From positions 672,001-736,000 of the forward strand of contig CAXXMD010000003.1 of assembly GCA_963675755.2 (NCBI GenBank): a stretch of 64,000 bases of DNA, in the 5' to 3' direction. Position 1 is the first letter of the stretch; each line of letters opens with the position of its first letter. The position numbers were made by a program, and so were the translations under genes. The notes under the pieces were generated by a model that was given only the letters and a program-made list of their open reading frames with translations, was not told the DNA's origin and did no database searches. This DNA is from a bacterium (lineage in GTDB: Bacteria; Zhuqueibacterota; Zhuqueibacteria; Residuimicrobiales; Krinioviventaceae). Shown in pieces: positions 1-64,000 of this stretch.

Positions 1-3000
1 TTTATCTTTTCTCATCTTTCCATGAGGATACACCAGACTTTCAGGTGCGTTCAGATATAATTGATACCCCTGACCGGGGACCATTTCACCGATATCATTT
101 ATATTATATAATGGGATATATACCTGACCAAAATTATTTTTCGCTATTACCAGATGGTCTGCTATACTTGCCAATGCCGTAGCAGCATTCAAGGGAAGCG
201 TTGGCAGGTAACTGACCATTGACCAGCCCGCATTCAATAAAATAGATGTACCGGGATCTATCCAGGCGCCACAGAATTCTAATGATGCATTTTGGTTCAA
301 ATAAATCTGATAACCCTGATCAAATGCGATATCGCCTATATCATTAATATTATATTGGGGTATAAAGGTTTGACCCGTTCCTGATTTGATCAGTACAATC
401 TGATCAACTATGGGTTCCATACAAACGCCTATATCCGGATCTTCAGGTTCCACATTTATGGAGAACATATTCCAGCCGCTTGCAAAATCCACACTCATAC
501 AAAAACCTTCAATTACATCAAATTTATTCAAAACCATAAACGCATTTGCAGAATACATTCCAGTTCCCGTTTCGTATCCAACGGAAACAGTGCCCCATTC
601 AGCATTGGCATCCAATCGTAAAACCCGGTAATAAATACGTTCCCCGGCTTGAAATCCATCAACAATCCCGGGAGTTTGCTCATTGTCTCCCCAGACAGTA
701 ATGGATAGATTCTCACCCTGCCATTGTTTCCAGCCACAACATAATGCCGAGGGAGTGAATACTCCAATATAATCTCCATTCTGCAGCGGCTCGCCGTCAA
801 TATTGGGATTAGCCGTAAGAGGCAGCACAACTGTAGCATAATTCCCTGTATTTGCTGAAAACTGCCAATGGTCTGGCAAGGTCATGCTTTGTTTGGCAAT
901 TGAAACTGAAACATTTGCATTCCCGCCATTAGATGTAACGGCTAATATGCCGTCATCACTCTCGCCCGCCAATTGATCACGATCTACATTAACAGTTACT
1001 GTAGCAGTATTGCTGCCGGAAGAAGGAGATATATTGGTTATCCAGGCTTTTTCAGGATTTTCAACAACATCCCAACTCAAAGTACCATTACCACTATTAC
1101 TAATTTCAAAAGTCATACTCGAGTTATCAAGGCCAAAATCCAGTTCCAAGGGTGTAACACTGAGAACCGGATTTTCTTCAACAACTCCGGTACCAGACAT
1201 TTTCACCTGATAAGGATTCTCATCGGGATCATTACTAATAACATCTATTCTTAAATATTTTGTGCCTGCACTGGTTGGTGAAAAACGTACAACCAGCTGC
1301 TCTGTTGCTCCGGGTGCCAGTGTATTACTTTCACCTCCACTGGTAACACTGAATTGTGTTATATCACCAGTTACCTGAACATCGGAAATATTTAAACTGG
1401 CATCACCTTCATTTTTTATGGTAAATTCTTTATCTGCAAAACCTCCCACACTAATTGAACCATAATCCCAGTCATCCGGAATCACAACAATATCAGGCTC
1501 TGTAGTTTCATCTTCACCGGCAGTCATTAAAACTCCAAAGCTAAAAGGAGCCGTGCCCCATGAATAAATATTGGGTGTAATGGCATCCAGCTTTGTTGCT
1601 TCCTGCGGCCAAAAAGCATTATAATACATGGGATCATAATCATAAACAAAAACAAGAATCCCGATTTTGTATTCTTTTGTTGTCTGCAAAGGACTGGATG
1701 ACATATCGATTCGGGTTTCATACTGAACGTGACCGGAGGCAATGGATATACCCGGGGTAACGCCAGCAGGATCAATAATATTGGTTTCCAGTTTAATGTC
1801 ATCAGGCCAGTAACCATATCGCCCGCCGTATACACTAAAAGCTTTTCCTTCATCTTTATCCCAGGCTGTCCAAATAAATCCTTCTCCGCTAGGACTCAGT
1901 GAAGGCCATTCCTGGTCAAAATTCTCGTCGAAAATAAAAGCAAACTGGTCCAGATCTTCCAGGCTGTTGTCAGTCACATCATCCACTGCCAGATAGAGGT
2001 ATTGTTTATCATTCATAACATATAGAATAATATCCTTGGCGCTTCCGGGATACGCAATATTGGTTTTTATGGCGTTAGCCCACTCGTCCAACTTTATCAA
2101 TCCATCAATATTGGGAGTTTTATCAGCCCAACCGGCCTCTATGGTATAGCCATCAGTCAGTGGTGTAGCATTCGCTATATTTGAGAAACCGCTCTCTCCG
2201 CTATCATATACTGCTGTTATCTTGTAATAAAACGTTTGAACTCTGGATACAGATTCATCCAGGTAATATTGTCGTGACACATTACTGGCTATTTTAGTAT
2301 ATGACCCACCCGATGTTTCACTCCGGTAAACATTATACCCTTTTAATGCGGTAACAACAGGCAATTCTATTTGGCGATTTTCAGGCTGTTCCAGTAACAT
2401 GGATTGCAGAATACTGGTATAGCCGGGTATGGATTTTTGCTGCCTGAACATAACAGCATCTGCCTGAGGAGGATGAATTTCATGGATTTGTTTATTCACA
2501 GAAACAGGTCGTCTTGCCTCAGCCGGCTCGTTCCAGGCAAGCGGTACCCGTCCATGATATCCGCTGAGAGCAACCAGATCGTTAGGCGGATTTTCTTCGG
2601 GAGTTGTTGCACCTTCATAGGTAACAGATCGCACAAATGAAATTGCATTATCATGCGTTGCACCGGTTGCATTACAGTAATGGATATCTGCCCATTGCAA
2701 ACTGGTAGAATATGTGTCATAGAATGCATAGCGTAAAGTACTGCGATCGAACCCTACAAGTGCCACCCAGTGATCTCCACTACGATCTTCATCAGTATCA
2801 ATGGTTAAAAAAATGGTAACACCCGCGCTCAATTTATCTTCCACAAAATCACAAAAGTCACTTGCGTCAATATCCCATGTACCATCAGAGTAATTCCGCC
2901 AGAAATACCCGTCGTTCAGCCACGAATCTCCAAATGCACCATAATCGTTCAACCAATCTGAAGCACTCGAGTTTGGATCATAGGAAGGAGAAGCATGTAC

Positions 3001-3408
3001 AACCACCTTTACCTGAAAACCCCTGTCAGTGGCATAATTCTCCAAACCGGGCTCAATGTTATATACCGAACCAAATCCATTACTGCCGGTATTCATGTAC
3101 TGGCTGCCATGTAATACCCAAGCGGTATTTAATCCTTCATCCACACCAACAACAGGATTGGTCAACAGTCCATTTACAGTTAAACTGTTTATATGATCAA
3201 AATACCCGAAAATCATGGCACCCGTTGTGGGTCCGCAGCCTACAAACGCATTACTCTGTTTGTAAGCAGTCGTGTTGTACGGATAGGCTGGAAAATCTGA
3301 AAAATTGCTAATGTAAACAGGCGCAGCCATTAAAGAAACAGTCAGAAAACAAAAAATTGATAAAACCATCAGGGATTTATCCCTGTAACGCTTTAACAGA
3401 CTATTCAT
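1..3408 (-). CDS. Large secreted papain-like (C10/C39-like) cysteine peptidase with FN3-, CBM9/DOMON-, Ig(ASH)- and BACON-like modules; 3' end lies outside the window
   Basis: Not in the ORF track (no stop inside the window). Manual translation from ATG 3408: MNSLLKRYRDKSLMVLSIFCFLTVSLMAAP...VGCGPTTGAMIFGY...GDHWVALVGFD...YDTY...PPNDLVALSGYHGRVPLAW...GWNMFSINVEP...GWSMVSYLP. The same frame is coding-like at position 1; I did not check every codon. Confidence 0.8.
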   Translation of the reverse strand, partial: MNSLLKRYRDKSLMVLSIFCFLTVSLMAAPVYISNFSDFPAYPYNTTAYKQSNAFVGCGPTTGAMIFGYFDHINSLTVNGLLTNPVVGVDEGLNTAWVLHGSQYMNTGSNGFGSVYNIEPGLENYATDRGFQVKVVVHASPSYDPNSSASDWLNDYGAFGDSWLNDGYFWRNYSDGTWDIDASDFCDFVEDKLSAGVTIFLTIDTDEDRSGDHWVALVGFDRSTLRYAFYDTYSTSLQWADIHYCNATGATHDNAISFVRSVTYEGATTPEENPPNDLVALSGYHGRVPLAWNEPAEARRPVSVNKQIHEIHPPQADAVMFRQQKSIPGYTSILQSMLLEQPENRQIELPVVTALKGYNVYRSETSGGSYTKIASNVSRQYYLDESVSRVQTFYYKITAVYDSGESGFSNIANATPLTDGYTIEAGWADKTPNIDGLIKLDEWANAIKTNIAYPGSAKDIILYVMNDKQYLYLAVDDVTDNSLEDLDQFAFIFDENFDQEWPSLSPSGEGFIWTAWDKDEGKAFSVYGGRYGYWPDDIKLETNIIDPAGVTPGISIASGHVQYETRIDMSSSPLQTTKEYKIGILVFVYDYDPMYYNAFWPQEATKLDAITPNIYSWGTAPFSFGVLMTAGEDETTEPDIVVIPDDWDYGSISVGGFADKEFTIKNEGDASLNISDVQVTGDITQFSVTSGGESNTLAPGATEQLVVRFSPTSAGTKYLRIDVISNDPDENPYQVKMSGTGVVEENPVLSVTPLELDFGLDNSSMTFEISNSGNGTLSWDVVENPEKAWITNISPSSGSNTATVTVNVDRDQLAGESDDGILAVTSNGGNANVSVSIAKQSMTLPDHWQFSANTGNYATVVLPLTANPNIDGEPLQNGDYIGVFTPSALCCGWKQWQGENLSITVWGDNEQTPGIVDGFQAGERIYYRVLRLDANAEWGTVSVGYETGTGMYSANAFMVLNKFDVIEGFCMSVDFASGWNMFSINVEPEDPDIGVCMEPIVDQIVLIKSGTGQTFIPQYNINDIGDIAFDQGYQIYLNQNASLEFCGAWIDPGTSILLNAGWSMVSYLPTLPLNAATALASIADHLVIAKNNFGQVYIPLYNINDIGEMVPGQGYQLYLNAPESLVYPHGKMRKDK

Positions 3409-3964
3409 TTTGCTATCCCTCAAATTTTAATAGATAATCAAAATCATGTAAAATCTTAACTTTTCATATTGAGACTGTAAGGAATCGTAATTCTGGCTGC
3501 ATGAAGAAATGAAAGAATACTGCATCGAAAGGATTACAAGAGGACACTAGCGTTTTAGATACCAGTCTATTTAATTTAACAAACCTATATTATTTTATAT
3601 TCATCATTCATAATAATCGTGATCAATTTCTTTGAAATATATGTACAATAGGTATACTGTCTCCCTGGCTTGCAACATTCCCACCACCCGGAGGTTTTGG
3701 ATATGAAATGAACAAATTAAAACTGCTAAAACAATTTCAACACATAAAATTTCATTCTTTAGAAAAAATTATGTTTTCAATAAACCATGAATAAAGGAAT
3801 GTTAATTAAAACTTGCATGTTACAACAACTATATCAACTATAATAGTTTTTTGAAAAAAGTAAAGGAAACAATTTAAAAAAATATTATCTCAAAAACTGA
3901 ATCTCATTCATGCCAGATAGAAATCTTTTCTTTATCTCTACTGATTACAGTTAAATAATCACAC

Positions 3965-5359
3965 TTGAAATTAGGATTAATTTTGAATAGCGAAATTTTA
4001 AATAATAATATTATATCTAATGCATTACTTGATTTCATTCCTGCGGGAGTGATGATAATTGATGAAAAACAAAAAATCAGGTATGTCAACTCACAATTAA
4101 CTGAAATATTCGGGATAAAAAACAAAGATTTCTCATTGAACAAGCTGGATAATTCTTTAAAATGTATAAATTTTTCAAGTGACTTTGGAACCTGTGACAA
4201 ATTAGATATTTGTAAAATATGTAGTTTGCTAAAACCTAATATTGCCTTGATGAATACAAAACAAAAAAACACATCACACATTGTTTTGTATAATGGTGAT
4301 AACACAATTAATAAAGAATTACTGATAACGTCAAAAACATTGAGAATGGAAAGTGAAACGTTTGCATTGGTAATGGTTGAAGATGTTTCTAAAGTATCAC
4401 ATCTCAGACAACAATTGCATAAAAATAACGAAAATATGGGTATATGGGGCAATGATCCACAAATTATTGAATTGTGTAAAACTATAAAGTTACTGGCACA
4501 GGTAAACTTTCCTGTTTTAATATATGAAGAAAGCGGAACAGGCAAGGAACTCGTTGCCAGAGCAATTCATAATCAGGGATTAGGAAAACAAAAACCATTT
4601 ATTCCTGTAAATTGTGGTGCCATTCCAGATACGCTATTGGAAAGCGAACTATTTGGTTATGTAAAAGGAGCCTTTACCGGTGCATTACATGACAGAAAAG
4701 GACGATTTGCTATTGCTGACGGTGGTACACTTTTCCTTGATGAAATTGGAGATATATCTCCTTCAATGCAGGTAAAGCTGCTGCGAGTGATTCAGGAAGG
4801 AACCTTTGAACGGCTGGGGGATGAAAAAACTCAATCTGTTAAAATCCGAATCATTTGTGCCACGAATAAAGATCTGAAAAAAGAAATAGAAATGGCACGT
4901 TTCAGACAGGATCTCTATTACCGGATTAATGTATTTCCGGTAACAATTCCTCCTTTACGGGACAGGAAAAACGATATCCCGATTATTTCAAATTATTTAA
5001 TAAACATGTTATCAACTTTTAACAATAAAAAGCCAGGTATTTCAACTGATGCTTTAAAATGTCTGATGGAATTTGATTGGCCGGGAAATATCAGAGAATT
5101 GGAAAATGCTTTAAAATATGCAATAGTCAATTGCCACGGGGATGAAATACTTTTGAACCATCTACCCGATAATATAATAGAAAACATGCCAGGTTTATCA
5201 AAGAATAGAAAACGTACAAGAAAACGGAAATTAGATAAAACAGACGTTTTAAATGCCCTTGAAGAAATGCAATGGAACAAATTAGCCACAGCTAAAAGAC
5301 TGAGGGTATCAAGAGCTACTTTATACCGTTTTATTGATTATCATGATATTAATAAATAA
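3965..5359 (+). CDS. Sigma54-dependent enhancer-binding protein (Cys-rich PAS + AAA+ + Fis-type HTH)
   Basis: [41 protein letters not shown] and C-terminal SRATLYR. Walker A reads EESGTGKE. Start codon uncertain (TTG). Confidence 0.93.
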
Positions 5360-5470
5360 AACATGACAATCATTATTTCCTCGAATATAGATATAATCCT
5401 TTTGGTAAAAACCATTCATCATAAAAAAAATATAATAAAAAAACATTGGGTTAACTTTTCTGCAAAACAT

Positions 5471-5509
5471 AAAAAAACCTCTCTCACAATTTAAAATCAG
5501 GAGAGAGGT
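5471..5509 (-). terminator. Intrinsic terminator of the 5653-6012 gene (between convergent genes)
   Basis: ACCTCTCTC...GAGAGAGGT inverted repeat with adjacent A7 (U-tract on the minus strand). Confidence 0.65.
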
Positions 5510-5652
5510 CGCTTGATACATAAAAACATTGTAATAGATTCCAACTAGTAAATTTTTATTTTCCCACATTTAAAGAACAGATTGATTGATTATCAAAATT
5601 ACAGTTAATCGCTACATCTGAAATCAATAACCAATCTTGTACAATTCTTTGG

Positions 5653-6012
5653 CTATGCCAATAAAGTATGAGAATGAACTTTAAATTGTTTATCATACAT
5701 TGAGATGTTCAGCAACTGAAATTTTCCGAAAAATTTCTTGATATTATCAATTTTAATCAAATCAAAACCTGGCTTTTGATACTTTGTATCTTTTTTGGGT
5801 AAAGTAATATTGCCTTGATTGTTTTGGTCAACTTTTTCATATCTTAATGTTCTAGTATCCGTTTTGTACAAATTTTTCTTCACAGTTTCAGATACCTGGG
5901 ACTTTTGCTTATATGTTTTATGCTGTTTTGATGTAACACCTGATGCATAACCAGTTGTCATAAAGCACAATACAAATGCAAATACAATTAAACCGATTAA
6001 ATTTGTTTTCAT
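5653..6012 (-). CDS. Small Lys-rich secreted hypothetical protein
   Basis: Signal peptide MKTNLIGLIVFAFVLCFMTTGYA; GGAGG SD upstream. Confidence 0.75.
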   Translation of the reverse strand: MKTNLIGLIVFAFVLCFMTTGYASGVTSKQHKTYKQKSQVSETVKKNLYKTDTRTLRYEKVDQNNQGNITLPKKDTKYQKPGFDLIKIDNIKKFFGKFQLLNISMYDKQFKVHSHTLLA

Positions 6013-6060
6013 GATTACCTCCGTTTATGTTAGATTAACTGCCTTTTAATACCTCAATAG

Positions 6061-6075
6061 TCAATAGTCATGCCA
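6061..6075 (-). promoter_or_regulatory. Sigma54 -24/-12 promoter
   Basis: Minus strand TGGCATGACTATTGA (GG-N10-GA), about 50 nt upstream of the ATG; nearly identical to 7043-7057. Confidence 0.7.
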
Positions 6076-6455
6076 GATAATACTCTGAACACACAACAAC
6101 CTTTCTAGATCATAAAACAAATAAAAACAGTGTATTAAACGGATTCGCAAATTCGAACATAAAAAGGCAGTTGTGTCAATTAAAAAAATTAATGATACAG
6201 TAAATGATACATTCCAAAAATTTATAAAGAGACATAAATTTATAGATTCAAGTTTAAAATCTCAGCATGTGTTCTGAGGTTTTTAAAAAGCAGATATACT
6301 CCCAGTTAGAGCGAAATTTATCACGTATTTATTTTGGATGAGTAGGTGATTATTATTCAATTGTACAAAAAAATATGCTTATAATTACGCAGGATCAATT
6401 TTTAAATCACAGTTTAATAAATAAACATCTTTATGATAAACAGATTATATCCCCT

Positions 6456-6508
6456 AAAAAAAATCCTTTCTCCCGTAATCGATTTGGGAGAAAGGATTTT
6501 CATTTTTT
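6456..6508 (-). terminator. Intrinsic terminator of the 6517-6993 gene
   Basis: AAAATCCTTTCTCCC...GGGAGAAAGGATTTT stem with A/T tracts on both sides. Confidence 0.75.
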
Positions 6509-6516
6509 CATTTATT

Positions 6517-6993
6517 TTATTCCAAGGATGTTAATGTTGTAAAAACTCCACTGTCTTTATCATATTGTATATTGGCCCAGAATTCAGTATGAATAATATG
6601 GTCCACCTTTTCAAAAAAGATTTCAGGCTCTTCAATATTAATAGTAAGGTTCATTTCTGAAACAAATCTATCATCGCTCAAATATGCCAATGCTAAAAAT
6701 GCATGTGTACGAATCATCAATTGGGGATCATTCATAGACATTTTACCCAGTTTCTTTTTAAATGTATCCAAATCAGTTTCAGGATGTAGGGATTTGATCC
6801 TTACAATTTGGTAAATTGCATCATTCCTGAGACCAAGGTTATCTTTGTTATTCAGGTTTTCCTTTGCAGAATTCAACGCCATAGTAATACGTTTCTCAAG
6901 TTCGGGAGAATATTTTGTTTTTTCTTTAGCATATCCGGTTGCCAGGAATACAATAGATATGAGAAAAGAAACAATAATCTTTCGAGTTTTCAT
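6517..6993 (-). CDS. Small secreted helical (HEAT-like) hypothetical protein
   Basis: Signal peptide MKTRKIIVSFLISIVFLATGYA; AAGGAG SD; HEAT-like LRNDAIYQI and NDPQLMIRTHAFLAL segments. Confidence 0.8.
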   Translation of the reverse strand: MKTRKIIVSFLISIVFLATGYAKEKTKYSPELEKRITMALNSAKENLNNKDNLGLRNDAIYQIVRIKSLHPETDLDTFKKKLGKMSMNDPQLMIRTHAFLALAYLSDDRFVSEMNLTINIEEPEIFFEKVDHIIHTEFWANIQYDKDSGVFTTLTSLE

Positions 6994-7042
6994 GATAAGC
7001 TCCTTTTATATTCATTAAATTTTGATGTCATTATATTGTAAA

Positions 7043-7057
7043 TCAATAGTCATACCA
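7043..7057 (-). promoter_or_regulatory. Sigma54 -24/-12 promoter
   Basis: Minus strand TGGTATGACTATTGA, about 50 nt upstream of the ATG. Confidence 0.68.
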
Positions 7058-7456
7058 AAAGAAAATCCTGCCACCCCAAAACCCAAGACAGGCATAACGT
7101 CAATAAAAATAGAATATTAAACAAGGGTAAGAGATCAATCAACTTTGCTTGTGTAACAAAAAAATAAAATTTATGAAACACTTAACAAGACAGTTAAAAA
7201 GACACTAATTGAGACATTTTTATTGAGACCGGAAAGTATTTAAAAATTTCAAGTGTCTTGATAAATATTCAAGTGAATAAAAAATAATATGGTAGGTTTT
7301 AAGTAGATAATAATATCAAAAATCAGCAACAATAAACCGCCCAACTACTGAATCAAAGTACATTTACCCCTTTTACCACCTCCGGGAGGTCGATTGAAAT
7401 ATAAGTATATAGATAAAGAATCCCGCGTCACTGGGCCAATTTTCAAACAAAGTTAA

Positions 7457-8596
7457 TTATTCATCAGAATTGGGGCACCAGGATAGGGACCATTTATAAC
7501 ACCCGTCAAAAGTCATCTGTTTGATATTCGATCCATCTGAATCCATTATGTAAATATCCAAAATGCGGTTTCCGAATGTACCCGAATCACGAATAAACGC
7601 AATTTTCTCTCCAAGGGGCGAAAATACAGCCTCCCGGACATTTTCAACCAAAAACTCTATCTTGCCGGTAATACGATTTTGCACAAATAGATTTCCGCTG
7701 TCTTTTCCTTTTTCCAATTCAGTGTATAAAAACTTTTTCTTGTCACGAGAAAGATTGAGAAATGGTCTCCGCTTTTCATCTTCTTTTGACAAAAAAACAA
7801 TTTCCCTATCTTTAACTAAATAGTACCCTATACGTTCTCTTTTTTCTTCAACATCAAAGGGCCGAAAACACGCCAAAAGGGTATCTGAATTTATCCATTG
7901 TTGACAAATGAATTCCCATTTCGGATAATAATAAAGATCCCGATATATTTTTAGCTGTTTTCCAAGAGTGTCTGTAGAACACAAAACACCGGGTGCTGTC
8001 CTGATACCATAGGGAAGCTGTCGTTTAAATGAAATCAAGTTTTCGTCAAACCAAACCGGGGACATGTTTGAACAGTGTTTCCTTTCAAGATCATCATACG
8101 GACTGTTCCAGGTACCTTCTTTTTTGTATTCCATTCCCATATTATAAACGCTTTGCCTGAGTGTCTTTTCCAGCATTTGTTCTTTTCCCTTTCTGAAATC
8201 GTAAATATATAAATAATCAGAAAAGTTTGATCTTCTTTGGTTGTTGCGATAAGAATATTTTTCCAAACTTCTCGAAGAATTAAAAAGGATACGATGTCCT
8301 TTAGGGGACCAGGAAACGGCACGATAACTAAATTTATCATGGGTCAACTGATACTGACTACCTGTTTGCGAATGCAAAAGATAAATATCATGACTTGTTT
8401 TTCCTGGTTTCTCTTTATTCTCAACATACATGACATAAGCAATCATATTTCGGGTATCACGAATCTCTTTATTAAAATCACCCTTTCCAAAATGAGTTTG
8501 TCTGGCATAAAATAAAAGTATGCCGACGCTTGAAATAATAGCTAGAATAAATCGACCAATTTCCTCTAGAGGGTCTTTTACTTTAACTTTATGCAT
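7457..8596 (-). CDS. TolB-like PD40 beta-propeller protein with N-terminal membrane anchor
   Basis: SWSPKGHRILFNS, FSPLGEKIAF, DIYIMDSDGSNIKQMT repeats. Confidence 0.8.
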   Translation of the reverse strand: MHKVKVKDPLEEIGRFILAIISSVGILLFYARQTHFGKGDFNKEIRDTRNMIAYVMYVENKEKPGKTSHDIYLLHSQTGSQYQLTHDKFSYRAVSWSPKGHRILFNSSRSLEKYSYRNNQRRSNFSDYLYIYDFRKGKEQMLEKTLRQSVYNMGMEYKKEGTWNSPYDDLERKHCSNMSPVWFDENLISFKRQLPYGIRTAPGVLCSTDTLGKQLKIYRDLYYYPKWEFICQQWINSDTLLACFRPFDVEEKRERIGYYLVKDREIVFLSKEDEKRRPFLNLSRDKKKFLYTELEKGKDSGNLFVQNRITGKIEFLVENVREAVFSPLGEKIAFIRDSGTFGNRILDIYIMDSDGSNIKQMTFDGCYKWSLSWCPNSDE

Positions 8597-8826
8597 AGCA
8601 TTAATTCCCTATTTGGGGTAATGTAATACCCCAAACCTTTCATTTTAAAATTCTATCTATTTTCAACGACTTGAGTATCGGCAACAAAGCTTTAATAATT
8701 TTAATCACCCTAGCTAAAAAGTATAAACCCCTGAATAATATTTATTCAACTGTTGGAAAACATCCATATCTCCTGAAGGTCCTGATCTCCGGATAGTCTA
8801 TTTAAATATTGGAATCGGATAAAAAA

Positions 8827-10191
8827 TCAACTGTTGAACAAAATACCCTGAATTTCTTTTGGATCGACCTTTCTCACATCAACCCGGTTGCGATGCGCCA
8901 GGCCCGCGGCCACTCCGGCACCGGCTCCGATTGCCATGGCAATCTGCTGTACCCGATAAGAACTGTGTGCCTGGTGGCTGCCGCTGATACACCGTCCCGC
9001 GGTCAGCAGTCCCGTAAAATCCTTGGGGATCAGACATTCCAGGGGGATGTCGTAAGGAAGCGGGTTGGGGTCCCGACCAAAGGGATTTTCCTTGCTCTGG
9101 CCTGTGGCTTGTCCCACACCATTGGGATTGTGGATATCCAGAATAAAATGAGCATCTTTGACAACCGCGGATTCCCATTTTCTACCGGACAATAAATCCT
9201 CAGCGGTTAAATAGGCTTCTCCCAGAATCCGTCGGGTTTCTCTTACACCAACAATTGCCGGCATGCCATTGATATAGGCATTTTCAAATCCCGGTGCGTA
9301 TTTTCTCAAAAACGCGATCACCTTTTGCGCCTGTCTGCGCCCCTCTATTTCCGCATAGGTCAAATCTTTTATTTGGGTTCCGTCCTTACCATTGATCTGG
9401 GTTGCATTGATCACCCGCTCGTCTTTACGGATAGACAGATAGGTTCGCACCTTGCCCACAGTGGGCGGAAGCTCGCCCTTGTCATAAAGTTCTTTACAAA
9501 CCTGGTCCCAACTGCGGCCATCTGCAAATCTGTATTTACTTCTGCCACCTTGGGCTTCCATGCTTTTGTCATGGTCCACCCCACCTACGCGGAATTGTAT
9601 GGTCATGGGCTGTAAAAGGCCATCGGCCTCCCATGATGGTCCAGCATCCCGGCCTTTTTCAAATGCTGCTCCAGCATGGTAGGCAATGTCCCCGTCTCCG
9701 GTGGCATCAATGGTTATATCGGCATAGATATCGATCGCCCCTTCTTTGGAAAAGGTCCGCACGCCCACAACCTTTTTATTTTTCAGCAGCGGTTCCTGTA
9801 CCCAGGTATGCAGTAAAAAGGATGCGTTCGCCTCCTCCAACATATCGGCATAGGTCAGATCAATACATTCGTAATTTACAAAACGCCCGCCCTGCCGTTC
9901 AAGAAACTCTTTTACAAACGGACTGCCGGACTTGCCCATCAACGGACCCACCATGGCCTGTACTGCCATACCGCCCAGCCTGCCATAGCGCTCCAGCAGC
10001 AAAACATTCAGTCCCATCCTGCCTGCCATTACCGCTGCCGCAATACCAGAAGGGCCGCCACCGCAAACCACAATATCCGTTTTGATGGTTCGTGCGGGTT
10101 GCGTCTGTACGCTCTGAGCATTTGCGGACTCGAGCAGCATTCCACCCGCCAGCATAGCAGATGAAGATTTAAAAAAGGACCTGCGTTTCAT
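8827..10191 (-). CDS. Tat-exported FAD-dependent oxidoreductase
   Basis: Likely start MKRRSFFKSS (twin-Arg); DIVVCGGGPSG, IDATGDGD, VRETRRI, AGRCISG motifs. Confidence 0.9.
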   Translation of the reverse strand: MKRRSFFKSSSAMLAGGMLLESANAQSVQTQPARTIKTDIVVCGGGPSGIAAAVMAGRMGLNVLLLERYGRLGGMAVQAMVGPLMGKSGSPFVKEFLERQGGRFVNYECIDLTYADMLEEANASFLLHTWVQEPLLKNKKVVGVRTFSKEGAIDIYADITIDATGDGDIAYHAGAAFEKGRDAGPSWEADGLLQPMTIQFRVGGVDHDKSMEAQGGRSKYRFADGRSWDQVCKELYDKGELPPTVGKVRTYLSIRKDERVINATQINGKDGTQIKDLTYAEIEGRRQAQKVIAFLRKYAPGFENAYINGMPAIVGVRETRRILGEAYLTAEDLLSGRKWESAVVKDAHFILDIHNPNGVGQATGQSKENPFGRDPNPLPYDIPLECLIPKDFTGLLTAGRCISGSHQAHSSYRVQQIAMAIGAGAGVAAGLAHRNRVDVRKVDPKEIQGILFNS

Positions 10192-10509
10192 TGAATTCCT
10201 CTCAAATTTGTATCCCGACCAATTATCCCAAACGAGAAGCGTTTCCCACGGAATCAACGCTACAAAGCATCATAACAAGAATAAGGCAAAAAAGCAAATG
10301 GTTTAACCGTATGGGGGTTTTTGAGGGATGAAATGTAAGAGGCACATTGTATTGAATAGTCAGCTCAACTCCCATTAGACGCCATACTTGACAATGCTTT
10401 TCCATTTTTTTATATTTGTTAACCAGATCACCTCCCGGAGGTCCCGGGCCCCCCGGATTCCTGTTGAAAAAACAAACAATCTCCTTACCAAATTTTATTT
10501 GGTAAGGAA

Positions 10510-10630
10510 CGTTGGCTCCAAGCTGTGCTTGGAGAGAATAGCACAAAACGCAAAACATTAATTTGCATACATTCGCGAAGCAGAGCTTCGCACAACAGTT
10601 CCGTCCCAAATAGGAATTTGGGACGGAGAA
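10510..10630. repeat. REP-like cluster of three hairpins
   Basis: CTCCAAGC-tgt-GCTTGGAG, GCGAAGC-aga-GCTTCGC and TCCGTCCCAAAT-agga-ATTTGGGACGGA, all intergenic. Confidence 0.65.
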
Positions 10631-10683
10631 TTTATAGCGATTTAAGGTAAACAATCTTAGAAAAGTGGGGTTCCCAAAATCTA

Positions 10684-12243
10684 TTACTTTACCAGCAGCA
10701 ATCTTTCTTCACCGGCGGAGAGTTTAACAGGCAGTCCCTCATGCAATGCCTTGCCGGTGGTGGTTGTTTTGGATTTGTTCGAGACGTCTTTAACCACATA
10801 GTCCTTGTCTGATTCTACCGTGAACCACTCGGGCAGGGTGTTCATGCGCGGCCAGTCGTATGCAAATCCCATATATTCGCGGTACCGGGGGATATCAAAA
10901 ACCAGTGTACCGGACCATTCCTTGTCCGCTTTTAGAACAATGGCCAGGCCGTCCTCGGTTTCACTGGCACCGAGTTTCAGGTCCTGCCGCCAGGGACGTG
11001 CAATAACGCCGCGGGTATGCATGAACGCGTGCATCAGGGTGGTACGCACACCATTGGATTGCAATTTCATGGTGCCCCAGAGCTTGGCGGTTTGTAACGG
11101 TTCATTTGCATAAACCACATTGGCCGCCATCTCCTGGTCTACCCAGGCGAATCCCTCGGGTACCGGAAGCCGGTTGAGCATGTATATGGCCCCCTCAATA
11201 GAGTCCGCAAATCCGTCTATACTCTCTCCTTCCCAGGGATAATTGGTATAAAAAGGTTTGGCCAGGTTTTTCAATGTCTGCTCCATATGCGCGCGATACA
11301 CCGATTGTTTGGCCACCATGTCATAACACAAATAGCCCACATAATTATATCCCCAGCCGTCGCTCAGGTGCGCATTGTCTTTTTGATCAAAAGTATTGTA
11401 CATGATTCCGTCTTCATTAATGCCACTTTCCAGAATGGTATCCAGCATTTTTTTGATCAATGGTTGATACACACGGGCTTTATCCGGATTGTGGACCGAT
11501 TCCACTCCAAGCAGCAATCCGAGTCCTCCAATAATCTCGCAGCCATGGTCGCGCAAGCGATTGGGGACAAAATCGCCGGGCAGCAGATAATAGTCTGCCA
11601 GCCGCTCTGCCCACTCTAAATATTTTTTCTCGCCGGTCATGGTGTAGAGTCTTGCCAGCGCCTGAAGCTGCTCTCCATTGACTTCAATGTTTTTAGAAGG
11701 GATCTTGCCGTAATCGGTATCGTATTTGGCGTATTTCCAGATATCATCCTCAATGTCGCGCATCCGATCAAACCACTCGTCCTTGCCGGTGATCTCTACA
11801 ATGGCAATCAGCCCGTCTTTGACGTATTCCGAGGCCTGGAACATCATCTCGTCATAATCTAATTCTATTTTCTTTTTATTCTCATAATCATAGGGAACGG
11901 GGATGCGGTCCAGTTCGTTGCAAAGCTTTTGTTCCGCATGAAGGATATCCCGCACCGGACCGTTGAGAGCGTCCTGGTCCACAATATACGCTGCCCAGGT
12001 CAAAAAAGGATAACAGTCCGCGGCAGTATCTCGATAGTTCCATTTGCCATCGGCAATATAGAGGCCTGTGCCGGGATCAATGCGTTCCAGCGCCACCTCG
12101 TGCAGCCAGCGATGTACCTTGCTGAGCGAGTAGCCGGCAATCTCGGATGATTGACGGGCTGTCTCAAAATCATAGCTTTTACTGCATGAAAAAATAAATA
12201 CCAATGTGAAAATTAATAAAATGTGCAGATACTTCATTTCCAT
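10684..12243 (-). CDS. Lipoprotein, probable (alpha/alpha)6 barrel (glycosidase-like), function unknown
   Basis: Lipobox-like IFSC; LARLYTMTGEKKYLEWAERLAD helical-hairpin repeat; AGGAG SD. Confidence 0.7.
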   Translation of the reverse strand: MEMKYLHILLIFTLVFIFSCSKSYDFETARQSSEIAGYSLSKVHRWLHEVALERIDPGTGLYIADGKWNYRDTAADCYPFLTWAAYIVDQDALNGPVRDILHAEQKLCNELDRIPVPYDYENKKKIELDYDEMMFQASEYVKDGLIAIVEITGKDEWFDRMRDIEDDIWKYAKYDTDYGKIPSKNIEVNGEQLQALARLYTMTGEKKYLEWAERLADYYLLPGDFVPNRLRDHGCEIIGGLGLLLGVESVHNPDKARVYQPLIKKMLDTILESGINEDGIMYNTFDQKDNAHLSDGWGYNYVGYLCYDMVAKQSVYRAHMEQTLKNLAKPFYTNYPWEGESIDGFADSIEGAIYMLNRLPVPEGFAWVDQEMAANVVYANEPLQTAKLWGTMKLQSNGVRTTLMHAFMHTRGVIARPWRQDLKLGASETEDGLAIVLKADKEWSGTLVFDIPRYREYMGFAYDWPRMNTLPEWFTVESDKDYVVKDVSNKSKTTTTGKALHEGLPVKLSAGEERLLLVK

Positions 12244-12359
12244 CTCCTCCCGATCAGGTTATGTTATAAAAGAATAGCAAATTGAAGGCAATAAAGCAAG
12301 TGCAATATCTTTAGTTCTTTCAGGATGTGGATTGGCGCACACTTAAAAACTGAACCACA

Positions 12360-13160
12360 AAGCCGCCAAGAACGCAAAGGGATAAAATCAAGTTCGGTGA
12401 AATCGTATTAAAAGAAAGATTAAAATAAACCACAGATGAACGCAGATAAAATCACTTGACGGATTGTGACGGTGAGCATCTCTTTCATGATAATAAATAT
12501 TGCATACCTGACGGCATGCGAATACATTTTTTTAATTTTCTACAAATATTTTATCCCTAACGGGATAATTTCAATACGACCTATTTACGAATTTGTGAGT
12601 GCCGATTTAGCATTTATAGGCCCCGTCAGGGGCCAAATATTTGTAGCATCCGGTCTCCAAACCCTTCGCGTCCCATAGGGACGCAATCTGGGATTATGAT
12701 AAAAATTTTAGATTTTTGACACCGAGTAAAAAAAATCTTTAACTACAAGGCCGGAGTCCTGGAATGAGGATTAAAGCCGCCAAGTACAAAAGGGAAAAAT
12801 GAACCACAGATAAACGCAGATTAAACCACTTGACGGATTGTGACGGTGAGCATCTCTTTCATGATAAAAATATTGCATACCTGACGGCATGCGAATACAT
12901 TTTTTTAAATTTTCTACAAATATTATATCCCTAACGGGATAATTTCAATACGCCTATTTACGAATTTGTGAGTGCCGATTTAGCTTTCATCGGCCCCGTC
13001 AGGGGCCAAATATTTGTAGCATCCGGTCTCCAAACCTTTCGCGTCCCATAGGGACGCAATCAGGGATTATGAACAAGATTTTAGATTTTTAACCCCGAGT
13101 AAAAAATAAATTCTTTTACTACAAGGCCGGAGCCTTGGAATGAGGATTAAAGCCGCAAAG
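12360..13160. repeat. Tandem direct duplication of a ~374-bp unit built from inverted REP-like hairpins
   Basis: Copies start at about 12428 and 12802 (AACCACAGAT.AACGCAGAT...). Each carries GCATACCTGACGGCATGC, CTACAAATATT..ATCCCTAACGGGAT, GGCCCCGTCAGGGGCCAAATATTTGTAG and GCGTCCCATAGGGACGC. Confidence 0.9.
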
Positions 13161-13177
13161 CGACAAGTCGGTCCCTG

Positions 13178-13225
13178 CCCTTCGACAAGCCCTTCGATAA
13201 ACTCAGGACAAGCTCAGGAACCGTG
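13178..13225. repeat. Nested CCCTTCGAC(A)AGCTCAGG-type REP-like element
   Basis: CCCTTCGACAAGC-CCTTCGATAAACTCAGG-ACAAGCTCAGGAACCG. A related CCCTTCGATAC...ACTCAG element lies at about 63363-63410. Confidence 0.55.
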
Positions 13226-13399
13226 TCAGATAAAGACAGACGTATCGAAGGGCCGACGCAGTGTAAAAAGTACAAATATGAAACGAGATATAAACAAGGA
13301 TTGACTGATCGTGACAGAGATAATCTCTGTCACGATTATAAGGATTCTTTCAAGGCTGGAGCCTTGGAACGAGGGTTAAGCATAATGCTTTTTCATTAT

Positions 13400-14464
13400 C
13401 TAATTGCTGGTTATAAATTTCTTGTACAATGCGTCAATGCGAGCCGATGTTGGCAAGGTACTGTTAAAAATCACAACCTGGTTCTTGAATGTAACGGATT
13501 TGCCTTTTTCAAGAACAAAATTAAATTGCTCAGCGCCATTTGTATAAATGTTGCTGCCCATGGGGTTCACACCATACAATCCATAATCCCTTGCCATCCA
13601 ATGCGGGGGATAGTTGATGTTATCGGGATGAGCAAAGATACAGATAGAGATACTGTCATTCTCTACATAACCGGAAAGCCGCATCCATTTGGCGCGTTTG
13701 CCCCAAACTTCCGGGTACCCCTGCAATCCATTGCTGTTTAAATACTGTCCGGTCACACCTTTTTTATCCACGACCGCGCTATCCGCCGGCTGCAGGTTCT
13801 CATCAAAAAGAAGGGTAGGACTATCTGAGGGGATCTCTAACTCGCGTCTTACCCGCATGGCAAAGGTGCCCTGCTTGGAATCCCGAAACAGCACATCAAC
13901 ATTGGGAGCGGTAAGGGTGGTCACATGTGTTATGATGCGCTTGTTTTCATCTCCACTGAAAGTATAGTGCGTTTGCTCATCAATAAAATGCTCTCCCGCA
14001 TCACTGATCCATTTCTTTGTTACTTCCAGTGTTCCGGTATCTCCGGATTCTATCCTCCCAAATTTTACATGATGAATCTTGCCATATAGCGCGCCGGGCT
14101 TTTTGGGTATTACGCCGCTGTTCCAAAAATCCACGCCGTTCACATCACCATGATTGAACCACAATCCGTAATGATGGGGATGGTCCATGCGCTCACCGGG
14201 TTTGGTCGCCAAAGGATACCCGCGGGTGATGCGTATTTCGCTCGCGGTCAGCAGCGGAAAAAGGACCGGTTTTTTCAATATAGTATCCGCATACATATAA
14301 GAGGTAAAATATTTTCCGTCGATGAAAATATCCAGCTTGTTCTGCGATTCATTTTGCACCAGGGAAACATGATCAGATTTTGCTTTAGTAGAAGATTGGC
14401 AGGAAACAAGGACGAACAGGATTGATAAAATCAAGCAAAGATACGCTATTGTCTTTTTCATCAA
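13400..14464 (-). CDS. PmoA-like/DUF6807-type lipoprotein (not a methane monooxygenase)
   Basis: Lipobox LVSC; KPVLFPL, DHPHHYGLWFNHGDVNG and WMARDYGL motifs. Confidence 0.8.
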   Translation of the reverse strand: MMKKTIAYLCLILSILFVLVSCQSSTKAKSDHVSLVQNESQNKLDIFIDGKYFTSYMYADTILKKPVLFPLLTASEIRITRGYPLATKPGERMDHPHHYGLWFNHGDVNGVDFWNSGVIPKKPGALYGKIHHVKFGRIESGDTGTLEVTKKWISDAGEHFIDEQTHYTFSGDENKRIITHVTTLTAPNVDVLFRDSKQGTFAMRVRRELEIPSDSPTLLFDENLQPADSAVVDKKGVTGQYLNSNGLQGYPEVWGKRAKWMRLSGYVENDSISICIFAHPDNINYPPHWMARDYGLYGVNPMGSNIYTNGAEQFNFVLEKGKSVTFKNQVVIFNSTLPTSARIDALYKKFITSN

Positions 14465-14619
14465 AATTCACTCCCGAATATGGATTACTACAAAATTGCC
14501 GGTCTAGAACGGTTCAAGAACCGTTCACACCAGAATAAACTGAAAAGACCTGTACGGTATTCTCAAATTAACAATTTGTATTTAGAAATCAATAAAAATC
14601 TAGGAATTGACTGGCGGCT

Positions 14620-15678
14620 CTACTCCCCTGAGCCAAAAGGTCCCGGCAGGCCATAAATTGATTTAACTTTATCCATTACACCGGGTGTCAAAAATCGCTC
14701 ATAAAGGATATTTGCCTTGGCCTCAAACTCGGCAATAGACCGGTCAGTCAAAGCATAAGCAAGATAAAACGCGTTCACCAGAACCGTCTCGTAATTTTCT
14801 CCATAAAGCCGGGTGGGATACAGTTCATACATGTTTTCAAATCCACCTAAAAAGCCATAGGTTTTCAGGTCCTTTTGTACCTGAGCTTTACAGGCCTTGT
14901 CAATACATATCACATCCGGGGACCATATTGCCAACTGTTCTATATTGATATTGACGGGATTGGTGGATTTTGCCTGCAATCCGCTCGCAACATTTTCAAT
15001 GCCCAGCAATTGAAACGGCGTAAAAGCACCCTGTGTGGAGGTAATGCCCTGGCGGCCCTTGAATATCAATCCGCCAATGTACGCGGATACATCCTTGAAC
15101 TGATTCTGCTCTGCAATTTTAGACAATTCGGCAATCTGTTCATCCACAAATTGGATGAGGCTGTCGCACCGGTACTGACGGTCGAGTATATCTGCAATCA
15201 GACGCAGACAGTTGTCAAAATCCTGACGACGATCATACAAATCCCCGCAGGTAATATTAATGACCGGAATACCGGTTTTGTCCTGCAAGGTATTAACAGC
15301 CTGAGGACTCCCATCCGCGTAAAATATAACCTGCGGCGCGGCCTTCAGCAACAACTCGGGATCCCCCTTGGCGCCCATGCCAATGGATGGCAGTTGTTTT
15401 AAATACGGATACGCCAGCAAATAGGGACGCGCATGCTCTGTCTTTTTACGCTCCGGAAACTCTACGCCTACTACAGCTTTCGCGGCATGCAGATAACAAA
15501 CCATGCGCAGCGCCCCTCTGCCAATACAGGCAATACGGTCCACCTTCTCCGGGACCGTAACTGTACGACCACGCATGTCTGTTATGACAGATTCAGCAGA
15601 ATATGCACTGCTCACCAATAACAGGAGAACAGCAAGCACTTTAAAAGCAGTATATTTTGTTAATCGATTCATACTCAA
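14620..15678 (-). CDS. Class III (FecB/BtuF/TroA-like) metal-chelate ABC substrate-binding protein
   Basis: Signal peptide; ITDMRGRTVTVPEKVDRIACIG, RPYLLAYPYLKQLPSIG, DPELLL, INIEQLAIWSPDVI. Confidence 0.88.
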   Translation of the reverse strand: MSMNRLTKYTAFKVLAVLLLLVSSAYSAESVITDMRGRTVTVPEKVDRIACIGRGALRMVCYLHAAKAVVGVEFPERKKTEHARPYLLAYPYLKQLPSIGMGAKGDPELLLKAAPQVIFYADGSPQAVNTLQDKTGIPVINITCGDLYDRRQDFDNCLRLIADILDRQYRCDSLIQFVDEQIAELSKIAEQNQFKDVSAYIGGLIFKGRQGITSTQGAFTPFQLLGIENVASGLQAKSTNPVNINIEQLAIWSPDVICIDKACKAQVQKDLKTYGFLGGFENMYELYPTRLYGENYETVLVNAFYLAYALTDRSIAEFEAKANILYERFLTPGVMDKVKSIYGLPGPFGSGE

Positions 15679-16448
15679 TTACACACAATTTCTGAAAAAT
15701 TCGCAACACCGGGCATGGTCTCTACCAGCGGTAAAACGTCGTTATAATCCACATCATAGAGCTTTTCAATATTGGAGATGCTCAACACATCTTTGCCGCC
15801 CTTGGCTATCATTTTACCCGATTTTAACAATACCAGTTCGGTACAGTAGGCATAAGCGATAGAAATGTCATGCACGCTAATGACAATGGTTTTACCCGTT
15901 TCCGCAAGACGGCTGAGGATATTCATCACCTCTATCTTGTATTTCAGATCCAGATTGGCTGTGGGTTCGTCCATAATAATCACCGGGGTTTGTTGACTCA
16001 GCGCCTTGGCAATGCAGACACGCTGCCGCTGTCCACCGCTCAAGGTCTGCACCGGACGCATGGCCATATCTTCAAGCTCCAGTTCAGCCAGTACCTGAGA
16101 AACAATATCGATATCCTTACAAGAAGGATTCGATCCAAAATGGGGTTTACGGCCCAGCAGTACCGTTTCGAAAACGGTGCCGGTGCCAAACTGTTTGGTG
16201 TCCTGCGGAACATAGGCGGCAATGGCAGCCCGTTTGCGCGCACCCAGTTTGTGCATGGTCTTGCCGCAGATCTGAACATTTCCGGATATTACCGGTAAAA
16301 TACCGTGCATGCACTTTAACAGCGTGGTCTTGCCAGATCCGTTTGCGCCCAAAATACCACACAGATTTCCGGCAGCCACTGTGAACGATATATCCTGCAA
16401 TACCGGATTTTCGGTATATCCAAAGTCGAGTTTGCTCATGTGTATCAT
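15675..16448 (-). CDS. FecE/BtuD-like ABC ATPase
   Basis: Probable start MIHMSKLDF (16448); GANGSGKT, LSGGQRQR, IMDEPTANLD, SVHD. Confidence 0.92.
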   Translation of the reverse strand: MIHMSKLDFGYTENPVLQDISFTVAAGNLCGILGANGSGKTTLLKCMHGILPVISGNVQICGKTMHKLGARKRAAIAAYVPQDTKQFGTGTVFETVLLGRKPHFGSNPSCKDIDIVSQVLAELELEDMAMRPVQTLSGGQRQRVCIAKALSQQTPVIIMDEPTANLDLKYKIEVMNILSRLAETGKTIVISVHDISIAYAYCTELVLLKSGKMIAKGGKDVLSISNIEKLYDVDYNDVLPLVETMPGVANFSEIVCN

Positions 16449-16450
16449 AT

Positions 16451-17506
16451 CTATAGTCCTTTGTTCCTGATGAGCATAATGATAAAAAACGGAGCGCCAA
16501 AAAACGCAGTCACAATGCCTACAGGCAATATAACCGGTTGTAATACAAAACGCGCCAACGTGTCGGATAAGAGCAGAAACAATCCACCAAACACGGCACA
16601 TGCCGTAACCAGCATGGTCTGGCTTTTAAAAAAGTAACGGCAAAAGTGAGGGGCCAAAAGCCCAACAAAACTGATGATACCATATCCGGATACAATCATG
16701 GACGTCATGAGCGATGCCAAAAGCAAAACACGCAGACGGAACCGCGCCGGTTCTAAACCGCCTGCTTTGGCGGAATCATCACCGGATTGCAGCAGGGTAA
16801 AATCCCAGGTGTGCCGCACCATCCATATCAGAATCGGTAGAATGATCAATGCCTGTACCACAAGCATGGGATACGTGGCCCGCCCCGGATCGCCAAAGGT
16901 CCAGAATATGATCTCTGCAAGTTGACGGTCATTTGCAAAATATTGCAAAGCCGAGGTCAATGCACTGAACAGGCTGCTGGTCATAATACCTGCCAATACA
17001 ATAATAGAAGGACGACTGCCGCGGTGTTTCATCACCGTAATAATGATCAATACGGAAATCATACTAAACACAAATGCGGAAAAGCCTGAAAGCAGAGGCG
17101 TAATAAATGTAAAAGAACCCGGGTCCCAGGCAACCAGACTGCCCAGCATCCCGGAAGTCATAACCGATAAGGCCGCGCCAAAAGCAGCCGCGCCGGATAT
17201 ACCCAACGTAAAGGGAGAAGCCAGCGGATTTCGAAGCACGTTCTGCATTGACAGACCGCTTATGGATAATCCGGCGCCGGCCAAAACCGCCGCCATAATG
17301 CGCGGCATTCTGATTGACAAGAGCACCCGCCAGGCACTCGTGTCAGAGTTTATAAATAAAGACAAAATCGATAATTTTACCGGTCCCACATGAAGGGCAA
17401 GCAAAATACCAGCTGCAAGCAGCAAGGCCATGGCCCAGGTAATCCGGTACTGACGCCGCACCATTTCCGTATATTGTAATGCCGTATCTTTCATATTCAT
17501 TTCCAT
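16451..17506 (-). CDS. FecCD/BtuC-family ABC permease
   Basis: IRMPRI, MQNVLRNPLASPFTLGISGAA, GIISFVGLLAPH, LPVGIVTAFFGAPFF. Confidence 0.93.
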   Translation of the reverse strand: MEMNMKDTALQYTEMVRRQYRITWAMALLLAAGILLALHVGPVKLSILSLFINSDTSAWRVLLSIRMPRIMAAVLAGAGLSISGLSMQNVLRNPLASPFTLGISGAAAFGAALSVMTSGMLGSLVAWDPGSFTFITPLLSGFSAFVFSMISVLIIITVMKHRGSRPSIIVLAGIMTSSLFSALTSALQYFANDRQLAEIIFWTFGDPGRATYPMLVVQALIILPILIWMVRHTWDFTLLQSGDDSAKAGGLEPARFRLRVLLLASLMTSMIVSGYGIISFVGLLAPHFCRYFFKSQTMLVTACAVFGGLFLLLSDTLARFVLQPVILPVGIVTAFFGAPFFIIMLIRNKGL

Positions 17507-17507
17507 A

Positions 17508-19766
17508 TTAAATGGCCAGCGAGCAATACAGCCTCACATCCCGGCCTTTACCGGGAACAAAAGACTGAAACGCGTAATATTGGGTGTTCATAAAATTATT
17601 CACTACCAGCCGCACAACTGAATTGCCATAACGATGACGATATTTTACCCCAAGCATGAGCGAAAACAATGCATATTCCGGGGTCACATATGCATCATCC
17701 GGTAAACGGGTCTGCCGACTGTACTGCTGCACAGACAACATTGAACTCACATAGAGCTGCTTCGAGATTGAAAATCCATATCCCAGTTCTGCTTTGACAT
17801 GAAACGGCGGAATATAATCCAGAGGTTCATACAGTGTGCCTGAATCATATTCTGTAATGTCCGTTCCGTGCGTATATGCAGCTCCAAGGGAAAAGCGCAG
17901 CTCATCTGTGTTCCATAAAACATCATCGAGCTGGGTGCTTGCTTCAATCTCGCCGCCATAGATCTCGGCCCTGCCAATATTGACATATTCATAATTGAGA
18001 CCGGGCATATCGTATATAATTTCCTTGCTGATCATATTATCCAGCAGCCAATAAAACGGACTGATCTCGAACCGAAACATTGGGTGGCTGAACAGATATA
18101 CCAGATCAATATTGCGGCTATATTCCGGTATCAATTCGGGATTGCCGTACAGAATGCCGTTTGCGGTATATGTATCGCTGAACATTTCCTGCGGTGTGGG
18201 CATGCGAAACGCTTTTGCCAGATTGATTTTGACCCGGCTAAACGTGCCAAGTAAATACTGCGCCGCCAAGGCCCCGCTCAGCGCTCCGGTTTGAGTGCTC
18301 CGTTCCTGCTCCTGCTCTAAGCTGAACACATCGCCTTCATAAACAGTCGAATGATCATAACGAACACCACCCTGCAAGGACAAATGGCTTCCCGCCCGGT
18401 ATTTCAATTCCGCAAAACTGCCTGATGTTAAAGAACGTGCATTACGGCTCACCTGGTTTTCAAAATAATATCCGTTATAATAATCCGTTATATTCACCGG
18501 AGATGAAATGCTGAATCGGTAAAACTCGGCACCGTATTGCAGGGTCATATCTTTATTCAGCCTGAAAAGTGGCGTAACCTTGGCACCATACCAGGAATCA
18601 GAATACATGGTCAGTTCCTGATACGAGGGTGCTTTGGTACCGGCATTCAGATACAGTTTTTGCTGGTCTCTGTTCTCTCTGGCGTAATACACGGAAAAAG
18701 CGAGTTTTTCCAATACGCCACCCGGAGAATAATCGTAATGCATGCTATAATTATCACTGTTTTCCGCCAGCGTGTTGACATGCAGATAACGGGTGCCGCT
18801 GAATCCCACCGGTTTTCCCCACGGACCGCCACGATGCAGTTCGGCATACAGACGCAGTTCATGTGTGTTTGTATGCAGACCCGCGGCCGTGAACACGTCT
18901 TTATCGCCGTAAAAACTATTCACGGCCCTGCTGCCGTCAGCATAGTGATACACGCCGGCATTCCGGTCCCGGTACGCGCCTTTTAGCGCAAAGGTTCCGT
19001 TACTCCATCCCCCGCAATACAGTGTATTTTTTTCATTATTGTTCGATGCATAACCAGTGGTTACACGCGCGTTCAAACCCTTTTGCTTGAACGGAGATTT
19101 ATCAATCAAATTGATCACACCGGCAATAGCACCAGCCCCAAAAGTAACCGAAGCGGGGCCTTTTTCCACATCTACTTTTTCAAGATCATATATATTGACC
19201 ACATGAGACATAAATCCGGCAGGATAGCTGCTAAATCGACGGTTACCATTGCGTAGAATCAGCAATCGTTGTCCGCTTAACCCACGCAGTACAATGGGAG
19301 ACTGGTACGGATCTTTTACCACAATACCCGGTGTACGAACAAGCACCTCAGATGTGGTGGAAGGCACAATAGCCTCAATTTCTTTTTTGCTGATGGATCT
19401 TGCGGAAACCGTACTGCTGAAACGGATAGGTTGTTCAGCGGTAACGGTAATATCATCCGCCTGCAAGACTACCGGTTCCAGCTTGATAGTTGTTTCAGCA
19501 TCCGGTGTATTCACCATAAATGTAGCAGGTTTGTACTGAATGTGTTTTATCCACAATTCCACAGGGAACGAATCTGTTTTACAATTCAGGTTAAAACAAC
19601 CTGATGAATCAGTAACAACGCCTGTGCTGTCAAAAAGAACCTGAACATTGGCAATACCCTTGCCGGTACTGCTCTCGCACACCCTGCCGGTCAGAATATG
19701 CCGGGCAAATACACTGCCCGGTATCCATGCTAAAATCCATATCCATATCAAACATTTGCGTATCAT
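17508..19766 (-). CDS. TonB-dependent receptor (heme/cobalamin/metal-chelate type) with N-terminal CarboxypepD-like domain
   Basis: Signal peptide; plug motifs LRGLSGQRLLILRNG and VDVEKGPASVTFGAGAIAGVINLI; FRMPTPQEM, GNPELIPEYS, YVNIGRAEIYGGE, PGKGRDVRL. Confidence 0.9.
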   Translation of the reverse strand: MIRKCLIWIWILAWIPGSVFARHILTGRVCESSTGKGIANVQVLFDSTGVVTDSSGCFNLNCKTDSFPVELWIKHIQYKPATFMVNTPDAETTIKLEPVVLQADDITVTAEQPIRFSSTVSARSISKKEIEAIVPSTTSEVLVRTPGIVVKDPYQSPIVLRGLSGQRLLILRNGNRRFSSYPAGFMSHVVNIYDLEKVDVEKGPASVTFGAGAIAGVINLIDKSPFKQKGLNARVTTGYASNNNEKNTLYCGGWSNGTFALKGAYRDRNAGVYHYADGSRAVNSFYGDKDVFTAAGLHTNTHELRLYAELHRGGPWGKPVGFSGTRYLHVNTLAENSDNYSMHYDYSPGGVLEKLAFSVYYARENRDQQKLYLNAGTKAPSYQELTMYSDSWYGAKVTPLFRLNKDMTLQYGAEFYRFSISSPVNITDYYNGYYFENQVSRNARSLTSGSFAELKYRAGSHLSLQGGVRYDHSTVYEGDVFSLEQEQERSTQTGALSGALAAQYLLGTFSRVKINLAKAFRMPTPQEMFSDTYTANGILYGNPELIPEYSRNIDLVYLFSHPMFRFEISPFYWLLDNMISKEIIYDMPGLNYEYVNIGRAEIYGGEIEASTQLDDVLWNTDELRFSLGAAYTHGTDITEYDSGTLYEPLDYIPPFHVKAELGYGFSISKQLYVSSMLSVQQYSRQTRLPDDAYVTPEYALFSLMLGVKYRHRYGNSVVRLVVNNFMNTQYYAFQSFVPGKGRDVRLYCSLAI

Positions 19767-19799
19767 TTTCAATACAACCTGTTATATTCATTTCCAGTA

Positions 19800-20486
19800 T
19801 TATAATTCCAGCAACTGCCACATCACCGTGGTTTTTTGTTTATTCTCTCCGGAACCTTTGAATTGCGTTACCATAAACTTTACAAAGCTTCCCTCTACGG
19901 TTTGTACCAGAAATACAGGTTGTAAATCCTCTTCATTCTGATCTTCGGGTATGGATATAATACGTGTGCGGAACTTGTTGCCAATCACGCAACCATCATA
20001 CGCCGCCATGATCAGAGATTTGTCATAAAATCCGCTGTCATTGACGCAGGAATTGAAATCAATAGTAATATCAGAAGCCAGGCTGTCAAGCATTGCAGAC
20101 GTGATCTCGGTAAAAGAATTGAAATAATCAATTCCCGTTCCTGCCAGCATTGCCCGGGCTTCTTCTGCAAGTAGAATAGCGGGCGATCCTTCACTCTGGG
20201 TATCGCCCTTTTCATCCTCAAAATAAACCATAAGATTATAAAAGACAGCATCTGCAACAAATGCTTCCGGTGTACTGTCTCCAAAATAAGTAGTATCTGC
20301 ATATTCGCCATTATGGACAAAATCCAACCCCGCACCTGTACGGTTGATTTTAGGACTCCGTTCCAGTGCATAGGTTTTTAAGGAAAAATCTCCTTGAATT
20401 TCCGGTTCAGTTACCGTGTCATCTTTTGAGCATGAAAATGCCAACATCAAAATAAAAATCAATATAATATACAGTCGCGTTCTCAT
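19800..20486 (-). CDS. HmuY-like surface lipoprotein
   Basis: Start MRTRL after GAAAGGA; lipobox LAFSC-SKDD; C-terminal VFLVQTVEGSFVKFMVTQF...TTVMWQLL resembles the HmuY terminal hairpin; sits directly before a TBDR. The lipoprotein call is firmer than the family call. Confidence 0.6.
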   Translation of the reverse strand: MRTRLYIILIFILMLAFSCSKDDTVTEPEIQGDFSLKTYALERSPKINRTGAGLDFVHNGEYADTTYFGDSTPEAFVADAVFYNLMVYFEDEKGDTQSEGSPAILLAEEARAMLAGTGIDYFNSFTEITSAMLDSLASDITIDFNSCVNDSGFYDKSLIMAAYDGCVIGNKFRTRIISIPEDQNEEDLQPVFLVQTVEGSFVKFMVTQFKGSGENKQKTTVMWQLLEL

Positions 20487-20517
20487 ATCATGTCCTTTCT
20501 GAAAGTTACTACAGCAA

Positions 20518-20820
20518 TCAATCCAATAAATATTCACTGCACGCTTCACCCTCTTCCAGCGAATCTAGTATTTCATCAACTTTATCCTCATCAATGCCGC
20601 CATACCACCAGCCTTGAGGATATACAATCATGATCGGGCCTTTTTCACAGACTTTTAAACAACCTGTGCTCGATACCATGGCATCAAGACCTCTATCCAG
20701 GATTTCATTCTCTATAAATTGCAACAGACTTGCCGCGTCTTTTTTATTACAAATACCCTGCGGTTCACCGCTGATACGAAAGCTGTTACAAACAAATATA
20801 TGATATTCCGGTTTTTGCAT
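20518..20820 (-). CDS. Thioredoxin-like [2Fe-2S] ferredoxin, nif-associated
   Basis: HIFVC-x12-C...STGCLKVCEKGPIMIVYPQGWWYG. Confidence 0.92.
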   Translation of the reverse strand: MQKPEYHIFVCNSFRISGEPQGICNKKDAASLLQFIENEILDRGLDAMVSSTGCLKVCEKGPIMIVYPQGWWYGGIDEDKVDEILDSLEEGEACSEYLLD

Positions 20821-20845
20821 TTTCTCTCCAGCGTTTAATAATCAC

Positions 20846-22225
20846 CTACATTACCAGTTCAATGTCAACTTCGGTAGCGTCACGGTCCTGACGGTCCATC
20901 AGCATACCCAGCATTTTGATTAAAAACTGGGTAGCACCGGCATAACCAACATTCGGCAAATAACTGTGCCCTACTCGATCCAAAATGGGGAACCCATACC
21001 GCATAAAAGGTATATCTTCATCGTGTGCGATGTACTTGCCATAGGTATTTCCAATCAACAGGTCTACCGGTTCGTTCTTGATCCACTGGTGCAATAAAAA
21101 CATATCTGCACCTTTACCATTCATGAGATTATAATGATCTACCCGGTCTTCCAGCAACTCGTTCATACGATTGGCGAAATACTTGCCGGGAGTACCACTT
21201 ACAATGTGTACCGGCTGCATGTCCAGATCGAGCAAAAACTCGGTCAAGGGTATCAGGTGATCAGGATCTCCAAACAGCGCCACTTTTTTTCCATACAGGT
21301 ATTGATGCATATCCGAGATGATATCTACCAGCCGACCGCGTTCGTCAGCCATTTCTTCCGGAACGTCAACTTCGGCAGTCAGGCTCATGGCTTCAACAAA
21401 ACGGTCTGTTGCGGAAATACCAATTGGCAGATCAAGCACATCAAACGGTACCGAGCATTTGTTACGTAATGATCTAGCTGCAGACTCGGATGAAAAATAA
21501 CCCAGAGCCAGGGTATGCTTGCTGCAGCCCGTGCTTTTCAGTTCAGGGATAGTTACCCCGCCACGCGGATAAAACTCGTGCTTACCGGTCATGGGGGCGT
21601 CCATCACATTCGATGTATCCGGAAACATGACAATTTTCACTCCCATGTCTTTGGCAATCTTTTTGATCTCGCGCATATCACTGGGCTCCATCCAACCGGC
21701 AACAATATTGATCTGGTCAAAATGCTGGCCGTTTTCAGAAAAATAATCTACCATGCTTTTGGTCATGTTGGCATAGCCGGTTACATGCGAGCCCACATAA
21801 CTCGGTGTACTGGCATGGATTACAAATTTTCCTTCCGGTACTTTGCCATCATCCATTGCTTTTTTCGATATCTGCTGTACATCATCACCAATGGTTTCTG
21901 ACAAACAGGTGGTATGAACAGCGATAATGTCAGGTTCATAAATTGTAAATATATTATCAATGGCTTGTACCAGGTTCGCTTGTCCGCCAAAAACGGAAGA
22001 GCCTTCCGTAAAAGAGCTGGTAGCGGCCATAACCGGTTCCTTGTAATGCCGGGTCAACGCACTGCGATGATACGCGCAGCATCCCTGAGATCCATGACTA
22101 TGGGGCATACACTTGTGAATGCCCAGCGCAGCATACATGGCGCCGACCGGCTGACAGGTTTTTGCCGGATTTATTGTCAAAGCTTTACGCTCTGTAATTT
22201 CCTTTGGTGTATGTCGTAACAACAT
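20846..22225 (-). CDS. nifK: Nitrogenase MoFe protein beta chain
   Basis: NPAKTCQP, HGSQGCCAY and HTTCLSETIGDD P-cluster ligands; TPSYVGSH; GFPILDRVG. Confidence 0.97.
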   Translation of the reverse strand: MLLRHTPKEITERKALTINPAKTCQPVGAMYAALGIHKCMPHSHGSQGCCAYHRSALTRHYKEPVMAATSSFTEGSSVFGGQANLVQAIDNIFTIYEPDIIAVHTTCLSETIGDDVQQISKKAMDDGKVPEGKFVIHASTPSYVGSHVTGYANMTKSMVDYFSENGQHFDQINIVAGWMEPSDMREIKKIAKDMGVKIVMFPDTSNVMDAPMTGKHEFYPRGGVTIPELKSTGCSKHTLALGYFSSESAARSLRNKCSVPFDVLDLPIGISATDRFVEAMSLTAEVDVPEEMADERGRLVDIISDMHQYLYGKKVALFGDPDHLIPLTEFLLDLDMQPVHIVSGTPGKYFANRMNELLEDRVDHYNLMNGKGADMFLLHQWIKNEPVDLLIGNTYGKYIAHDEDIPFMRYGFPILDRVGHSYLPNVGYAGATQFLIKMLGMLMDRQDRDATEVDIELVM

Positions 22226-22267
22226 GGTTATCCTCGTCAATCTATATTTATCACTCTATATTCTCTA

Positions 22268-23899
22268 TCAGCTTGCGGTTCTGGCAAATTGCGCATTTAA
22301 TTTGGGGCCTTTTTGCCAGGGGGGTGTAATCAAACTCCAGATACGTGAATTTACCATACGGTCAATTTCATGATAAAAGTTGATAGCACCGCCAAATGCA
22401 GCATAAGGACCGCCGTAATCATAACTGTGCAGCTGTTTCAAAGGCACGCCCATCTTTTGTACAGCGTATTTTTCCTTGATTCCCGCACAAAATACCGCAG
22501 GATTATAATAATCAATGAGTTTTTCCATCTCATAGTGGCTAATATCGTCAATAACCAAAGATTGCTTGTCCATTTCGAACATCATGCCTTCATAATCCGC
22601 AAAGACGAGTCCCTGTTTTTCAAGACGTCCTTTTTTGGTTTCACTGACACGCGGATTAAATTTTTCAGGGTCCGCGGAAACTGTTAGTTCTTCAATATTA
22701 CGGCTATCGGCGTCTACCTTGATATTTGGCAAAACCCGGCGGCCTTCATAATCATCTCGGTGCGCAAATTCGTATCCCGCAGCTATGGTTCTCATACCAA
22801 TTTCACTGAACAGATGCTGGTAATGATGCGCGCGTGAACCACCTACAAACAACATGGCCAGCTTGCCTTCTGTTTTCGGTAAAATCTCTTCCTGGGCTTT
22901 CTTGACTGCTGCCATCTCTCGCTCTATGACAGTTTCAACACGTGCTTTTAATTCTTCATCTTCAAAGAAATCTGCTATTTTTCTGAGCGATTTTGCCGTT
23001 TCCTCGGCACCAATGAAATTGATTTTGATCCAGGGAATTCCATATTTTTTCTCCATCATTTCTGCCACATAGTTGATAGAACGGTGACACATGATCATGT
23101 TCAAATCTACTGTATGCGCGTTCTCAAACTGGTTAACCGTAGAGTTTCCACTCAGGGTTGCAACCAGCTCTATACCGCATTCATCAAATAAACGTTCAAT
23201 TTCAAAAGCATCGCCACCAATATTGTATTCACCCAGCAGATTGACTCTGAACTTTTTTTCACCTTTAATCTCATCATCCAGACCAACAAGATGCTTGAAT
23301 AATTGGTTATTGGCAATATGGTGACCCGCACTTTGCGAAACACCCTTGTATCCTTCACAGCTAAATCCAAAAATATTACAATCGCCCAGTTTTTCTCTCA
23401 TCTCTTTGGCAACTGCATGTATATCATCACCTATCAAACCTACAGGACAAGTTGCAAAAATACCAATGGCTTTGGGATGAAACAGGTCATAAGCTTCCTG
23501 AATTGCTTGCTTTAATTTGTTCTCACCACCAAATACAATATTCTCATCCTGCATATCTGTAGAAAAACAATAGGTCATATAATTTTCATCTTCCGGGCCA
23601 TCTGGCTTGGTCTGGTTACGTCGGGTCAGCCAACTGTAAAATCCACAACCAATGGGACCATGGGTTATGTTGACAATATCTCGTGTGGGACCCAGTACCA
23701 CACCTTTACAACCCGCATAAGTACATCCTCGCTGGGTAATAATTCCAGGAATGGTCCGCACATTGGCCTGTATTTCCTGACCGGGCTCCTGCTCGTTGAC
23801 CACCATGGCCTTGCTTCGTTTTTTTGCAACTTTGGTTGGATATTTTTTAAGGACTTGTTCCTTAAACGCTTCCGGCGCAGGTAATGTCTTTTTCATCAT
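22268..23899 (-). CDS. nifD: Nitrogenase MoFe protein alpha chain (group II, with C-terminal-half insertion)
   Basis: RGCTYAGCKGVV, HGPIGC, TCPVGLIGDD, GVSQSAGHHIAN, MCHRS (FeMo-co Cys), GGSRAHH, YEFAH, QLHSYDY (FeMo-co His). Confidence 0.97.
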   Translation of the reverse strand: MMKKTLPAPEAFKEQVLKKYPTKVAKKRSKAMVVNEQEPGQEIQANVRTIPGIITQRGCTYAGCKGVVLGPTRDIVNITHGPIGCGFYSWLTRRNQTKPDGPEDENYMTYCFSTDMQDENIVFGGENKLKQAIQEAYDLFHPKAIGIFATCPVGLIGDDIHAVAKEMREKLGDCNIFGFSCEGYKGVSQSAGHHIANNQLFKHLVGLDDEIKGEKKFRVNLLGEYNIGGDAFEIERLFDECGIELVATLSGNSTVNQFENAHTVDLNMIMCHRSINYVAEMMEKKYGIPWIKINFIGAEETAKSLRKIADFFEDEELKARVETVIEREMAAVKKAQEEILPKTEGKLAMLFVGGSRAHHYQHLFSEIGMRTIAAGYEFAHRDDYEGRRVLPNIKVDADSRNIEELTVSADPEKFNPRVSETKKGRLEKQGLVFADYEGMMFEMDKQSLVIDDISHYEMEKLIDYYNPAVFCAGIKEKYAVQKMGVPLKQLHSYDYGGPYAAFGGAINFYHEIDRMVNSRIWSLITPPWQKGPKLNAQFARTAS

Positions 23900-23912
23900 G
23901 AACTCCTTTATA

Positions 23913-24290
23913 TTAATCCAACACTACATCACCGGACTGACCGGTACGGACCCGAATGGAATCCATCACCGGCAGCACAAATATTTTTCCATCACCGGCA
24001 TTACCTGTCTGGTTGGCTTTAATAATCGTATCCACTGTCACTTTAACTTTATCATCGGGTACCACAATCGACAACAACCGCTTGGAGACCAAAAGGGGTC
24101 CCTGTCCTAATAACGAAATTGCTTCATCTCGGCCTTCTTCAACTGCATGAAGAATGCGGTAATCCACCAAACCTTTACCACGCCCCAATACTTTACCTGT
24201 TGCCGTAAAGGAAGGCACTCCGGCGTCAGCCAGCGCGCGTTTGGTCTGGTTGATTTTATTAATTCGTATAATTGCCATCACTTCTTTCAT
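23913..24290 (-). CDS. nifI2: P-II family nitrogenase regulator NifI2
   Basis: MKEVMAIIR...GRGKG...NQTGNAGDGKIFVLPV; located between nifH and nifD. Confidence 0.9.
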   Translation of the reverse strand: MKEVMAIIRINKINQTKRALADAGVPSFTATGKVLGRGKGLVDYRILHAVEEGRDEAISLLGQGPLLVSKRLLSIVVPDDKVKVTVDTIIKANQTGNAGDGKIFVLPVMDSIRVRTGQSGDVVLD

Positions 24291-24300
24291 TTGTTATCCC

Positions 24301-24627
24301 TCACGCTTCTTTAAATCCTGAACTGATCGTGTACACTTCATCAACCGGTGAAATAAAGATTTTACCGTCTCCATAAGCACCCGATTTTCCGGTTTTTGCA
24401 TGGTCCATGATGGTCTTTATTAAAAAGTCTTTTTCTGTCTCGGGTATTACCATTATCAACATTTCTTTGGGCAGTTCATCATAAATCACTTCGCCCACCT
24501 TCAAGCCTTTTTGTTTACCACGTCCGGCAACCGGCAGCTTGGTAACCGCAGGATACCCCGCGTCTGTCAAACCCTGTAAAACGGCATCAACTTTATCAGG
24601 CCTTACAATCGCCCTTATCATTATCAT
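24301..24627 (-). CDS. nifI1: P-II family nitrogenase regulator NifI1
   Basis: MIMIRAIVRP...GRGKQKG...YDELPKE...GAYGDGKIFISPV. Confidence 0.9.
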   Translation of the reverse strand: MIMIRAIVRPDKVDAVLQGLTDAGYPAVTKLPVAGRGKQKGLKVGEVIYDELPKEMLIMVIPETEKDFLIKTIMDHAKTGKSGAYGDGKIFISPVDEVYTISSGFKEA

Positions 24628-24651
24628 AGTATCACTCCTTGTCAAAAACTC

Positions 24652-25518
<867 letters not shown>

Positions 25519-25540
25519 TTAATTGCTTACCCGGTTACAG

Positions 25541-25555
25541 GCAACGGTTGTGCCA
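25541..25555 (-). promoter_or_regulatory. Sigma54 promoter of the nifH operon
   Basis: Minus strand TGGCACAACCGTTGC, a consensus -24/-12 match. Confidence 0.9.
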
Positions 25556-25652
25556 CAGATAAACACTTGAAAGTCAACTCAGGTAACCATATGTTTTTAA
25601 GATACTTACACAGACAAAGTCAGCCATTAATAAAACAGCTCAAAATGAAAAG

Positions 25653-25787
25653 GGAAATAATTGTAACTTTTGAGGAGGGTGTTTATTGTGAGAAATCTAT
25701 AATTCTTGATCAAGCTAATGAAAAAACAGAGGGTTAGACCGTGTGACAATTATTTCCACCTTTTTTTGAAAACGGAAATAATTGTCA
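25653..25787. promoter_or_regulatory. Putative NifA upstream activator sites (three copies)
   Basis: GGAAATAATTGTAA 25653-25666, TGACAATTATTTCC 25744-25757, GGAAATAATTGTCA 25774-25787. Confidence 0.65.
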
Positions 25788-25809
25788 GATTTGAGAAAAT
25801 CACGGAATA

Positions 25810-27369
25810 TTAATCTATTAAAATTCCTAAATTTTTTATTTTATATCTTACCATTCTGGGAGTATAGCCCAATTCGCGTGCCGCAGAAGCTACATTTCCG
25901 TTGGATCGCTTTAAAGCATCTACAATAATGTCTTTTTCAATCAACTGGATACGTGCCTTCAAAGTCCCATTATCTTTGCTACCTTTTACAACATCCAGTT
26001 CTTCCGGCACCTGTAATGTAGGCGGTAAATTATATCCATGTATTGCACTGTCACTACTCAACAGAACCGCATGCTCTATACAGTTCTCAAGCTCGCGCAC
26101 ATTCCCCGGCCAGTGATAAGCCAGCAACATATTTATTGCAGGCGTGCTGATACGATGCACTTTTTTGCCCAACTTTTTCGCGTATTTCTCCACAAAAAAA
26201 TCCGCAAGAAGCAGAATATCGGACCGTCTCTCCCGCAACGGCGGCAGGAAAATGGGAAACACATTAATACGATAATAGAGATCTTCCCGAAAGGTACCTT
26301 CTGTTAGTGCTTTTTCAAGATCCCGGTTGGTTGCGGCAATTATTCTCACATTGGCTTTAATGGTTTTATTACTGCCCACACGCTCAAATTCTCGCTCTTG
26401 CAAAACCCGCAGCAACTTTGTTTGAATAGAAGGAGGAAAATCGCCTATCTCATCTAAAAACAGGGATCCACCCTCGGCCTCTTCAATTCGCCCCTTTCTT
26501 GAATACAAGGCCCCGGTAAACGCACCTTTTTCGTGCCCAAACAATTCACTTTCCAGAATATTTTCATTCAAAGCGGCACAATTCACCTTAACAAATGGCC
26601 GATTAAACCGCGGTCCTGCATAGTGAATAGCAGAAGCAACCAGCTCTTTACCCGTACCCGACTCGCCACGAATCAATACCGTCGTGGTTTCACTGCCCGA
26701 TACCTGGTAAATGCGGGTATACACACCTTTCATAGCGTGTGAATTGCCTATTATGTTTTCGGGACGGTAGCGCTGTTCCAACTCGTACCGCAATCGAATA
26801 TTTTCAGCCTCCAGGGCTTCCTTTTCCTGTCGCGTAATACGCCGCGATTTCACATCGTTTGCAATCATACCCGCAACAATTCGTAATACCCGCTCACCGT
26901 CACGTAGTATTTCTTCATCCGTACTTTCAAGGTCAACAGAAAGGGTTCCCACAACTTCATTCACTAGCATAATAGGTACACAAACAAAGCTCACATTTCT
27001 AACCTGTCCGTCAAACCGCCTGTGAATACGGTCTTTAAAATCCGGTTCATCAGCAATGTTGGGCACAATTGCAGACTTGCCGGCTTCTACAACCTTGCCG
27101 GTAACACCTTCCCCTTTTTTATAGATAATTCTGGGCCGTTCAACATCCAGATCCCCACCTGTAGCTTCAACAATCAACTCTTTTCCATCAATAGTCAAGA
27201 GCATAATTGTTCCGCGAATCATATACAAGTCTGCTTCAAGCGTTTGTAATATATTTCGAAAAATTTTGCGCTGCGATGTTTCGGTTGCAAGGATATTGGC
27301 AACCGCATACAGTGCATCGAGTTCTTTTTCATGCCTGATCAGATGCGCATTCAAGATTTCCACTAGCAT
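25810..27369 (-). CDS. nifA: Nif-specific sigma54 activator (GAF-AAA+-HTH)
   Basis: GAF with GEGVTGKV; GESGTGKE, ESELFGHEKGAFTGA, WPGNVRELEN; adjacent to nifH. Confidence 0.9.
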   Translation of the reverse strand: MLVEILNAHLIRHEKELDALYAVANILATETSQRKIFRNILQTLEADLYMIRGTIMLLTIDGKELIVEATGGDLDVERPRIIYKKGEGVTGKVVEAGKSAIVPNIADEPDFKDRIHRRFDGQVRNVSFVCVPIMLVNEVVGTLSVDLESTDEEILRDGERVLRIVAGMIANDVKSRRITRQEKEALEAENIRLRYELEQRYRPENIIGNSHAMKGVYTRIYQVSGSETTTVLIRGESGTGKELVASAIHYAGPRFNRPFVKVNCAALNENILESELFGHEKGAFTGALYSRKGRIEEAEGGSLFLDEIGDFPPSIQTKLLRVLQEREFERVGSNKTIKANVRIIAATNRDLEKALTEGTFREDLYYRINVFPIFLPPLRERRSDILLLADFFVEKYAKKLGKKVHRISTPAINMLLAYHWPGNVRELENCIEHAVLLSSDSAIHGYNLPPTLQVPEELDVVKGSKDNGTLKARIQLIEKDIIVDALKRSNGNVASAARELGYTPRMVRYKIKNLGILID

Positions 27370-27408
27370 ACCACATATTTATATTCAGACTACACTAGAT
27401 GTCAGAAT

Positions 27409-27423
27409 GCAGAATCTATGCCA
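27409..27423 (-). promoter_or_regulatory. Sigma54 promoter upstream of nifA
   Basis: Minus strand TGGCATAGATTCTGC (GG-N10-GC), about 40 nt before the ATG. Confidence 0.7.
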
Positions 27424-27640
27424 CTACCCGTCGGTCATCACAAAACATAAGCCCTTAAAAAACAACACCCTCAAACTTGCCCCAAAACATTCAACTGCAA
27501 CATATCCCACAATTTTGCATGCCAATTTTGAAAAAATACAAATTTGTATGAAACTGTTTTTGCGTTTTCTTCTTTTGAAACCCCAGGCAAAAAAACCAAT
27601 TTGTATTTAATATAACATGAATTCAGATAAATTTTCAAGC

Positions 27641-28465
27641 TTACGCATTTCCTGCGTCCAAACCCACAAATTTTGAATAGACTTCCGGACCCAGTTTACG
27701 TCTCAATACTATCTTAATCATCCTGACCGGCAGCTTGCCAATCATCTTGTAAAGCAAATTTATTTTAGATGGTACAAAATAATCTGCTCCAAACCAGTTT
27801 TTATCTTGCCAGTATTGATAATCTGCGGGAAACCTGTCTTTGTGCATTTGAATCTTTGTTCGGATCTTGTTAAAAAAGACGACATCTGCCATAGAAGGCT
27901 TGGCCGTTTCGTCAACAGACATTTGTCCATACAGCTTTTCAGCAGCATGGCGAATATTAACCAACATCTTTTCCCGATAAGGCCCGGGCTCATTAAATGC
28001 CGGAGCTATCACCCCTATTTCATCAACCAGATTAAATCCCATAGCTTTTACTGGAAACTTGAGATGGTGTAAAGCCTCTTTTAGTCCGCTCAACTCGGTA
28101 GTACTGATCAACATGGCTTGCTTGTCGTGAAAACATGGACGATGAAGATAGTATGCCATGCGGTCAAACAAATTTTTTATTGGCGCTGTAATAGAATGCA
28201 CATACACCGGCGAAACAAACAAAACCGCATCTGCATTACACATCTTTTCACGGATCATGGGCACATCATCTTTTAAGGGACAATGATCTTCTCCTTTGCG
28301 CATGCATGCCAGACATCCCCTGCAATATTCTATTTTAAATTTCCGAATTGTAACAAATTCTAATTCAACATCACCATATTCCTGCATGTGCTCAATCAAC
28401 AATTTTACGACTTTATAACTATCTCCTTTTCTTGGGCTTCCTGACAGTGCAAGTACTTTTTTCAT
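27641..28465 (-). CDS. Flavodoxin-fold iron-sulfur flavoprotein (Isf/WrbA-like)
   Basis: LSGSPRKGDS, CRGCLAC-x7-C, SPVY, KNLFDR. Confidence 0.85.
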   Translation of the reverse strand: MKKVLALSGSPRKGDSYKVVKLLIEHMQEYGDVELEFVTIRKFKIEYCRGCLACMRKGEDHCPLKDDVPMIREKMCNADAVLFVSPVYVHSITAPIKNLFDRMAYYLHRPCFHDKQAMLISTTELSGLKEALHHLKFPVKAMGFNLVDEIGVIAPAFNEPGPYREKMLVNIRHAAEKLYGQMSVDETAKPSMADVVFFNKIRTKIQMHKDRFPADYQYWQDKNWFGADYFVPSKINLLYKMIGKLPVRMIKIVLRRKLGPEVYSKFVGLDAGNA

Positions 28466-28845
28466 ATAAAACTCCTAACTACATTGATGATTTTAAAAAA
28501 AAGTGCCAATCCACAATCTTTTATAATATGCAGGAATCATTACAACTACAATATCCCCTGAAATGTATTATTTGGTATATATTAATTATAATATTTTAAT
28601 TTAAACAAACAACAATTAAAAAATTGTTAATAAATATAAATCAGGATATCTAAAATGCTGAGAAAGGAAATAAATCATATCAAATATTTTAGCTGGTCGT
28701 GAGGGGAACAAAAACATTTTCAAACGCAATGCATAAACTCGAAAAAGGATAATGACACCCTTGTGAAATAAAAATACAGATAAACTCGAGCACAAGCTAT
28801 TACAATACCCGGATAAAACAAATTTAAGATTTTACTTTTAAAAGA

Positions 28846-30279
28846 TTAGTATCGTGGTCCCACCCGAGTTTCATCAAGAGGTCCATCATTCTTGAGCCAT
28901 ACAGAGTACTCTATGGCACCTATACTGCGCAATTGCCCCCGCACATGTCCAAACACATCATTATTCACTCCAGGGAAACTGGCATCGGCACGGGAAACAA
29001 CAGGGCTATTCAGCGCCGGCAACGTCATACCATCACCAATAGCTTCCAATTGCGGGTCCTGACGGGTGATTCCACTGACGGGTTTCATCCCCAAAGTTCC
29101 CCAGGCAATATTGTTTTCCCACTTCCAGTCAAGGTCCTGTTCTTTAACAAATTTGAACAATTGAAACTGCTCAACAGGCTTTTGATATTTTTTGGGGCCC
29201 CGGTCCAGATAAAACACATTGTTAGCCACCGTACACTTGGAGGGTGGGGCCCCATTAAATCCATACAACACTGCATAACGACAATTATAAAATGTATTAA
29301 AAGCGATTACTGCCCGCTCAACCTTGACGTATGATTTATCATCCACTCCGTAATGAATAAACAAACCACTATTGCCAAGATTACTGAAATAATTATTAAC
29401 AACCAGATGGTCTGTACCCTGAATTCTTACACCTGCGGAATTGGGTTCACCATCTCCTAAAAATATATTTTGTGACGCTACATTTCCATCCCCATGCCTG
29501 AAAACCAGCGCTCCCGCACATGCCCTGAATGTATTTCCACTGACCTGATTGCCATTGGATTTTATTGAAATAATCTCCGGCTCACCGCTGCAACGTTCAA
29601 ACAGGTTTCTTTCAATCAAAGTACCACAGTCTCCAATTTCAGGATCACGCGGATTTCCTTTGGTAATTATTTGGATTGTTTCAAATCCATTTGTGCCCTT
29701 ACCCGGTAAAACATCTCTAAAATGATTATGATGAATATGATGACACTCGTTAGAATTGGTAACATTGATTTTGATCAACTGGCAATCCCGTTCATAAAGT
29801 CGGTTATTACTCTTGTTTTCAAATAAACAATGATCAATTTCCAACTGACGACATGAATAATCCGCCCAAATCCACTTTTTGGTCATAACATCAGACATAA
29901 TACAATTGGTAATTCGCAACCCCGTGCCCATTAATTGTATATTGCCCATTGATTTGAACAAAAATCCTTCGAGCGTAATAAAATCGCCTTCTATTGAAAC
30001 GCCGGAAAAGAGTTCTACAAGACCAATGCCTCTGGAACGAACAATAATAGGTAATTGCCTGCTACCCTTGCCTTTTAGTACGAAAGTGCTATCCTGATAT
30101 TTCCCATCTTTGAGAATAATTACATCTCCAGGATCTGCTTTTTGTACAGCCTTTTGCAGGTCCGTTAAGGATTCTACCATTATCTTACCAGCATTAGCTG
30201 TTTCAGATAACCCGCAAAAAATCAAAATCAGGGTACACATCCATAGCAGATGTTTAGTACAGGCATTTTTCAAGTACAT
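28846..30279 (-). CDS. Polysaccharide lyase family 6 (alginate lyase/chondroitinase B-like)
   Basis: PGDVIILKDGKY, IDHCLF, NGFETIQI, EPEIISIKS, LVFRHG; beta-helix pattern. Confidence 0.88.
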   Translation of the reverse strand: MYLKNACTKHLLWMCTLILIFCGLSETANAGKIMVESLTDLQKAVQKADPGDVIILKDGKYQDSTFVLKGKGSRQLPIIVRSRGIGLVELFSGVSIEGDFITLEGFLFKSMGNIQLMGTGLRITNCIMSDVMTKKWIWADYSCRQLEIDHCLFENKSNNRLYERDCQLIKINVTNSNECHHIHHNHFRDVLPGKGTNGFETIQIITKGNPRDPEIGDCGTLIERNLFERCSGEPEIISIKSNGNQVSGNTFRACAGALVFRHGDGNVASQNIFLGDGEPNSAGVRIQGTDHLVVNNYFSNLGNSGLFIHYGVDDKSYVKVERAVIAFNTFYNCRYAVLYGFNGAPPSKCTVANNVFYLDRGPKKYQKPVEQFQLFKFVKEQDLDWKWENNIAWGTLGMKPVSGITRQDPQLEAIGDGMTLPALNSPVVSRADASFPGVNNDVFGHVRGQLRSIGAIEYSVWLKNDGPLDETRVGPRY

Positions 30280-30316
30280 AATAAAAAGGCCTCATACAAA
30301 ATCATGTTAATAATTT

Positions 30317-30352
30317 TCCCCGGCACGGTAATAGCACTATCCGTACCGGGGA
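30317..30352 (-). terminator. Stem-loop after the CTD-protein gene (terminator or mRNA stabiliser)
   Basis: TCCCCGG-ACGG...CCGT-CCGGGGA inverted repeat. Confidence 0.5.
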
Positions 30353-30378
30353 CCTTGGTCAAAGGAACTATCTGTTAA

Positions 30379-32115
30379 TTACTTGATAAAGACCATTTTC
30401 TTACATTCTGTTTGATTACCAACAGTCAATCTGTAGAAATAAACGCCTCCAGCCATTGCTGTACCAGCTTCATCAACACCGGTCCAGTTAACTGAATGTA
30501 CACCTGCAGCTTGTTTAGCATCAACAAGTGTTTTCACTTTTTGTCCAATTGTATTGTAAACAACCAGACTTACGTGATCTGCTTTATTCAATGAGTAATT
30601 GATTGAAGTAGTTGGGTTGAATGGGTTCGGATAATTCTGTCCCAATTTGAATGCAGCTGGTGCTTTGGTATCATCATTAATGTCTGTAGATGCAGGAGTA
30701 ATCAATGGCAGATTTCCATCACCTAAATAGATAAGTTTTGCATTATCAACAGAATCTCTCATAGCAGCAACATACTGTTCACGATTTGCTACCCAGTCTG
30801 CCTTTTTATCTGGCCACCAGTTGAGGTCACCAAGAGGTAATCCGTCAGTACCACCGGTTTGCCAGGTTGTATTGGCATAAGAGAGATCATATTGAATAGG
30901 CCAGTTACAAACCGGTAAACCATCTTCTCCAAATGTAACAAGTGCCGGTACATCATAAGTAGGTACATCTACCGGTTGTTCACCCCAATATGCTTCCAAA
31001 AAGGCAATAAGGTCTGCAACATCTGTTGGTGCAACAGTAAAACCAGGATTAAAATCCATGTAATTGGGACCAATTTTGTAATCAGCATCAGTAACTACAA
31101 AAGTGTCTGTTGTTGCAGGGAAAAGACCGGATTGATGGATACTGTCCAATGGTGCTGTAGCTGCTCTGTTTTCGAACCATTCATCAATGGCTTCTTCAGT
31201 GTAAAATCCATTATACGCGAAATAAGTAGAAACAGAATCAAGCATATCACTCACTTCATATAACCAGTTATAGGTAGTGAAATTCATCTGATACCAGTCA
31301 TCGTTTCTAATCTGATTCGGGCCATAACCCATAAATTCCCAGTTTACCCAGTAATTATTAGCACAAACACATTCATACTGACGTAATTCCATGGCATTTT
31401 TGGTATTGTTAATAATAGAATTATGGGTAATGACTGATTTCATTTTGGGGAATGGGCCGGCATTACACAACAATCTACCGTTGTTTATAATGGTGTTGTT
31501 TTCAATTACTACGTCACCACCGCTTGTATTAAAACGAGTAGTCATTCCATCAAACAAACTATAGTCTGCACTACCGGCATTTTGGAACACACAGTTTGTA
31601 ATACTGACTTCGATATTCTCGCTATCATTTTGAAAAATTCTGTCATAGTCAGAGAAAGCTATATTGTCCATTACAAATCTGATGCCATAGGTACTCCTGA
31701 TCATCGTGCCGCCGATTTGACCGGTGCTGACCATACCGCTCATAATAAAATTCTTTAAAATCAGCTCACCACCTTCAATAACAGTAAAAAATCGTCTTCC
31801 AGCGCCTGATGATTCGTCAGGGGTATTTACCAATACCGGTGGAAAATCATCACCATTATCCTGAACCATGTATTCAACAAAAGGGCCAACAATTTCACAC
31901 TTGAAATCTACAGTCATTGTACCATCAAAGGCATAGAATGTTGAACGTTCAAGTTTATAAACATCGTGAGCCTGGGAACCATCCGCAAGGGTATCTGCCA
32001 GTATCTGCAGGTTGACATAGTTGTTAGGATCGATAACCAGTGTATCAGCATCCTGAGCGAATACCGGAATTGCAATCATTGCAAACAAAACAAATAAAAT
32101 AGTAAAGTTTTTCAT
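30379..32115 (-). CDS. Secreted beta-helix protein with C-terminal FlgD-Ig/T9SS-type sorting domain
   Basis: Signal peptide; GTDGLPLGDLNW; tail LGQNYPNPFNPTTSINY...GVYFYRL...KMVFIK. Confidence 0.85.
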   Translation of the reverse strand: MKNFTILFVLFAMIAIPVFAQDADTLVIDPNNYVNLQILADTLADGSQAHDVYKLERSTFYAFDGTMTVDFKCEIVGPFVEYMVQDNGDDFPPVLVNTPDESSGAGRRFFTVIEGGELILKNFIMSGMVSTGQIGGTMIRSTYGIRFVMDNIAFSDYDRIFQNDSENIEVSITNCVFQNAGSADYSLFDGMTTRFNTSGGDVVIENNTIINNGRLLCNAGPFPKMKSVITHNSIINNTKNAMELRQYECVCANNYWVNWEFMGYGPNQIRNDDWYQMNFTTYNWLYEVSDMLDSVSTYFAYNGFYTEEAIDEWFENRAATAPLDSIHQSGLFPATTDTFVVTDADYKIGPNYMDFNPGFTVAPTDVADLIAFLEAYWGEQPVDVPTYDVPALVTFGEDGLPVCNWPIQYDLSYANTTWQTGGTDGLPLGDLNWWPDKKADWVANREQYVAAMRDSVDNAKLIYLGDGNLPLITPASTDINDDTKAPAAFKLGQNYPNPFNPTTSINYSLNKADHVSLVVYNTIGQKVKTLVDAKQAAGVHSVNWTGVDEAGTAMAGGVYFYRLTVGNQTECKKMVFIK

Positions 32116-32350
32116 AGTTTCTCCCTATTAATTAATTTCTTTACCCAATAAGCTTAAATGACACTTTTTTACAACCTCCATACATATTGTGTCAGTGTAC
32201 CAATCGTATTACATCTGGTACCTTTTATTTCCGATTAATATGCCGACATCACCTCCTTTTTTAATATAATTGCTAGTTAGATTGATTTTCTCTGTTAATA
32301 ATGAATACCTAGCTCAACTATCTTGCCCAAAAATCTTTTGGCAGCTATTT

Positions 32351-35278
32351 TTAAAATCTAAAGCGTAATCCTACATCAGCAGTACTACCTGTATAGACAG
32401 CCGAAGATAATAACTCAAATTTACTTACAAAGTATCTGTCAGGACGATTTGTTAAATTTTTGATATTGCTGTACAATTCAAGCCCATGCCATGGCAGTTT
32501 TTGATTAATTATCAAATCCCAACGATAGTAATCATCGGTATATGGATCCAGCTCTTCACGTCCCGATGCACTGTTCAAAGTGTTTCCCTGGTAGAGGAAA
32601 GACAAGCGCATGGAAAATCCGCGGTAATCAAAACCAACGGTTGAATTCAAAATATCGTTAGACTGGTTCGGCATACGACCGCTACGGGTTGAATCAACAA
32701 ATACGGATTTTGCAAAAATACCGGTTCCTTCTTTTCTTACAAACTGGTAAGGAAAGCGGGTCTCTGAATCCATATGTGAATAATTGATACTGAAAACGAT
32801 ACTGCGCAAGATTCCCGGCAGGTACCAGAAATTGGTTTGCCAGTCAACTTCAAATCCTTTAACTGTGGATTGATCTTGAAGATTTATCCAGGTATCAACA
32901 GTGGTATTCTTGTTTTGAGGTATAACAACCGTATTAAAGATCCTTTCCGCATCCATCGTATAAAATCTTGATGTTGTGATCAGATCGTCCATCTCTTTTT
33001 GAAAAAAACCAATAGTAAACAGGCCGATATAGTTATCATAAATTGATGTATATACATCATAGTTCTGTGCAATAGCCGGGCTAAGCGTTGGGTTTCCCAT
33101 AGATATACTTGGAGAACCTGAAGAAAAATAGTAATATGGTGACATTGCCCGGTAATCAGGATAAATAATGGACTTTGTACTTGCCAGACGGACATCCAGC
33201 CAGTCAAACGGTTTGATGCGCAAATGCATTTGCGGAAACCAGTTTTCCTCAGTCTTGTCTAATTTGACTTTTTCATTATAAAAATCATAGAATTCCGGTC
33301 CTACATATGTTGTGCCCCAGGCATCATATTTTATGTTCATGCTTTCATAGCGAATACCCGGAATAAATGTTACATATTTACCTATATCCATTTCTGTCAT
33401 TAAATAAAATGCGGTAATATCATCATCGTAGGTATAGTCATATTGGTTTGATTCCCGTGATTCCTTGAAAAAACGGTCCCACTTGCGCGCCAGACCTTCA
33501 TACTGGTTCATTCTCAATAGACTACCTGTGTAATAAAATTTGTCGTTCTCAATACCTTCTTTACCGGCAAGGAAATTACCAACATCATAATTTGGATTTT
33601 CAAACAGAAAAGCGCGAATACCGTTACCGGTATCTATGGCATTCAAGCCCAGATCAGTCCATAGCGAATCAATCATCATACGGGTAAAAGTTTGACTTGG
33701 GGTGTGACGATCGGGATTAATGAAATATAGCGTTTCATCATTCTCACGTTTACTGATTCTGTATTTAGCACCAAACTTGATCTTGCCAGACAAATAATTG
33801 GTAAAACGGTATGGCAAGCTGACATTCAACATGGCATTTTGCTCAGCAACGGTTACATCACGCTCATTTGACTCTAACCTTTTGGTCCGCAAATCATCGG
33901 CTATAAAATTCACACTGTTTAAAAACTCACTGGGGGTAGCATCAATAGCCTTGGCACCCAAATCCGTTGTAAAGCCAGCCTGGTCCTGTTCGGGAATGAC
34001 CCGCATTGTTAAATCACCAGGGACATCCATTTTAGAGACAGAGTTGGCCAAGGAAAAGTCAATGTCCATATCCCACAATTTATAATCACCCTGTAGCGTA
34101 TTATTATAAACAGTCGTTGTACCTTCAGCTTCGGTGGTATAACAATCGAACTGGTATCCATCAACATTCAATTCGTTTCTCATTGTTACAGATTTACTGT
34201 TAAGATCACTGATAAAATTGCTAAACAGTAAAGATCCATTATTAAACTGGTAATCCATTACAAAACCAGCGCCTTTTCTTTTGCGGCTTGAAGCAATGTC
34301 AGTAATGGTTACAGAGGCCAGATCAATTTCGGCTAGTCCTTCTATTGTTGTGGTTTCTTCATTAGTGGTATAGCCTGCATTCAAAGCATCTGAACTGCGA
34401 TCAAATTCATCGATCGATGCGGTAACCTGCACACCCAGCTTGTTTTTGTAAAAACGATTGCTGATGCCTCCATAAAACCGGAAATTCTTAAACTCTTCAA
34501 CCATAGAACCATAACCACCCTGGCTGGTAACATCAACATGAAAGCCGTCTTTTGCTTTATCAATTCGCAGGTTTACAACGCCACCAACTGCGTCAGCATC
34601 CATATCCGCCGTTAAAGCCTTGGTTACTTCAATACCTGATAGCATATTCGGAGAAATCATATTAAGGTCAACGCTACGGTCATTACGGTCGGTTGATTGC
34701 ATTCGTACACCGTTTACCATCATCACATTGTATTTGGGTGATAAACCACGGATAACCACTTTGGCACCTTCACCACCACTACGGATAATGGATATACCGG
34801 GGAGTCGCCCAACAGACTCGGCTGCATTATCATCGGGAATCTCTTTGATACGGTCAGAAGCAACCACATTGGTAATGGTTCTTGCGGATAATTGCTGGTT
34901 GATAGCCGCAATCTGGCCTTCGGCCTGCGCGGTAATCTCTACCATTTCCCCTTCAATGGTAACAAATTCCAATGCAAAATCTTTTTCAAGATTTCTTCCG
35001 GAAATTATATTAATAGTTTCACTCTTGTCCTGATATCCTATATATTTGACCAACAAGGTAAAATTACCCGGTGGTACCCTGGGAATTGAATATTCACCCT
35101 CTACATTTGTTGCTGCCCCTATACTGGTGCCTTTAATTAATACATTTGCTCCCGGTAATGGTTCTCCGGTTGCGGCATCAGTTACTTGCCCTGAAATCGT
35201 AGCACTGTAAACAGAGTGTGCACAAAAGATCATCAGGACGATCAATAGAACTGTTTTTTGAATACCAAAACGTTTCAT
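32351..35278 (-). CDS. TonB-dependent receptor (carbohydrate type)
   Basis: CarboxypepD-like N-terminus, PDDNAAESVGRLPG, IEVTKALTADMDADAVGGVVNL, terminal Phe. Confidence 0.93.
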   Translation of the reverse strand: MKRFGIQKTVLLIVLMIFCAHSVYSATISGQVTDAATGEPLPGANVLIKGTSIGAATNVEGEYSIPRVPPGNFTLLVKYIGYQDKSETINIISGRNLEKDFALEFVTIEGEMVEITAQAEGQIAAINQQLSARTITNVVASDRIKEIPDDNAAESVGRLPGISIIRSGGEGAKVVIRGLSPKYNVMMVNGVRMQSTDRNDRSVDLNMISPNMLSGIEVTKALTADMDADAVGGVVNLRIDKAKDGFHVDVTSQGGYGSMVEEFKNFRFYGGISNRFYKNKLGVQVTASIDEFDRSSDALNAGYTTNEETTTIEGLAEIDLASVTITDIASSRKRKGAGFVMDYQFNNGSLLFSNFISDLNSKSVTMRNELNVDGYQFDCYTTEAEGTTTVYNNTLQGDYKLWDMDIDFSLANSVSKMDVPGDLTMRVIPEQDQAGFTTDLGAKAIDATPSEFLNSVNFIADDLRTKRLESNERDVTVAEQNAMLNVSLPYRFTNYLSGKIKFGAKYRISKRENDETLYFINPDRHTPSQTFTRMMIDSLWTDLGLNAIDTGNGIRAFLFENPNYDVGNFLAGKEGIENDKFYYTGSLLRMNQYEGLARKWDRFFKESRESNQYDYTYDDDITAFYLMTEMDIGKYVTFIPGIRYESMNIKYDAWGTTYVGPEFYDFYNEKVKLDKTEENWFPQMHLRIKPFDWLDVRLASTKSIIYPDYRAMSPYYYFSSGSPSISMGNPTLSPAIAQNYDVYTSIYDNYIGLFTIGFFQKEMDDLITTSRFYTMDAERIFNTVVIPQNKNTTVDTWINLQDQSTVKGFEVDWQTNFWYLPGILRSIVFSINYSHMDSETRFPYQFVRKEGTGIFAKSVFVDSTRSGRMPNQSNDILNSTVGFDYRGFSMRLSFLYQGNTLNSASGREELDPYTDDYYRWDLIINQKLPWHGLELYSNIKNLTNRPDRYFVSKFELLSSAVYTGSTADVGLRFRF

Positions 35279-35478
35279 ACAGCCTCCTTAATGGATATAA
35301 AACCTGTAAACCTATTTTAATCATTTTTAACTGTAGCAGAATATTTGAATATGCAGCTTATAATTATCTAGTATTACGATTACACAGTAGGCTATATTGA
35401 ATTGCAAAAAATTCCAAACAAAACACTCTATTGCAACAGTGTAAATTATTACAATTCATTACATTTTGCAGGTAATGA

Positions 35479-35508
35479 TGTCTAAAAATCTGGTATCAGT
35501 GTCTAAAA
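35479..35508. promoter_or_regulatory. Putative HTCS operator: direct repeat with 21-bp period
   Basis: TGTCTAAAA at 35479-35487 and 35500-35508, upstream of the TBDR. Confidence 0.6.
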
Positions 35509-35543
35509 TGAAGGTTATTATTGAGGATTATGTATTTTAGAGG

Positions 35544-38500
35544 CTACTTTTGGAACTCTTTGACATATTCTGTAGGCAGTTTGCCAAAATATTTTTTGAA
35601 TGCTTTTGAAAAATAAGAGGGGTCTCTAAAACCCACTTCATAAGTAATTTCTGTAATTGTCATGCCAGATTCTTTTAACAATTGGGCAGAACGTTTTAAG
35701 CGGATGGCATTAATAAAATCTCTTACTGAATGACCGGTCAATACACGGATTTTATTATAAAGTCCGGCACGGCTTGTCCCCATTTTTAAGCTAAATGCGT
35801 TAGAATCAAAATCCGGATCATCCATATGCTGTTCAACAATGTCAATTGCTTTTGCAAGAAACTGTTGATCAACAGAATTGATATTGATTTCTTTGGGTTC
35901 AACCCGAATATCCTGTTGAAACCGGTTCCACAACTGCTTACGTGTTTCAAGAATATTGTGAATACGTAAGGAGAGTTCTTTACTGTCAAAGGGTTTTGCA
36001 AGATAATCATCTGCCCCTGTTTCCAATCCTTCTATCACATGCTGATGTGATGACCTGGCAGTGATCATTATTACCGGTATGTGGCTGGTACGAGGATCCG
36101 TTTTGATTTTTTTGCAAAATTCAATACCACCCATTCGAGGCATCATGATATCTGTTATTATAATATCGGGAAGTTGTTTAATTGTTTTCTCTAAACCGTC
36201 GAACCCATCTATTGCTTCAGTAACAGTATATTGAGTTTCAAGTTCATTACGAATAAAATTACGCATATCGGAATTGTCTTCAACCAGTAATATCTTTACA
36301 TCCGGATTTTCTACCATACTATTCGTGTCATTGTCAAGACTGATCAATAAACCAGATCGATATACTTCCGGTACAATAACTTTAACATTTTTATCTTTAG
36401 CATTATCAATTGAATAAATTGCCGGAATTTCTACTGTAAAAGCTGTGCCCACACCTTTTTCACTTTCTACTGACAATTTTCCCTGTTGTATTTCAACAAG
36501 TTCTTTGGTTAACGCCAAACCAATGCCCGTACCTCCGGCATGGTGATCTGTACCTTCCTGGACCTGGTAAAACCGTTTAAATATTTTGTTCAATTTCTCT
36601 CGGGGAATACCAATGCCGGTATCTTTAACAATGATCTGTAACTTGTCTTTGTATTTTATAGTACCGTGGTTTGGCAATACTTTACGCATTTCTTTATCAC
36701 CGGGAATTTGTGAAACAATGACCTGAACAGATCCCCGCGAATGTGTAAATTTCAATGAATTTGACAGCAGGTTCAACAAAACTTTTTCCAGTTTATCAAA
36801 ATCAAAAAATATTTCCAAATGCTCCAACTGTGTTTTAAACTCCAGTACAAGTTGTTTTTCACCGGCAAGTGATTGGAAAGCATTGGTTACATCACTAATA
36901 AAGACAACAACATCTCCTTTAACCAAATCAAATTCTATCTGACCAGATTCCACCTTTTGAAAATCAAGCACCTGATTTACAAGCCTCATTAAGCGGTTAC
37001 AGTTACGATTCATCATTTCCAATTGAAAGGTAGTGTCAGAATTTCCATTATTTTTTTTACGCAAATTATTTAATGGTCCCAAAATCAATGTCAACGGTGT
37101 TCTCAATTCATGAGAGATATTTGTAAATAATCTTACTTTGGCCTCAGAAAGTTCCTTGATGATTTTGTTACGATGGACAAGATGAAACATGAAAAAGGCA
37201 ATAGTAATAAAAAAGAAAGCAATCAATCCAATAAACCAGGGTTGTTTCCAAACATAGGGGATGATATAGAATTGCACCTTGTCGGGTGAAGGGTCTACAT
37301 TCATATCTCTGTCACGCGATTTGACCAGAAAGGTATGATTTCCATCCTTTAAATTTAAAAAAACCTGATTTATTCTATCACTAAAAGGCGTCCAGTCTTC
37401 ATTGTCCAGCTTGTAAGAATAGAGCAAATTTTCATCCGGCGTTGCTTTCCATGGATCATGGCCCATCCACGATAAAATCACATTACCCGGTTGTGAAATT
37501 TTGTCCTGAGAAAATGTTATAAATGTCTCGGGAGGTAGTTTGTCTGGCTTGTATTGAATTGAAAAGAATTCTCTTGCAGACTTTAGGGGGCTGGTTTCCT
37601 TGTTTATGGCTCTAACCAGCCATTGTTGAGGTATATTATTAAACCATAATGTACCATCCTTTAAAGCACGTAAGGTTATTCCATCTTTATTGATCTTTAT
37701 AAAATGGGGAAAAATATCCAGTGTCCAGCTTCTTCCATCAAAATGACAAATATTCTGATCTGTTGCTACCCACACATTGCTGTCTGAAAGTGCATACATA
37801 CTTATAATTGTATTGCTTGAAAGGCCATCGTTAATGGTATACTGTGACCAGCTTTGAGTTATATAATTATAACTGAAAACACCACAAGTTCTTGTTCCCA
37901 CCCACAGATTACCCTGCTCAGATGTGGATATACAATCATTAAAGCTTTCATCTAACCCAATAGGCTCTGTGATTTTAGTCCACTCATTTATTGCAGGATC
38001 AAAACAGAAAAAGCCCAATTGTCCGCACCAGAGTTTTCCATCACCACTTTGACCAATTCCATATATAGCAGACAGATGAAATCGATCATTAAAGTAAAAA
38101 TACTCACAGTCAAACTCGGTCAATGATCGGCCAAAGCTATATTTAATCAATCCACCAATCTGGCCTTTATCTTCAAGAAAATCTTTACCTGAACCAAACC
38201 AGAGATTGCCTTGCGCATCTTCCAAAACAGCACGATGTCCAATACACCAGGCCAAACGGGGATGGGTTTGTATGTGCCATTTTTCATTATCCAGGTAAGC
38301 GGTTGCTGCCACCTCATTATGGCTGCCGGCTATCCATACCTGCCCCTTGCTGGTAATATACAAGACTACAGGTTCATCCAGCACCCCATCACTTTTATCA
38401 TAACTCGTCCAGTTTTTCATCAAAGGATCAGTTTTAATCACCTGGCCGTCATAAGACAAAAACCATTTACAGCCATCTTTATCAATTGCCTGGAAATGAA

Positions 38501-39608
38501 TTCCCTGAAAAGTTGTCCACCGTTCGGTAAGCAGATCCACCCGCCATACCTGATTTCCTAATCCAATAATCCACAAACTGCCGTCTTTGGTTTTAAATAA
38601 ATTCCAACGGTTTGAAGGCAGTGGTAACCCCGGACCAACATACATGTACCATTTACCTTCACTATACTCAAAGATCTTTCCAAAGCTGCCAATCCATAAC
38701 GATCCATCACGGGATTCAACAATGTCTGCATGGATATCATCCACCTGAAACTTTTCTTTCATGGATTCCTGGTACCATTTTTCTCCATCAAATACATTGA
38801 TACCCTTGCCAATTTCTCCACTAACAACAAAAATCAATCCATCCACATTTTTCATTACCAGCGGAAATCTTGAGAGGATATATCCATCCTGTTGGTCAAT
38901 TCTCACCCAGGTTGGCATGGATTGCAAATCATCCGGTTCAAGAATACATTTGTAAATTCTTCCATCGCGCAGCCCCATCCAGAGCACACTATCCGATTCA
39001 ATATAGATGGAAAAGACATCAAACTTTTCCAACTCGTATTGTTCGGTAAAATCAATTTCGGGCTTGTGATAATCGGGAAAGATATGAAATTCTCTGTACA
39101 ACGTCATCACATCATTCTTGATACGTAGTGCGCCTTGTTGTGTGCCAATCCAGACACTTTTATCCGGAGCTTCAAGAATAGGGAACTTGTTATTGGGAAA
39201 ATCAAAGGAATCTCCGAATTCCAGGCCTATATTCAAAGGTGTCCATTCCCCCTCTGCAAACAAGCTAATGCCCTCTGGGGTTCCTACATAAAGCAACCCC
39301 ATACTGGTTGCACAAAGCGAAATAACCGGGACCTGGCTTGAATCACCATTCAATGGATGAAAATCCCAATCTATTCCGTTATAACTCATCAACCCACCTG
39401 TCACTCCAAACCACAACACACCACTTGAATCCTCAGCCATACAACGACAGCTTTTTCCACCAAGATTGGAATAATGCTGCCATCTCCAGGGCTCGGTAAA
39501 CGGATTCGCACGATCAGGAGTAAAGGTACCTTTGCTGAATGTATCATTTACCAATACAAACAACAGCAAAAACAGTATGAGACGGGACAAGGTTTTCATA
39601 TACAACAC
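35544..39608 (-). CDS. Hybrid two-component system (beta-propeller sensor, Y_Y_Y, HisKA, HATPase, REC, AraC HTH)
   Basis: FTNISHELRTPLTLI, NLLSNSLKFT, GGTGIGL, DIMMPRMGG, VGFRDPSYFSKAFKK. Confidence 0.95.
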   Translation of the reverse strand: MLYMKTLSRLILFLLLFVLVNDTFSKGTFTPDRANPFTEPWRWQHYSNLGGKSCRCMAEDSSGVLWFGVTGGLMSYNGIDWDFHPLNGDSSQVPVISLCATSMGLLYVGTPEGISLFAEGEWTPLNIGLEFGDSFDFPNNKFPILEAPDKSVWIGTQQGALRIKNDVMTLYREFHIFPDYHKPEIDFTEQYELEKFDVFSIYIESDSVLWMGLRDGRIYKCILEPDDLQSMPTWVRIDQQDGYILSRFPLVMKNVDGLIFVVSGEIGKGINVFDGEKWYQESMKEKFQVDDIHADIVESRDGSLWIGSFGKIFEYSEGKWYMYVGPGLPLPSNRWNLFKTKDGSLWIIGLGNQVWRVDLLTERWTTFQGIHFQAIDKDGCKWFLSYDGQVIKTDPLMKNWTSYDKSDGVLDEPVVLYITSKGQVWIAGSHNEVAATAYLDNEKWHIQTHPRLAWCIGHRAVLEDAQGNLWFGSGKDFLEDKGQIGGLIKYSFGRSLTEFDCEYFYFNDRFHLSAIYGIGQSGDGKLWCGQLGFFCFDPAINEWTKITEPIGLDESFNDCISTSEQGNLWVGTRTCGVFSYNYITQSWSQYTINDGLSSNTIISMYALSDSNVWVATDQNICHFDGRSWTLDIFPHFIKINKDGITLRALKDGTLWFNNIPQQWLVRAINKETSPLKSAREFFSIQYKPDKLPPETFITFSQDKISQPGNVILSWMGHDPWKATPDENLLYSYKLDNEDWTPFSDRINQVFLNLKDGNHTFLVKSRDRDMNVDPSPDKVQFYIIPYVWKQPWFIGLIAFFFITIAFFMFHLVHRNKIIKELSEAKVRLFTNISHELRTPLTLILGPLNNLRKKNNGNSDTTFQLEMMNRNCNRLMRLVNQVLDFQKVESGQIEFDLVKGDVVVFISDVTNAFQSLAGEKQLVLEFKTQLEHLEIFFDFDKLEKVLLNLLSNSLKFTHSRGSVQVIVSQIPGDKEMRKVLPNHGTIKYKDKLQIIVKDTGIGIPREKLNKIFKRFYQVQEGTDHHAGGTGIGLALTKELVEIQQGKLSVESEKGVGTAFTVEIPAIYSIDNAKDKNVKVIVPEVYRSGLLISLDNDTNSMVENPDVKILLVEDNSDMRNFIRNELETQYTVTEAIDGFDGLEKTIKQLPDIIITDIMMPRMGGIEFCKKIKTDPRTSHIPVIMITARSSHQHVIEGLETGADDYLAKPFDSKELSLRIHNILETRKQLWNRFQQDIRVEPKEININSVDQQFLAKAIDIVEQHMDDPDFDSNAFSLKMGTSRAGLYNKIRVLTGHSVRDFINAIRLKRSAQLLKESGMTITEITYEVGFRDPSYFSKAFKKYFGKLPTEYVKEFQK

Positions 39609-39775
39609 TAGATAGTAATTTGATATTAAATTACAAATTCATATATGGACATAATTTACATCCATATAATAGGTACTAAAATTCGGAATTGCATACAATT
39701 AATGAATTATAAAGAATTATATAAAAACTTGCAAGAATTGTTTATTCGTCAATATTTTCTTTCTTGTAATATAAT

Positions 39776-40393
39776 TTAAACTTGAAAACTAAGGTGTTTT
39801 TTTAATTCACGAATAAATCCAGCATCCATCCAATAAAGATCATGATGATGAGGCGGGCTATGCCAGCGGGTAAAGAACAGATATTTTCCATCTGGTGATA
39901 TACCAGGAAACCGTTCCTGTTTATCTGAATTGACTGTGTTGCCCAAAGCTATCACCTTGCTCCAGTTATCCTTATCATCTCGAAAGCAGATATACAGATC
40001 TCCATAATCATCTTTACTGCCCGGACGGTTAGATGCAAAAAGTAGAAAAGATTCATCCGACGAGATAAATGGATAAACATTCCGATATCCTTCAAGATTG
40101 ACAGGTTCTGGTAAAAGCTCGGCAGGCTGATAAGCACCCTCAACCTGCTTTGATCTACAGATTCCAACTTGGCCATCCACTCTTCCCAGGAAATAACAAG
40201 TACCATCCCGCGTTTGCGAAGGCGTCCAAAATCCCTGTTGGTTGTCTACAACCTTCGGCTCGCGCCAACTCTCTCTCTGTCGTTCTGTTCGCCATATTGC
40301 CAGATTCGTGTTCAGGGTATCATAAATTAATTTGGGACGTTTTGAGCCAAAGTACATGTGTACTCCATCTCTGGGAATAAATGATTGAGGATG
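39776..40393 (-). pseudogene. 5'-truncated PD40 protein, paralogue of 42608-43504
   Basis: Near-identical C-terminal half. Similarity starts at ...PQSFIPRDGVHMYFGSKRP (vs DQPFISVDGKFLYFASKRP); signal peptide and N-terminal blades are missing. Confidence 0.7.
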
Positions 40394-40876
40394 TAGAAAA
40401 CAGGCGTGTTAAGAGATTTGCAAACCAGATAAAAATAAATCGAGAGCTATTAAGGCTGCTTATCAAGTTCAAAATCTCAGATAATTATTTTTTTAATAAA
40501 ATATTGTGATTTAAAGGTATAACAATTCATATTCATCTTGTATTCTACGTTAGCCCGGTTTAGGAAAAATTAAAAAATCACTTTAAAAACAATCAAGGTC
40601 AAAACATCAGCAATGGTCCCCCGGATATGTTCACAAACTACAGTGGGCTATGTACATTGCAGTATGGCCCTCCTTTCGTTATTAACCAAACTATAAATTA
40701 TAACAGATTACATTGTTTGTTGTAACTTGCAGGATGTGTAAGAATTGAAAGATATTTATAAAATGATAGGTTAAACGGATTGTAAATGAACGAATTAAAA
40801 CACTTGAAATTTTATTAAAAAACACGGGCGCGTATAAATTCCGATCCCACCACGGATTAGAGGCCGTAATAATAAT

Positions 40877-41737
40877 TCAACTCAACCTATCCAAAGTAAA
40901 AGTTTTTGAAGGATTAATACCTTCCTCTAATAATAATCTATCTAAATTATCTAACAAATCAGTTAAATTATTAAGTAATATTTCACTTCTAAAACTGGTC
41001 GGACAAAGAACTCTTTCTACTTGTTCCTTTAAATCCATTGGTTTCTTTAAACAGTTTTCTAATGCAAATCTTAAAACTTTCTTTTCACCTGGATTGGGGA
41101 GATAATTTAATGCAAACAAAACATCAAAATAACTTGCAAGTAAAGCTGCAATTCTATGATTTACACTAATTAAATCATTACGCTCAATTGCTTTCTGTAT
41201 TTGATAATAATATGAAGGAATAACACTTCTAAGAACAGGGTGGTTTTTTGCAATGATAGCGTTTTTTAATTTTTCCGGATATGTCAGTTTAGACTTTTCC
41301 TGGAGCTTGTAGAACCAGTCATCACGATCAAATAGAGATATTGAATTTAAAATAGTATGCCAAAAACACGTTGAATAACCTACACTTGCTTGCTGGACAA
41401 CAAGTACGCGGTCTATTTGTTCTTCGATCCAAGCTTTATTCCAATAGATAACATCTACTTCAATTCCAGTCTCTTTATCAATCCACTCATCCCCCAAATC
41501 CCAAAAATTAAGGTCAAGATTGGCCTGTTTTGAGCCAAGTTGAGTTACAATAGTTTGACGAAAATGTAGTGGAATTATCTCACTTGAAAAAACATACAAA
41601 TCAATGTCTGAGAATTTATCAGTAAAACCTTTCACTAATGAGCCGCCGAGTGCAGCCGCATCTACCTGAGGTATTAATTTAAATTGCTCAGAAATTTTTC
41701 TAGCCAAGGTTAAATGTATTGAATTATCATTTTTCAT
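40877..41737 (-). CDS. Pol-beta-like nucleotidyltransferase with DUF4037-like helical domain
   Basis: GGSLVKGFTDKFSDIDLYV, VDVIY, FDVLFALN..PGEKK. Confidence 0.8.
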   Translation of the reverse strand: MKNDNSIHLTLARKISEQFKLIPQVDAAALGGSLVKGFTDKFSDIDLYVFSSEIIPLHFRQTIVTQLGSKQANLDLNFWDLGDEWIDKETGIEVDVIYWNKAWIEEQIDRVLVVQQASVGYSTCFWHTILNSISLFDRDDWFYKLQEKSKLTYPEKLKNAIIAKNHPVLRSVIPSYYYQIQKAIERNDLISVNHRIAALLASYFDVLFALNYLPNPGEKKVLRFALENCLKKPMDLKEQVERVLCPTSFRSEILLNNLTDLLDNLDRLLLEEGINPSKTFTLDRLS

Positions 41738-41836
41738 AACAAGCCTCTATAAATATTATAATTTGGGCGTATAACGATCATGTTAACCGGTACCGAAAAG
41801 CCGCGTTGGGTGCTATGTTAAGTTAACCTGATCAAT

Positions 41837-42400
41837 CTAATCGTTATCAATACGTCTGATGATCCGGCATGGATTTCCCGCAGCAATCACATCATCGGGA
41901 ATGTCTTTGGTTACTACACTTCCTGCACCAACGACAGCCCGGTTTCCAATTTTTACTCCCGGAAGTACAACAACAGACCCGCCAAGCCATACATCCTCAC
42001 CAATTTCAATAGGTTTTGCAAATTCAAGCAATGATGCTCTTTCCCTGGCATTTACCGGATGTGTAACCGTATAAATCTGCACACCGGGCCCCAGCATAGT
42101 ACGGCTGCCAATGTGGACTTGCGCACAATCGAGAATTGTACAATTATAATTTATAAATATATCTGATCCAAGGATGATATTATACCCATAATCGCAAAAA
42201 AATGGGGGTTCAATACAACAATTATTGCCCATAGTGGGTATTAGTTCAGCCAATATCTCTTGTTGTTCTTCACTATTGACATTGGGTAATTGATTGTATT
42301 GATGAAAAAGCAAATGGGCCTTATTTCTGTCTTTACTGACCTCTGTATCGGCAGGATTGTATAAATCTCCGCTTATCATCTTTTCTTTTTCTGATTTCAT
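41837..42400 (-). CDS. maa: Maltose/galactoside O-acetyltransferase
   Basis: EKEKMISGDLY, PFFCDYGYNI, hexapeptide repeats, AGNPCRIIR. Confidence 0.88.
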   Translation of the reverse strand: MKSEKEKMISGDLYNPADTEVSKDRNKAHLLFHQYNQLPNVNSEEQQEILAELIPTMGNNCCIEPPFFCDYGYNIILGSDIFINYNCTILDCAQVHIGSRTMLGPGVQIYTVTHPVNARERASLLEFAKPIEIGEDVWLGGSVVVLPGVKIGNRAVVGAGSVVTKDIPDDVIAAGNPCRIIRRIDND

Positions 42401-42607
42401 CCTTTTCTCCTAACTGATATCATTAAAGCAAAAACTCGCAATCCAATTGCGGGTTACTTTTGCAATATCATTTTTTCAACTTTTAAAAATTGTTCAACAA
42501 CCCTTTCACATAGATAAATACCGCTTGGGCGGTATATGGTATACCACAATAGACAACTTTCTTTATATATCAAATCCTTATTAATATCATAGTGAATTAA
42601 TATGAGA

Positions 42608-43504
42608 TTATAATTTGGCTTTTTTTCTTATTTTATCAATAAATCCGGCATCCATCCAATACAAATCATGGTGATGCGGAGCACTGTGCCAGCGGGTAAA
42701 GAAAAAATATTTCCCATCTGGAGATATACCAGGAAACCGCTCCTGTTTATCTGAATTGACTGTATTGCCCAAATCTATCACCTTGCTCCAGTTATCCTTA
42801 TCATCTCGAAAGCAGATATACAGATCTCCATATTCATCTTTACTGCCTGGACGATTGGATGCGAAAAGCAGAAAAGATTCATCCGGAGCGATAAAAGGAC
42901 AAACATTACGATACCCGTTAATATTTACAGGCTCTGGTAATAGCTCTGCGGTAGAATACTCGCCATTTACACATTCAGACCGGCAGATACCCACTTTATC
43001 ACCCACTCTACCCAGAAAATAAAGTGTGCCGTCTTGCGTTTGCGAAGGAGTCCAAAATCCATGTCGACTATCTACCAATTCCGGTTTGCCCCACCCATTT
43101 CCTGAGCGTTCCGTGCGCCAAATAGCTAGATTTGTGTTCAGGGTATCACCAACCCATTTGGGTCGTTTTGAGGCAAAGTACAAAAATTTTCCATCAACCG
43201 ATATAAATGGCTGATCATCATGAAAATCTCCCGCAAAGGGAACCATCATGGGCTCTGTCCAGTGATTGCCATCGTATCGTGTGAATAGGATTTTCCGAAA
43301 CGCTTCGGGCTCACTGGTAACCGACCAATACATTTCTTTTCCATCAGCACGAAATGTGGGAGCACTATGCGCATGGTGGTTGATAAATTCAGGAGCGAAC
43401 AATTGCGGCGATTGTCCGGGCAGGGGCTGCCCAAGATATCTCCAGTTATCATTTGAACAGCCTGCAAGGAACAAAAGAATGTATAAAATATATCTTAATT
43501 TCAT
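42608..43504 (-). CDS. PD40-repeat lipoprotein
   Basis: Lipobox LAGC; YLGQPLPGQSPQLFAP; PFIAPDESFLLF; PGISPDGKYFFF. Confidence 0.88.
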   Translation of the reverse strand: MKLRYILYILLFLAGCSNDNWRYLGQPLPGQSPQLFAPEFINHHAHSAPTFRADGKEMYWSVTSEPEAFRKILFTRYDGNHWTEPMMVPFAGDFHDDQPFISVDGKFLYFASKRPKWVGDTLNTNLAIWRTERSGNGWGKPELVDSRHGFWTPSQTQDGTLYFLGRVGDKVGICRSECVNGEYSTAELLPEPVNINGYRNVCPFIAPDESFLLFASNRPGSKDEYGDLYICFRDDKDNWSKVIDLGNTVNSDKQERFPGISPDGKYFFFTRWHSAPHHHDLYWMDAGFIDKIRKKAKL

Positions 43505-43508
43505 CGAG

Positions 43509-45032
43509 CTAACCCGGTAATGAATAATGAATTTCTGCTCCGGGGCCCAGGGGAAGTCCCAAAGTCAACCAAATTACCAGTAACAGAATCCAAACAACAA
43601 GAAACACAAGCGTATAGGGAACCATTGTAGCGATTATAGTCCCAATACCCGCTTTGGGATCATATTTTTGTACATAGGCAATTATTAGCGCGAAAAAACT
43701 CATCATTGGTGATATTACATTGGTCACACTGTCACCAATGCGATAAACGACCTGAGAGAGTTCAGGAGTATAGCCCATGATCATAAACATGGGTATAAAA
43801 ACGGGTGCAAGAATGGCCCATTTTGCGGATGCACTTCCCATCAGCATATTGATAGCAGCGGATAATAAAATAAACAAAATCATCAATGGTATTAACCCGA
43901 TTTCTAGAGACATGAGAAGATTTGCACCCTTTACAGCCAGTATTACGCCCAAATTACTCCACTTGAAATATGCCACAAATTGAGCTGCAAAAAACACCAG
44001 CACTATATAAGTAGACAGTGTTTTCATGGAATCTGCCATTCCTTTTAAAACATCGGCATCGTTTTTATAAACCTTTGTCGTTACACCATAAGCAATTCCC
44101 ATAGAACCCGCAGTAATAAACAGCATGGCAACCACTCCTTTGATTAGAGGCGAGCTAAGCAAGCCCCCATCACTGCCTCTGAAAAAGCCATTTGCAGGAA
44201 TAATACCCAAAAGGGTGATGATGAAAATGACAAGAAAAGCCAAAAATGCCATCAACAATCCCTTTTTCTCCATTTCGGACAATGCATCAAATGATTTTTC
44301 ATCAAGCTTGCCGCTGTAACTCCCGAGCCGGGGCTCTACAATTTTTTCGGTTACCAATGTGCCTGCAAAAGCAACAAAAAAAGTAGACACAAACATAAAA
44401 TAATAATTCGCAGTAGGATTCACCTCGTAACCGGGCACCAAAATTCTTGCAGCTTCCTGCGACAAACCCGCCAGCAAAGGATCAACCGTTCCCAAAACAA
44501 GATTGGCACTAAAACCACCGGAAACACCCGCAAAAGCAGCAGCCATTCCCGCAATGGGGTGTCTGCCCACAGCAATAAATATTACACCCGCAAGGGGAAT
44601 CAAAAGCACGTACCCCACATCCGAAGCTACATTAGACAAAACACCGGTAAAAACAAGCACAAAGGTCAATAAATGCCGGGGTGAGTTGAGAACCAGCATT
44701 CGTATTACCGCATTGATAAAACCACTCTGTTCCGCAATTCCAATCCCAAGCATAGCCACAAGGACTATTCCAAGGGGAGCGAATGAAGTGAAATTTTCTA
44801 CCATATCAAGCAGTATACGATGGATACCGTCATGAGAAAGAAGGTTCACAGGTTTTACTATTTCTTGCGTACCAGGATGAACAGCCTGCCAACCCAGCAC
44901 ATGGCCGAGTGCAGAAAATAAAAGTACCGTTATAGCAAATAAAGCAAACAAGGTTGCCGGATGCGGCAGCGCGTTTCCTGCTCTTTCTGTCCAATTTAAT
45001 AGATTTTGAAAAATCCCCTTTTTACTTTTCAT
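43509..45032 (-). CDS. abgT: AbgT family transporter
   Basis: ERAGNALPHP, GRHPIAG, GVSGGFSAN, GSASAKW, YRIGDSVTN, LPLGPG. Confidence 0.92.
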   Translation of the reverse strand: MKSKKGIFQNLLNWTERAGNALPHPATLFALFAITVLLFSALGHVLGWQAVHPGTQEIVKPVNLLSHDGIHRILLDMVENFTSFAPLGIVLVAMLGIGIAEQSGFINAVIRMLVLNSPRHLLTFVLVFTGVLSNVASDVGYVLLIPLAGVIFIAVGRHPIAGMAAAFAGVSGGFSANLVLGTVDPLLAGLSQEAARILVPGYEVNPTANYYFMFVSTFFVAFAGTLVTEKIVEPRLGSYSGKLDEKSFDALSEMEKKGLLMAFLAFLVIFIITLLGIIPANGFFRGSDGGLLSSPLIKGVVAMLFITAGSMGIAYGVTTKVYKNDADVLKGMADSMKTLSTYIVLVFFAAQFVAYFKWSNLGVILAVKGANLLMSLEIGLIPLMILFILLSAAINMLMGSASAKWAILAPVFIPMFMIMGYTPELSQVVYRIGDSVTNVISPMMSFFALIIAYVQKYDPKAGIGTIIATMVPYTLVFLVVWILLLVIWLTLGLPLGPGAEIHYSLPG

Positions 45033-45228
45033 ATATAACCATTTCGCTATTCTGGTTCTATTTTATATTTATTCAATAGTACAAATAATAAACTTGAAAT
45101 TCAACTGCTACTGACAGCAATTAGACCATATTTCACGATTCTATTCAGTTTTTACTTGCAAATATATTTCATGCATTGTATACTATAAAGAGGATGTTGA
45201 AAAAAAACATTCACCATAAGGAGGCTCT

Positions 45229-45612
45229 ATGGATTGCAATATTACCCTCTCCCCTGACAAAAAATACATTATCCAAAAAGTTTCTGGTGAAATAAACCGG
45301 GCAAAAGCTATGCAATTCAACCAGGAAACCCATGCATTGGGAAAAGAAAAGGGAATCGATAAATTCCTGGTGGATATGACCAAAGCACGCAATACTGATA
45401 GTGCCGTCAACAATTACCAGTTTGCATATAAAGACATGAAAGAAATGCCCGAAGATGTTAGAAATGCCCGCATCGCTACACTTGTTAGTCCGGACGACCA
45501 CTCGCACGATTTTATAGAAACTGTATCTCAAAACAGCGGTTTAAATGTAAAAATATTCCGGGACCGGGACGAAGCAATTCGGTATCTGTTTGAGGAAGAT
45601 CAACAGGAATAA
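45229..45612 (+). CDS. Small STAS/SpoIIAA-like protein (copy 1)
   Basis: AAGGAGG SD; KFLVDM, FIETVSQNSGLNVKIFRDRDEAIRYL. Confidence 0.75.
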   Translation: MDCNITLSPDKKYIIQKVSGEINRAKAMQFNQETHALGKEKGIDKFLVDMTKARNTDSAVNNYQFAYKDMKEMPEDVRNARIATLVSPDDHSHDFIETVSQNSGLNVKIFRDRDEAIRYLFEEDQQE

Positions 45613-45730
45613 AACTGACATTTACAAACATTATATATTTATATATGACTTATTTGAAATAACAAGAATAATCAAAATCATTATTTTGTTAGATTATTGT
45701 TTTTCTAAGTAACTTCCAGTTGGAGTAAAG

Positions 45731-46108
45731 ATGAATTGTACTATTTCAGTATCAAAAGATGGTAAATACATTATACAAAAAGTAGTTGGTGAAATTACCA
45801 GCGAAAAATCTATTGAATACAATATCGAATCGCACAAAAAAGGTAAAGAACTGGGAATCAATAAATACCTTGTTGATTTTACAGAAGCTAAAAATATAGA
45901 CTCTGTTTTTAAAAATTATCAGTTTGCATACACACTGATGCGGGATATCCCGGAAATAGATCAGTCGGCACTGGTTGCAACCGTATTAAAACCGGGAGAT
46001 CGCTCGCATGATTTTATGAAAGTGTTAATTCAAAACAGTGGTTTAAATGGTCAACTCTTTACAGATATAGAACAGGCCATAGAATTTCTTGAAAATAACG
46101 ATGCTTAG
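45731..46108 (+). CDS. Small STAS/SpoIIAA-like protein (copy 2)
   Basis: Clear paralogue of 45229-45612 (KYIIQKV.GEI, NYQFAY, SHDF, QNSGLN). Confidence 0.75.
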   Translation: MNCTISVSKDGKYIIQKVVGEITSEKSIEYNIESHKKGKELGINKYLVDFTEAKNIDSVFKNYQFAYTLMRDIPEIDQSALVATVLKPGDRSHDFMKVLIQNSGLNGQLFTDIEQAIEFLENNDA

Positions 46109-46133
46109 GGGCGAACCGTCTTTCCAAAACAAC

Positions 46134-47165
46134 CTATTGATTCCTTTCAAACCAATTTTTCGCATTTCCTGTAAATTCAATACCATCTAAATAACGCTGC
46201 CGATGTTCTTCAATGGTCGGCATCCAAATGGTTTGCAAAAATCCCATCAATTTATCTGATTTTATTTTCTCACTGCAATACTTTACCGTGTTTTCAATGC
46301 TTTTGGGATTGTTTGTATGATAACTGCCGGTGGGTATCTGATCATAACCCTTTTCTTCCAACTGTTCATACGCTTTTACACCTCGATTGGAAGTGTCAAT
46401 CTCTTCACTATAGTACCAGTTACTCTGTACTACGGATTTTGGCATCTTTTTGAAAAACACTTCCGGATGGTCCCACATGTAATCAGACCAGATCCAGGCC
46501 CTCGATCCATTTTTCTCCACTTCACCCAGCAGATAATAAAAATCCCCCCACCAGAGGTCACCCTGGCGCAAAGACACATATCGATAATGATCCTGATATT
46601 TGGCTTTTTCTTCATCCATTCCCAGATGAAAGAAGCGTGGATTATCAAACAGTTCTGTCACTTCAGCAATCAGGTTACTGCAAACTTTGTAATATTCCGG
46701 AGTAGAAACCATTCTTTCATACGGTCCCAACCAGGCATCGTGAGTGGTTGAAAAATTTAATTTGGGGATGGGTTCCAAACCCAACTTGCGGATTTTGTCC
46801 AATTCATCATATAAGCGGGTAGGGGTCCAGGCGTTCTTGACGGCAATTTCAGGATGGCTGTCATATCTGACTGCGTCTCCCAGGTCGATCAGTACCATAT
46901 TCAATCCGCTTTCAGCCATTTTACGCAACGAATCGGCCCACAAGGTTTCGCTCAACTCCAATTCGGGTCGATATCCCCGAAATGGTTTGTAAGAAGAAAT
47001 ATTGTCTTCCCACATGTTAAAACTCAGATGCAGCAGACATGCCCAGATATTTCCACGCGCAGCCTCCTGCTCTGCAAAAATCTTTCCCGCACCCAGACTG
47101 CTAACCAGACCTGCCGCGGCAAGCCCTTTGATAAAATTCCTGCGATCAACACCTGCATTTTCCAT
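46134..47165 (-). CDS. Tat-exported GH20-like TIM-barrel glycoside hydrolase
   Basis: DRRNFIK twin-Arg signal; FHLGMDEE matches the GH20 HxGxDE motif; WIWSD. Confidence 0.7.
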   Translation of the reverse strand: MENAGVDRRNFIKGLAAAGLVSSLGAGKIFAEQEAARGNIWACLLHLSFNMWEDNISSYKPFRGYRPELELSETLWADSLRKMAESGLNMVLIDLGDAVRYDSHPEIAVKNAWTPTRLYDELDKIRKLGLEPIPKLNFSTTHDAWLGPYERMVSTPEYYKVCSNLIAEVTELFDNPRFFHLGMDEEKAKYQDHYRYVSLRQGDLWWGDFYYLLGEVEKNGSRAWIWSDYMWDHPEVFFKKMPKSVVQSNWYYSEEIDTSNRGVKAYEQLEEKGYDQIPTGSYHTNNPKSIENTVKYCSEKIKSDKLMGFLQTIWMPTIEEHRQRYLDGIEFTGNAKNWFERNQ

Positions 47166-47204
47166 TATTTTCCTCCGTTTATCAAGCTGATCCTATAATT
47201 AAGG

Positions 47205-48413
47205 TTACTTTTCAGATAAAACAAACTCCTGACCCACCGAACCATCTTTTGCCATGATAGTGCGCACCCGGATCTCGTCCGGGTCTGCATTCAACAGCCT
47301 TACTGTGCCCCGCTCAAGCTCCGGTCCACCACCGATAATAACCGGAAAAGGCGGGATCATTTCCCACTCGCCGCGGTTTTCAGTATATTTCGGATCATGA
47401 GTGACTTTGAAGGTTTGTCCTGCTTGCAGCGTTTTAAAACTGTGATCATGAGCAGCCAGTGCCAGATCCATATCCGCATTCACCAGCAGGGGCTCCCATG
47501 TCTGACGAGACGGTTCGGAATTCCATATATTTTTATTGTAAAGTGGAATGTGGCTGATAAATACCCGCCAGGGGGCATTCTCTCCCGCCTTATTTTTCAA
47601 CAGTGCCTCCAGCCATTGTGCCTGATATTGACGATACGGCATCATGACATCGTTCATTTTTTCAAAATCCTCGCCACAATCCATAACCAGAAACCAGACA
47701 GGCCCGGTGGTTAGGGTAAAATTAAAATATTGTTTACCCGTTGGCTGCGAAGCATCCAGGTAGGGCAGATCAAACAAATATGCCAAATCATGGGCAAAGG
47801 CGCCGCGGTATTCATGATTTCCACGCACAAAAAGCATGGGCTTTTCACCCGCGTTGAGCAGGTTGATATATCGGTCCAATAAATACAGAGCCTGATCAAC
47901 ACTTTTCGGATCGTTCCAACAATCGCCCAGCAAGATGCTGAAATCATAATCATTAGGGTCGCAATGTTGCATGAGCGCCTCGAGTGTTGCTACCCTGCCG
48001 TGAATATCATTAAAAATGGCAGCATTGACCGATTTTTCATCCGCTATGGGTGTACGAAACCGGCAGCTTTTTGTTGATTGGCTTTTATTTAACCGGTTAT
48101 ACCGGACCGTATATTCATACTCGGCATTTTGCAGATTTTCGAGCCTGGCTTTCCAGATGGTCCATTCTGTATCCGGAATGCGATGAGGTTCCGCTGTAAA
48201 TATACGTTCATCCTCCGAACCGGCTTTTTTTAACGCCACCAGTACCGATCCCGCATCTTTTGCCGCCAGACAGACCGTCATACCGCTCTCGCCCGGATTT
48301 TGCAGATATGGCCCAATAACCGGAGGAAGATCAGGATTGGGTTCAGCTGACAGCATGCCAACATTTACACATAATACCAAAACCACTAACACAATTACCC
48401 AAACCTTGTTCAT
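47205..48413 (-). CDS. Secreted purple-acid-phosphatase-like metallophosphoesterase
   Basis: GPYLQ, FNDIH, LGD, VRGNHE, SHIP, AHDH. Confidence 0.85.
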   Translation of the reverse strand: MNKVWVIVLVVLVLCVNVGMLSAEPNPDLPPVIGPYLQNPGESGMTVCLAAKDAGSVLVALKKAGSEDERIFTAEPHRIPDTEWTIWKARLENLQNAEYEYTVRYNRLNKSQSTKSCRFRTPIADEKSVNAAIFNDIHGRVATLEALMQHCDPNDYDFSILLGDCWNDPKSVDQALYLLDRYINLLNAGEKPMLFVRGNHEYRGAFAHDLAYLFDLPYLDASQPTGKQYFNFTLTTGPVWFLVMDCGEDFEKMNDVMMPYRQYQAQWLEALLKNKAGENAPWRVFISHIPLYNKNIWNSEPSRQTWEPLLVNADMDLALAAHDHSFKTLQAGQTFKVTHDPKYTENRGEWEMIPPFPVIIGGGPELERGTVRLLNADPDEIRVRTIMAKDGSVGQEFVLSEK

Positions 48414-48612
48414 CTAGTCTTCCTTTATAAAATAGTCTTTTACTATCCTGCGTCAATCAAACCAGAAATCCCGGCCTGTAGACATAACGGCTTGTCAGAT
48501 ACAACTCAAATTTTTACTTTATGGGAATTCTTCAAACCCTGCCATGACTGGCAGGGTTATCTATTAATTAAAGGATTCGGGGGAAATATGCAAGAGAATA
48601 AAATAATGCGGA

Positions 48613-49770
48613 TCAATATCCCATATCCGTAACTTCCCAGTAATTGCCGGTACCGCCAAAATTCTCTATGGTATTCAGCATGGTTGCATGGTTTTGCAGA
48701 GACATGTTGTTCATCATGGTCATCATGTTTTGCTGAGCATTGAAATCCCGCTGCATTTGAGCCATTTCCTGCTGAGAAGGTGTACCTCCATTATATACCT
48801 GTTGGTTTTGCGAGCCTACTGAACCCGCATAATTCTGCTGCACCTGTGCGCGCTGGTTCTGTGCCATATTTTGCCAGTTCTTTTGAACCAGGTCCCAGGC
48901 AAGACTTGCCGAGCATAGAAACTGCTTTTGTTCAAGTGGCAGTATAGTAAACTGCTGTACCAATTCTTTTGTAAACTGTTCCCGATCCGAATTTGATACG
49001 GTTTGAATTATACCGGACAACTGATTGGAAAACACAATATAATCGATCATGGCCGTTACATCTTTGTTGGTTAAAACCAGATTGTTTGCCTCATCAAAAG
49101 CCAGGACCTTTACATAGCGGTTCATCACCCGGATAAGCAGGGGTTTATCCGCTTCTTTCATGGGGAGAGTCGCTTTATAAAACTCTGCAATGAGCATCTG
49201 GCGCAAGGTCCCGATCTGTAACGGGTCCTGCAAGGACTTTATCGTTGTTAATGACTGTTGTAAACTGGTGATTTGCCGGATAAATTCCTGAGGATAGGTT
49301 TGAAATTCTTCAATAGACGATTGGGTAAGCTCTTCAACCTCGTTGGGTTTGATCTCCTGCCCAATAATGAACTGTATGATCCCAATCCCGGTTTGCACAT
49401 GACCACTGTTGAGTTGTAATCCGTTAGACTCGGCTAAAATTGTGGTTTGCTGCCGGGTTTGCAGCGGACGTTCATAAGCGATTGCATTTCCATATCCATC
49501 CATCAGGTGCAATACCGTATCACTAAATTGTGTAACCGCATATTGATACATTTGACCCAACTGGTCCTGCATGACAAGCGACTGCCCCTGTACACCCCAG
49601 GCACCGGTATAATGACCGTTGGGACCGTCAAAAACAAAAGTACCGTCCTGGTTCAGTGTCATGGTCGCATTGATTTGCGGACTGACCCAGGTACCAAAGA
49701 TATTCTGACCAAAAGTAATGGAAAACAGGAGCAGAATGAATAAAGCTGTGGATTGCAGTTTGATGTTCAT
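48613..49770 (-). CDS. Secreted hypothetical protein with Gln/Met-rich C-terminus
   Basis: Signal peptide and long open frame. Confidence 0.75.
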   Translation of the reverse strand: MNIKLQSTALFILLLFSITFGQNIFGTWVSPQINATMTLNQDGTFVFDGPNGHYTGAWGVQGQSLVMQDQLGQMYQYAVTQFSDTVLHLMDGYGNAIAYERPLQTRQQTTILAESNGLQLNSGHVQTGIGIIQFIIGQEIKPNEVEELTQSSIEEFQTYPQEFIRQITSLQQSLTTIKSLQDPLQIGTLRQMLIAEFYKATLPMKEADKPLLIRVMNRYVKVLAFDEANNLVLTNKDVTAMIDYIVFSNQLSGIIQTVSNSDREQFTKELVQQFTILPLEQKQFLCSASLAWDLVQKNWQNMAQNQRAQVQQNYAGSVGSQNQQVYNGGTPSQQEMAQMQRDFNAQQNMMTMMNNMSLQNHATMLNTIENFGGTGNYWEVTDMGY

Positions 49771-49860
49771 GTCTCTGTCCTTGATTTTAACATCATGTTT
49801 TTATGAGGTTAATCAAGGTTGCAAACATGATACCAGTACCTTCAGCATTTTTGTTAAAAA

Positions 49861-50601
49861 TCAACCTGCTAACTTGATTATGGTATAAAATTTTTCTTTA
49901 AACGTATTGATCACTGCATCTGAAGCATTTTCGAAAAAAACGATTTTATGACTTCTGATATCTTCTATTAATTTGTAATGCTTTATATCCAACCTGTTTT
50001 GATACATAATACCAATCAACTCACGTTCATAAAAAATAAGCATTACCCTCCAGTCCGGTGATGCAATGAGATCCGGTCCATGCTTTGAATATGTCAAAAA
50101 GCCATCCTCATCGAATCCTTTTTCAAAGCGGTGTTTTTCAAAATACGGTTCAAAGCTGGCTACATCTAACTTGCCATCGGAATTGTCCAGAATGGTCTGC
50201 AGATCATATTCAGCTATGCTGTCTTTATAAATATTATTTTTAAACGTATACCCCCAAATTACTACATCTGCATAGACAGAATCGGACTTCCAAAGCCCGT
50301 ATGCAAAAAACTCTGTTTTGGCCACTCCAATCTGTCCACCGTTTTCTGAATAAATGGGTGCATTGGGTTTTACCATATAATCATCACCCGGTTCTGCAAT
50401 CATATCATCATATTTAATCCGCACAAGTAAAGTAATATAATGCCAATCATTCCTGTTTTCAGAAGCTTCAACATAGGTAGAGTCATTCAATTCAAAAAGT
50501 AACTTTCCATTGGCTTTTTCCCGCACATTTGCGGGGCCATCAATCAGTTCGGCATGTAATTGAGCAGTGAGCAGAAAAACCAATACCAGATATCTTTTCA
50601 T
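49861..50601 (-). CDS. Secreted hypothetical protein (SH3-like N-terminus)
   Basis: Signal peptide; IDGPANVREKANGKLLFEL. Confidence 0.7.
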   Translation of the reverse strand: MKRYLVLVFLLTAQLHAELIDGPANVREKANGKLLFELNDSTYVEASENRNDWHYITLLVRIKYDDMIAEPGDDYMVKPNAPIYSENGGQIGVAKTEFFAYGLWKSDSVYADVVIWGYTFKNNIYKDSIAEYDLQTILDNSDGKLDVASFEPYFEKHRFEKGFDEDGFLTYSKHGPDLIASPDWRVMLIFYERELIGIMYQNRLDIKHYKLIEDIRSHKIVFFENASDAVINTFKEKFYTIIKLAG

Positions 50602-50629
50602 CAGGGAATCTCCATAAACATTTTAAATA

Positions 50630-51133
50630 TTACTCTGCCAGCCAATCTTCTTTTATCAGATCATCAATCTTAAGCGTTTCACCATATTGCTTTTCATAGT
50701 GTTCCAGAATATCCGGTCTGATCTTTTCCACCATCTTTGCCAGGTGTAATTCAAGAAACGGAAACGATTCCAATTGGAAATCCAATACCATTTCCCCGTT
50801 TTCAGCATAGAGAACCAGCTTTTCCAATTTCTCCCTGTATTTTACACCTGTAATCTGGTCCCAGGTCAGGATTTCATCCGGTTTATAAGGATAAAATTTT
50901 GATATGGAATTATTGTCTGCTGTAACTTTATAATTCAGAAACCTGGTTTCGTAAAGGACATATAGCGAGTAACCGCAAAGAATGAATCCCAGCCCTATTA
51001 CACCAAATAAACTTTCAGGACCAATCGGTGTATGAAAGGGGATTATTATCATTGCAATCCCAGCCAGGACCAAGAAAATACCTGTTATTATGGTTTTCAC
51101 TCTTTCTTTTTTGGGAACAATAAATTCTTTCAT
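50630..51133 (-). CDS. Two-TM membrane hypothetical protein
   Basis: Two hydrophobic segments followed by a PH-like LTWDQITGV. Confidence 0.7.
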   Translation of the reverse strand: MKEFIVPKKERVKTIITGIFLVLAGIAMIIIPFHTPIGPESLFGVIGLGFILCGYSLYVLYETRFLNYKVTADNNSISKFYPYKPDEILTWDQITGVKYREKLEKLVLYAENGEMVLDFQLESFPFLELHLAKMVEKIRPDILEHYEKQYGETLKIDDLIKEDWLAE

Positions 51134-51279
51134 GTCATTTTCCTTTTTTAATTTTTTACATAGAATAAATGCTCAGCCTGAATACCAGAGGTATGGGAAC
51201 ACGAGCCTTTGTATTATAGTTGTTAATCTCATTTTTACATTCCAAAACAGTTATAACCAGACCATAAAAAACTTGGCAA

Positions 51280-51927
51280 TCAAACAAAGTTTGGGTAATA
51301 TTTCATCAGTAAAAAAAAAGGCGCACGGGCCAGTTGACGGTACCAGGTAAATTCGACAGACGGATTGTATAGACTTACCCGGTATATGTCTGGTATTTTT
51401 TTCCTTATCAACTCGTCATCATGATAATAATCTCTATATTCCCAATATTCAATAATCATTGCCATCTTTGAATTAATAGTATAATATTCTGTACTGTCTT
51501 TAGCAAGAAAAGAAGAATATTTACTTACTCTAACAGAATCCGGTTGTATGTTGATCAATGATTTTAATTTGACTATAAATCCCGAATCCGCTTCAATATT
51601 CATCATTGGGACATATGGATAAAATTTAAAATCTGTCATCATTTCCACTTTCATAGTGTCTGTGATGGTTTGGTCCAGAATATGTAGATTATATAAATCC
51701 TTTTTGCTCCAACCCCAGTAATGGTCAAAATTAAAATAATATCCCCTTTTTTCAAAGTAGCTTTTATCGACAAAATCCGGCAGGTCCGGTCGAATATCAT
51801 TGCCAGATATGCTGTAAGAAAAATGAAACCATCTGAAATAGACAAAATAACAAATAAACAATATAGAAAATATGTACAGCAAATACTTTTTCATAGGCTT
51901 ACCCGCAAAGATTTGAAACATGATCAA
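51280..51927 (-). CDS. Hypothetical membrane-anchored protein
   Basis: N-terminal hydrophobic segment (likely start MKKYLL); open frame. Confidence 0.6.
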   Translation of the reverse strand: MIMFQIFAGKPMKKYLLYIFSILFICYFVYFRWFHFSYSISGNDIRPDLPDFVDKSYFEKRGYYFNFDHYWGWSKKDLYNLHILDQTITDTMKVEMMTDFKFYPYVPMMNIEADSGFIVKLKSLINIQPDSVRVSKYSSFLAKDSTEYYTINSKMAMIIEYWEYRDYYHDDELIRKKIPDIYRVSLYNPSVEFTWYRQLARAPFFLLMKYYPNFV

Positions 51928-51958
51928 TTATGTTCATTTGCCTCATTCAAATTAATAA

Positions 51959-52852
51959 TCAATCCAAATACCGCACATCAGCCAGCATGCGCGGGGGTAC
52001 TTTTTTAAACGAGTATTTGGGGTATCCCAGCGTTACGCTGGCATAGACATTCCGGCCCGGATCGAGCCCCAGCAGTTGCCGGATCTCCGGCATGCGGTTA
52101 CAGACCGGGGGAACCAGATCGTTAAAGCAAGTACCTATACCCAGTGTCTGCGCCATCATGATGACATGAAAAGCCGCAATCAGACAGTTCTCTGCGCCAA
52201 CCGGTTCATGTTTGGGTGCATGGAACAGCATGATTGCCGGACTGTCACGCAAGATCTCGTTGCTTTTGCCCTCCCGGTACCATTTGATATACCAGTGCAT
52301 GCCCGGCAGCACAAAATCTTTTAATGTACTGTATTTTTCTATACCAACTTTTCGTTTTATAAAAAACCGGGCGACAGGATTTTTAAACGCTTTGATCAAT
52401 CCCTCATACATATCATAACTCAATTCAGAAAGCCGGGCAAGCTTTTCGGGATCATCGACAATAATCACTCCCGTAGTGGTGCTTCCTGATCCGGTTGGAG
52501 CGGTTTGTGCCGCATCCACCAGTTTGTTAATAATCTCGCGCGGCACCCGCTTGTCTTTGTACTTTCGCACTGAACGTCTTTGCTTCATCAACGTTAGCAA
52601 TGAATTACTGTCCACGTCCATTGTTCGAAGCGGTTCATAATCATCAGCAAACATCCCGTTCAGAGAAATAGCGTTATTAGGACAAACGGCAACGCAATGT
52701 CCGCACTCCATGCACAAATGTATACGCTCCGGTGAAATTTGGGTATATTTTTCATCTTTTTGTTTTACAATTTCCGGTATATGGCGTGGGCAAATTTGTC
52801 CGCATATACCGCAAGCAATACACAAGGTTTTATCGATTTGAACGTTGTACAT
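51959..52852 (-). CDS. Nitroreductase with N-terminal 2x[4Fe-4S] domain
   Basis: CIACGICGQICP, CMECGHCVAVCP, RRSVRKY, LGIGTC. Confidence 0.9.
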   Translation of the reverse strand: MYNVQIDKTLCIACGICGQICPRHIPEIVKQKDEKYTQISPERIHLCMECGHCVAVCPNNAISLNGMFADDYEPLRTMDVDSNSLLTLMKQRRSVRKYKDKRVPREIINKLVDAAQTAPTGSGSTTTGVIIVDDPEKLARLSELSYDMYEGLIKAFKNPVARFFIKRKVGIEKYSTLKDFVLPGMHWYIKWYREGKSNEILRDSPAIMLFHAPKHEPVGAENCLIAAFHVIMMAQTLGIGTCFNDLVPPVCNRMPEIRQLLGLDPGRNVYASVTLGYPKYSFKKVPPRMLADVRYLD

Positions 52853-52929
52853 AACGCCTCCAAACAACGGATTAAAAAGATTTTTACAAATAGAATCCCA
52901 AGATCAATTATCTAAACAATCCTGGGTTT

Positions 52930-53907
52930 CTATTTAACATCCTTTGCAAAGTTGATCATGACCTGTCGTATTCTTTTTATGATTCCGGGAGACGGTAAAG
53001 ATTCGACTCCCAATATCATTAATGAAAAATTATCAGCAAGGGTCTCTTCCGGATGGATGACATATTCTGTATTATGCCCAACCTGCTCATAAAATCCTTC
53101 AAGCTGATCAAACGTTGCCAATTCAGGATTTTGAGGATCATACAACTCGCCGGTCCCGTTAGCATCCGAAGAATAATCAACCATCAGGAACGCTACAAAC
53201 ATATATTTGAAAATATCACCACCTGCTTGCATATTATATTTATCGGTTCGCGAATAGAGTATAGGCACTACCCATTTCTGTTCATCCGCAATACTCACCT
53301 GAATACAATGGTCATTAAAAGGAGCATCGGGATTCGTCATTTTACGGGCCTTTAACATCTCGGGGAATTCGATCTCGCCACAATAGTGAAACCCAATACT
53401 TGCATACAATTGTCTCTTGAGCTGTGGATGCGCGCGGGTAATGACATGAAACAATTCATGCGCCAGAACCTCCTGCATAATGCTGTCAGACAGGGTAAAG
53501 ACCTGGGGTGTAAATACCACTGCATTGCTGCGGGTATAGGGCGAGTCCCCTTCAATCTGGCCATTGGTTTTGATCATCAATATGGAATCCGGCAGCAAAT
53601 CCGCAAATGGAGCCAATGCGGGTTTTATATGTTCAAATACATTTTCCACCTGACGCTGTTCATCAGCTTGCCATGCCATGGCCGCATTGCCCGAGTGTTC
53701 CAGAAACTGTTCCAAGGTTACAGCCTGGTCGGTTTTCATACGAGCCGACATGTCGAACGGACTCAAACATTCAATATATTCATCTTTACATGTCAAGATC
53801 TGCCGCGCTTTTTCTGCTGATGCAAAATACAGATTTTGTCCCTGCGCTTGAAAAATACCTATGAGCAGCAACATCACTATCATTACCAATCGGTTTACTG
53901 CATTCAT
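52930..53907 (-). CDS. Secreted HExxH zinc-metallopeptidase-like protein
   Basis: Signal peptide; LAHELFHV and IHPEETLADNF. Confidence 0.7.
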   Translation of the reverse strand: MNAVNRLVMIVMLLLIGIFQAQGQNLYFASAEKARQILTCKDEYIECLSPFDMSARMKTDQAVTLEQFLEHSGNAAMAWQADEQRQVENVFEHIKPALAPFADLLPDSILMIKTNGQIEGDSPYTRSNAVVFTPQVFTLSDSIMQEVLAHELFHVITRAHPQLKRQLYASIGFHYCGEIEFPEMLKARKMTNPDAPFNDHCIQVSIADEQKWVVPILYSRTDKYNMQAGGDIFKYMFVAFLMVDYSSDANGTGELYDPQNPELATFDQLEGFYEQVGHNTEYVIHPEETLADNFSLMILGVESLPSPGIIKRIRQVMINFAKDVK

Positions 53908-53933
53908 TATCTATTCCCCTGTATTTGACACCC

Positions 53934-54458
53934 CTATTCTTCCGAATCTTTGCCCATAACATCAATGATACGCCCGTTATCCAGACGAATGGGACCGTAA
54001 TATTTATCATCTTGTTCCAGATACGCTTTTAACATATCAAAAATTTTATCGATATGCTGCGCAAGCTGATTCACATCAGCTGTTTTATAATAATCACCTT
54101 CATCATCCACGTTCAATTGTTCAAATTCCGGTTCAATCGCTTGTAAAAACTCACAAACCAACACATGAATCTCAATGGGTGCAAACTGGGTTTTAATGTG
54201 CTCCTGGATGTAATAATCCCTGTCAAACTCTAACCGCAAAGGTTCACAATACTCGTGTGGAAAAAACTGCACTCCCTTTGATGGTCCCGTATAGTCCCAC
54301 GTCTCTTTATTTTTTACACGTTTCAGCGTAGTATGCGTTTCTGAAATCTCTTTGACAGACCACCCCATATCCCTGGCTACAACCTTTGCAGAAGCAATAA
54401 CGCGTTCGTAAGCCTGCTCTCCTTTTAATCGTCCTTCGAAATGAATGGTTACGCCCAT
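53934..54458 (-). CDS. Hypothetical protein
   Basis: GGGAG SD; open frame MGVTIHFEGRL. Confidence 0.7.
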   Translation of the reverse strand: MGVTIHFEGRLKGEQAYERVIASAKVVARDMGWSVKEISETHTTLKRVKNKETWDYTGPSKGVQFFPHEYCEPLRLEFDRDYYIQEHIKTQFAPIEIHVLVCEFLQAIEPEFEQLNVDDEGDYYKTADVNQLAQHIDKIFDMLKAYLEQDDKYYGPIRLDNGRIIDVMGKDSEE

Positions 54459-54472
54459 TGTTTCTCCCCTCG

Positions 54473-55222
54473 TTATTGGATGATATACTCTCCCGTATTT
54501 AAATTTACAGAAATTTCCGGTAATTTGCGATGTTTTTCAAAATATTTGTATCCCTTTTCAAGATTTTTCCAAAATTTAACATCTTTTTTGTCGCTGATCT
54601 TTTCAAAAACCCGCATATGTGTATCATTGAAATGGATTGGAAAAATATGTACGGGTATTTTTTCCTGCCCCTGCGATTTTGCATATACCGCTGTTAAATA
54701 CAATTCCTGAATCTCGTCATCCCAAATGGGAATGCACCCTTTGGTCTGACAACCGCCATGAATGTAAATATCTCCTCCGGGCTTTTCCGGGTCACCCAAA
54801 ATTTTATCGGAAGCATTGGGATAGTTGATCCGTAAAGATAAATAAAATTTGCTGGTTGGATTAAAATTTACAATATGATAAAATCCCTCAGGTATTTGCA
54901 AATCTCCCTCTCGGCGTTTTGGTCCCAGCTTGCCCGAGTTTTTGCAAAACGGCCACGATTTGATAAAACAAAAGGACCCGGTTTCCGTAGATCTGGCCCA
55001 CAATTCAACGGTCTCTTCTTTTTTGAAAATCCGGATAAACATCTCTTTTGGAGGAAATTCCAGGCCCGCCGATTGAAAGGATTTTTCCAAAACCGATAGT
55101 TTAGTGGATTGGGCTTTATGTACACGCTCAAACTGCAATTGATAGTCTAAAAAATCCTTGTCCGTTGCAGATGATTGTGATCCTGGTAAAAATAATAACA
55201 TGATCAAAATTCCCGGTTTCAT
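54473..55222 (-). CDS. YkuD-family L,D-transpeptidase-like protein (YafK/DpaA-like)
   Basis: GPKRREGDLQIPEGFY, YPNASD, IYIHGGCQTKGC. Confidence 0.88.
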   Translation of the reverse strand: MKPGILIMLLFLPGSQSSATDKDFLDYQLQFERVHKAQSTKLSVLEKSFQSAGLEFPPKEMFIRIFKKEETVELWARSTETGSFCFIKSWPFCKNSGKLGPKRREGDLQIPEGFYHIVNFNPTSKFYLSLRINYPNASDKILGDPEKPGGDIYIHGGCQTKGCIPIWDDEIQELYLTAVYAKSQGQEKIPVHIFPIHFNDTHMRVFEKISDKKDVKFWKNLEKGYKYFEKHRKLPEISVNLNTGEYIIQ

Positions 55223-55246
55223 TTTTAGCCCCCCCCCTTGGCCTGC

Positions 55247-55816
55247 TTATCCGTTGAGTATAGTGAGAATTTCAGGATCTTTGCGTTTGGGGACATGGAC
55301 ATTTTGATCGGGATAGCCTATAATAATGGGGGCAACAATTTGACAATCCTCCGGAATGCCCAGGATTTTTACCAGATCAGGATCTTTGATAACCCCGCCC
55401 AGGTTCACCCAGCAGGTACCCAAACCTCTGTCTGCCGCACCCATCATAAAATAGCTTGCAGCCAAGGTACAATCGATCTGTACATTTTTCAAATGCGACA
55501 GGCCCAAAACCAGAACCAGGCAAGGCGCATTGTAATACACATTATATGCAGGATTGCTTAGCATGGTATCATATTTTTTTGCATAATTATCAGGATTCGC
55601 GCGGATACGTTCCAGGATGTTTTTCTTGCTATCGTCAGACATGCGTAGCATTAATGCTTTATCCTGAACAACAATAAATTTCCACGGCTGTTCATTCCCT
55701 GCGTTCGGAGCCAACGTACTCTCGGTAATCAATTCTTTGATGGTTTCCATAGGTACGGATTTGTCCTGATATTTCCGTATGGAACGTCGTGCTGTCAATA
55801 ACTCTTTATATGTCAA
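55247..55816 (-). CDS. Nitroreductase family protein
   Basis: RRSIRKY, APNAGNEQPW, GLGTCW. Confidence 0.9.
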   Translation of the reverse strand: MTYKELLTARRSIRKYQDKSVPMETIKELITESTLAPNAGNEQPWKFIVVQDKALMLRMSDDSKKNILERIRANPDNYAKKYDTMLSNPAYNVYYNAPCLVLVLGLSHLKNVQIDCTLAASYFMMGAADRGLGTCWVNLGGVIKDPDLVKILGIPEDCQIVAPIIIGYPDQNVHVPKRKDPEILTILNG

Positions 55817-55846
55817 AACAGATTCCTTTCGGTATTTAGAGTTGAA

Positions 55847-56722
55847 TCATTCCCGCTCTTTTCTATTTACCGCAATAACAACCCAGGAATGTGTATTGTG
55901 CAGCAAGGCAGTATTAATTTCCAGATCACCCAATTGAAACATCCCCGGCTCAATACCTGTTTTTACTTCAAGAGATTCATCTTCCAGTTTTACCGTCTCG
56001 GCAAGGTTGATCTTTTCAGAAACAATGATGCCGGTCTGCCCCTTGTCCAGACGCTGCTGCCAGTTGTCACGAAACTGACCCGCAGGCACCAGTGCGTTTT
56101 CAAATATAACAAATTGATTAAAATGGGATTGCATCAACGTATCCATTTCGTAAAAAGAGAATCCATGATCTCCCAACAACTCGCTGTTAGGTGTACCTAA
56201 AATGATCAGTCCGCCTTTTTTGGTCACTCTTGCAAGCTCTTTAATGGCATCGTGTTCCTTGTTATACTCTTTAATGTGTTCCAAAACCTCACTGCAAATT
56301 AGCACATCAAATTGATTGTCAGCATAGTGTTTCAAATCGGTAATACTTTGCAAGCTGAAATGGATATCACGGTATCTGTTTTTAGCAAAACGGATAGCGT
56401 GTTTGGATACATCCGCGCCAAAGACCGCTTTGGCACCAGCCTGCAGCATCATATCCGAACCATAACCGCTGCCGCAGCCTATATCGGCTACTGTTTTTTC
56501 TTTTACAAATTGAGAAACAAAAATATAAAATTTACGATGGTTCAAATAATTGTTAATATCATTCTGTGTTGGGGCACGTTTTAAACCTCTCCGGTTAATA
56601 CACAGCCCATCCGGATAAACTCGTATATAATCTTCCCAATAATATTTACCGGTCAACCTGCCTATAAAATGGCCAAAAGCATCCCATAATTTTAATAAAA
56701 GCATTTTCATGTCTGGTACCAA
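55847..56722 (-). CDS. Class I SAM-dependent methyltransferase
   Basis: VADIGCGSGYG, FDVLICSEVLEH. Confidence 0.88.
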   Translation of the reverse strand: MVPDMKMLLLKLWDAFGHFIGRLTGKYYWEDYIRVYPDGLCINRRGLKRAPTQNDINNYLNHRKFYIFVSQFVKEKTVADIGCGSGYGSDMMLQAGAKAVFGADVSKHAIRFAKNRYRDIHFSLQSITDLKHYADNQFDVLICSEVLEHIKEYNKEHDAIKELARVTKKGGLIILGTPNSELLGDHGFSFYEMDTLMQSHFNQFVIFENALVPAGQFRDNWQQRLDKGQTGIIVSEKINLAETVKLEDESLEVKTGIEPGMFQLGDLEINTALLHNTHSWVVIAVNRKERE

Positions 56723-56853
56723 TCCATGTATTCAATATTTACTACGTGACTTTGTAAAACAAGTAACATTTTTTTTGAGAGCGTATTATTCTATAATTAG
56801 ACAAGTTGGTAATATTTGAATATTATCAACTCGAAAACCCATGAAATAGAAAC

Positions 56854-56881
56854 AAAAAATGCCGGAGGGACATCCGGCATT
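56854..56881 (-). terminator. Intrinsic terminator of the HU gene
   Basis: AATGCCGGA-ggga-caTCCGGCATT with A6 tract. Confidence 0.75.
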
Positions 56882-56890
56882 ATATAAAAA

Positions 56891-57163
56891 TTATTTATTT
56901 ACAGCATCTTTGAGTGCTTTTCCGGGTACGAATTTCGGTACTGTTTTGGCTGCAATTTGAATGGTTTGACCGGTCAGGGGATTACGTCCCTGTCTTGCGG
57001 GTTTGTCTACAACTTTAAAAGTTCCAAATCCAATCAATGGTACAGATTCACCGGCTTTTAATGCCTCGGTAATGGTGGAGAGAACTTTGTCAACAGCTTC
57101 TTTTGCTGATTTTTTAGTCCCCGTAACTTCAGCAACCTTGGTAACAAGTTCAGCTTTATTCAT
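56891..57163 (-). CDS. hup: DNA-binding protein HU
   Basis: MNKAELV, GFGTF, ARQGRNPLTG, PKFVPGKALKDAV. Confidence 0.95.
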   Translation of the reverse strand: MNKAELVTKVAEVTGTKKSAKEAVDKVLSTITEALKAGESVPLIGFGTFKVVDKPARQGRNPLTGQTIQIAAKTVPKFVPGKALKDAVNK

Positions 57164-57399
57164 TCAGCCCTCCTTGAAAAATAATGATGTGCCTCCCCCT
57201 GACAGAGTCAGCACGATTGCAGGATGCGCTTTAGCGCATCTCGTTAAATACTCCTTTATGATGCTTCAGCTTGCATCCTAAGGACTGGTATATTCAAATA
57301 AGGGATTTTTTTTAGAAACAATCAAGCAATTTATCATTTTTTTCTTACATAATTGGAAAACCATAAGAAAATTCTCAATTATTTTATCATATTCACCTG

Positions 57400-58200
57400 T
57401 TATTTACGGATACTGGCTAGAAAAGCTTTACCTTGGTCTTTTTTATTCTGTCTCTCAAAGGCATTATGTGTCCAGTTTAGTATATCTTCAATATAGTAAC
57501 TATCCGGATATGTATTGATAAAATCTAATACTGAATCTTTAATCAATTCAGTATCTGTATTGGTTTTATCCTGCAGCAGCGTAAATACATTGCTGTAAGA
57601 AGCAATCTCCGAGTAGACACTATTGGGAAACGTATTAGTCAAACTATCCAGACAGTTTATGAATTTTTGATAATTGTTATTCTTTTTCGCAGTATAACCC
57701 ATTTTCAACAATTCAAAGGCTTCTTTGTCATCACCTTCGGGCTCAACAACTGTAAATGAAAGAGTATCCTTTTCAAACTTTTGAATCGGTCCTTTAATGT
57801 TTACTTTATATATTCCGGGAGGTAAATACATCATGTAAAAATCTTTATACCACTCATCTTCTCCAAAGTCTTTAAGCAGATTCAAATCAATTACAGCCAG
57901 GCTGTCCCCTTTTCTCATAGGCTCAGTTTTGCTCCAATCAGCAGTAATACATATATTCGAACTGTAATCTTTATTTAATGTAACATTGTCCAAAACAAGA
58001 AATTGAGTAACCATTAAATTATTCAGACGTGGTCCATATTTGCTATAATTATATAACCTGTAATTAAAAATAACCGGTTCCATTGGCAGATATTGAGATT
58101 TATTTGTAGAGAACACAGTCTCTGTATCAAAAGACCTCGACAAAGCTAACTGAGAAAGAATCAAAACCAACAAGGCTAAATTAAGCACAACTTTTTTCAA
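57400..58200 (-). CDS. Secreted hypothetical protein with TPR-like C-terminus
   Basis: TTG start after GGAGG; signal peptide; FPNSVYS and YPDSYY helix-turn repeats. Confidence 0.65.
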   Translation of the reverse strand: MKKVVLNLALLVLILSQLALSRSFDTETVFSTNKSQYLPMEPVIFNYRLYNYSKYGPRLNNLMVTQFLVLDNVTLNKDYSSNICITADWSKTEPMRKGDSLAVIDLNLLKDFGEDEWYKDFYMMYLPPGIYKVNIKGPIQKFEKDTLSFTVVEPEGDDKEAFELLKMGYTAKKNNNYQKFINCLDSLTNTFPNSVYSEIASYSNVFTLLQDKTNTDTELIKDSVLDFINTYPDSYYIEDILNWTHNAFERQNKKDQGKAFLASIRK

Positions 58201-58381
58201 ATGGACCTCCCGCAAACATTTTTAAAATTGTCTTTTAAAAGCAACAAGGTGATTTACCTGAATCATACAACCACAGGATAAATATTTTTACCAGCAATCA
58301 ATTTCATCAATATTAAATACTCGAGTATTGTTTAATTTTAAACATATATAAATTAATCTGGTTCCCACAATATTTATTATA

Positions 58382-59080
58382 TCAAATGGTATTCGTGTTT
58401 GAATGATGAAATATTATTTTGGGTAGTATTTTTTCAAATTCTTCTTTATATAGTATTTTTGAACTTTTATTATAACCAACAGAGTCTTTTACTTCAGCAT
58501 AGAGTGAAATAAAAATATAATCTTTTCTATTTTCCGGAAAATGTAAATACAAATACGCATAATTATTTCTACCGGCACCCATTGTAATATAGCTTAACCG
58601 ATAAAAATCTTTTCCTTCAATATTTAAAGAATCAAATGACATCTCTTTTGACAAGCTATACATTCCAGTGTTTACACCATATTCAATCATCCCATCAATT
58701 TCATGCTGCGCATATTCCCTGGCTAACTGATCTATTGGTATATCTTTAACCAATGAAACTTCCAGGGGCTGAATTTGAAAAGACATTTCAAATGTATTAT
58801 TGATATGTTCTTTATTAATACTTATAACCTGATAATCTCCTCCAATCACATTCAAAAACCAGCCTTCAAGAAACCCACTTGCATCAGCTTTATTTAAATC
58901 AAGGGTATAATTCTCCATTTCCACACAGACGTCTGAAGAATCAATTCTTACTCCTTTACCGGAAAAACATCCAACCAACGATAAAGAACAAATCAGAATA
59001 ACAAGTACAATTTTATGTGAGAACAACCTGGTTATATTGTTTGTGTTGCAATTAAAGTTTTTTATAATTTTTCTCATCAT
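58382..59080 (-). CDS. Hypothetical lipoprotein
   Basis: Lipobox LVGC. Confidence 0.65.
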   Translation of the reverse strand: MMRKIIKNFNCNTNNITRLFSHKIVLVILICSLSLVGCFSGKGVRIDSSDVCVEMENYTLDLNKADASGFLEGWFLNVIGGDYQVISINKEHINNTFEMSFQIQPLEVSLVKDIPIDQLAREYAQHEIDGMIEYGVNTGMYSLSKEMSFDSLNIEGKDFYRLSYITMGAGRNNYAYLYLHFPENRKDYIFISLYAEVKDSVGYNKSSKILYKEEFEKILPKIIFHHSNTNTI

Positions 59081-59157
59081 ACTTCCCCTTTTTTTAATTA
59101 ATAAATCATCCGCTACCTGGAGTTTCCCTTGTTATACCCACCAGATACTACAAAAAA

Positions 59158-59673
59158 CTAGTCATCCCCTGGCTTGAGAAGAAAAAAATTAGATATAGAA
59201 TAGACCAGAATCATTTGTTTATTAGGAAAATATTTATAAGCCAACTCATCCGCGAGTTTGGTCAGTTCCGCATCAATCTCTTCCCGTAAGACACTAAAAT
59301 CACTAACAGAAATCTCTTTACGATTCAATATTTTCCGAACTGTAATTCCTCGTGCTTCAACCATGAAACGCTGCATCATATCTTTATATGTATCTGTATT
59401 ATAAGACTTGAAAGATTTTGGTTTATCGAATGATTGAATAGATACTACAAGATTATATAAACCCTTTTCAGCAATTTCAACACTAACAACCACATTTTCA
59501 GAATAACGGTCATACCCGGAAGAATAAAAACTAGAACTAATACTGGGCATAGCAGTTGCGGAAAATAACAGTACACATGCAATGATTGTTAAAGAATCTT
59601 TAATCATGGCAGCCTCCCTAATTTGGTTTTTCAAGATAAAACCTTTAATGAGTTGACTGTATGATTGTTCCAT
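59158..59673 (-). CDS. Hypothetical exported protein
   Basis: Likely start MIKDSL after GGAGG; hydrophobic N-terminus. Confidence 0.6.
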   Translation of the reverse strand: MEQSYSQLIKGFILKNQIREAAMIKDSLTIIACVLLFSATAMPSISSSFYSSGYDRYSENVVVSVEIAEKGLYNLVVSIQSFDKPKSFKSYNTDTYKDMMQRFMVEARGITVRKILNRKEISVSDFSVLREEIDAELTKLADELAYKYFPNKQMILVYSISNFFLLKPGDD

Positions 59674-59750
59674 TTTAAATGCCTGTTATGTTTAATACAC
59701 AACAGGCATTAATTAATCTGACTTGAATCCAGGGATAGAATTTATTATTG

Positions 59751-61601
59751 TTATTCCCCACTCAACCGGGTTACCAGTTCCAGCTTGTCATCTTGAACAG
59801 TATACGCAGGTATGCGGATCTCGATCCGTTTCAGGCCCTCAATTTGCTTATCAAGCTCCATGGGAGCTGGATTCAGCGAGATCACAGATACCATTAATTC
59901 AGGATGCGACAAGGTCTCCAGCTTTAATGATTTTCCGTTCTGTGTTAATACCGCACCCCCATCAACAATCTCTACATCGGCTTTGGTGATAAGCTGCCAT
60001 ACAATGCTTTCAGTGGAATCGGTCAGCACAATTTCATCTTTAATGGTCAAAGACGCAGGAGTATCTTGAATAAATGTACGCTCTGCACTTTTCACACAAG
60101 CTCCCAATGTGGGCTGCATATCCAGTGTTGCTGTGGGAGTATCACCGGTTTTTAAATCGAGCAGATAACAGCGTCCGTCTACCTGGTGCGGCAGATTGTT
60201 CACTGTAATGGTACTGTGGCCGTGGTTTCCTTTGGTCAGCAGCGTCCATCGTTGTGAGCCCTGTTTGTGACTCCACAAGTCGAATCCTGTTTTTTCCAGA
60301 TGATAATAGTCCTGATTACCAGGATCAACCACCCAGCGTTCACCATCCAGTTCAAAGACAAAAGACCCAATATCCATATTGCCATGATTGTCTCCGGCAC
60401 GCCCACCTTTGGTGGCTAAATAGAATTGACGCGGATCTTCTTTTCCTCCCTGAAATACCACAACCGGGGTCCTTCCCGAATCTGCATAGACATTGGGAAT
60501 CTGTGTTTCGCTTTTTTCATTAAATTGAGACAACCAAACCAGACCTGCACCGCCTAACCGGGAAATACCACCCATCTCTTTTGCGGGACGTAAAAACCGG
60601 TCTTTTTGATAAAAGGCAGCATTACCCGTTTGTACAGCAAACCAGGCCAAAAAGATATCTCCGTTTTTGCTGCTATAATCACCACAATCACCATAGTTAA
60701 AATATTGGCCGGATGGCGCCTCCATTACTATTTTGAACATGGCGCTTTCTTTTAATCCGCGATAATCGGCAAGGCCAAAATCTGTGCCCAACGCGCTTTG
60801 CAGCATAGACGCAGTCATGACAGTAAATCCGGTACCGTATCCCCAATAGGTTGCACCCTCGGGATAAACACCATCGGCACCGTATTCTTTTAAAGCATGC
60901 GGCATATTGTCGAGCGCGCGAGAGATGGTGTTTGATGCCAGCTCGGGATCAATCTCGGCAATTTCAATAGCAGCAGCCACCATTCCGCAATGGCAGACCT
61001 GGTTCCAATTGTTGATACCATAGATCCAGGTTACTCCGGGTACAAAACTGGGCATCAATCCCTTTTTGATGAGCGCCACATGTGCTGAATCTATAGTTGC
61101 CTGCGGCAGGTCACCGTCAGTCCAGTCCAGTGCAAGAGCAACACCCAAAGCCATCTCGGAAACATCCAAAAAGTGAGACGGGTTCCAATCCGTAAAACTG
61201 CAAACCGCCTGCAATTCCTGGTCTATACGATCTAATGCTTTTTTATCTTTTTCAACATAATACACCATACCCAGCATGTTCATACGATTTAAAAATCGTC
61301 GCGACACTGACAAGAGTCGTTTACCCGTCATAACCCGCTCGAGCAAAGGCTGATCATAAATATTATCTGCGCTATACTTGATGCCCTTGTACACATTCTG
61401 CACAACCGGATCAGATTTTAATTTCTTTTTGAGAATCTTTTCATTTTTGGGATTCAGGACCAGGCGAGGGCGCTTTTTCTCTAAATGTTTTTTCAGGTAC
61501 TTTACCGACATGGGATTTTCAAGCAGCGGCATATCAACCTGCGCCACAGCGTTAAAACCGAATACCAAAAGAATACATACTGACAATACTGTTTTTTTCA
61601 A
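59751..61601 (-). CDS. Heparinase II/III-like polysaccharide lyase
   Basis: RPRL, WNPSHFLD, NNWNQVC, YPEGATYWGY, NHGNMDIGSF, GHSTITVN. Confidence 0.88.
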   Translation of the reverse strand: MKKTVLSVCILLVFGFNAVAQVDMPLLENPMSVKYLKKHLEKKRPRLVLNPKNEKILKKKLKSDPVVQNVYKGIKYSADNIYDQPLLERVMTGKRLLSVSRRFLNRMNMLGMVYYVEKDKKALDRIDQELQAVCSFTDWNPSHFLDVSEMALGVALALDWTDGDLPQATIDSAHVALIKKGLMPSFVPGVTWIYGINNWNQVCHCGMVAAAIEIAEIDPELASNTISRALDNMPHALKEYGADGVYPEGATYWGYGTGFTVMTASMLQSALGTDFGLADYRGLKESAMFKIVMEAPSGQYFNYGDCGDYSSKNGDIFLAWFAVQTGNAAFYQKDRFLRPAKEMGGISRLGGAGLVWLSQFNEKSETQIPNVYADSGRTPVVVFQGGKEDPRQFYLATKGGRAGDNHGNMDIGSFVFELDGERWVVDPGNQDYYHLEKTGFDLWSHKQGSQRWTLLTKGNHGHSTITVNNLPHQVDGRCYLLDLKTGDTPTATLDMQPTLGACVKSAERTFIQDTPASLTIKDEIVLTDSTESIVWQLITKADVEIVDGGAVLTQNGKSLKLETLSHPELMVSVISLNPAPMELDKQIEGLKRIEIRIPAYTVQDDKLELVTRLSGE

Positions 61602-61697
61602 TTTTCCGTCCTGTGTTTGGGTGAATAGATATTTTGAATTTTAAACTGTAAAACCACAAAAGCTCAAAGAATAATATTGTCAAATTTAAAATACAAA

Positions 61698-62612
61698 TTA
61701 TAATTTTGATACATTATTTTTAATATATTTCTTAATTTGAAAATATGTGGGGGCTAATTCGGTATTTTTTTTAAAGACCTCAAAATTCTCAAAAGCCTTA
61801 TCAACTCCAACAAATGTACTGTATTCCAAGCATGAAGAACAAAAAATTTCATATAAATGAACATATGAATAAATTATTCCCATATTAATATTATATATAG
61901 AAATATCTGACAATACTGTTGGGTCCGAATGTATGTTCCAACTTAAAACAGGAAATATTTCAATATATAAATCTTCTAAATCACAAAATTTTGTAATTTT
62001 ATTATCAATCAGTTTAGCTCTATCCTTCACATTTAAATCAGACCAATGATCAGGATAGACAAGTTTCCCCTTTGGATTTCTTTCCTTTTTCCACAAATTA
62101 ATAATTTTATTTTCAACACTATCCGTATTCTTATCTATAAAATCACTTTGTAAATCTTTTTCCTTTTTAACGTCTATTTTATTCTGATAATGATGTACTA
62201 TTTTTTGAGCATATTTCAATTTTGCTATATTATTGTAAAAACCATATTTTTCAATATCATCTTCTATCACCTTATTAATTATTAATATTAAATCAATATA
62301 TAATTCAAAACATGTTCTTGTTATAGAGGCTATTGTTTGAAAATCCTTAATATCATTTAATTTTACTGTTGATTTAATTAATATATACATACGCAAAAAA
62401 ATATCCCTTACTACTGCAAATCTATCTTTGGGTTGTATTAAAGGAATTTTCAGGATAACTTTTGTAACAAAATCCTCCAAATACTGGAGAGAACTATAAT
62501 AAGCATCTAAAAATTTTTCAATTTTTCTTTTATCAACATCCAAAATCTCTAGTGGGATATTATACTTCTTGATATTATTTATTATTTCACTTTCAAAATC
62601 TACAATACCCAT
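61698..62612 (-). CDS. DUF5677-like (HEPN-like) protein, very AT-rich
   Basis: ITRTCFE, HWSD...DRA, LY...LSWNIHS pattern. Confidence 0.55.
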   Translation of the reverse strand: MGIVDFESEIINNIKKYNIPLEILDVDKRKIEKFLDAYYSSLQYLEDFVTKVILKIPLIQPKDRFAVVRDIFLRMYILIKSTVKLNDIKDFQTIASITRTCFELYIDLILIINKVIEDDIEKYGFYNNIAKLKYAQKIVHHYQNKIDVKKEKDLQSDFIDKNTDSVENKIINLWKKERNPKGKLVYPDHWSDLNVKDRAKLIDNKITKFCDLEDLYIEIFPVLSWNIHSDPTVLSDISIYNINMGIIYSYVHLYEIFCSSCLEYSTFVGVDKAFENFEVFKKNTELAPTYFQIKKYIKNNVSKL

Positions 62613-62834
62613 ATATTACCTTGTAATGCAAAAACGTAAAATTATAATAGACCTAAATAAATCACTTATTCCCCAATATACATTCATTAATTTACATTAA
62701 CAATCCCACCCGAAACATGCAAGTAAACAATTATAACTTTATTTTCAGATGAAACAAGAACGGCTCCATTACGTCTATTAGGATGAATAAAACATGCAGT
62801 ATTGTGTTTTAATGATAAACCAAGGAGTATTTAT

Positions 62835-63302
62835 ATGAAATCAAAACATAAAATGATAATGATTGGCGTACTTTTTATTGCCATTGCGTTCCTGTCTGGT
62901 TGTGCGGCAAATAATACCATGTATCTGGAAAAACCCGCAGGATTTTGGGCAGGATTATGGCACGGATTTATCATAGTTATCTCTTTTATCATCAGTCTGT
63001 TCACTGACAGTGTTACCGTGTACGAATTCAATAATACAGGAAACTGGTACAATTTCGGGTTTGTTCTGGGTGCAATGATCGCACTGGGTGGACAAGGCAA
63101 AATGTGCTGTAAAAAGAAGCCCAAAAGTGACAAGGAAAAAGAATGGGAAGAAATTGGCGTCAAAGTAGAAGAAAAAGTTCGTACCGGTATCAAAAAATGG
63201 GTAGATGAAAACGATGAAGAAAAATCCGAATGGGAAGAGATTGGTAAAAAAGTTGAAGAAAAGATCAAACGGGAACTGCGCAACTGGGCGGACAAAGAAT
63301 AA
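62835..63302 (+). CDS. Membrane lipoprotein with duplicated C-terminal helix
   Basis: AAGGAG SD, lipobox LSGC, AGFWAGLWHG, YEFNNTGNWYNFGF, EWEEIG.KVEEK twice. Confidence 0.8.
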   Translation: MKSKHKMIMIGVLFIAIAFLSGCAANNTMYLEKPAGFWAGLWHGFIIVISFIISLFTDSVTVYEFNNTGNWYNFGFVLGAMIALGGQGKMCCKKKPKSDKEKEWEEIGVKVEEKVRTGIKKWVDENDEEKSEWEEIGKKVEEKIKRELRNWADKE

Positions 63303-63305
63303 TTG

Positions 63306-63347
63306 AAAAAAAAACGCTCCCACCCGGATTAAATGAGTGGGAGCGTT
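63306..63347. terminator. Terminator between convergent genes
   Basis: AACGCTCCCAC...GTGGGAGCGTT with A9 tract. Confidence 0.7.
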
Positions 63348-63428
63348 GAATATACATGACCGTCCCTTCGATACATACGTCCACCAAATGGCGGACGTAT
63401 ACTCAGAAAACGGTTTTATTTCTACAGG

Positions 63429-64000
63429 TTAAATCTTTTTCTTTAAATTGCTGATCAGTAATCCTACAACCAGAATGGTCAGTGTACCGAATATGGGGAT
63501 CAGGTAATTGTGGAACGGACTGGTCATTGCGCCAAAGAATCCGGGTGATTGATTGGAAATAGTCATCCACAAAATAATCAACACGCCCAAGATTGCTCCC
63601 GGAATTGCCGCGGAATTGGATGCTTTTTTAGAGATCATACCCAGCAATAAAATACCCAACATACCGCCGCTCAAAATACCTGCCAATACCTGCCATACCT
63701 GAAACGCGTTGCTGGCTGCAATCATTAACAATCCAATAATTGTACCCAGTGTACCCCATACAACTGTTGCAACATACAGCGCTTTCATCATCTGTTTTTC
63801 AGATGCAGCTTTATTAAAAAAACGTTTATAATAATCATTCATCAACAGGGTAGCGGAAGAGTTTAAACTGGTAGAAACCGTACTCATGGCCGCGGCAAAA
63901 ATTGCAGCAATCAAGAGTCCTTTTAATCCTATTGGCAGATTTTGAATAATGTAAAACGGGAATACATAGTCGGGTTTGGCTGCGTATTCAGGGGGAAGTG
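63429..64000 (-). CDS. Sodium:solute symporter (C-terminal part; starts outside the window)
   Basis: DYVFPFYIIQNLPIGLKGLLIAAIFAAAMSTVSTSLNS. Confidence 0.9.
   Translation of the reverse strand, partial: LPPEYAAKPDYVFPFYIIQNLPIGLKGLLIAAIFAAAMSTVSTSLNSSATLLMNDYYKRFFNKAASEKQMMKALYVATVVWGTLGTIIGLLMIAASNAFQVWQVLAGILSGGMLGILLLGMISKKASNSAAIPGAILGVLIILWMTISNQSPGFFGAMTSPFHNYLIPIFGTLTILVVGLLISNLKKKI

Follow-up and report, generated by a model that had tools for sequence, protein, structure and literature searches.

A Mo-nitrogenase operon under purifying selection in two KSB1-phylum species whose chromosomes lack nifE, nifN and nifB

Results

A textbook Mo-nitrogenase is maintained under strong selection in two species of one bacterial genus, and the closed chromosome carries neither nifB nor nifEN nor the genes for molybdate handling. 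We analysed a 64,000-nucleotide stretch of DNA (the window) from G000, the metagenome-assembled genome of an uncultured KSB1-phylum bacterium (6.48 Mb, three contigs, no N). It was compared with G001, a sister species of the same genus that is likewise metagenome-assembled, as a single 6.5-Mb contig, and with G187, another KSB1 genome and the closest nif relative (NifD 81% identical). The two ends of the G001 contig abut on positions 1021544-1021557 of G000 contig C3, and we therefore treat the G001 chromosome as a closed circle. No further members of the genus were found in the genome and metagenome collections. All genes from nifA through the ferredoxin gene (fdx) lie on the minus strand of the window, and the features are as follows.

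25810-27369, minus: nifA, with GAF, sigma-54 AAA+ activator and HTH domains (Pfam GAF, Sigma54_activat, HTH_8)
25653-25785, minus: three copies of the 12-mer ACAATTATTTCC (25774-25785; inverted at 25746-25757; 25653-25664)
25540-25555, minus: putative sigma-54 type -24/-12 promoter TGGCACAACCGTTGCC upstream of nifH, from a pattern search
24652-25494, minus: nifH, Fe protein (TIGR01287, 459 bits)
24301-24645, minus: nifI1, PII-type regulator (Pfam P-II, 77.6 bits)
23913-24290, minus: nifI2, PII-type regulator (Pfam P-II, 73.6 bits)
22268-23899, minus: nifD, MoFe protein alpha subunit, anaerobe type with the long insertion (TIGR01282, 682.9 bits)
20846-22240, minus: nifK, MoFe protein beta subunit (TIGR01286, 426.0 bits)
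20821-20845, minus: nifK-fdx spacer of 25 nt, the scar of the nifENB deletion
20518-20820, minus: fdx, thioredoxin-like [2Fe-2S] ferredoxin (NF041612, 97.9 bits)
19800-20486, minus: HmuY-like surface lipoprotein, start reassigned to the ATG at 20486, lipobox LAFSC
17508-19772, minus: TonB-dependent receptor (Pfam Plug, TonB_dep_Rec_b-barrel), nearest to the heme/hemoglobin receptor subfamily
16451-17506, minus: FecCD/BtuC-type ABC permease (PF01032, 257.9 bits)
15675-16601, minus: ABC ATPase of the metal-chelate importer type (PF00005)
14620-15678, minus: periplasmic binding protein, Peripla_BP_2 (PF01497, 36.6 bits)
13400-14464, minus: DUF6807 protein (PF14100, 235 bits), last gene of the same-strand run

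The nif operon is intact in both species

The genes nifA, nifH, nifI1, nifI2, nifD, nifK and fdx, together with the sigma-54 promoter, are intact and under strong purifying selection in the two species. NifH and NifD score above the cut-offs of their equivalog profiles (394.35 and 653.55 bits, respectively). NifK falls 1.3 bits short of its own (427.3) and aligns end to end with NifK of C. pasteurianum (PDB 1MIO_B, 590 bits), while NifD aligns with PDB 4WES_A over residues 10-531 (640 bits). No Cys or His is lost at any column where it is at least 95% conserved in the relatives (79 for NifD, 71 for NifK); the retained residues include C59, C85, C151, C271 and H491 of NifD and C29, C54 and C112 of NifK, in agreement with the 4WES and 1MIO alignments. 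We take the five NifD residues to be the equivalents of A. vinelandii Cys62, Cys88, Cys154, Cys275 and His442, and Cys275 and His442 to be the ligands of the FeMo-cofactor (FeMo-co), alongside six P-cluster cysteines. At strongly conserved columns, deviations number 0 of 178 in NifH, 0 of 219 in NifD and 1 of 172 in NifK (R194K).

Selection between the species, proposed with the original prediction as a dN/dS check, was measured as pN/pS. Pooled over the nif genes, we counted 354 synonymous and 46 non-synonymous differences, a pN/pS of 0.037 that compares two species only and is silent on what the protein does. The ratio was 0.029 for nifI1, 0.044 for nifA and 0.056 for nifI2, and nifH showed 24 synonymous differences and no non-synonymous one. 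Frameshifts and stops are absent from the nif genes, and in the NifDK tree the branch to the common node measures 0.194 (G000) and about 0.196 (G187). The original prediction had described an enzyme that does not look decayed, with an intact NifH and all P-cluster and FeMo-co ligands of NifD and NifK in place; the conserved columns, the substitution pattern and the branch lengths fully bear this out.

The regulatory parts show the same conservation. NifI1 is 68% identical to NifI1 of a relative locus (L010), and NifA reaches 527.3 bits against TIGR01817 (cut-off 528.85). All three copies of ACAATTATTTCC are identical in the two species, in contrast to the variable stretches that separate them, and are candidate activator-binding sites. 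The pattern behind TGGCACAACCGTTGCC, which we take to be the sigma-54 -24/-12 consensus, matched 17 times in the window against 11.2 expected, so it is the position of this match that counts; the last 72 nt 5' of nifH differ at one site between the species. No RNA runs containing the nif locus were listed.

The ferredoxin was tested against the thioredoxin-like [2Fe-2S] family (NF041612 / NF041613). It scores below the NF041612 cut-off of 150 bits, aligns all four of its cysteines with PDB 1F37, and is 76% identical to the ferredoxin behind nifB in G187. That such a ferredoxin commonly follows nifB, as had been claimed, holds in 49 of 56 related nifB loci; one of the others reaches a contig end and six have something else after nifB.

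The cofactor genes are missing from both chromosomes

To our knowledge, NifB is held indispensable for every nitrogenase. The available part of Dos Santos et al. 2012 (PMC3464626) gives nifHDKENB as the six-gene minimum set. Genomes of nitrogen fixers are generally recognised by these six genes. From this set nifE, nifN and nifB are missing in G000 and G001, extrachromosomal DNA lying outside the samples. The original prediction saw none of the three in 64 kb and proposed an HMM search of the complete genome. The absence extends to the whole 6.48 Mb of G000 and the closed G001 chromosome, and modA, present in G187, is absent from both as well. Within G000, PF00148 matched NifD and NifK only (two of seven scored candidates), and so did tblastn with a relative's NifE, NifN, NifB, NifX-like and ModA proteins, as well as custom HMMs (built from 59 NifE, 50 NifN, 56 NifB and 14 ModA sequences) against all six-frame segments. 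TIGR01290 gave no match in G000, and the best score of the custom NifB HMM was 16.6 bits, on a NifX-like domain. An nifENB operon elsewhere in the genome, which would have made this a simple split cluster, was thus not found on either chromosome.

The best MoaA match in G000 reaches 78 bits (cut-off 284); judged by its sequence, the genome is without MoaA and the Moco pathway is absent. The best matches to the NifV profile are LeuA-sized proteins of about 520 aa, which we did not accept as nifV. NifX-like (PF02579) genes at 777-781k of G000 contig C2 sit in a PadR/MinD-Fer4/Mrp cluster; because PF02579 genes occur in 16 of 19 genomes of the family, nearly all of them without nif, they were rejected as nif-specific.

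Among close NifD relatives, NifB was found in 48 of the 50 genomes searched (50 of 79 relative loci), and all five tested genomes in which nifK is not followed by nifE hold at least four NifDKEN-family genes. The literature searched gave no example of a closed chromosome that carries a canonical nifHDK and lacks nifB.

nifENB was lost between nifK and the ferredoxin gene

The operon of G187 reads nifH-I1-I2-D-K-E-N-B-fdx-modABC, and a 74-row NifDK tree places G187 as the sister of this genus (SH-aLRT 99); its NifK is 77% and its NifH 92% identical to the window's proteins. An 80%-identical NifK was seen on a 206,863-bp contig that also has a 59%-identical lipoprotein, and an 84%-identical NifK on a contig of 11,926 bp. 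At the DNA level, nifK and fdx of G187 align to the window and the approximately 4.9 kb between them, with nifE, nifN and nifB, remains unmatched. Given this gene order, the genus descends from an H-I1-I2-D-K-E-N-B-fdx-modABC lineage and lost exactly nifENB, about 4.9 kb, leaving the 25-nt spacer; modABC was replaced by an HmuY-like lipoprotein, a TonB receptor and an ABC metal-chelate importer. The spacer has the length first reported for it and is also 25 nt in G001, with two differences. As the junction is the same in both species, the loss preceded their split. The spacer shares nothing convincing with the G187 spacers behind nifK or ahead of fdx, and no deletion breakpoints were recovered from it. 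Independent Logan contigs from two studies bridge nifK, fdx and the lipoprotein gene with no insertion; these short-read contigs span 9.9 kb (0 differences) and 16.9 kb (265 differences).

Three options had been offered originally: a split cluster, a precise loss, or dependence on an external cofactor. The proposed synteny comparison with the nearest NifD relative, together with the tree, upholds the precise loss. A split within the chromosome does not stand, nifENB being found neither in G000 nor in the closed G001, and a plasmid is left as a possible site for the rest of a split cluster. With strong purifying selection, modABC lost in parallel and MoaA missing, a possible dependence on an external cofactor becomes more pointed.

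An importer module follows the operon

The importer begins 31 nt behind fdx, across a spacer that is fully conserved. No terminator-like site was predicted between fdx and the lipoprotein gene, in a promoter/terminator scan that did no better than shuffles (38 vs 36.2; 19 vs 15.4). Rfam gave no match in the entire window, and hence no cobalamin or other riboswitch ahead of the importer. The lipoprotein matches Pfam HmuY below the cut-off (E 0.0049); its model, built from a 7-row alignment, has a pLDDT of 82 (a single-sequence fold gave 34), and its top seven Foldseek matches in the PDB all belong to the HmuY family (TM 0.27-0.49). The receptor scores 176.6 bits against the TonB-hemin profile TIGR01785 (cut-off 316.85), and the ATPase comes closest, among NCBIfam profiles, to those for importer ATPases of corrinoids, Fe-dicitrate and heme, in each case without reaching the cut-off. 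From these matches and the predicted fold, the importer looks like a heme system. The DUF6807 gene holds the same position in G001, and its membership in the importer unit is uncertain.

Within the family, the importer occurs in two of 19 genomes, those of this genus. The module was found in 15 other genomes and adjoins nif in none of them, which, with a fold pointing towards heme-type ligands, argues that it is not a nif-specific device. As HemN and HemW are encoded in G000, uptake of heme or iron would be reason enough for the importer.

Discussion

An intact remnant under selection suggests that the enzyme is still needed, in which case its cofactor must come in trans. We infer that this is probably a working nitrogenase with a trans-supplied cofactor, taking both conceivable sources together. 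Under nitrogen limitation, NifA and sigma-54 would still drive the nif operon, and the cell would make the Fe protein and a MoFe protein with P-clusters and without the cofactor. This cofactor-free MoFe protein would still be needed as nitrogenase, and FeMo-co or a precursor would be supplied by something that the chromosome does not encode. The chromosome searches revealed no source. Our leaning is towards a replicon missed in both species, which we put forward tentatively, and next, with more doubt, towards uptake from other cells.

If the genus is an ordinary diazotroph, nifENB, with nifV and modABC, would lie on a plasmid or a second replicon that had escaped binning in the two species alike. 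Both genomes are metagenome-assembled, plasmids are commonly left out of metagenome bins, and no new biology would be needed to explain why the operon is under selection, regulated and intact in its ligands. It is unusual, however, for a nif cluster to be divided over a chromosome and a plasmid, and this history needs the genes to have been copied off the chromosome and then deleted from it twice (nifENB and modABC). Neither assembly contains such a contig. None of the best 120 relatives of the G187 NifE could be tied to this genus, and a 77%-identical NifE was assigned to an 8,062-bp contig that carries the NifK of a different lineage. Uptake from other cells would make these bacteria FeMo-co auxotrophs: neighbouring diazotrophs would provide the finished cofactor or NifB-co, and the importer would possibly bring it in for loading into the cells' own apo-NifDK. 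The cofactor-making genes are all gone (nifENB, modABC and a dedicated nifV), as is the Moco pathway, losses that would be tolerable to an importer of a finished Mo-containing cofactor. Apo-NifDK takes up isolated FeMo-co in vitro, and far more abundant nifK-bearing organisms occur in the same sample (contig depths up to 193 vs 7). The closeness of the importer to fdx, its conserved spacer, the lack of a predicted terminator and its restriction to the genus also fit auxotrophy. Against it, the literature searched holds no precedent for FeMo-co exchange between cells, water and oxygen destabilise isolated FeMo-co, and the importer family is widespread away from nif, heme-like, and accounted for by heme or iron uptake alone. 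That the genus is the first known FeMo-co auxotroph, importing cofactor or NifB-co from diazotrophs through this very HmuY-like/TonB/ABC system, seems to us rather unlikely.

NifHDK could also be an ATP-driven reductase with a simpler cluster or no cofactor, and the loss of nifENB and modABC would fit; relatives that need no NifB are known (DPOR, COR, CfbCD and Group VI NFL), and in the available part of PMC13474568 these lack Cys275 and His442, with an identity to NifDK of only about 22%. Here, NifD retains both cofactor ligands and does not deviate at any of its 219 conserved columns, the NifDK branch is no longer than that of the nifENB-bearing sister, and the nitrogen-status regulators nifA and nifI1I2 remain under selection, and we regard such a role as unlikely. 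Replacement of NifB and NifEN by an unrelated enzyme appears more improbable still. G000 has 29 radical-SAM genes, and two of the ten annotated have no equivalog (a SPASM/MoaA-like gene at C3:1995545-1996663 and a B12-binding one at C3:2820602-2822056); however, none is NifB-like, none lies near the nif operon, and there is no molybdate transporter. Since the cofactor genes are gone, the operon might be a recently orphaned remnant heading to decay, but the loss predates the species split, and the predominance of synonymous changes since then, with the reading frames unbroken, brings this very improbable reading close to refutation. Least credible is a chromosomal nifENB mis-assembled out of metagenome-assembled genomes: two assemblies made independently show the same arrangement, the G001 contig is circular, and the junction is covered by Logan contigs of two studies.

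Each outcome would carry its own consequence. If the genes are split across replicons, the six-gene test fails here, which matters for every MAG-based diazotroph census. If the trans source is another cell, a cofactor would be shared between cells, and if it is imported, biology's most complex metal cluster would pass from cell to cell in the manner of heme or B12. If the role is another one, canonical NifDK has a further use. The case also bears on moving nitrogenase into hosts unable to make the cofactor.

Comparison with known systems

The window's operon shares with the anaerobe-type Mo-nitrogenase operon of G187 and most relatives the gene order up to nifK, nifI1I2, the long NifD insertion, the ligands and the trailing fdx; the nearest solved structure is the C. 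pasteurianum MoFe protein (PDB 4WES/1MIO). The anaerobe-type operon has nifE, nifN and nifB, whereas the window's operon and chromosome are without them and a TonB/ABC importer stands in place of modABC. The importer follows the order of the HmuY-HmuR heme loci of Bacteroidota with a BtuCDF-type importer (lipoprotein, TonB receptor, permease, ATPase, binding protein). In contrast to those loci, all family scores of the window's module are below the curated cut-offs, TM values are only 0.27-0.49, and only here does the module lie directly behind nif (0 of 15 others).

The nifEN-less nitrogenases of thermophiles and seep archaea (Roseiflexus, Caldicellulosiruptor, ANME) likewise depart from the six-gene nifHDKENB, as far as the available parts of PMC11573651, PMC3464626 and PMC12903952 describe them. 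According to the available part of PMC3464626, nifB (and nifV) is present in every one of these lineages, and their NifDK branches off on its own; the window's genome, in contrast, is also without nifB, and its NifDK is of the ordinary anaerobe type. Absence of NifB from the genome is a trait that it shares with carriers of DPOR, COR, CfbCD and Group VI NFL, by the available part of PMC13474568. Those enzymes lack Cys275 and His442, whereas the window's NifD keeps both and passes the nifD equivalog cut-off. With its ligands kept and 640 bits to a solved MoFe protein, we therefore file it with the nitrogenases and not with the NFL (Groups IV-VI).

Gene content of the nif locus

The nif operon and the genes that follow it lie in the order below (window coordinates; the window is positions 672001-736000 of contig C3 of the source genome).

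25810-27369, minus strand: nifA, with GAF, sigma-54 AAA+ and HTH domains (TIGR01817, 527.3 bits against a cut-off of 528.85)
25555-25540, minus strand: -24/-12 element TGGCACAACCGTTGCC, inside the 315-nt nifA-nifH intergenic region
24652-25494, minus strand: nifH, above its own equivalog cut-off
24301-24645, minus strand: nifI1, between nifH and nifI2
23913-24290, minus strand: nifI2, between nifI1 and nifD
22268-23899, minus strand: nifD, above the nifD equivalog cut-off
20846-22240, minus strand: nifK, 1.3 bits under its cut-off and aligning end to end with C. pasteurianum NifK
20518-20820, minus strand: fdx, a thioredoxin-like [2Fe-2S] ferredoxin of 100 residues, 25 nt after nifK
start at ATG 20486 (assigned here), minus strand: lipoprotein gene, 31 nt past fdx, signal peptide ending LAFSC
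then, in order, minus strand: TonB-dependent receptor, FecCD permease, ABC ATPase, periplasmic binding protein, DUF6807 protein

An FMN-reductase/flavodoxin-fold gene just upstream of nifA (27641-28465) could encode an electron donor; its conservation between the source genome (G000) and its sister species (G001) is lower, with 82.6% nucleotide identity and gaps. Another NifA-like activator, with 48% identity to NifA of the related locus L010, is encoded beside a PII gene at a site distant from the nif operon (G000:C3:2109862-2112206). The 1.1-kb gap between the GH127-like and DUF6807 genes holds a ~374-bp tandem duplication (12415-13160), whose copies are 89-98% alike and each carry 25-nt inverted repeats (CTACAAATATTT...CCCTAACGGG) and terminator-like hairpins.

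Absence of cofactor genes from the chromosome

The original prediction noted that only 25 nt separate nifK from fdx and that the window contains no nifE, nifN or nifB. Both observations were confirmed, and the absence extends to the whole of G000 (6.48 Mb, three contigs, 98% complete, no N). A PF00148 search of this genome matched NifD and NifK alone, and the nifB model matched nothing. NifD and NifK were also the sole tblastn matches to NifE, NifN, NifB, NifX-like and ModA proteins of L010, and likewise to the proteins of G187, a KSB1 genome that is the closest nif relative. Custom profiles built from the nearest relatives (59 NifE, 50 NifN, 56 NifB and 14 ModA sequences) were then searched against all 42,831 six-frame segments of G000: NifE and NifN again returned only NifD and NifK, the top NifB match (16.6 bits) fell on a NifX-like domain, and the top ModA match had an E-value of 0.053. 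G001, searched likewise, showed the same absence of nifE, nifN and nifB and the same gene order at the nif locus. Its single 6.5-Mb contig has ends that map head to tail onto G000 C3:1021544-1021557 and is therefore a closed circle. The simple split cluster suggested originally, with nifENB elsewhere on the chromosome, was found in neither genome.

modA was found in G187 and in neither G000 nor G001. In G000, the best MoaA match reached 78 bits (cut-off 284), and the sole SBP_bac_11 match was weak (33 bits); beyond its Mo-type nitrogenase genes, the organism apparently lacks any molybdenum metabolism. Elsewhere in this genome, locus L092 (G000:C2:777000-781500) encodes PadR, a NifX-like protein, a pair of MinD/ParA proteins that carry Fer4 domains, and an Mrp/NBP35 protein with a fused NifX-like domain. 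Of the 19 family genomes, 16 contain PF02579 genes of this type, almost all of them lacking nif.

Clean deletion of nifENB

By its RpoB, the organism groups with KSB1 and Caldithrix-like bacteria. The nif proteins of G187 are nearer to those of the window than any of the first 80 loci found (identity 81% for NifD, 77% for NifK, 92% for NifH and 76% for Fdx), and its gene order, nifH-I1-I2-D-K-E-N-B-fdx-modA-modB-modC, retains nifE-N-B between nifK and fdx. G187 is sister to G000 and G001 in a 74-row NifD+NifK tree (SH-aLRT 99), and in DNA alignments nifK (72%) and fdx (74%) match while ~4.9 kb in between has no counterpart. Thus nifENB was deleted in the G000/G001 lineage, bearing out the precise loss that was among the explanations proposed originally. 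Since the nifK-fdx spacer is 25 nt long in both species, with 2 differences, the deletion is older than their split. A second, separate event replaced modABC.

Further lineages fell within the G000/G187 clade in a NifK tree of 23 chosen rows, with P0129 and P0130/P0251 83-84% and P0131 80% identical to G000 NifK. Judging by matching contig size, NifK P0251 seems to lie on the same 8,062-bp contig as NifE P0010, and NifK P0131 on the same 206,863-bp contig as P0003, a protein 59% identical to the window's HmuY-like lipoprotein; no NifE on a contig of 206,863 bp was among the best 120 NifE matches. The nif operon has a GC content of 43% and the importer genes after fdx one of 46%, against ~39% in the flanks. 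GC is 42-51% across 9000-27000 and 36-40% right of nifA, and the raised stretch may represent an acquired island that extends beyond nif and the importer.

The arrangement is rare. In 52 of 79 related genome loci the gene after nifK is nifE; ferredoxin follows in 9, something else or nothing in 10 and a contig end in 2, and 6 have no full nifK. Five of the nine nifK-fdx loci carry nifENB at another position in the locus; the genomes of the remaining four and of L012, a related nif locus, all (5/5) hold at least four NifDKEN-family genes. In 80 metagenome loci, the corresponding counts were nifE 61, contig end 14, no reference hit 4 and no nifK 1. NifB was present in 48 of 50 genomes with a close NifD relative (50 of the 79 loci were searched), and the two without it carry nifD on contigs of 4.5 and 3.9 kb. 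A PF00148 gene of any kind is present in 5 of the phylum's 167 genomes, and G187 is the sole one with four. Two of these genomes (G034:C45 and G146:C22) each carry a pair of distant PF00148 genes, ~31% identical to NifD, which probably encode nitrogenase-like enzymes rather than nitrogenase.

Continued constraint on the remaining genes

In alignments with full-length relatives (66 NifH, 81 NifD and 73 NifK rows), the window's proteins retain all conserved Cys and His residues, in agreement with the original description of an intact NifH and of NifD and NifK with their ligands. At columns at least 95% conserved in the other rows, G000 deviates at 0/178 positions in NifH, 0/219 in NifD and 1/172 in NifK (medians of other rows 0, 1 and 1). 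The G000 and G001 sequences of all seven nif-operon genes align with neither gaps nor stops, and Nei-Gojobori path counts gave 354 synonymous and 46 non-synonymous differences, a pooled pN/pS of 0.037 (p about 2e-192 in a Fisher test against equality); for NifH by itself the counts are 24 and 0. The transporter cluster gave 0.111 (five gap-free genes, TonB receptor left out). Paths from the G000/G187 node are near-equal (0.194 to G000, about 0.196 to G187), indicating no speed-up after nifENB loss. The operon remains under constraint; the enzyme does not look decayed, as originally noted, and an operon in decay is a less likely reading.

The last 72 nt ahead of nifH, promoter included, are conserved between the two species. 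Between nifA and nifH, ACAATTATTTCC occurs in three copies, one inverted (25653-25785), all perfectly conserved in G001 while the surrounding sequence drifts. It differs from the classical NifA site, TGT-N10-ACA, and may be this lineage's enhancer site.

Possible sources of the cofactor

From the untouched cofactor pocket and the retention of the N-status regulators and partner ferredoxin, we infer that NifHDK of G000 is still a working nitrogenase. Such an enzyme requires FeMo-co, and the papers examined on nitrogenase gene sets give no way of making it without NifB; FeMo-co would therefore have to be supplied to NifDK in trans. Cofactor genes on an unsampled replicon would be a more conservative explanation than uptake from other cells. 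The latter, bolder proposal agrees with the concurrent loss of nifENB, modABC and all Mo handling and with the importer's position in the former place of modABC, but such uptake has no precedent in the papers searched and the importer belongs to a generic, heme-like type. Modelled with a 7-row alignment (pLDDT 82), the lipoprotein had HmuY-family proteins as its seven best PDB matches, at low TM (0.27-0.49), and the TonB receptor is nearest to the heme-receptor subfamily, scoring under the cut-off of that subfamily. Fifteen other genomes, chiefly of Bacteroidota and Fibrobacterota, carry the importer module, in no case beside nif genes; within the family it is confined to this genus (2 of 19 genomes).

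Supply in trans is also to be set against three less likely explanations. An assembly artefact would have to recur in the single Logan contigs, from two studies, that span the nifK-fdx-lipoprotein junction. A non-orthologous pathway would make the cofactor without the known genes, and a new function of NifHDK would dispense with the cofactor altogether. As regards known systems, the extracts of PMC3464626, PMC8399215 and PMC12903952 describe a single kind of reduced gene set, nitrogenases lacking nifEN, all of which retain nifB, and the NifB-free relatives that PMC13474568 describes are without the cofactor ligands.
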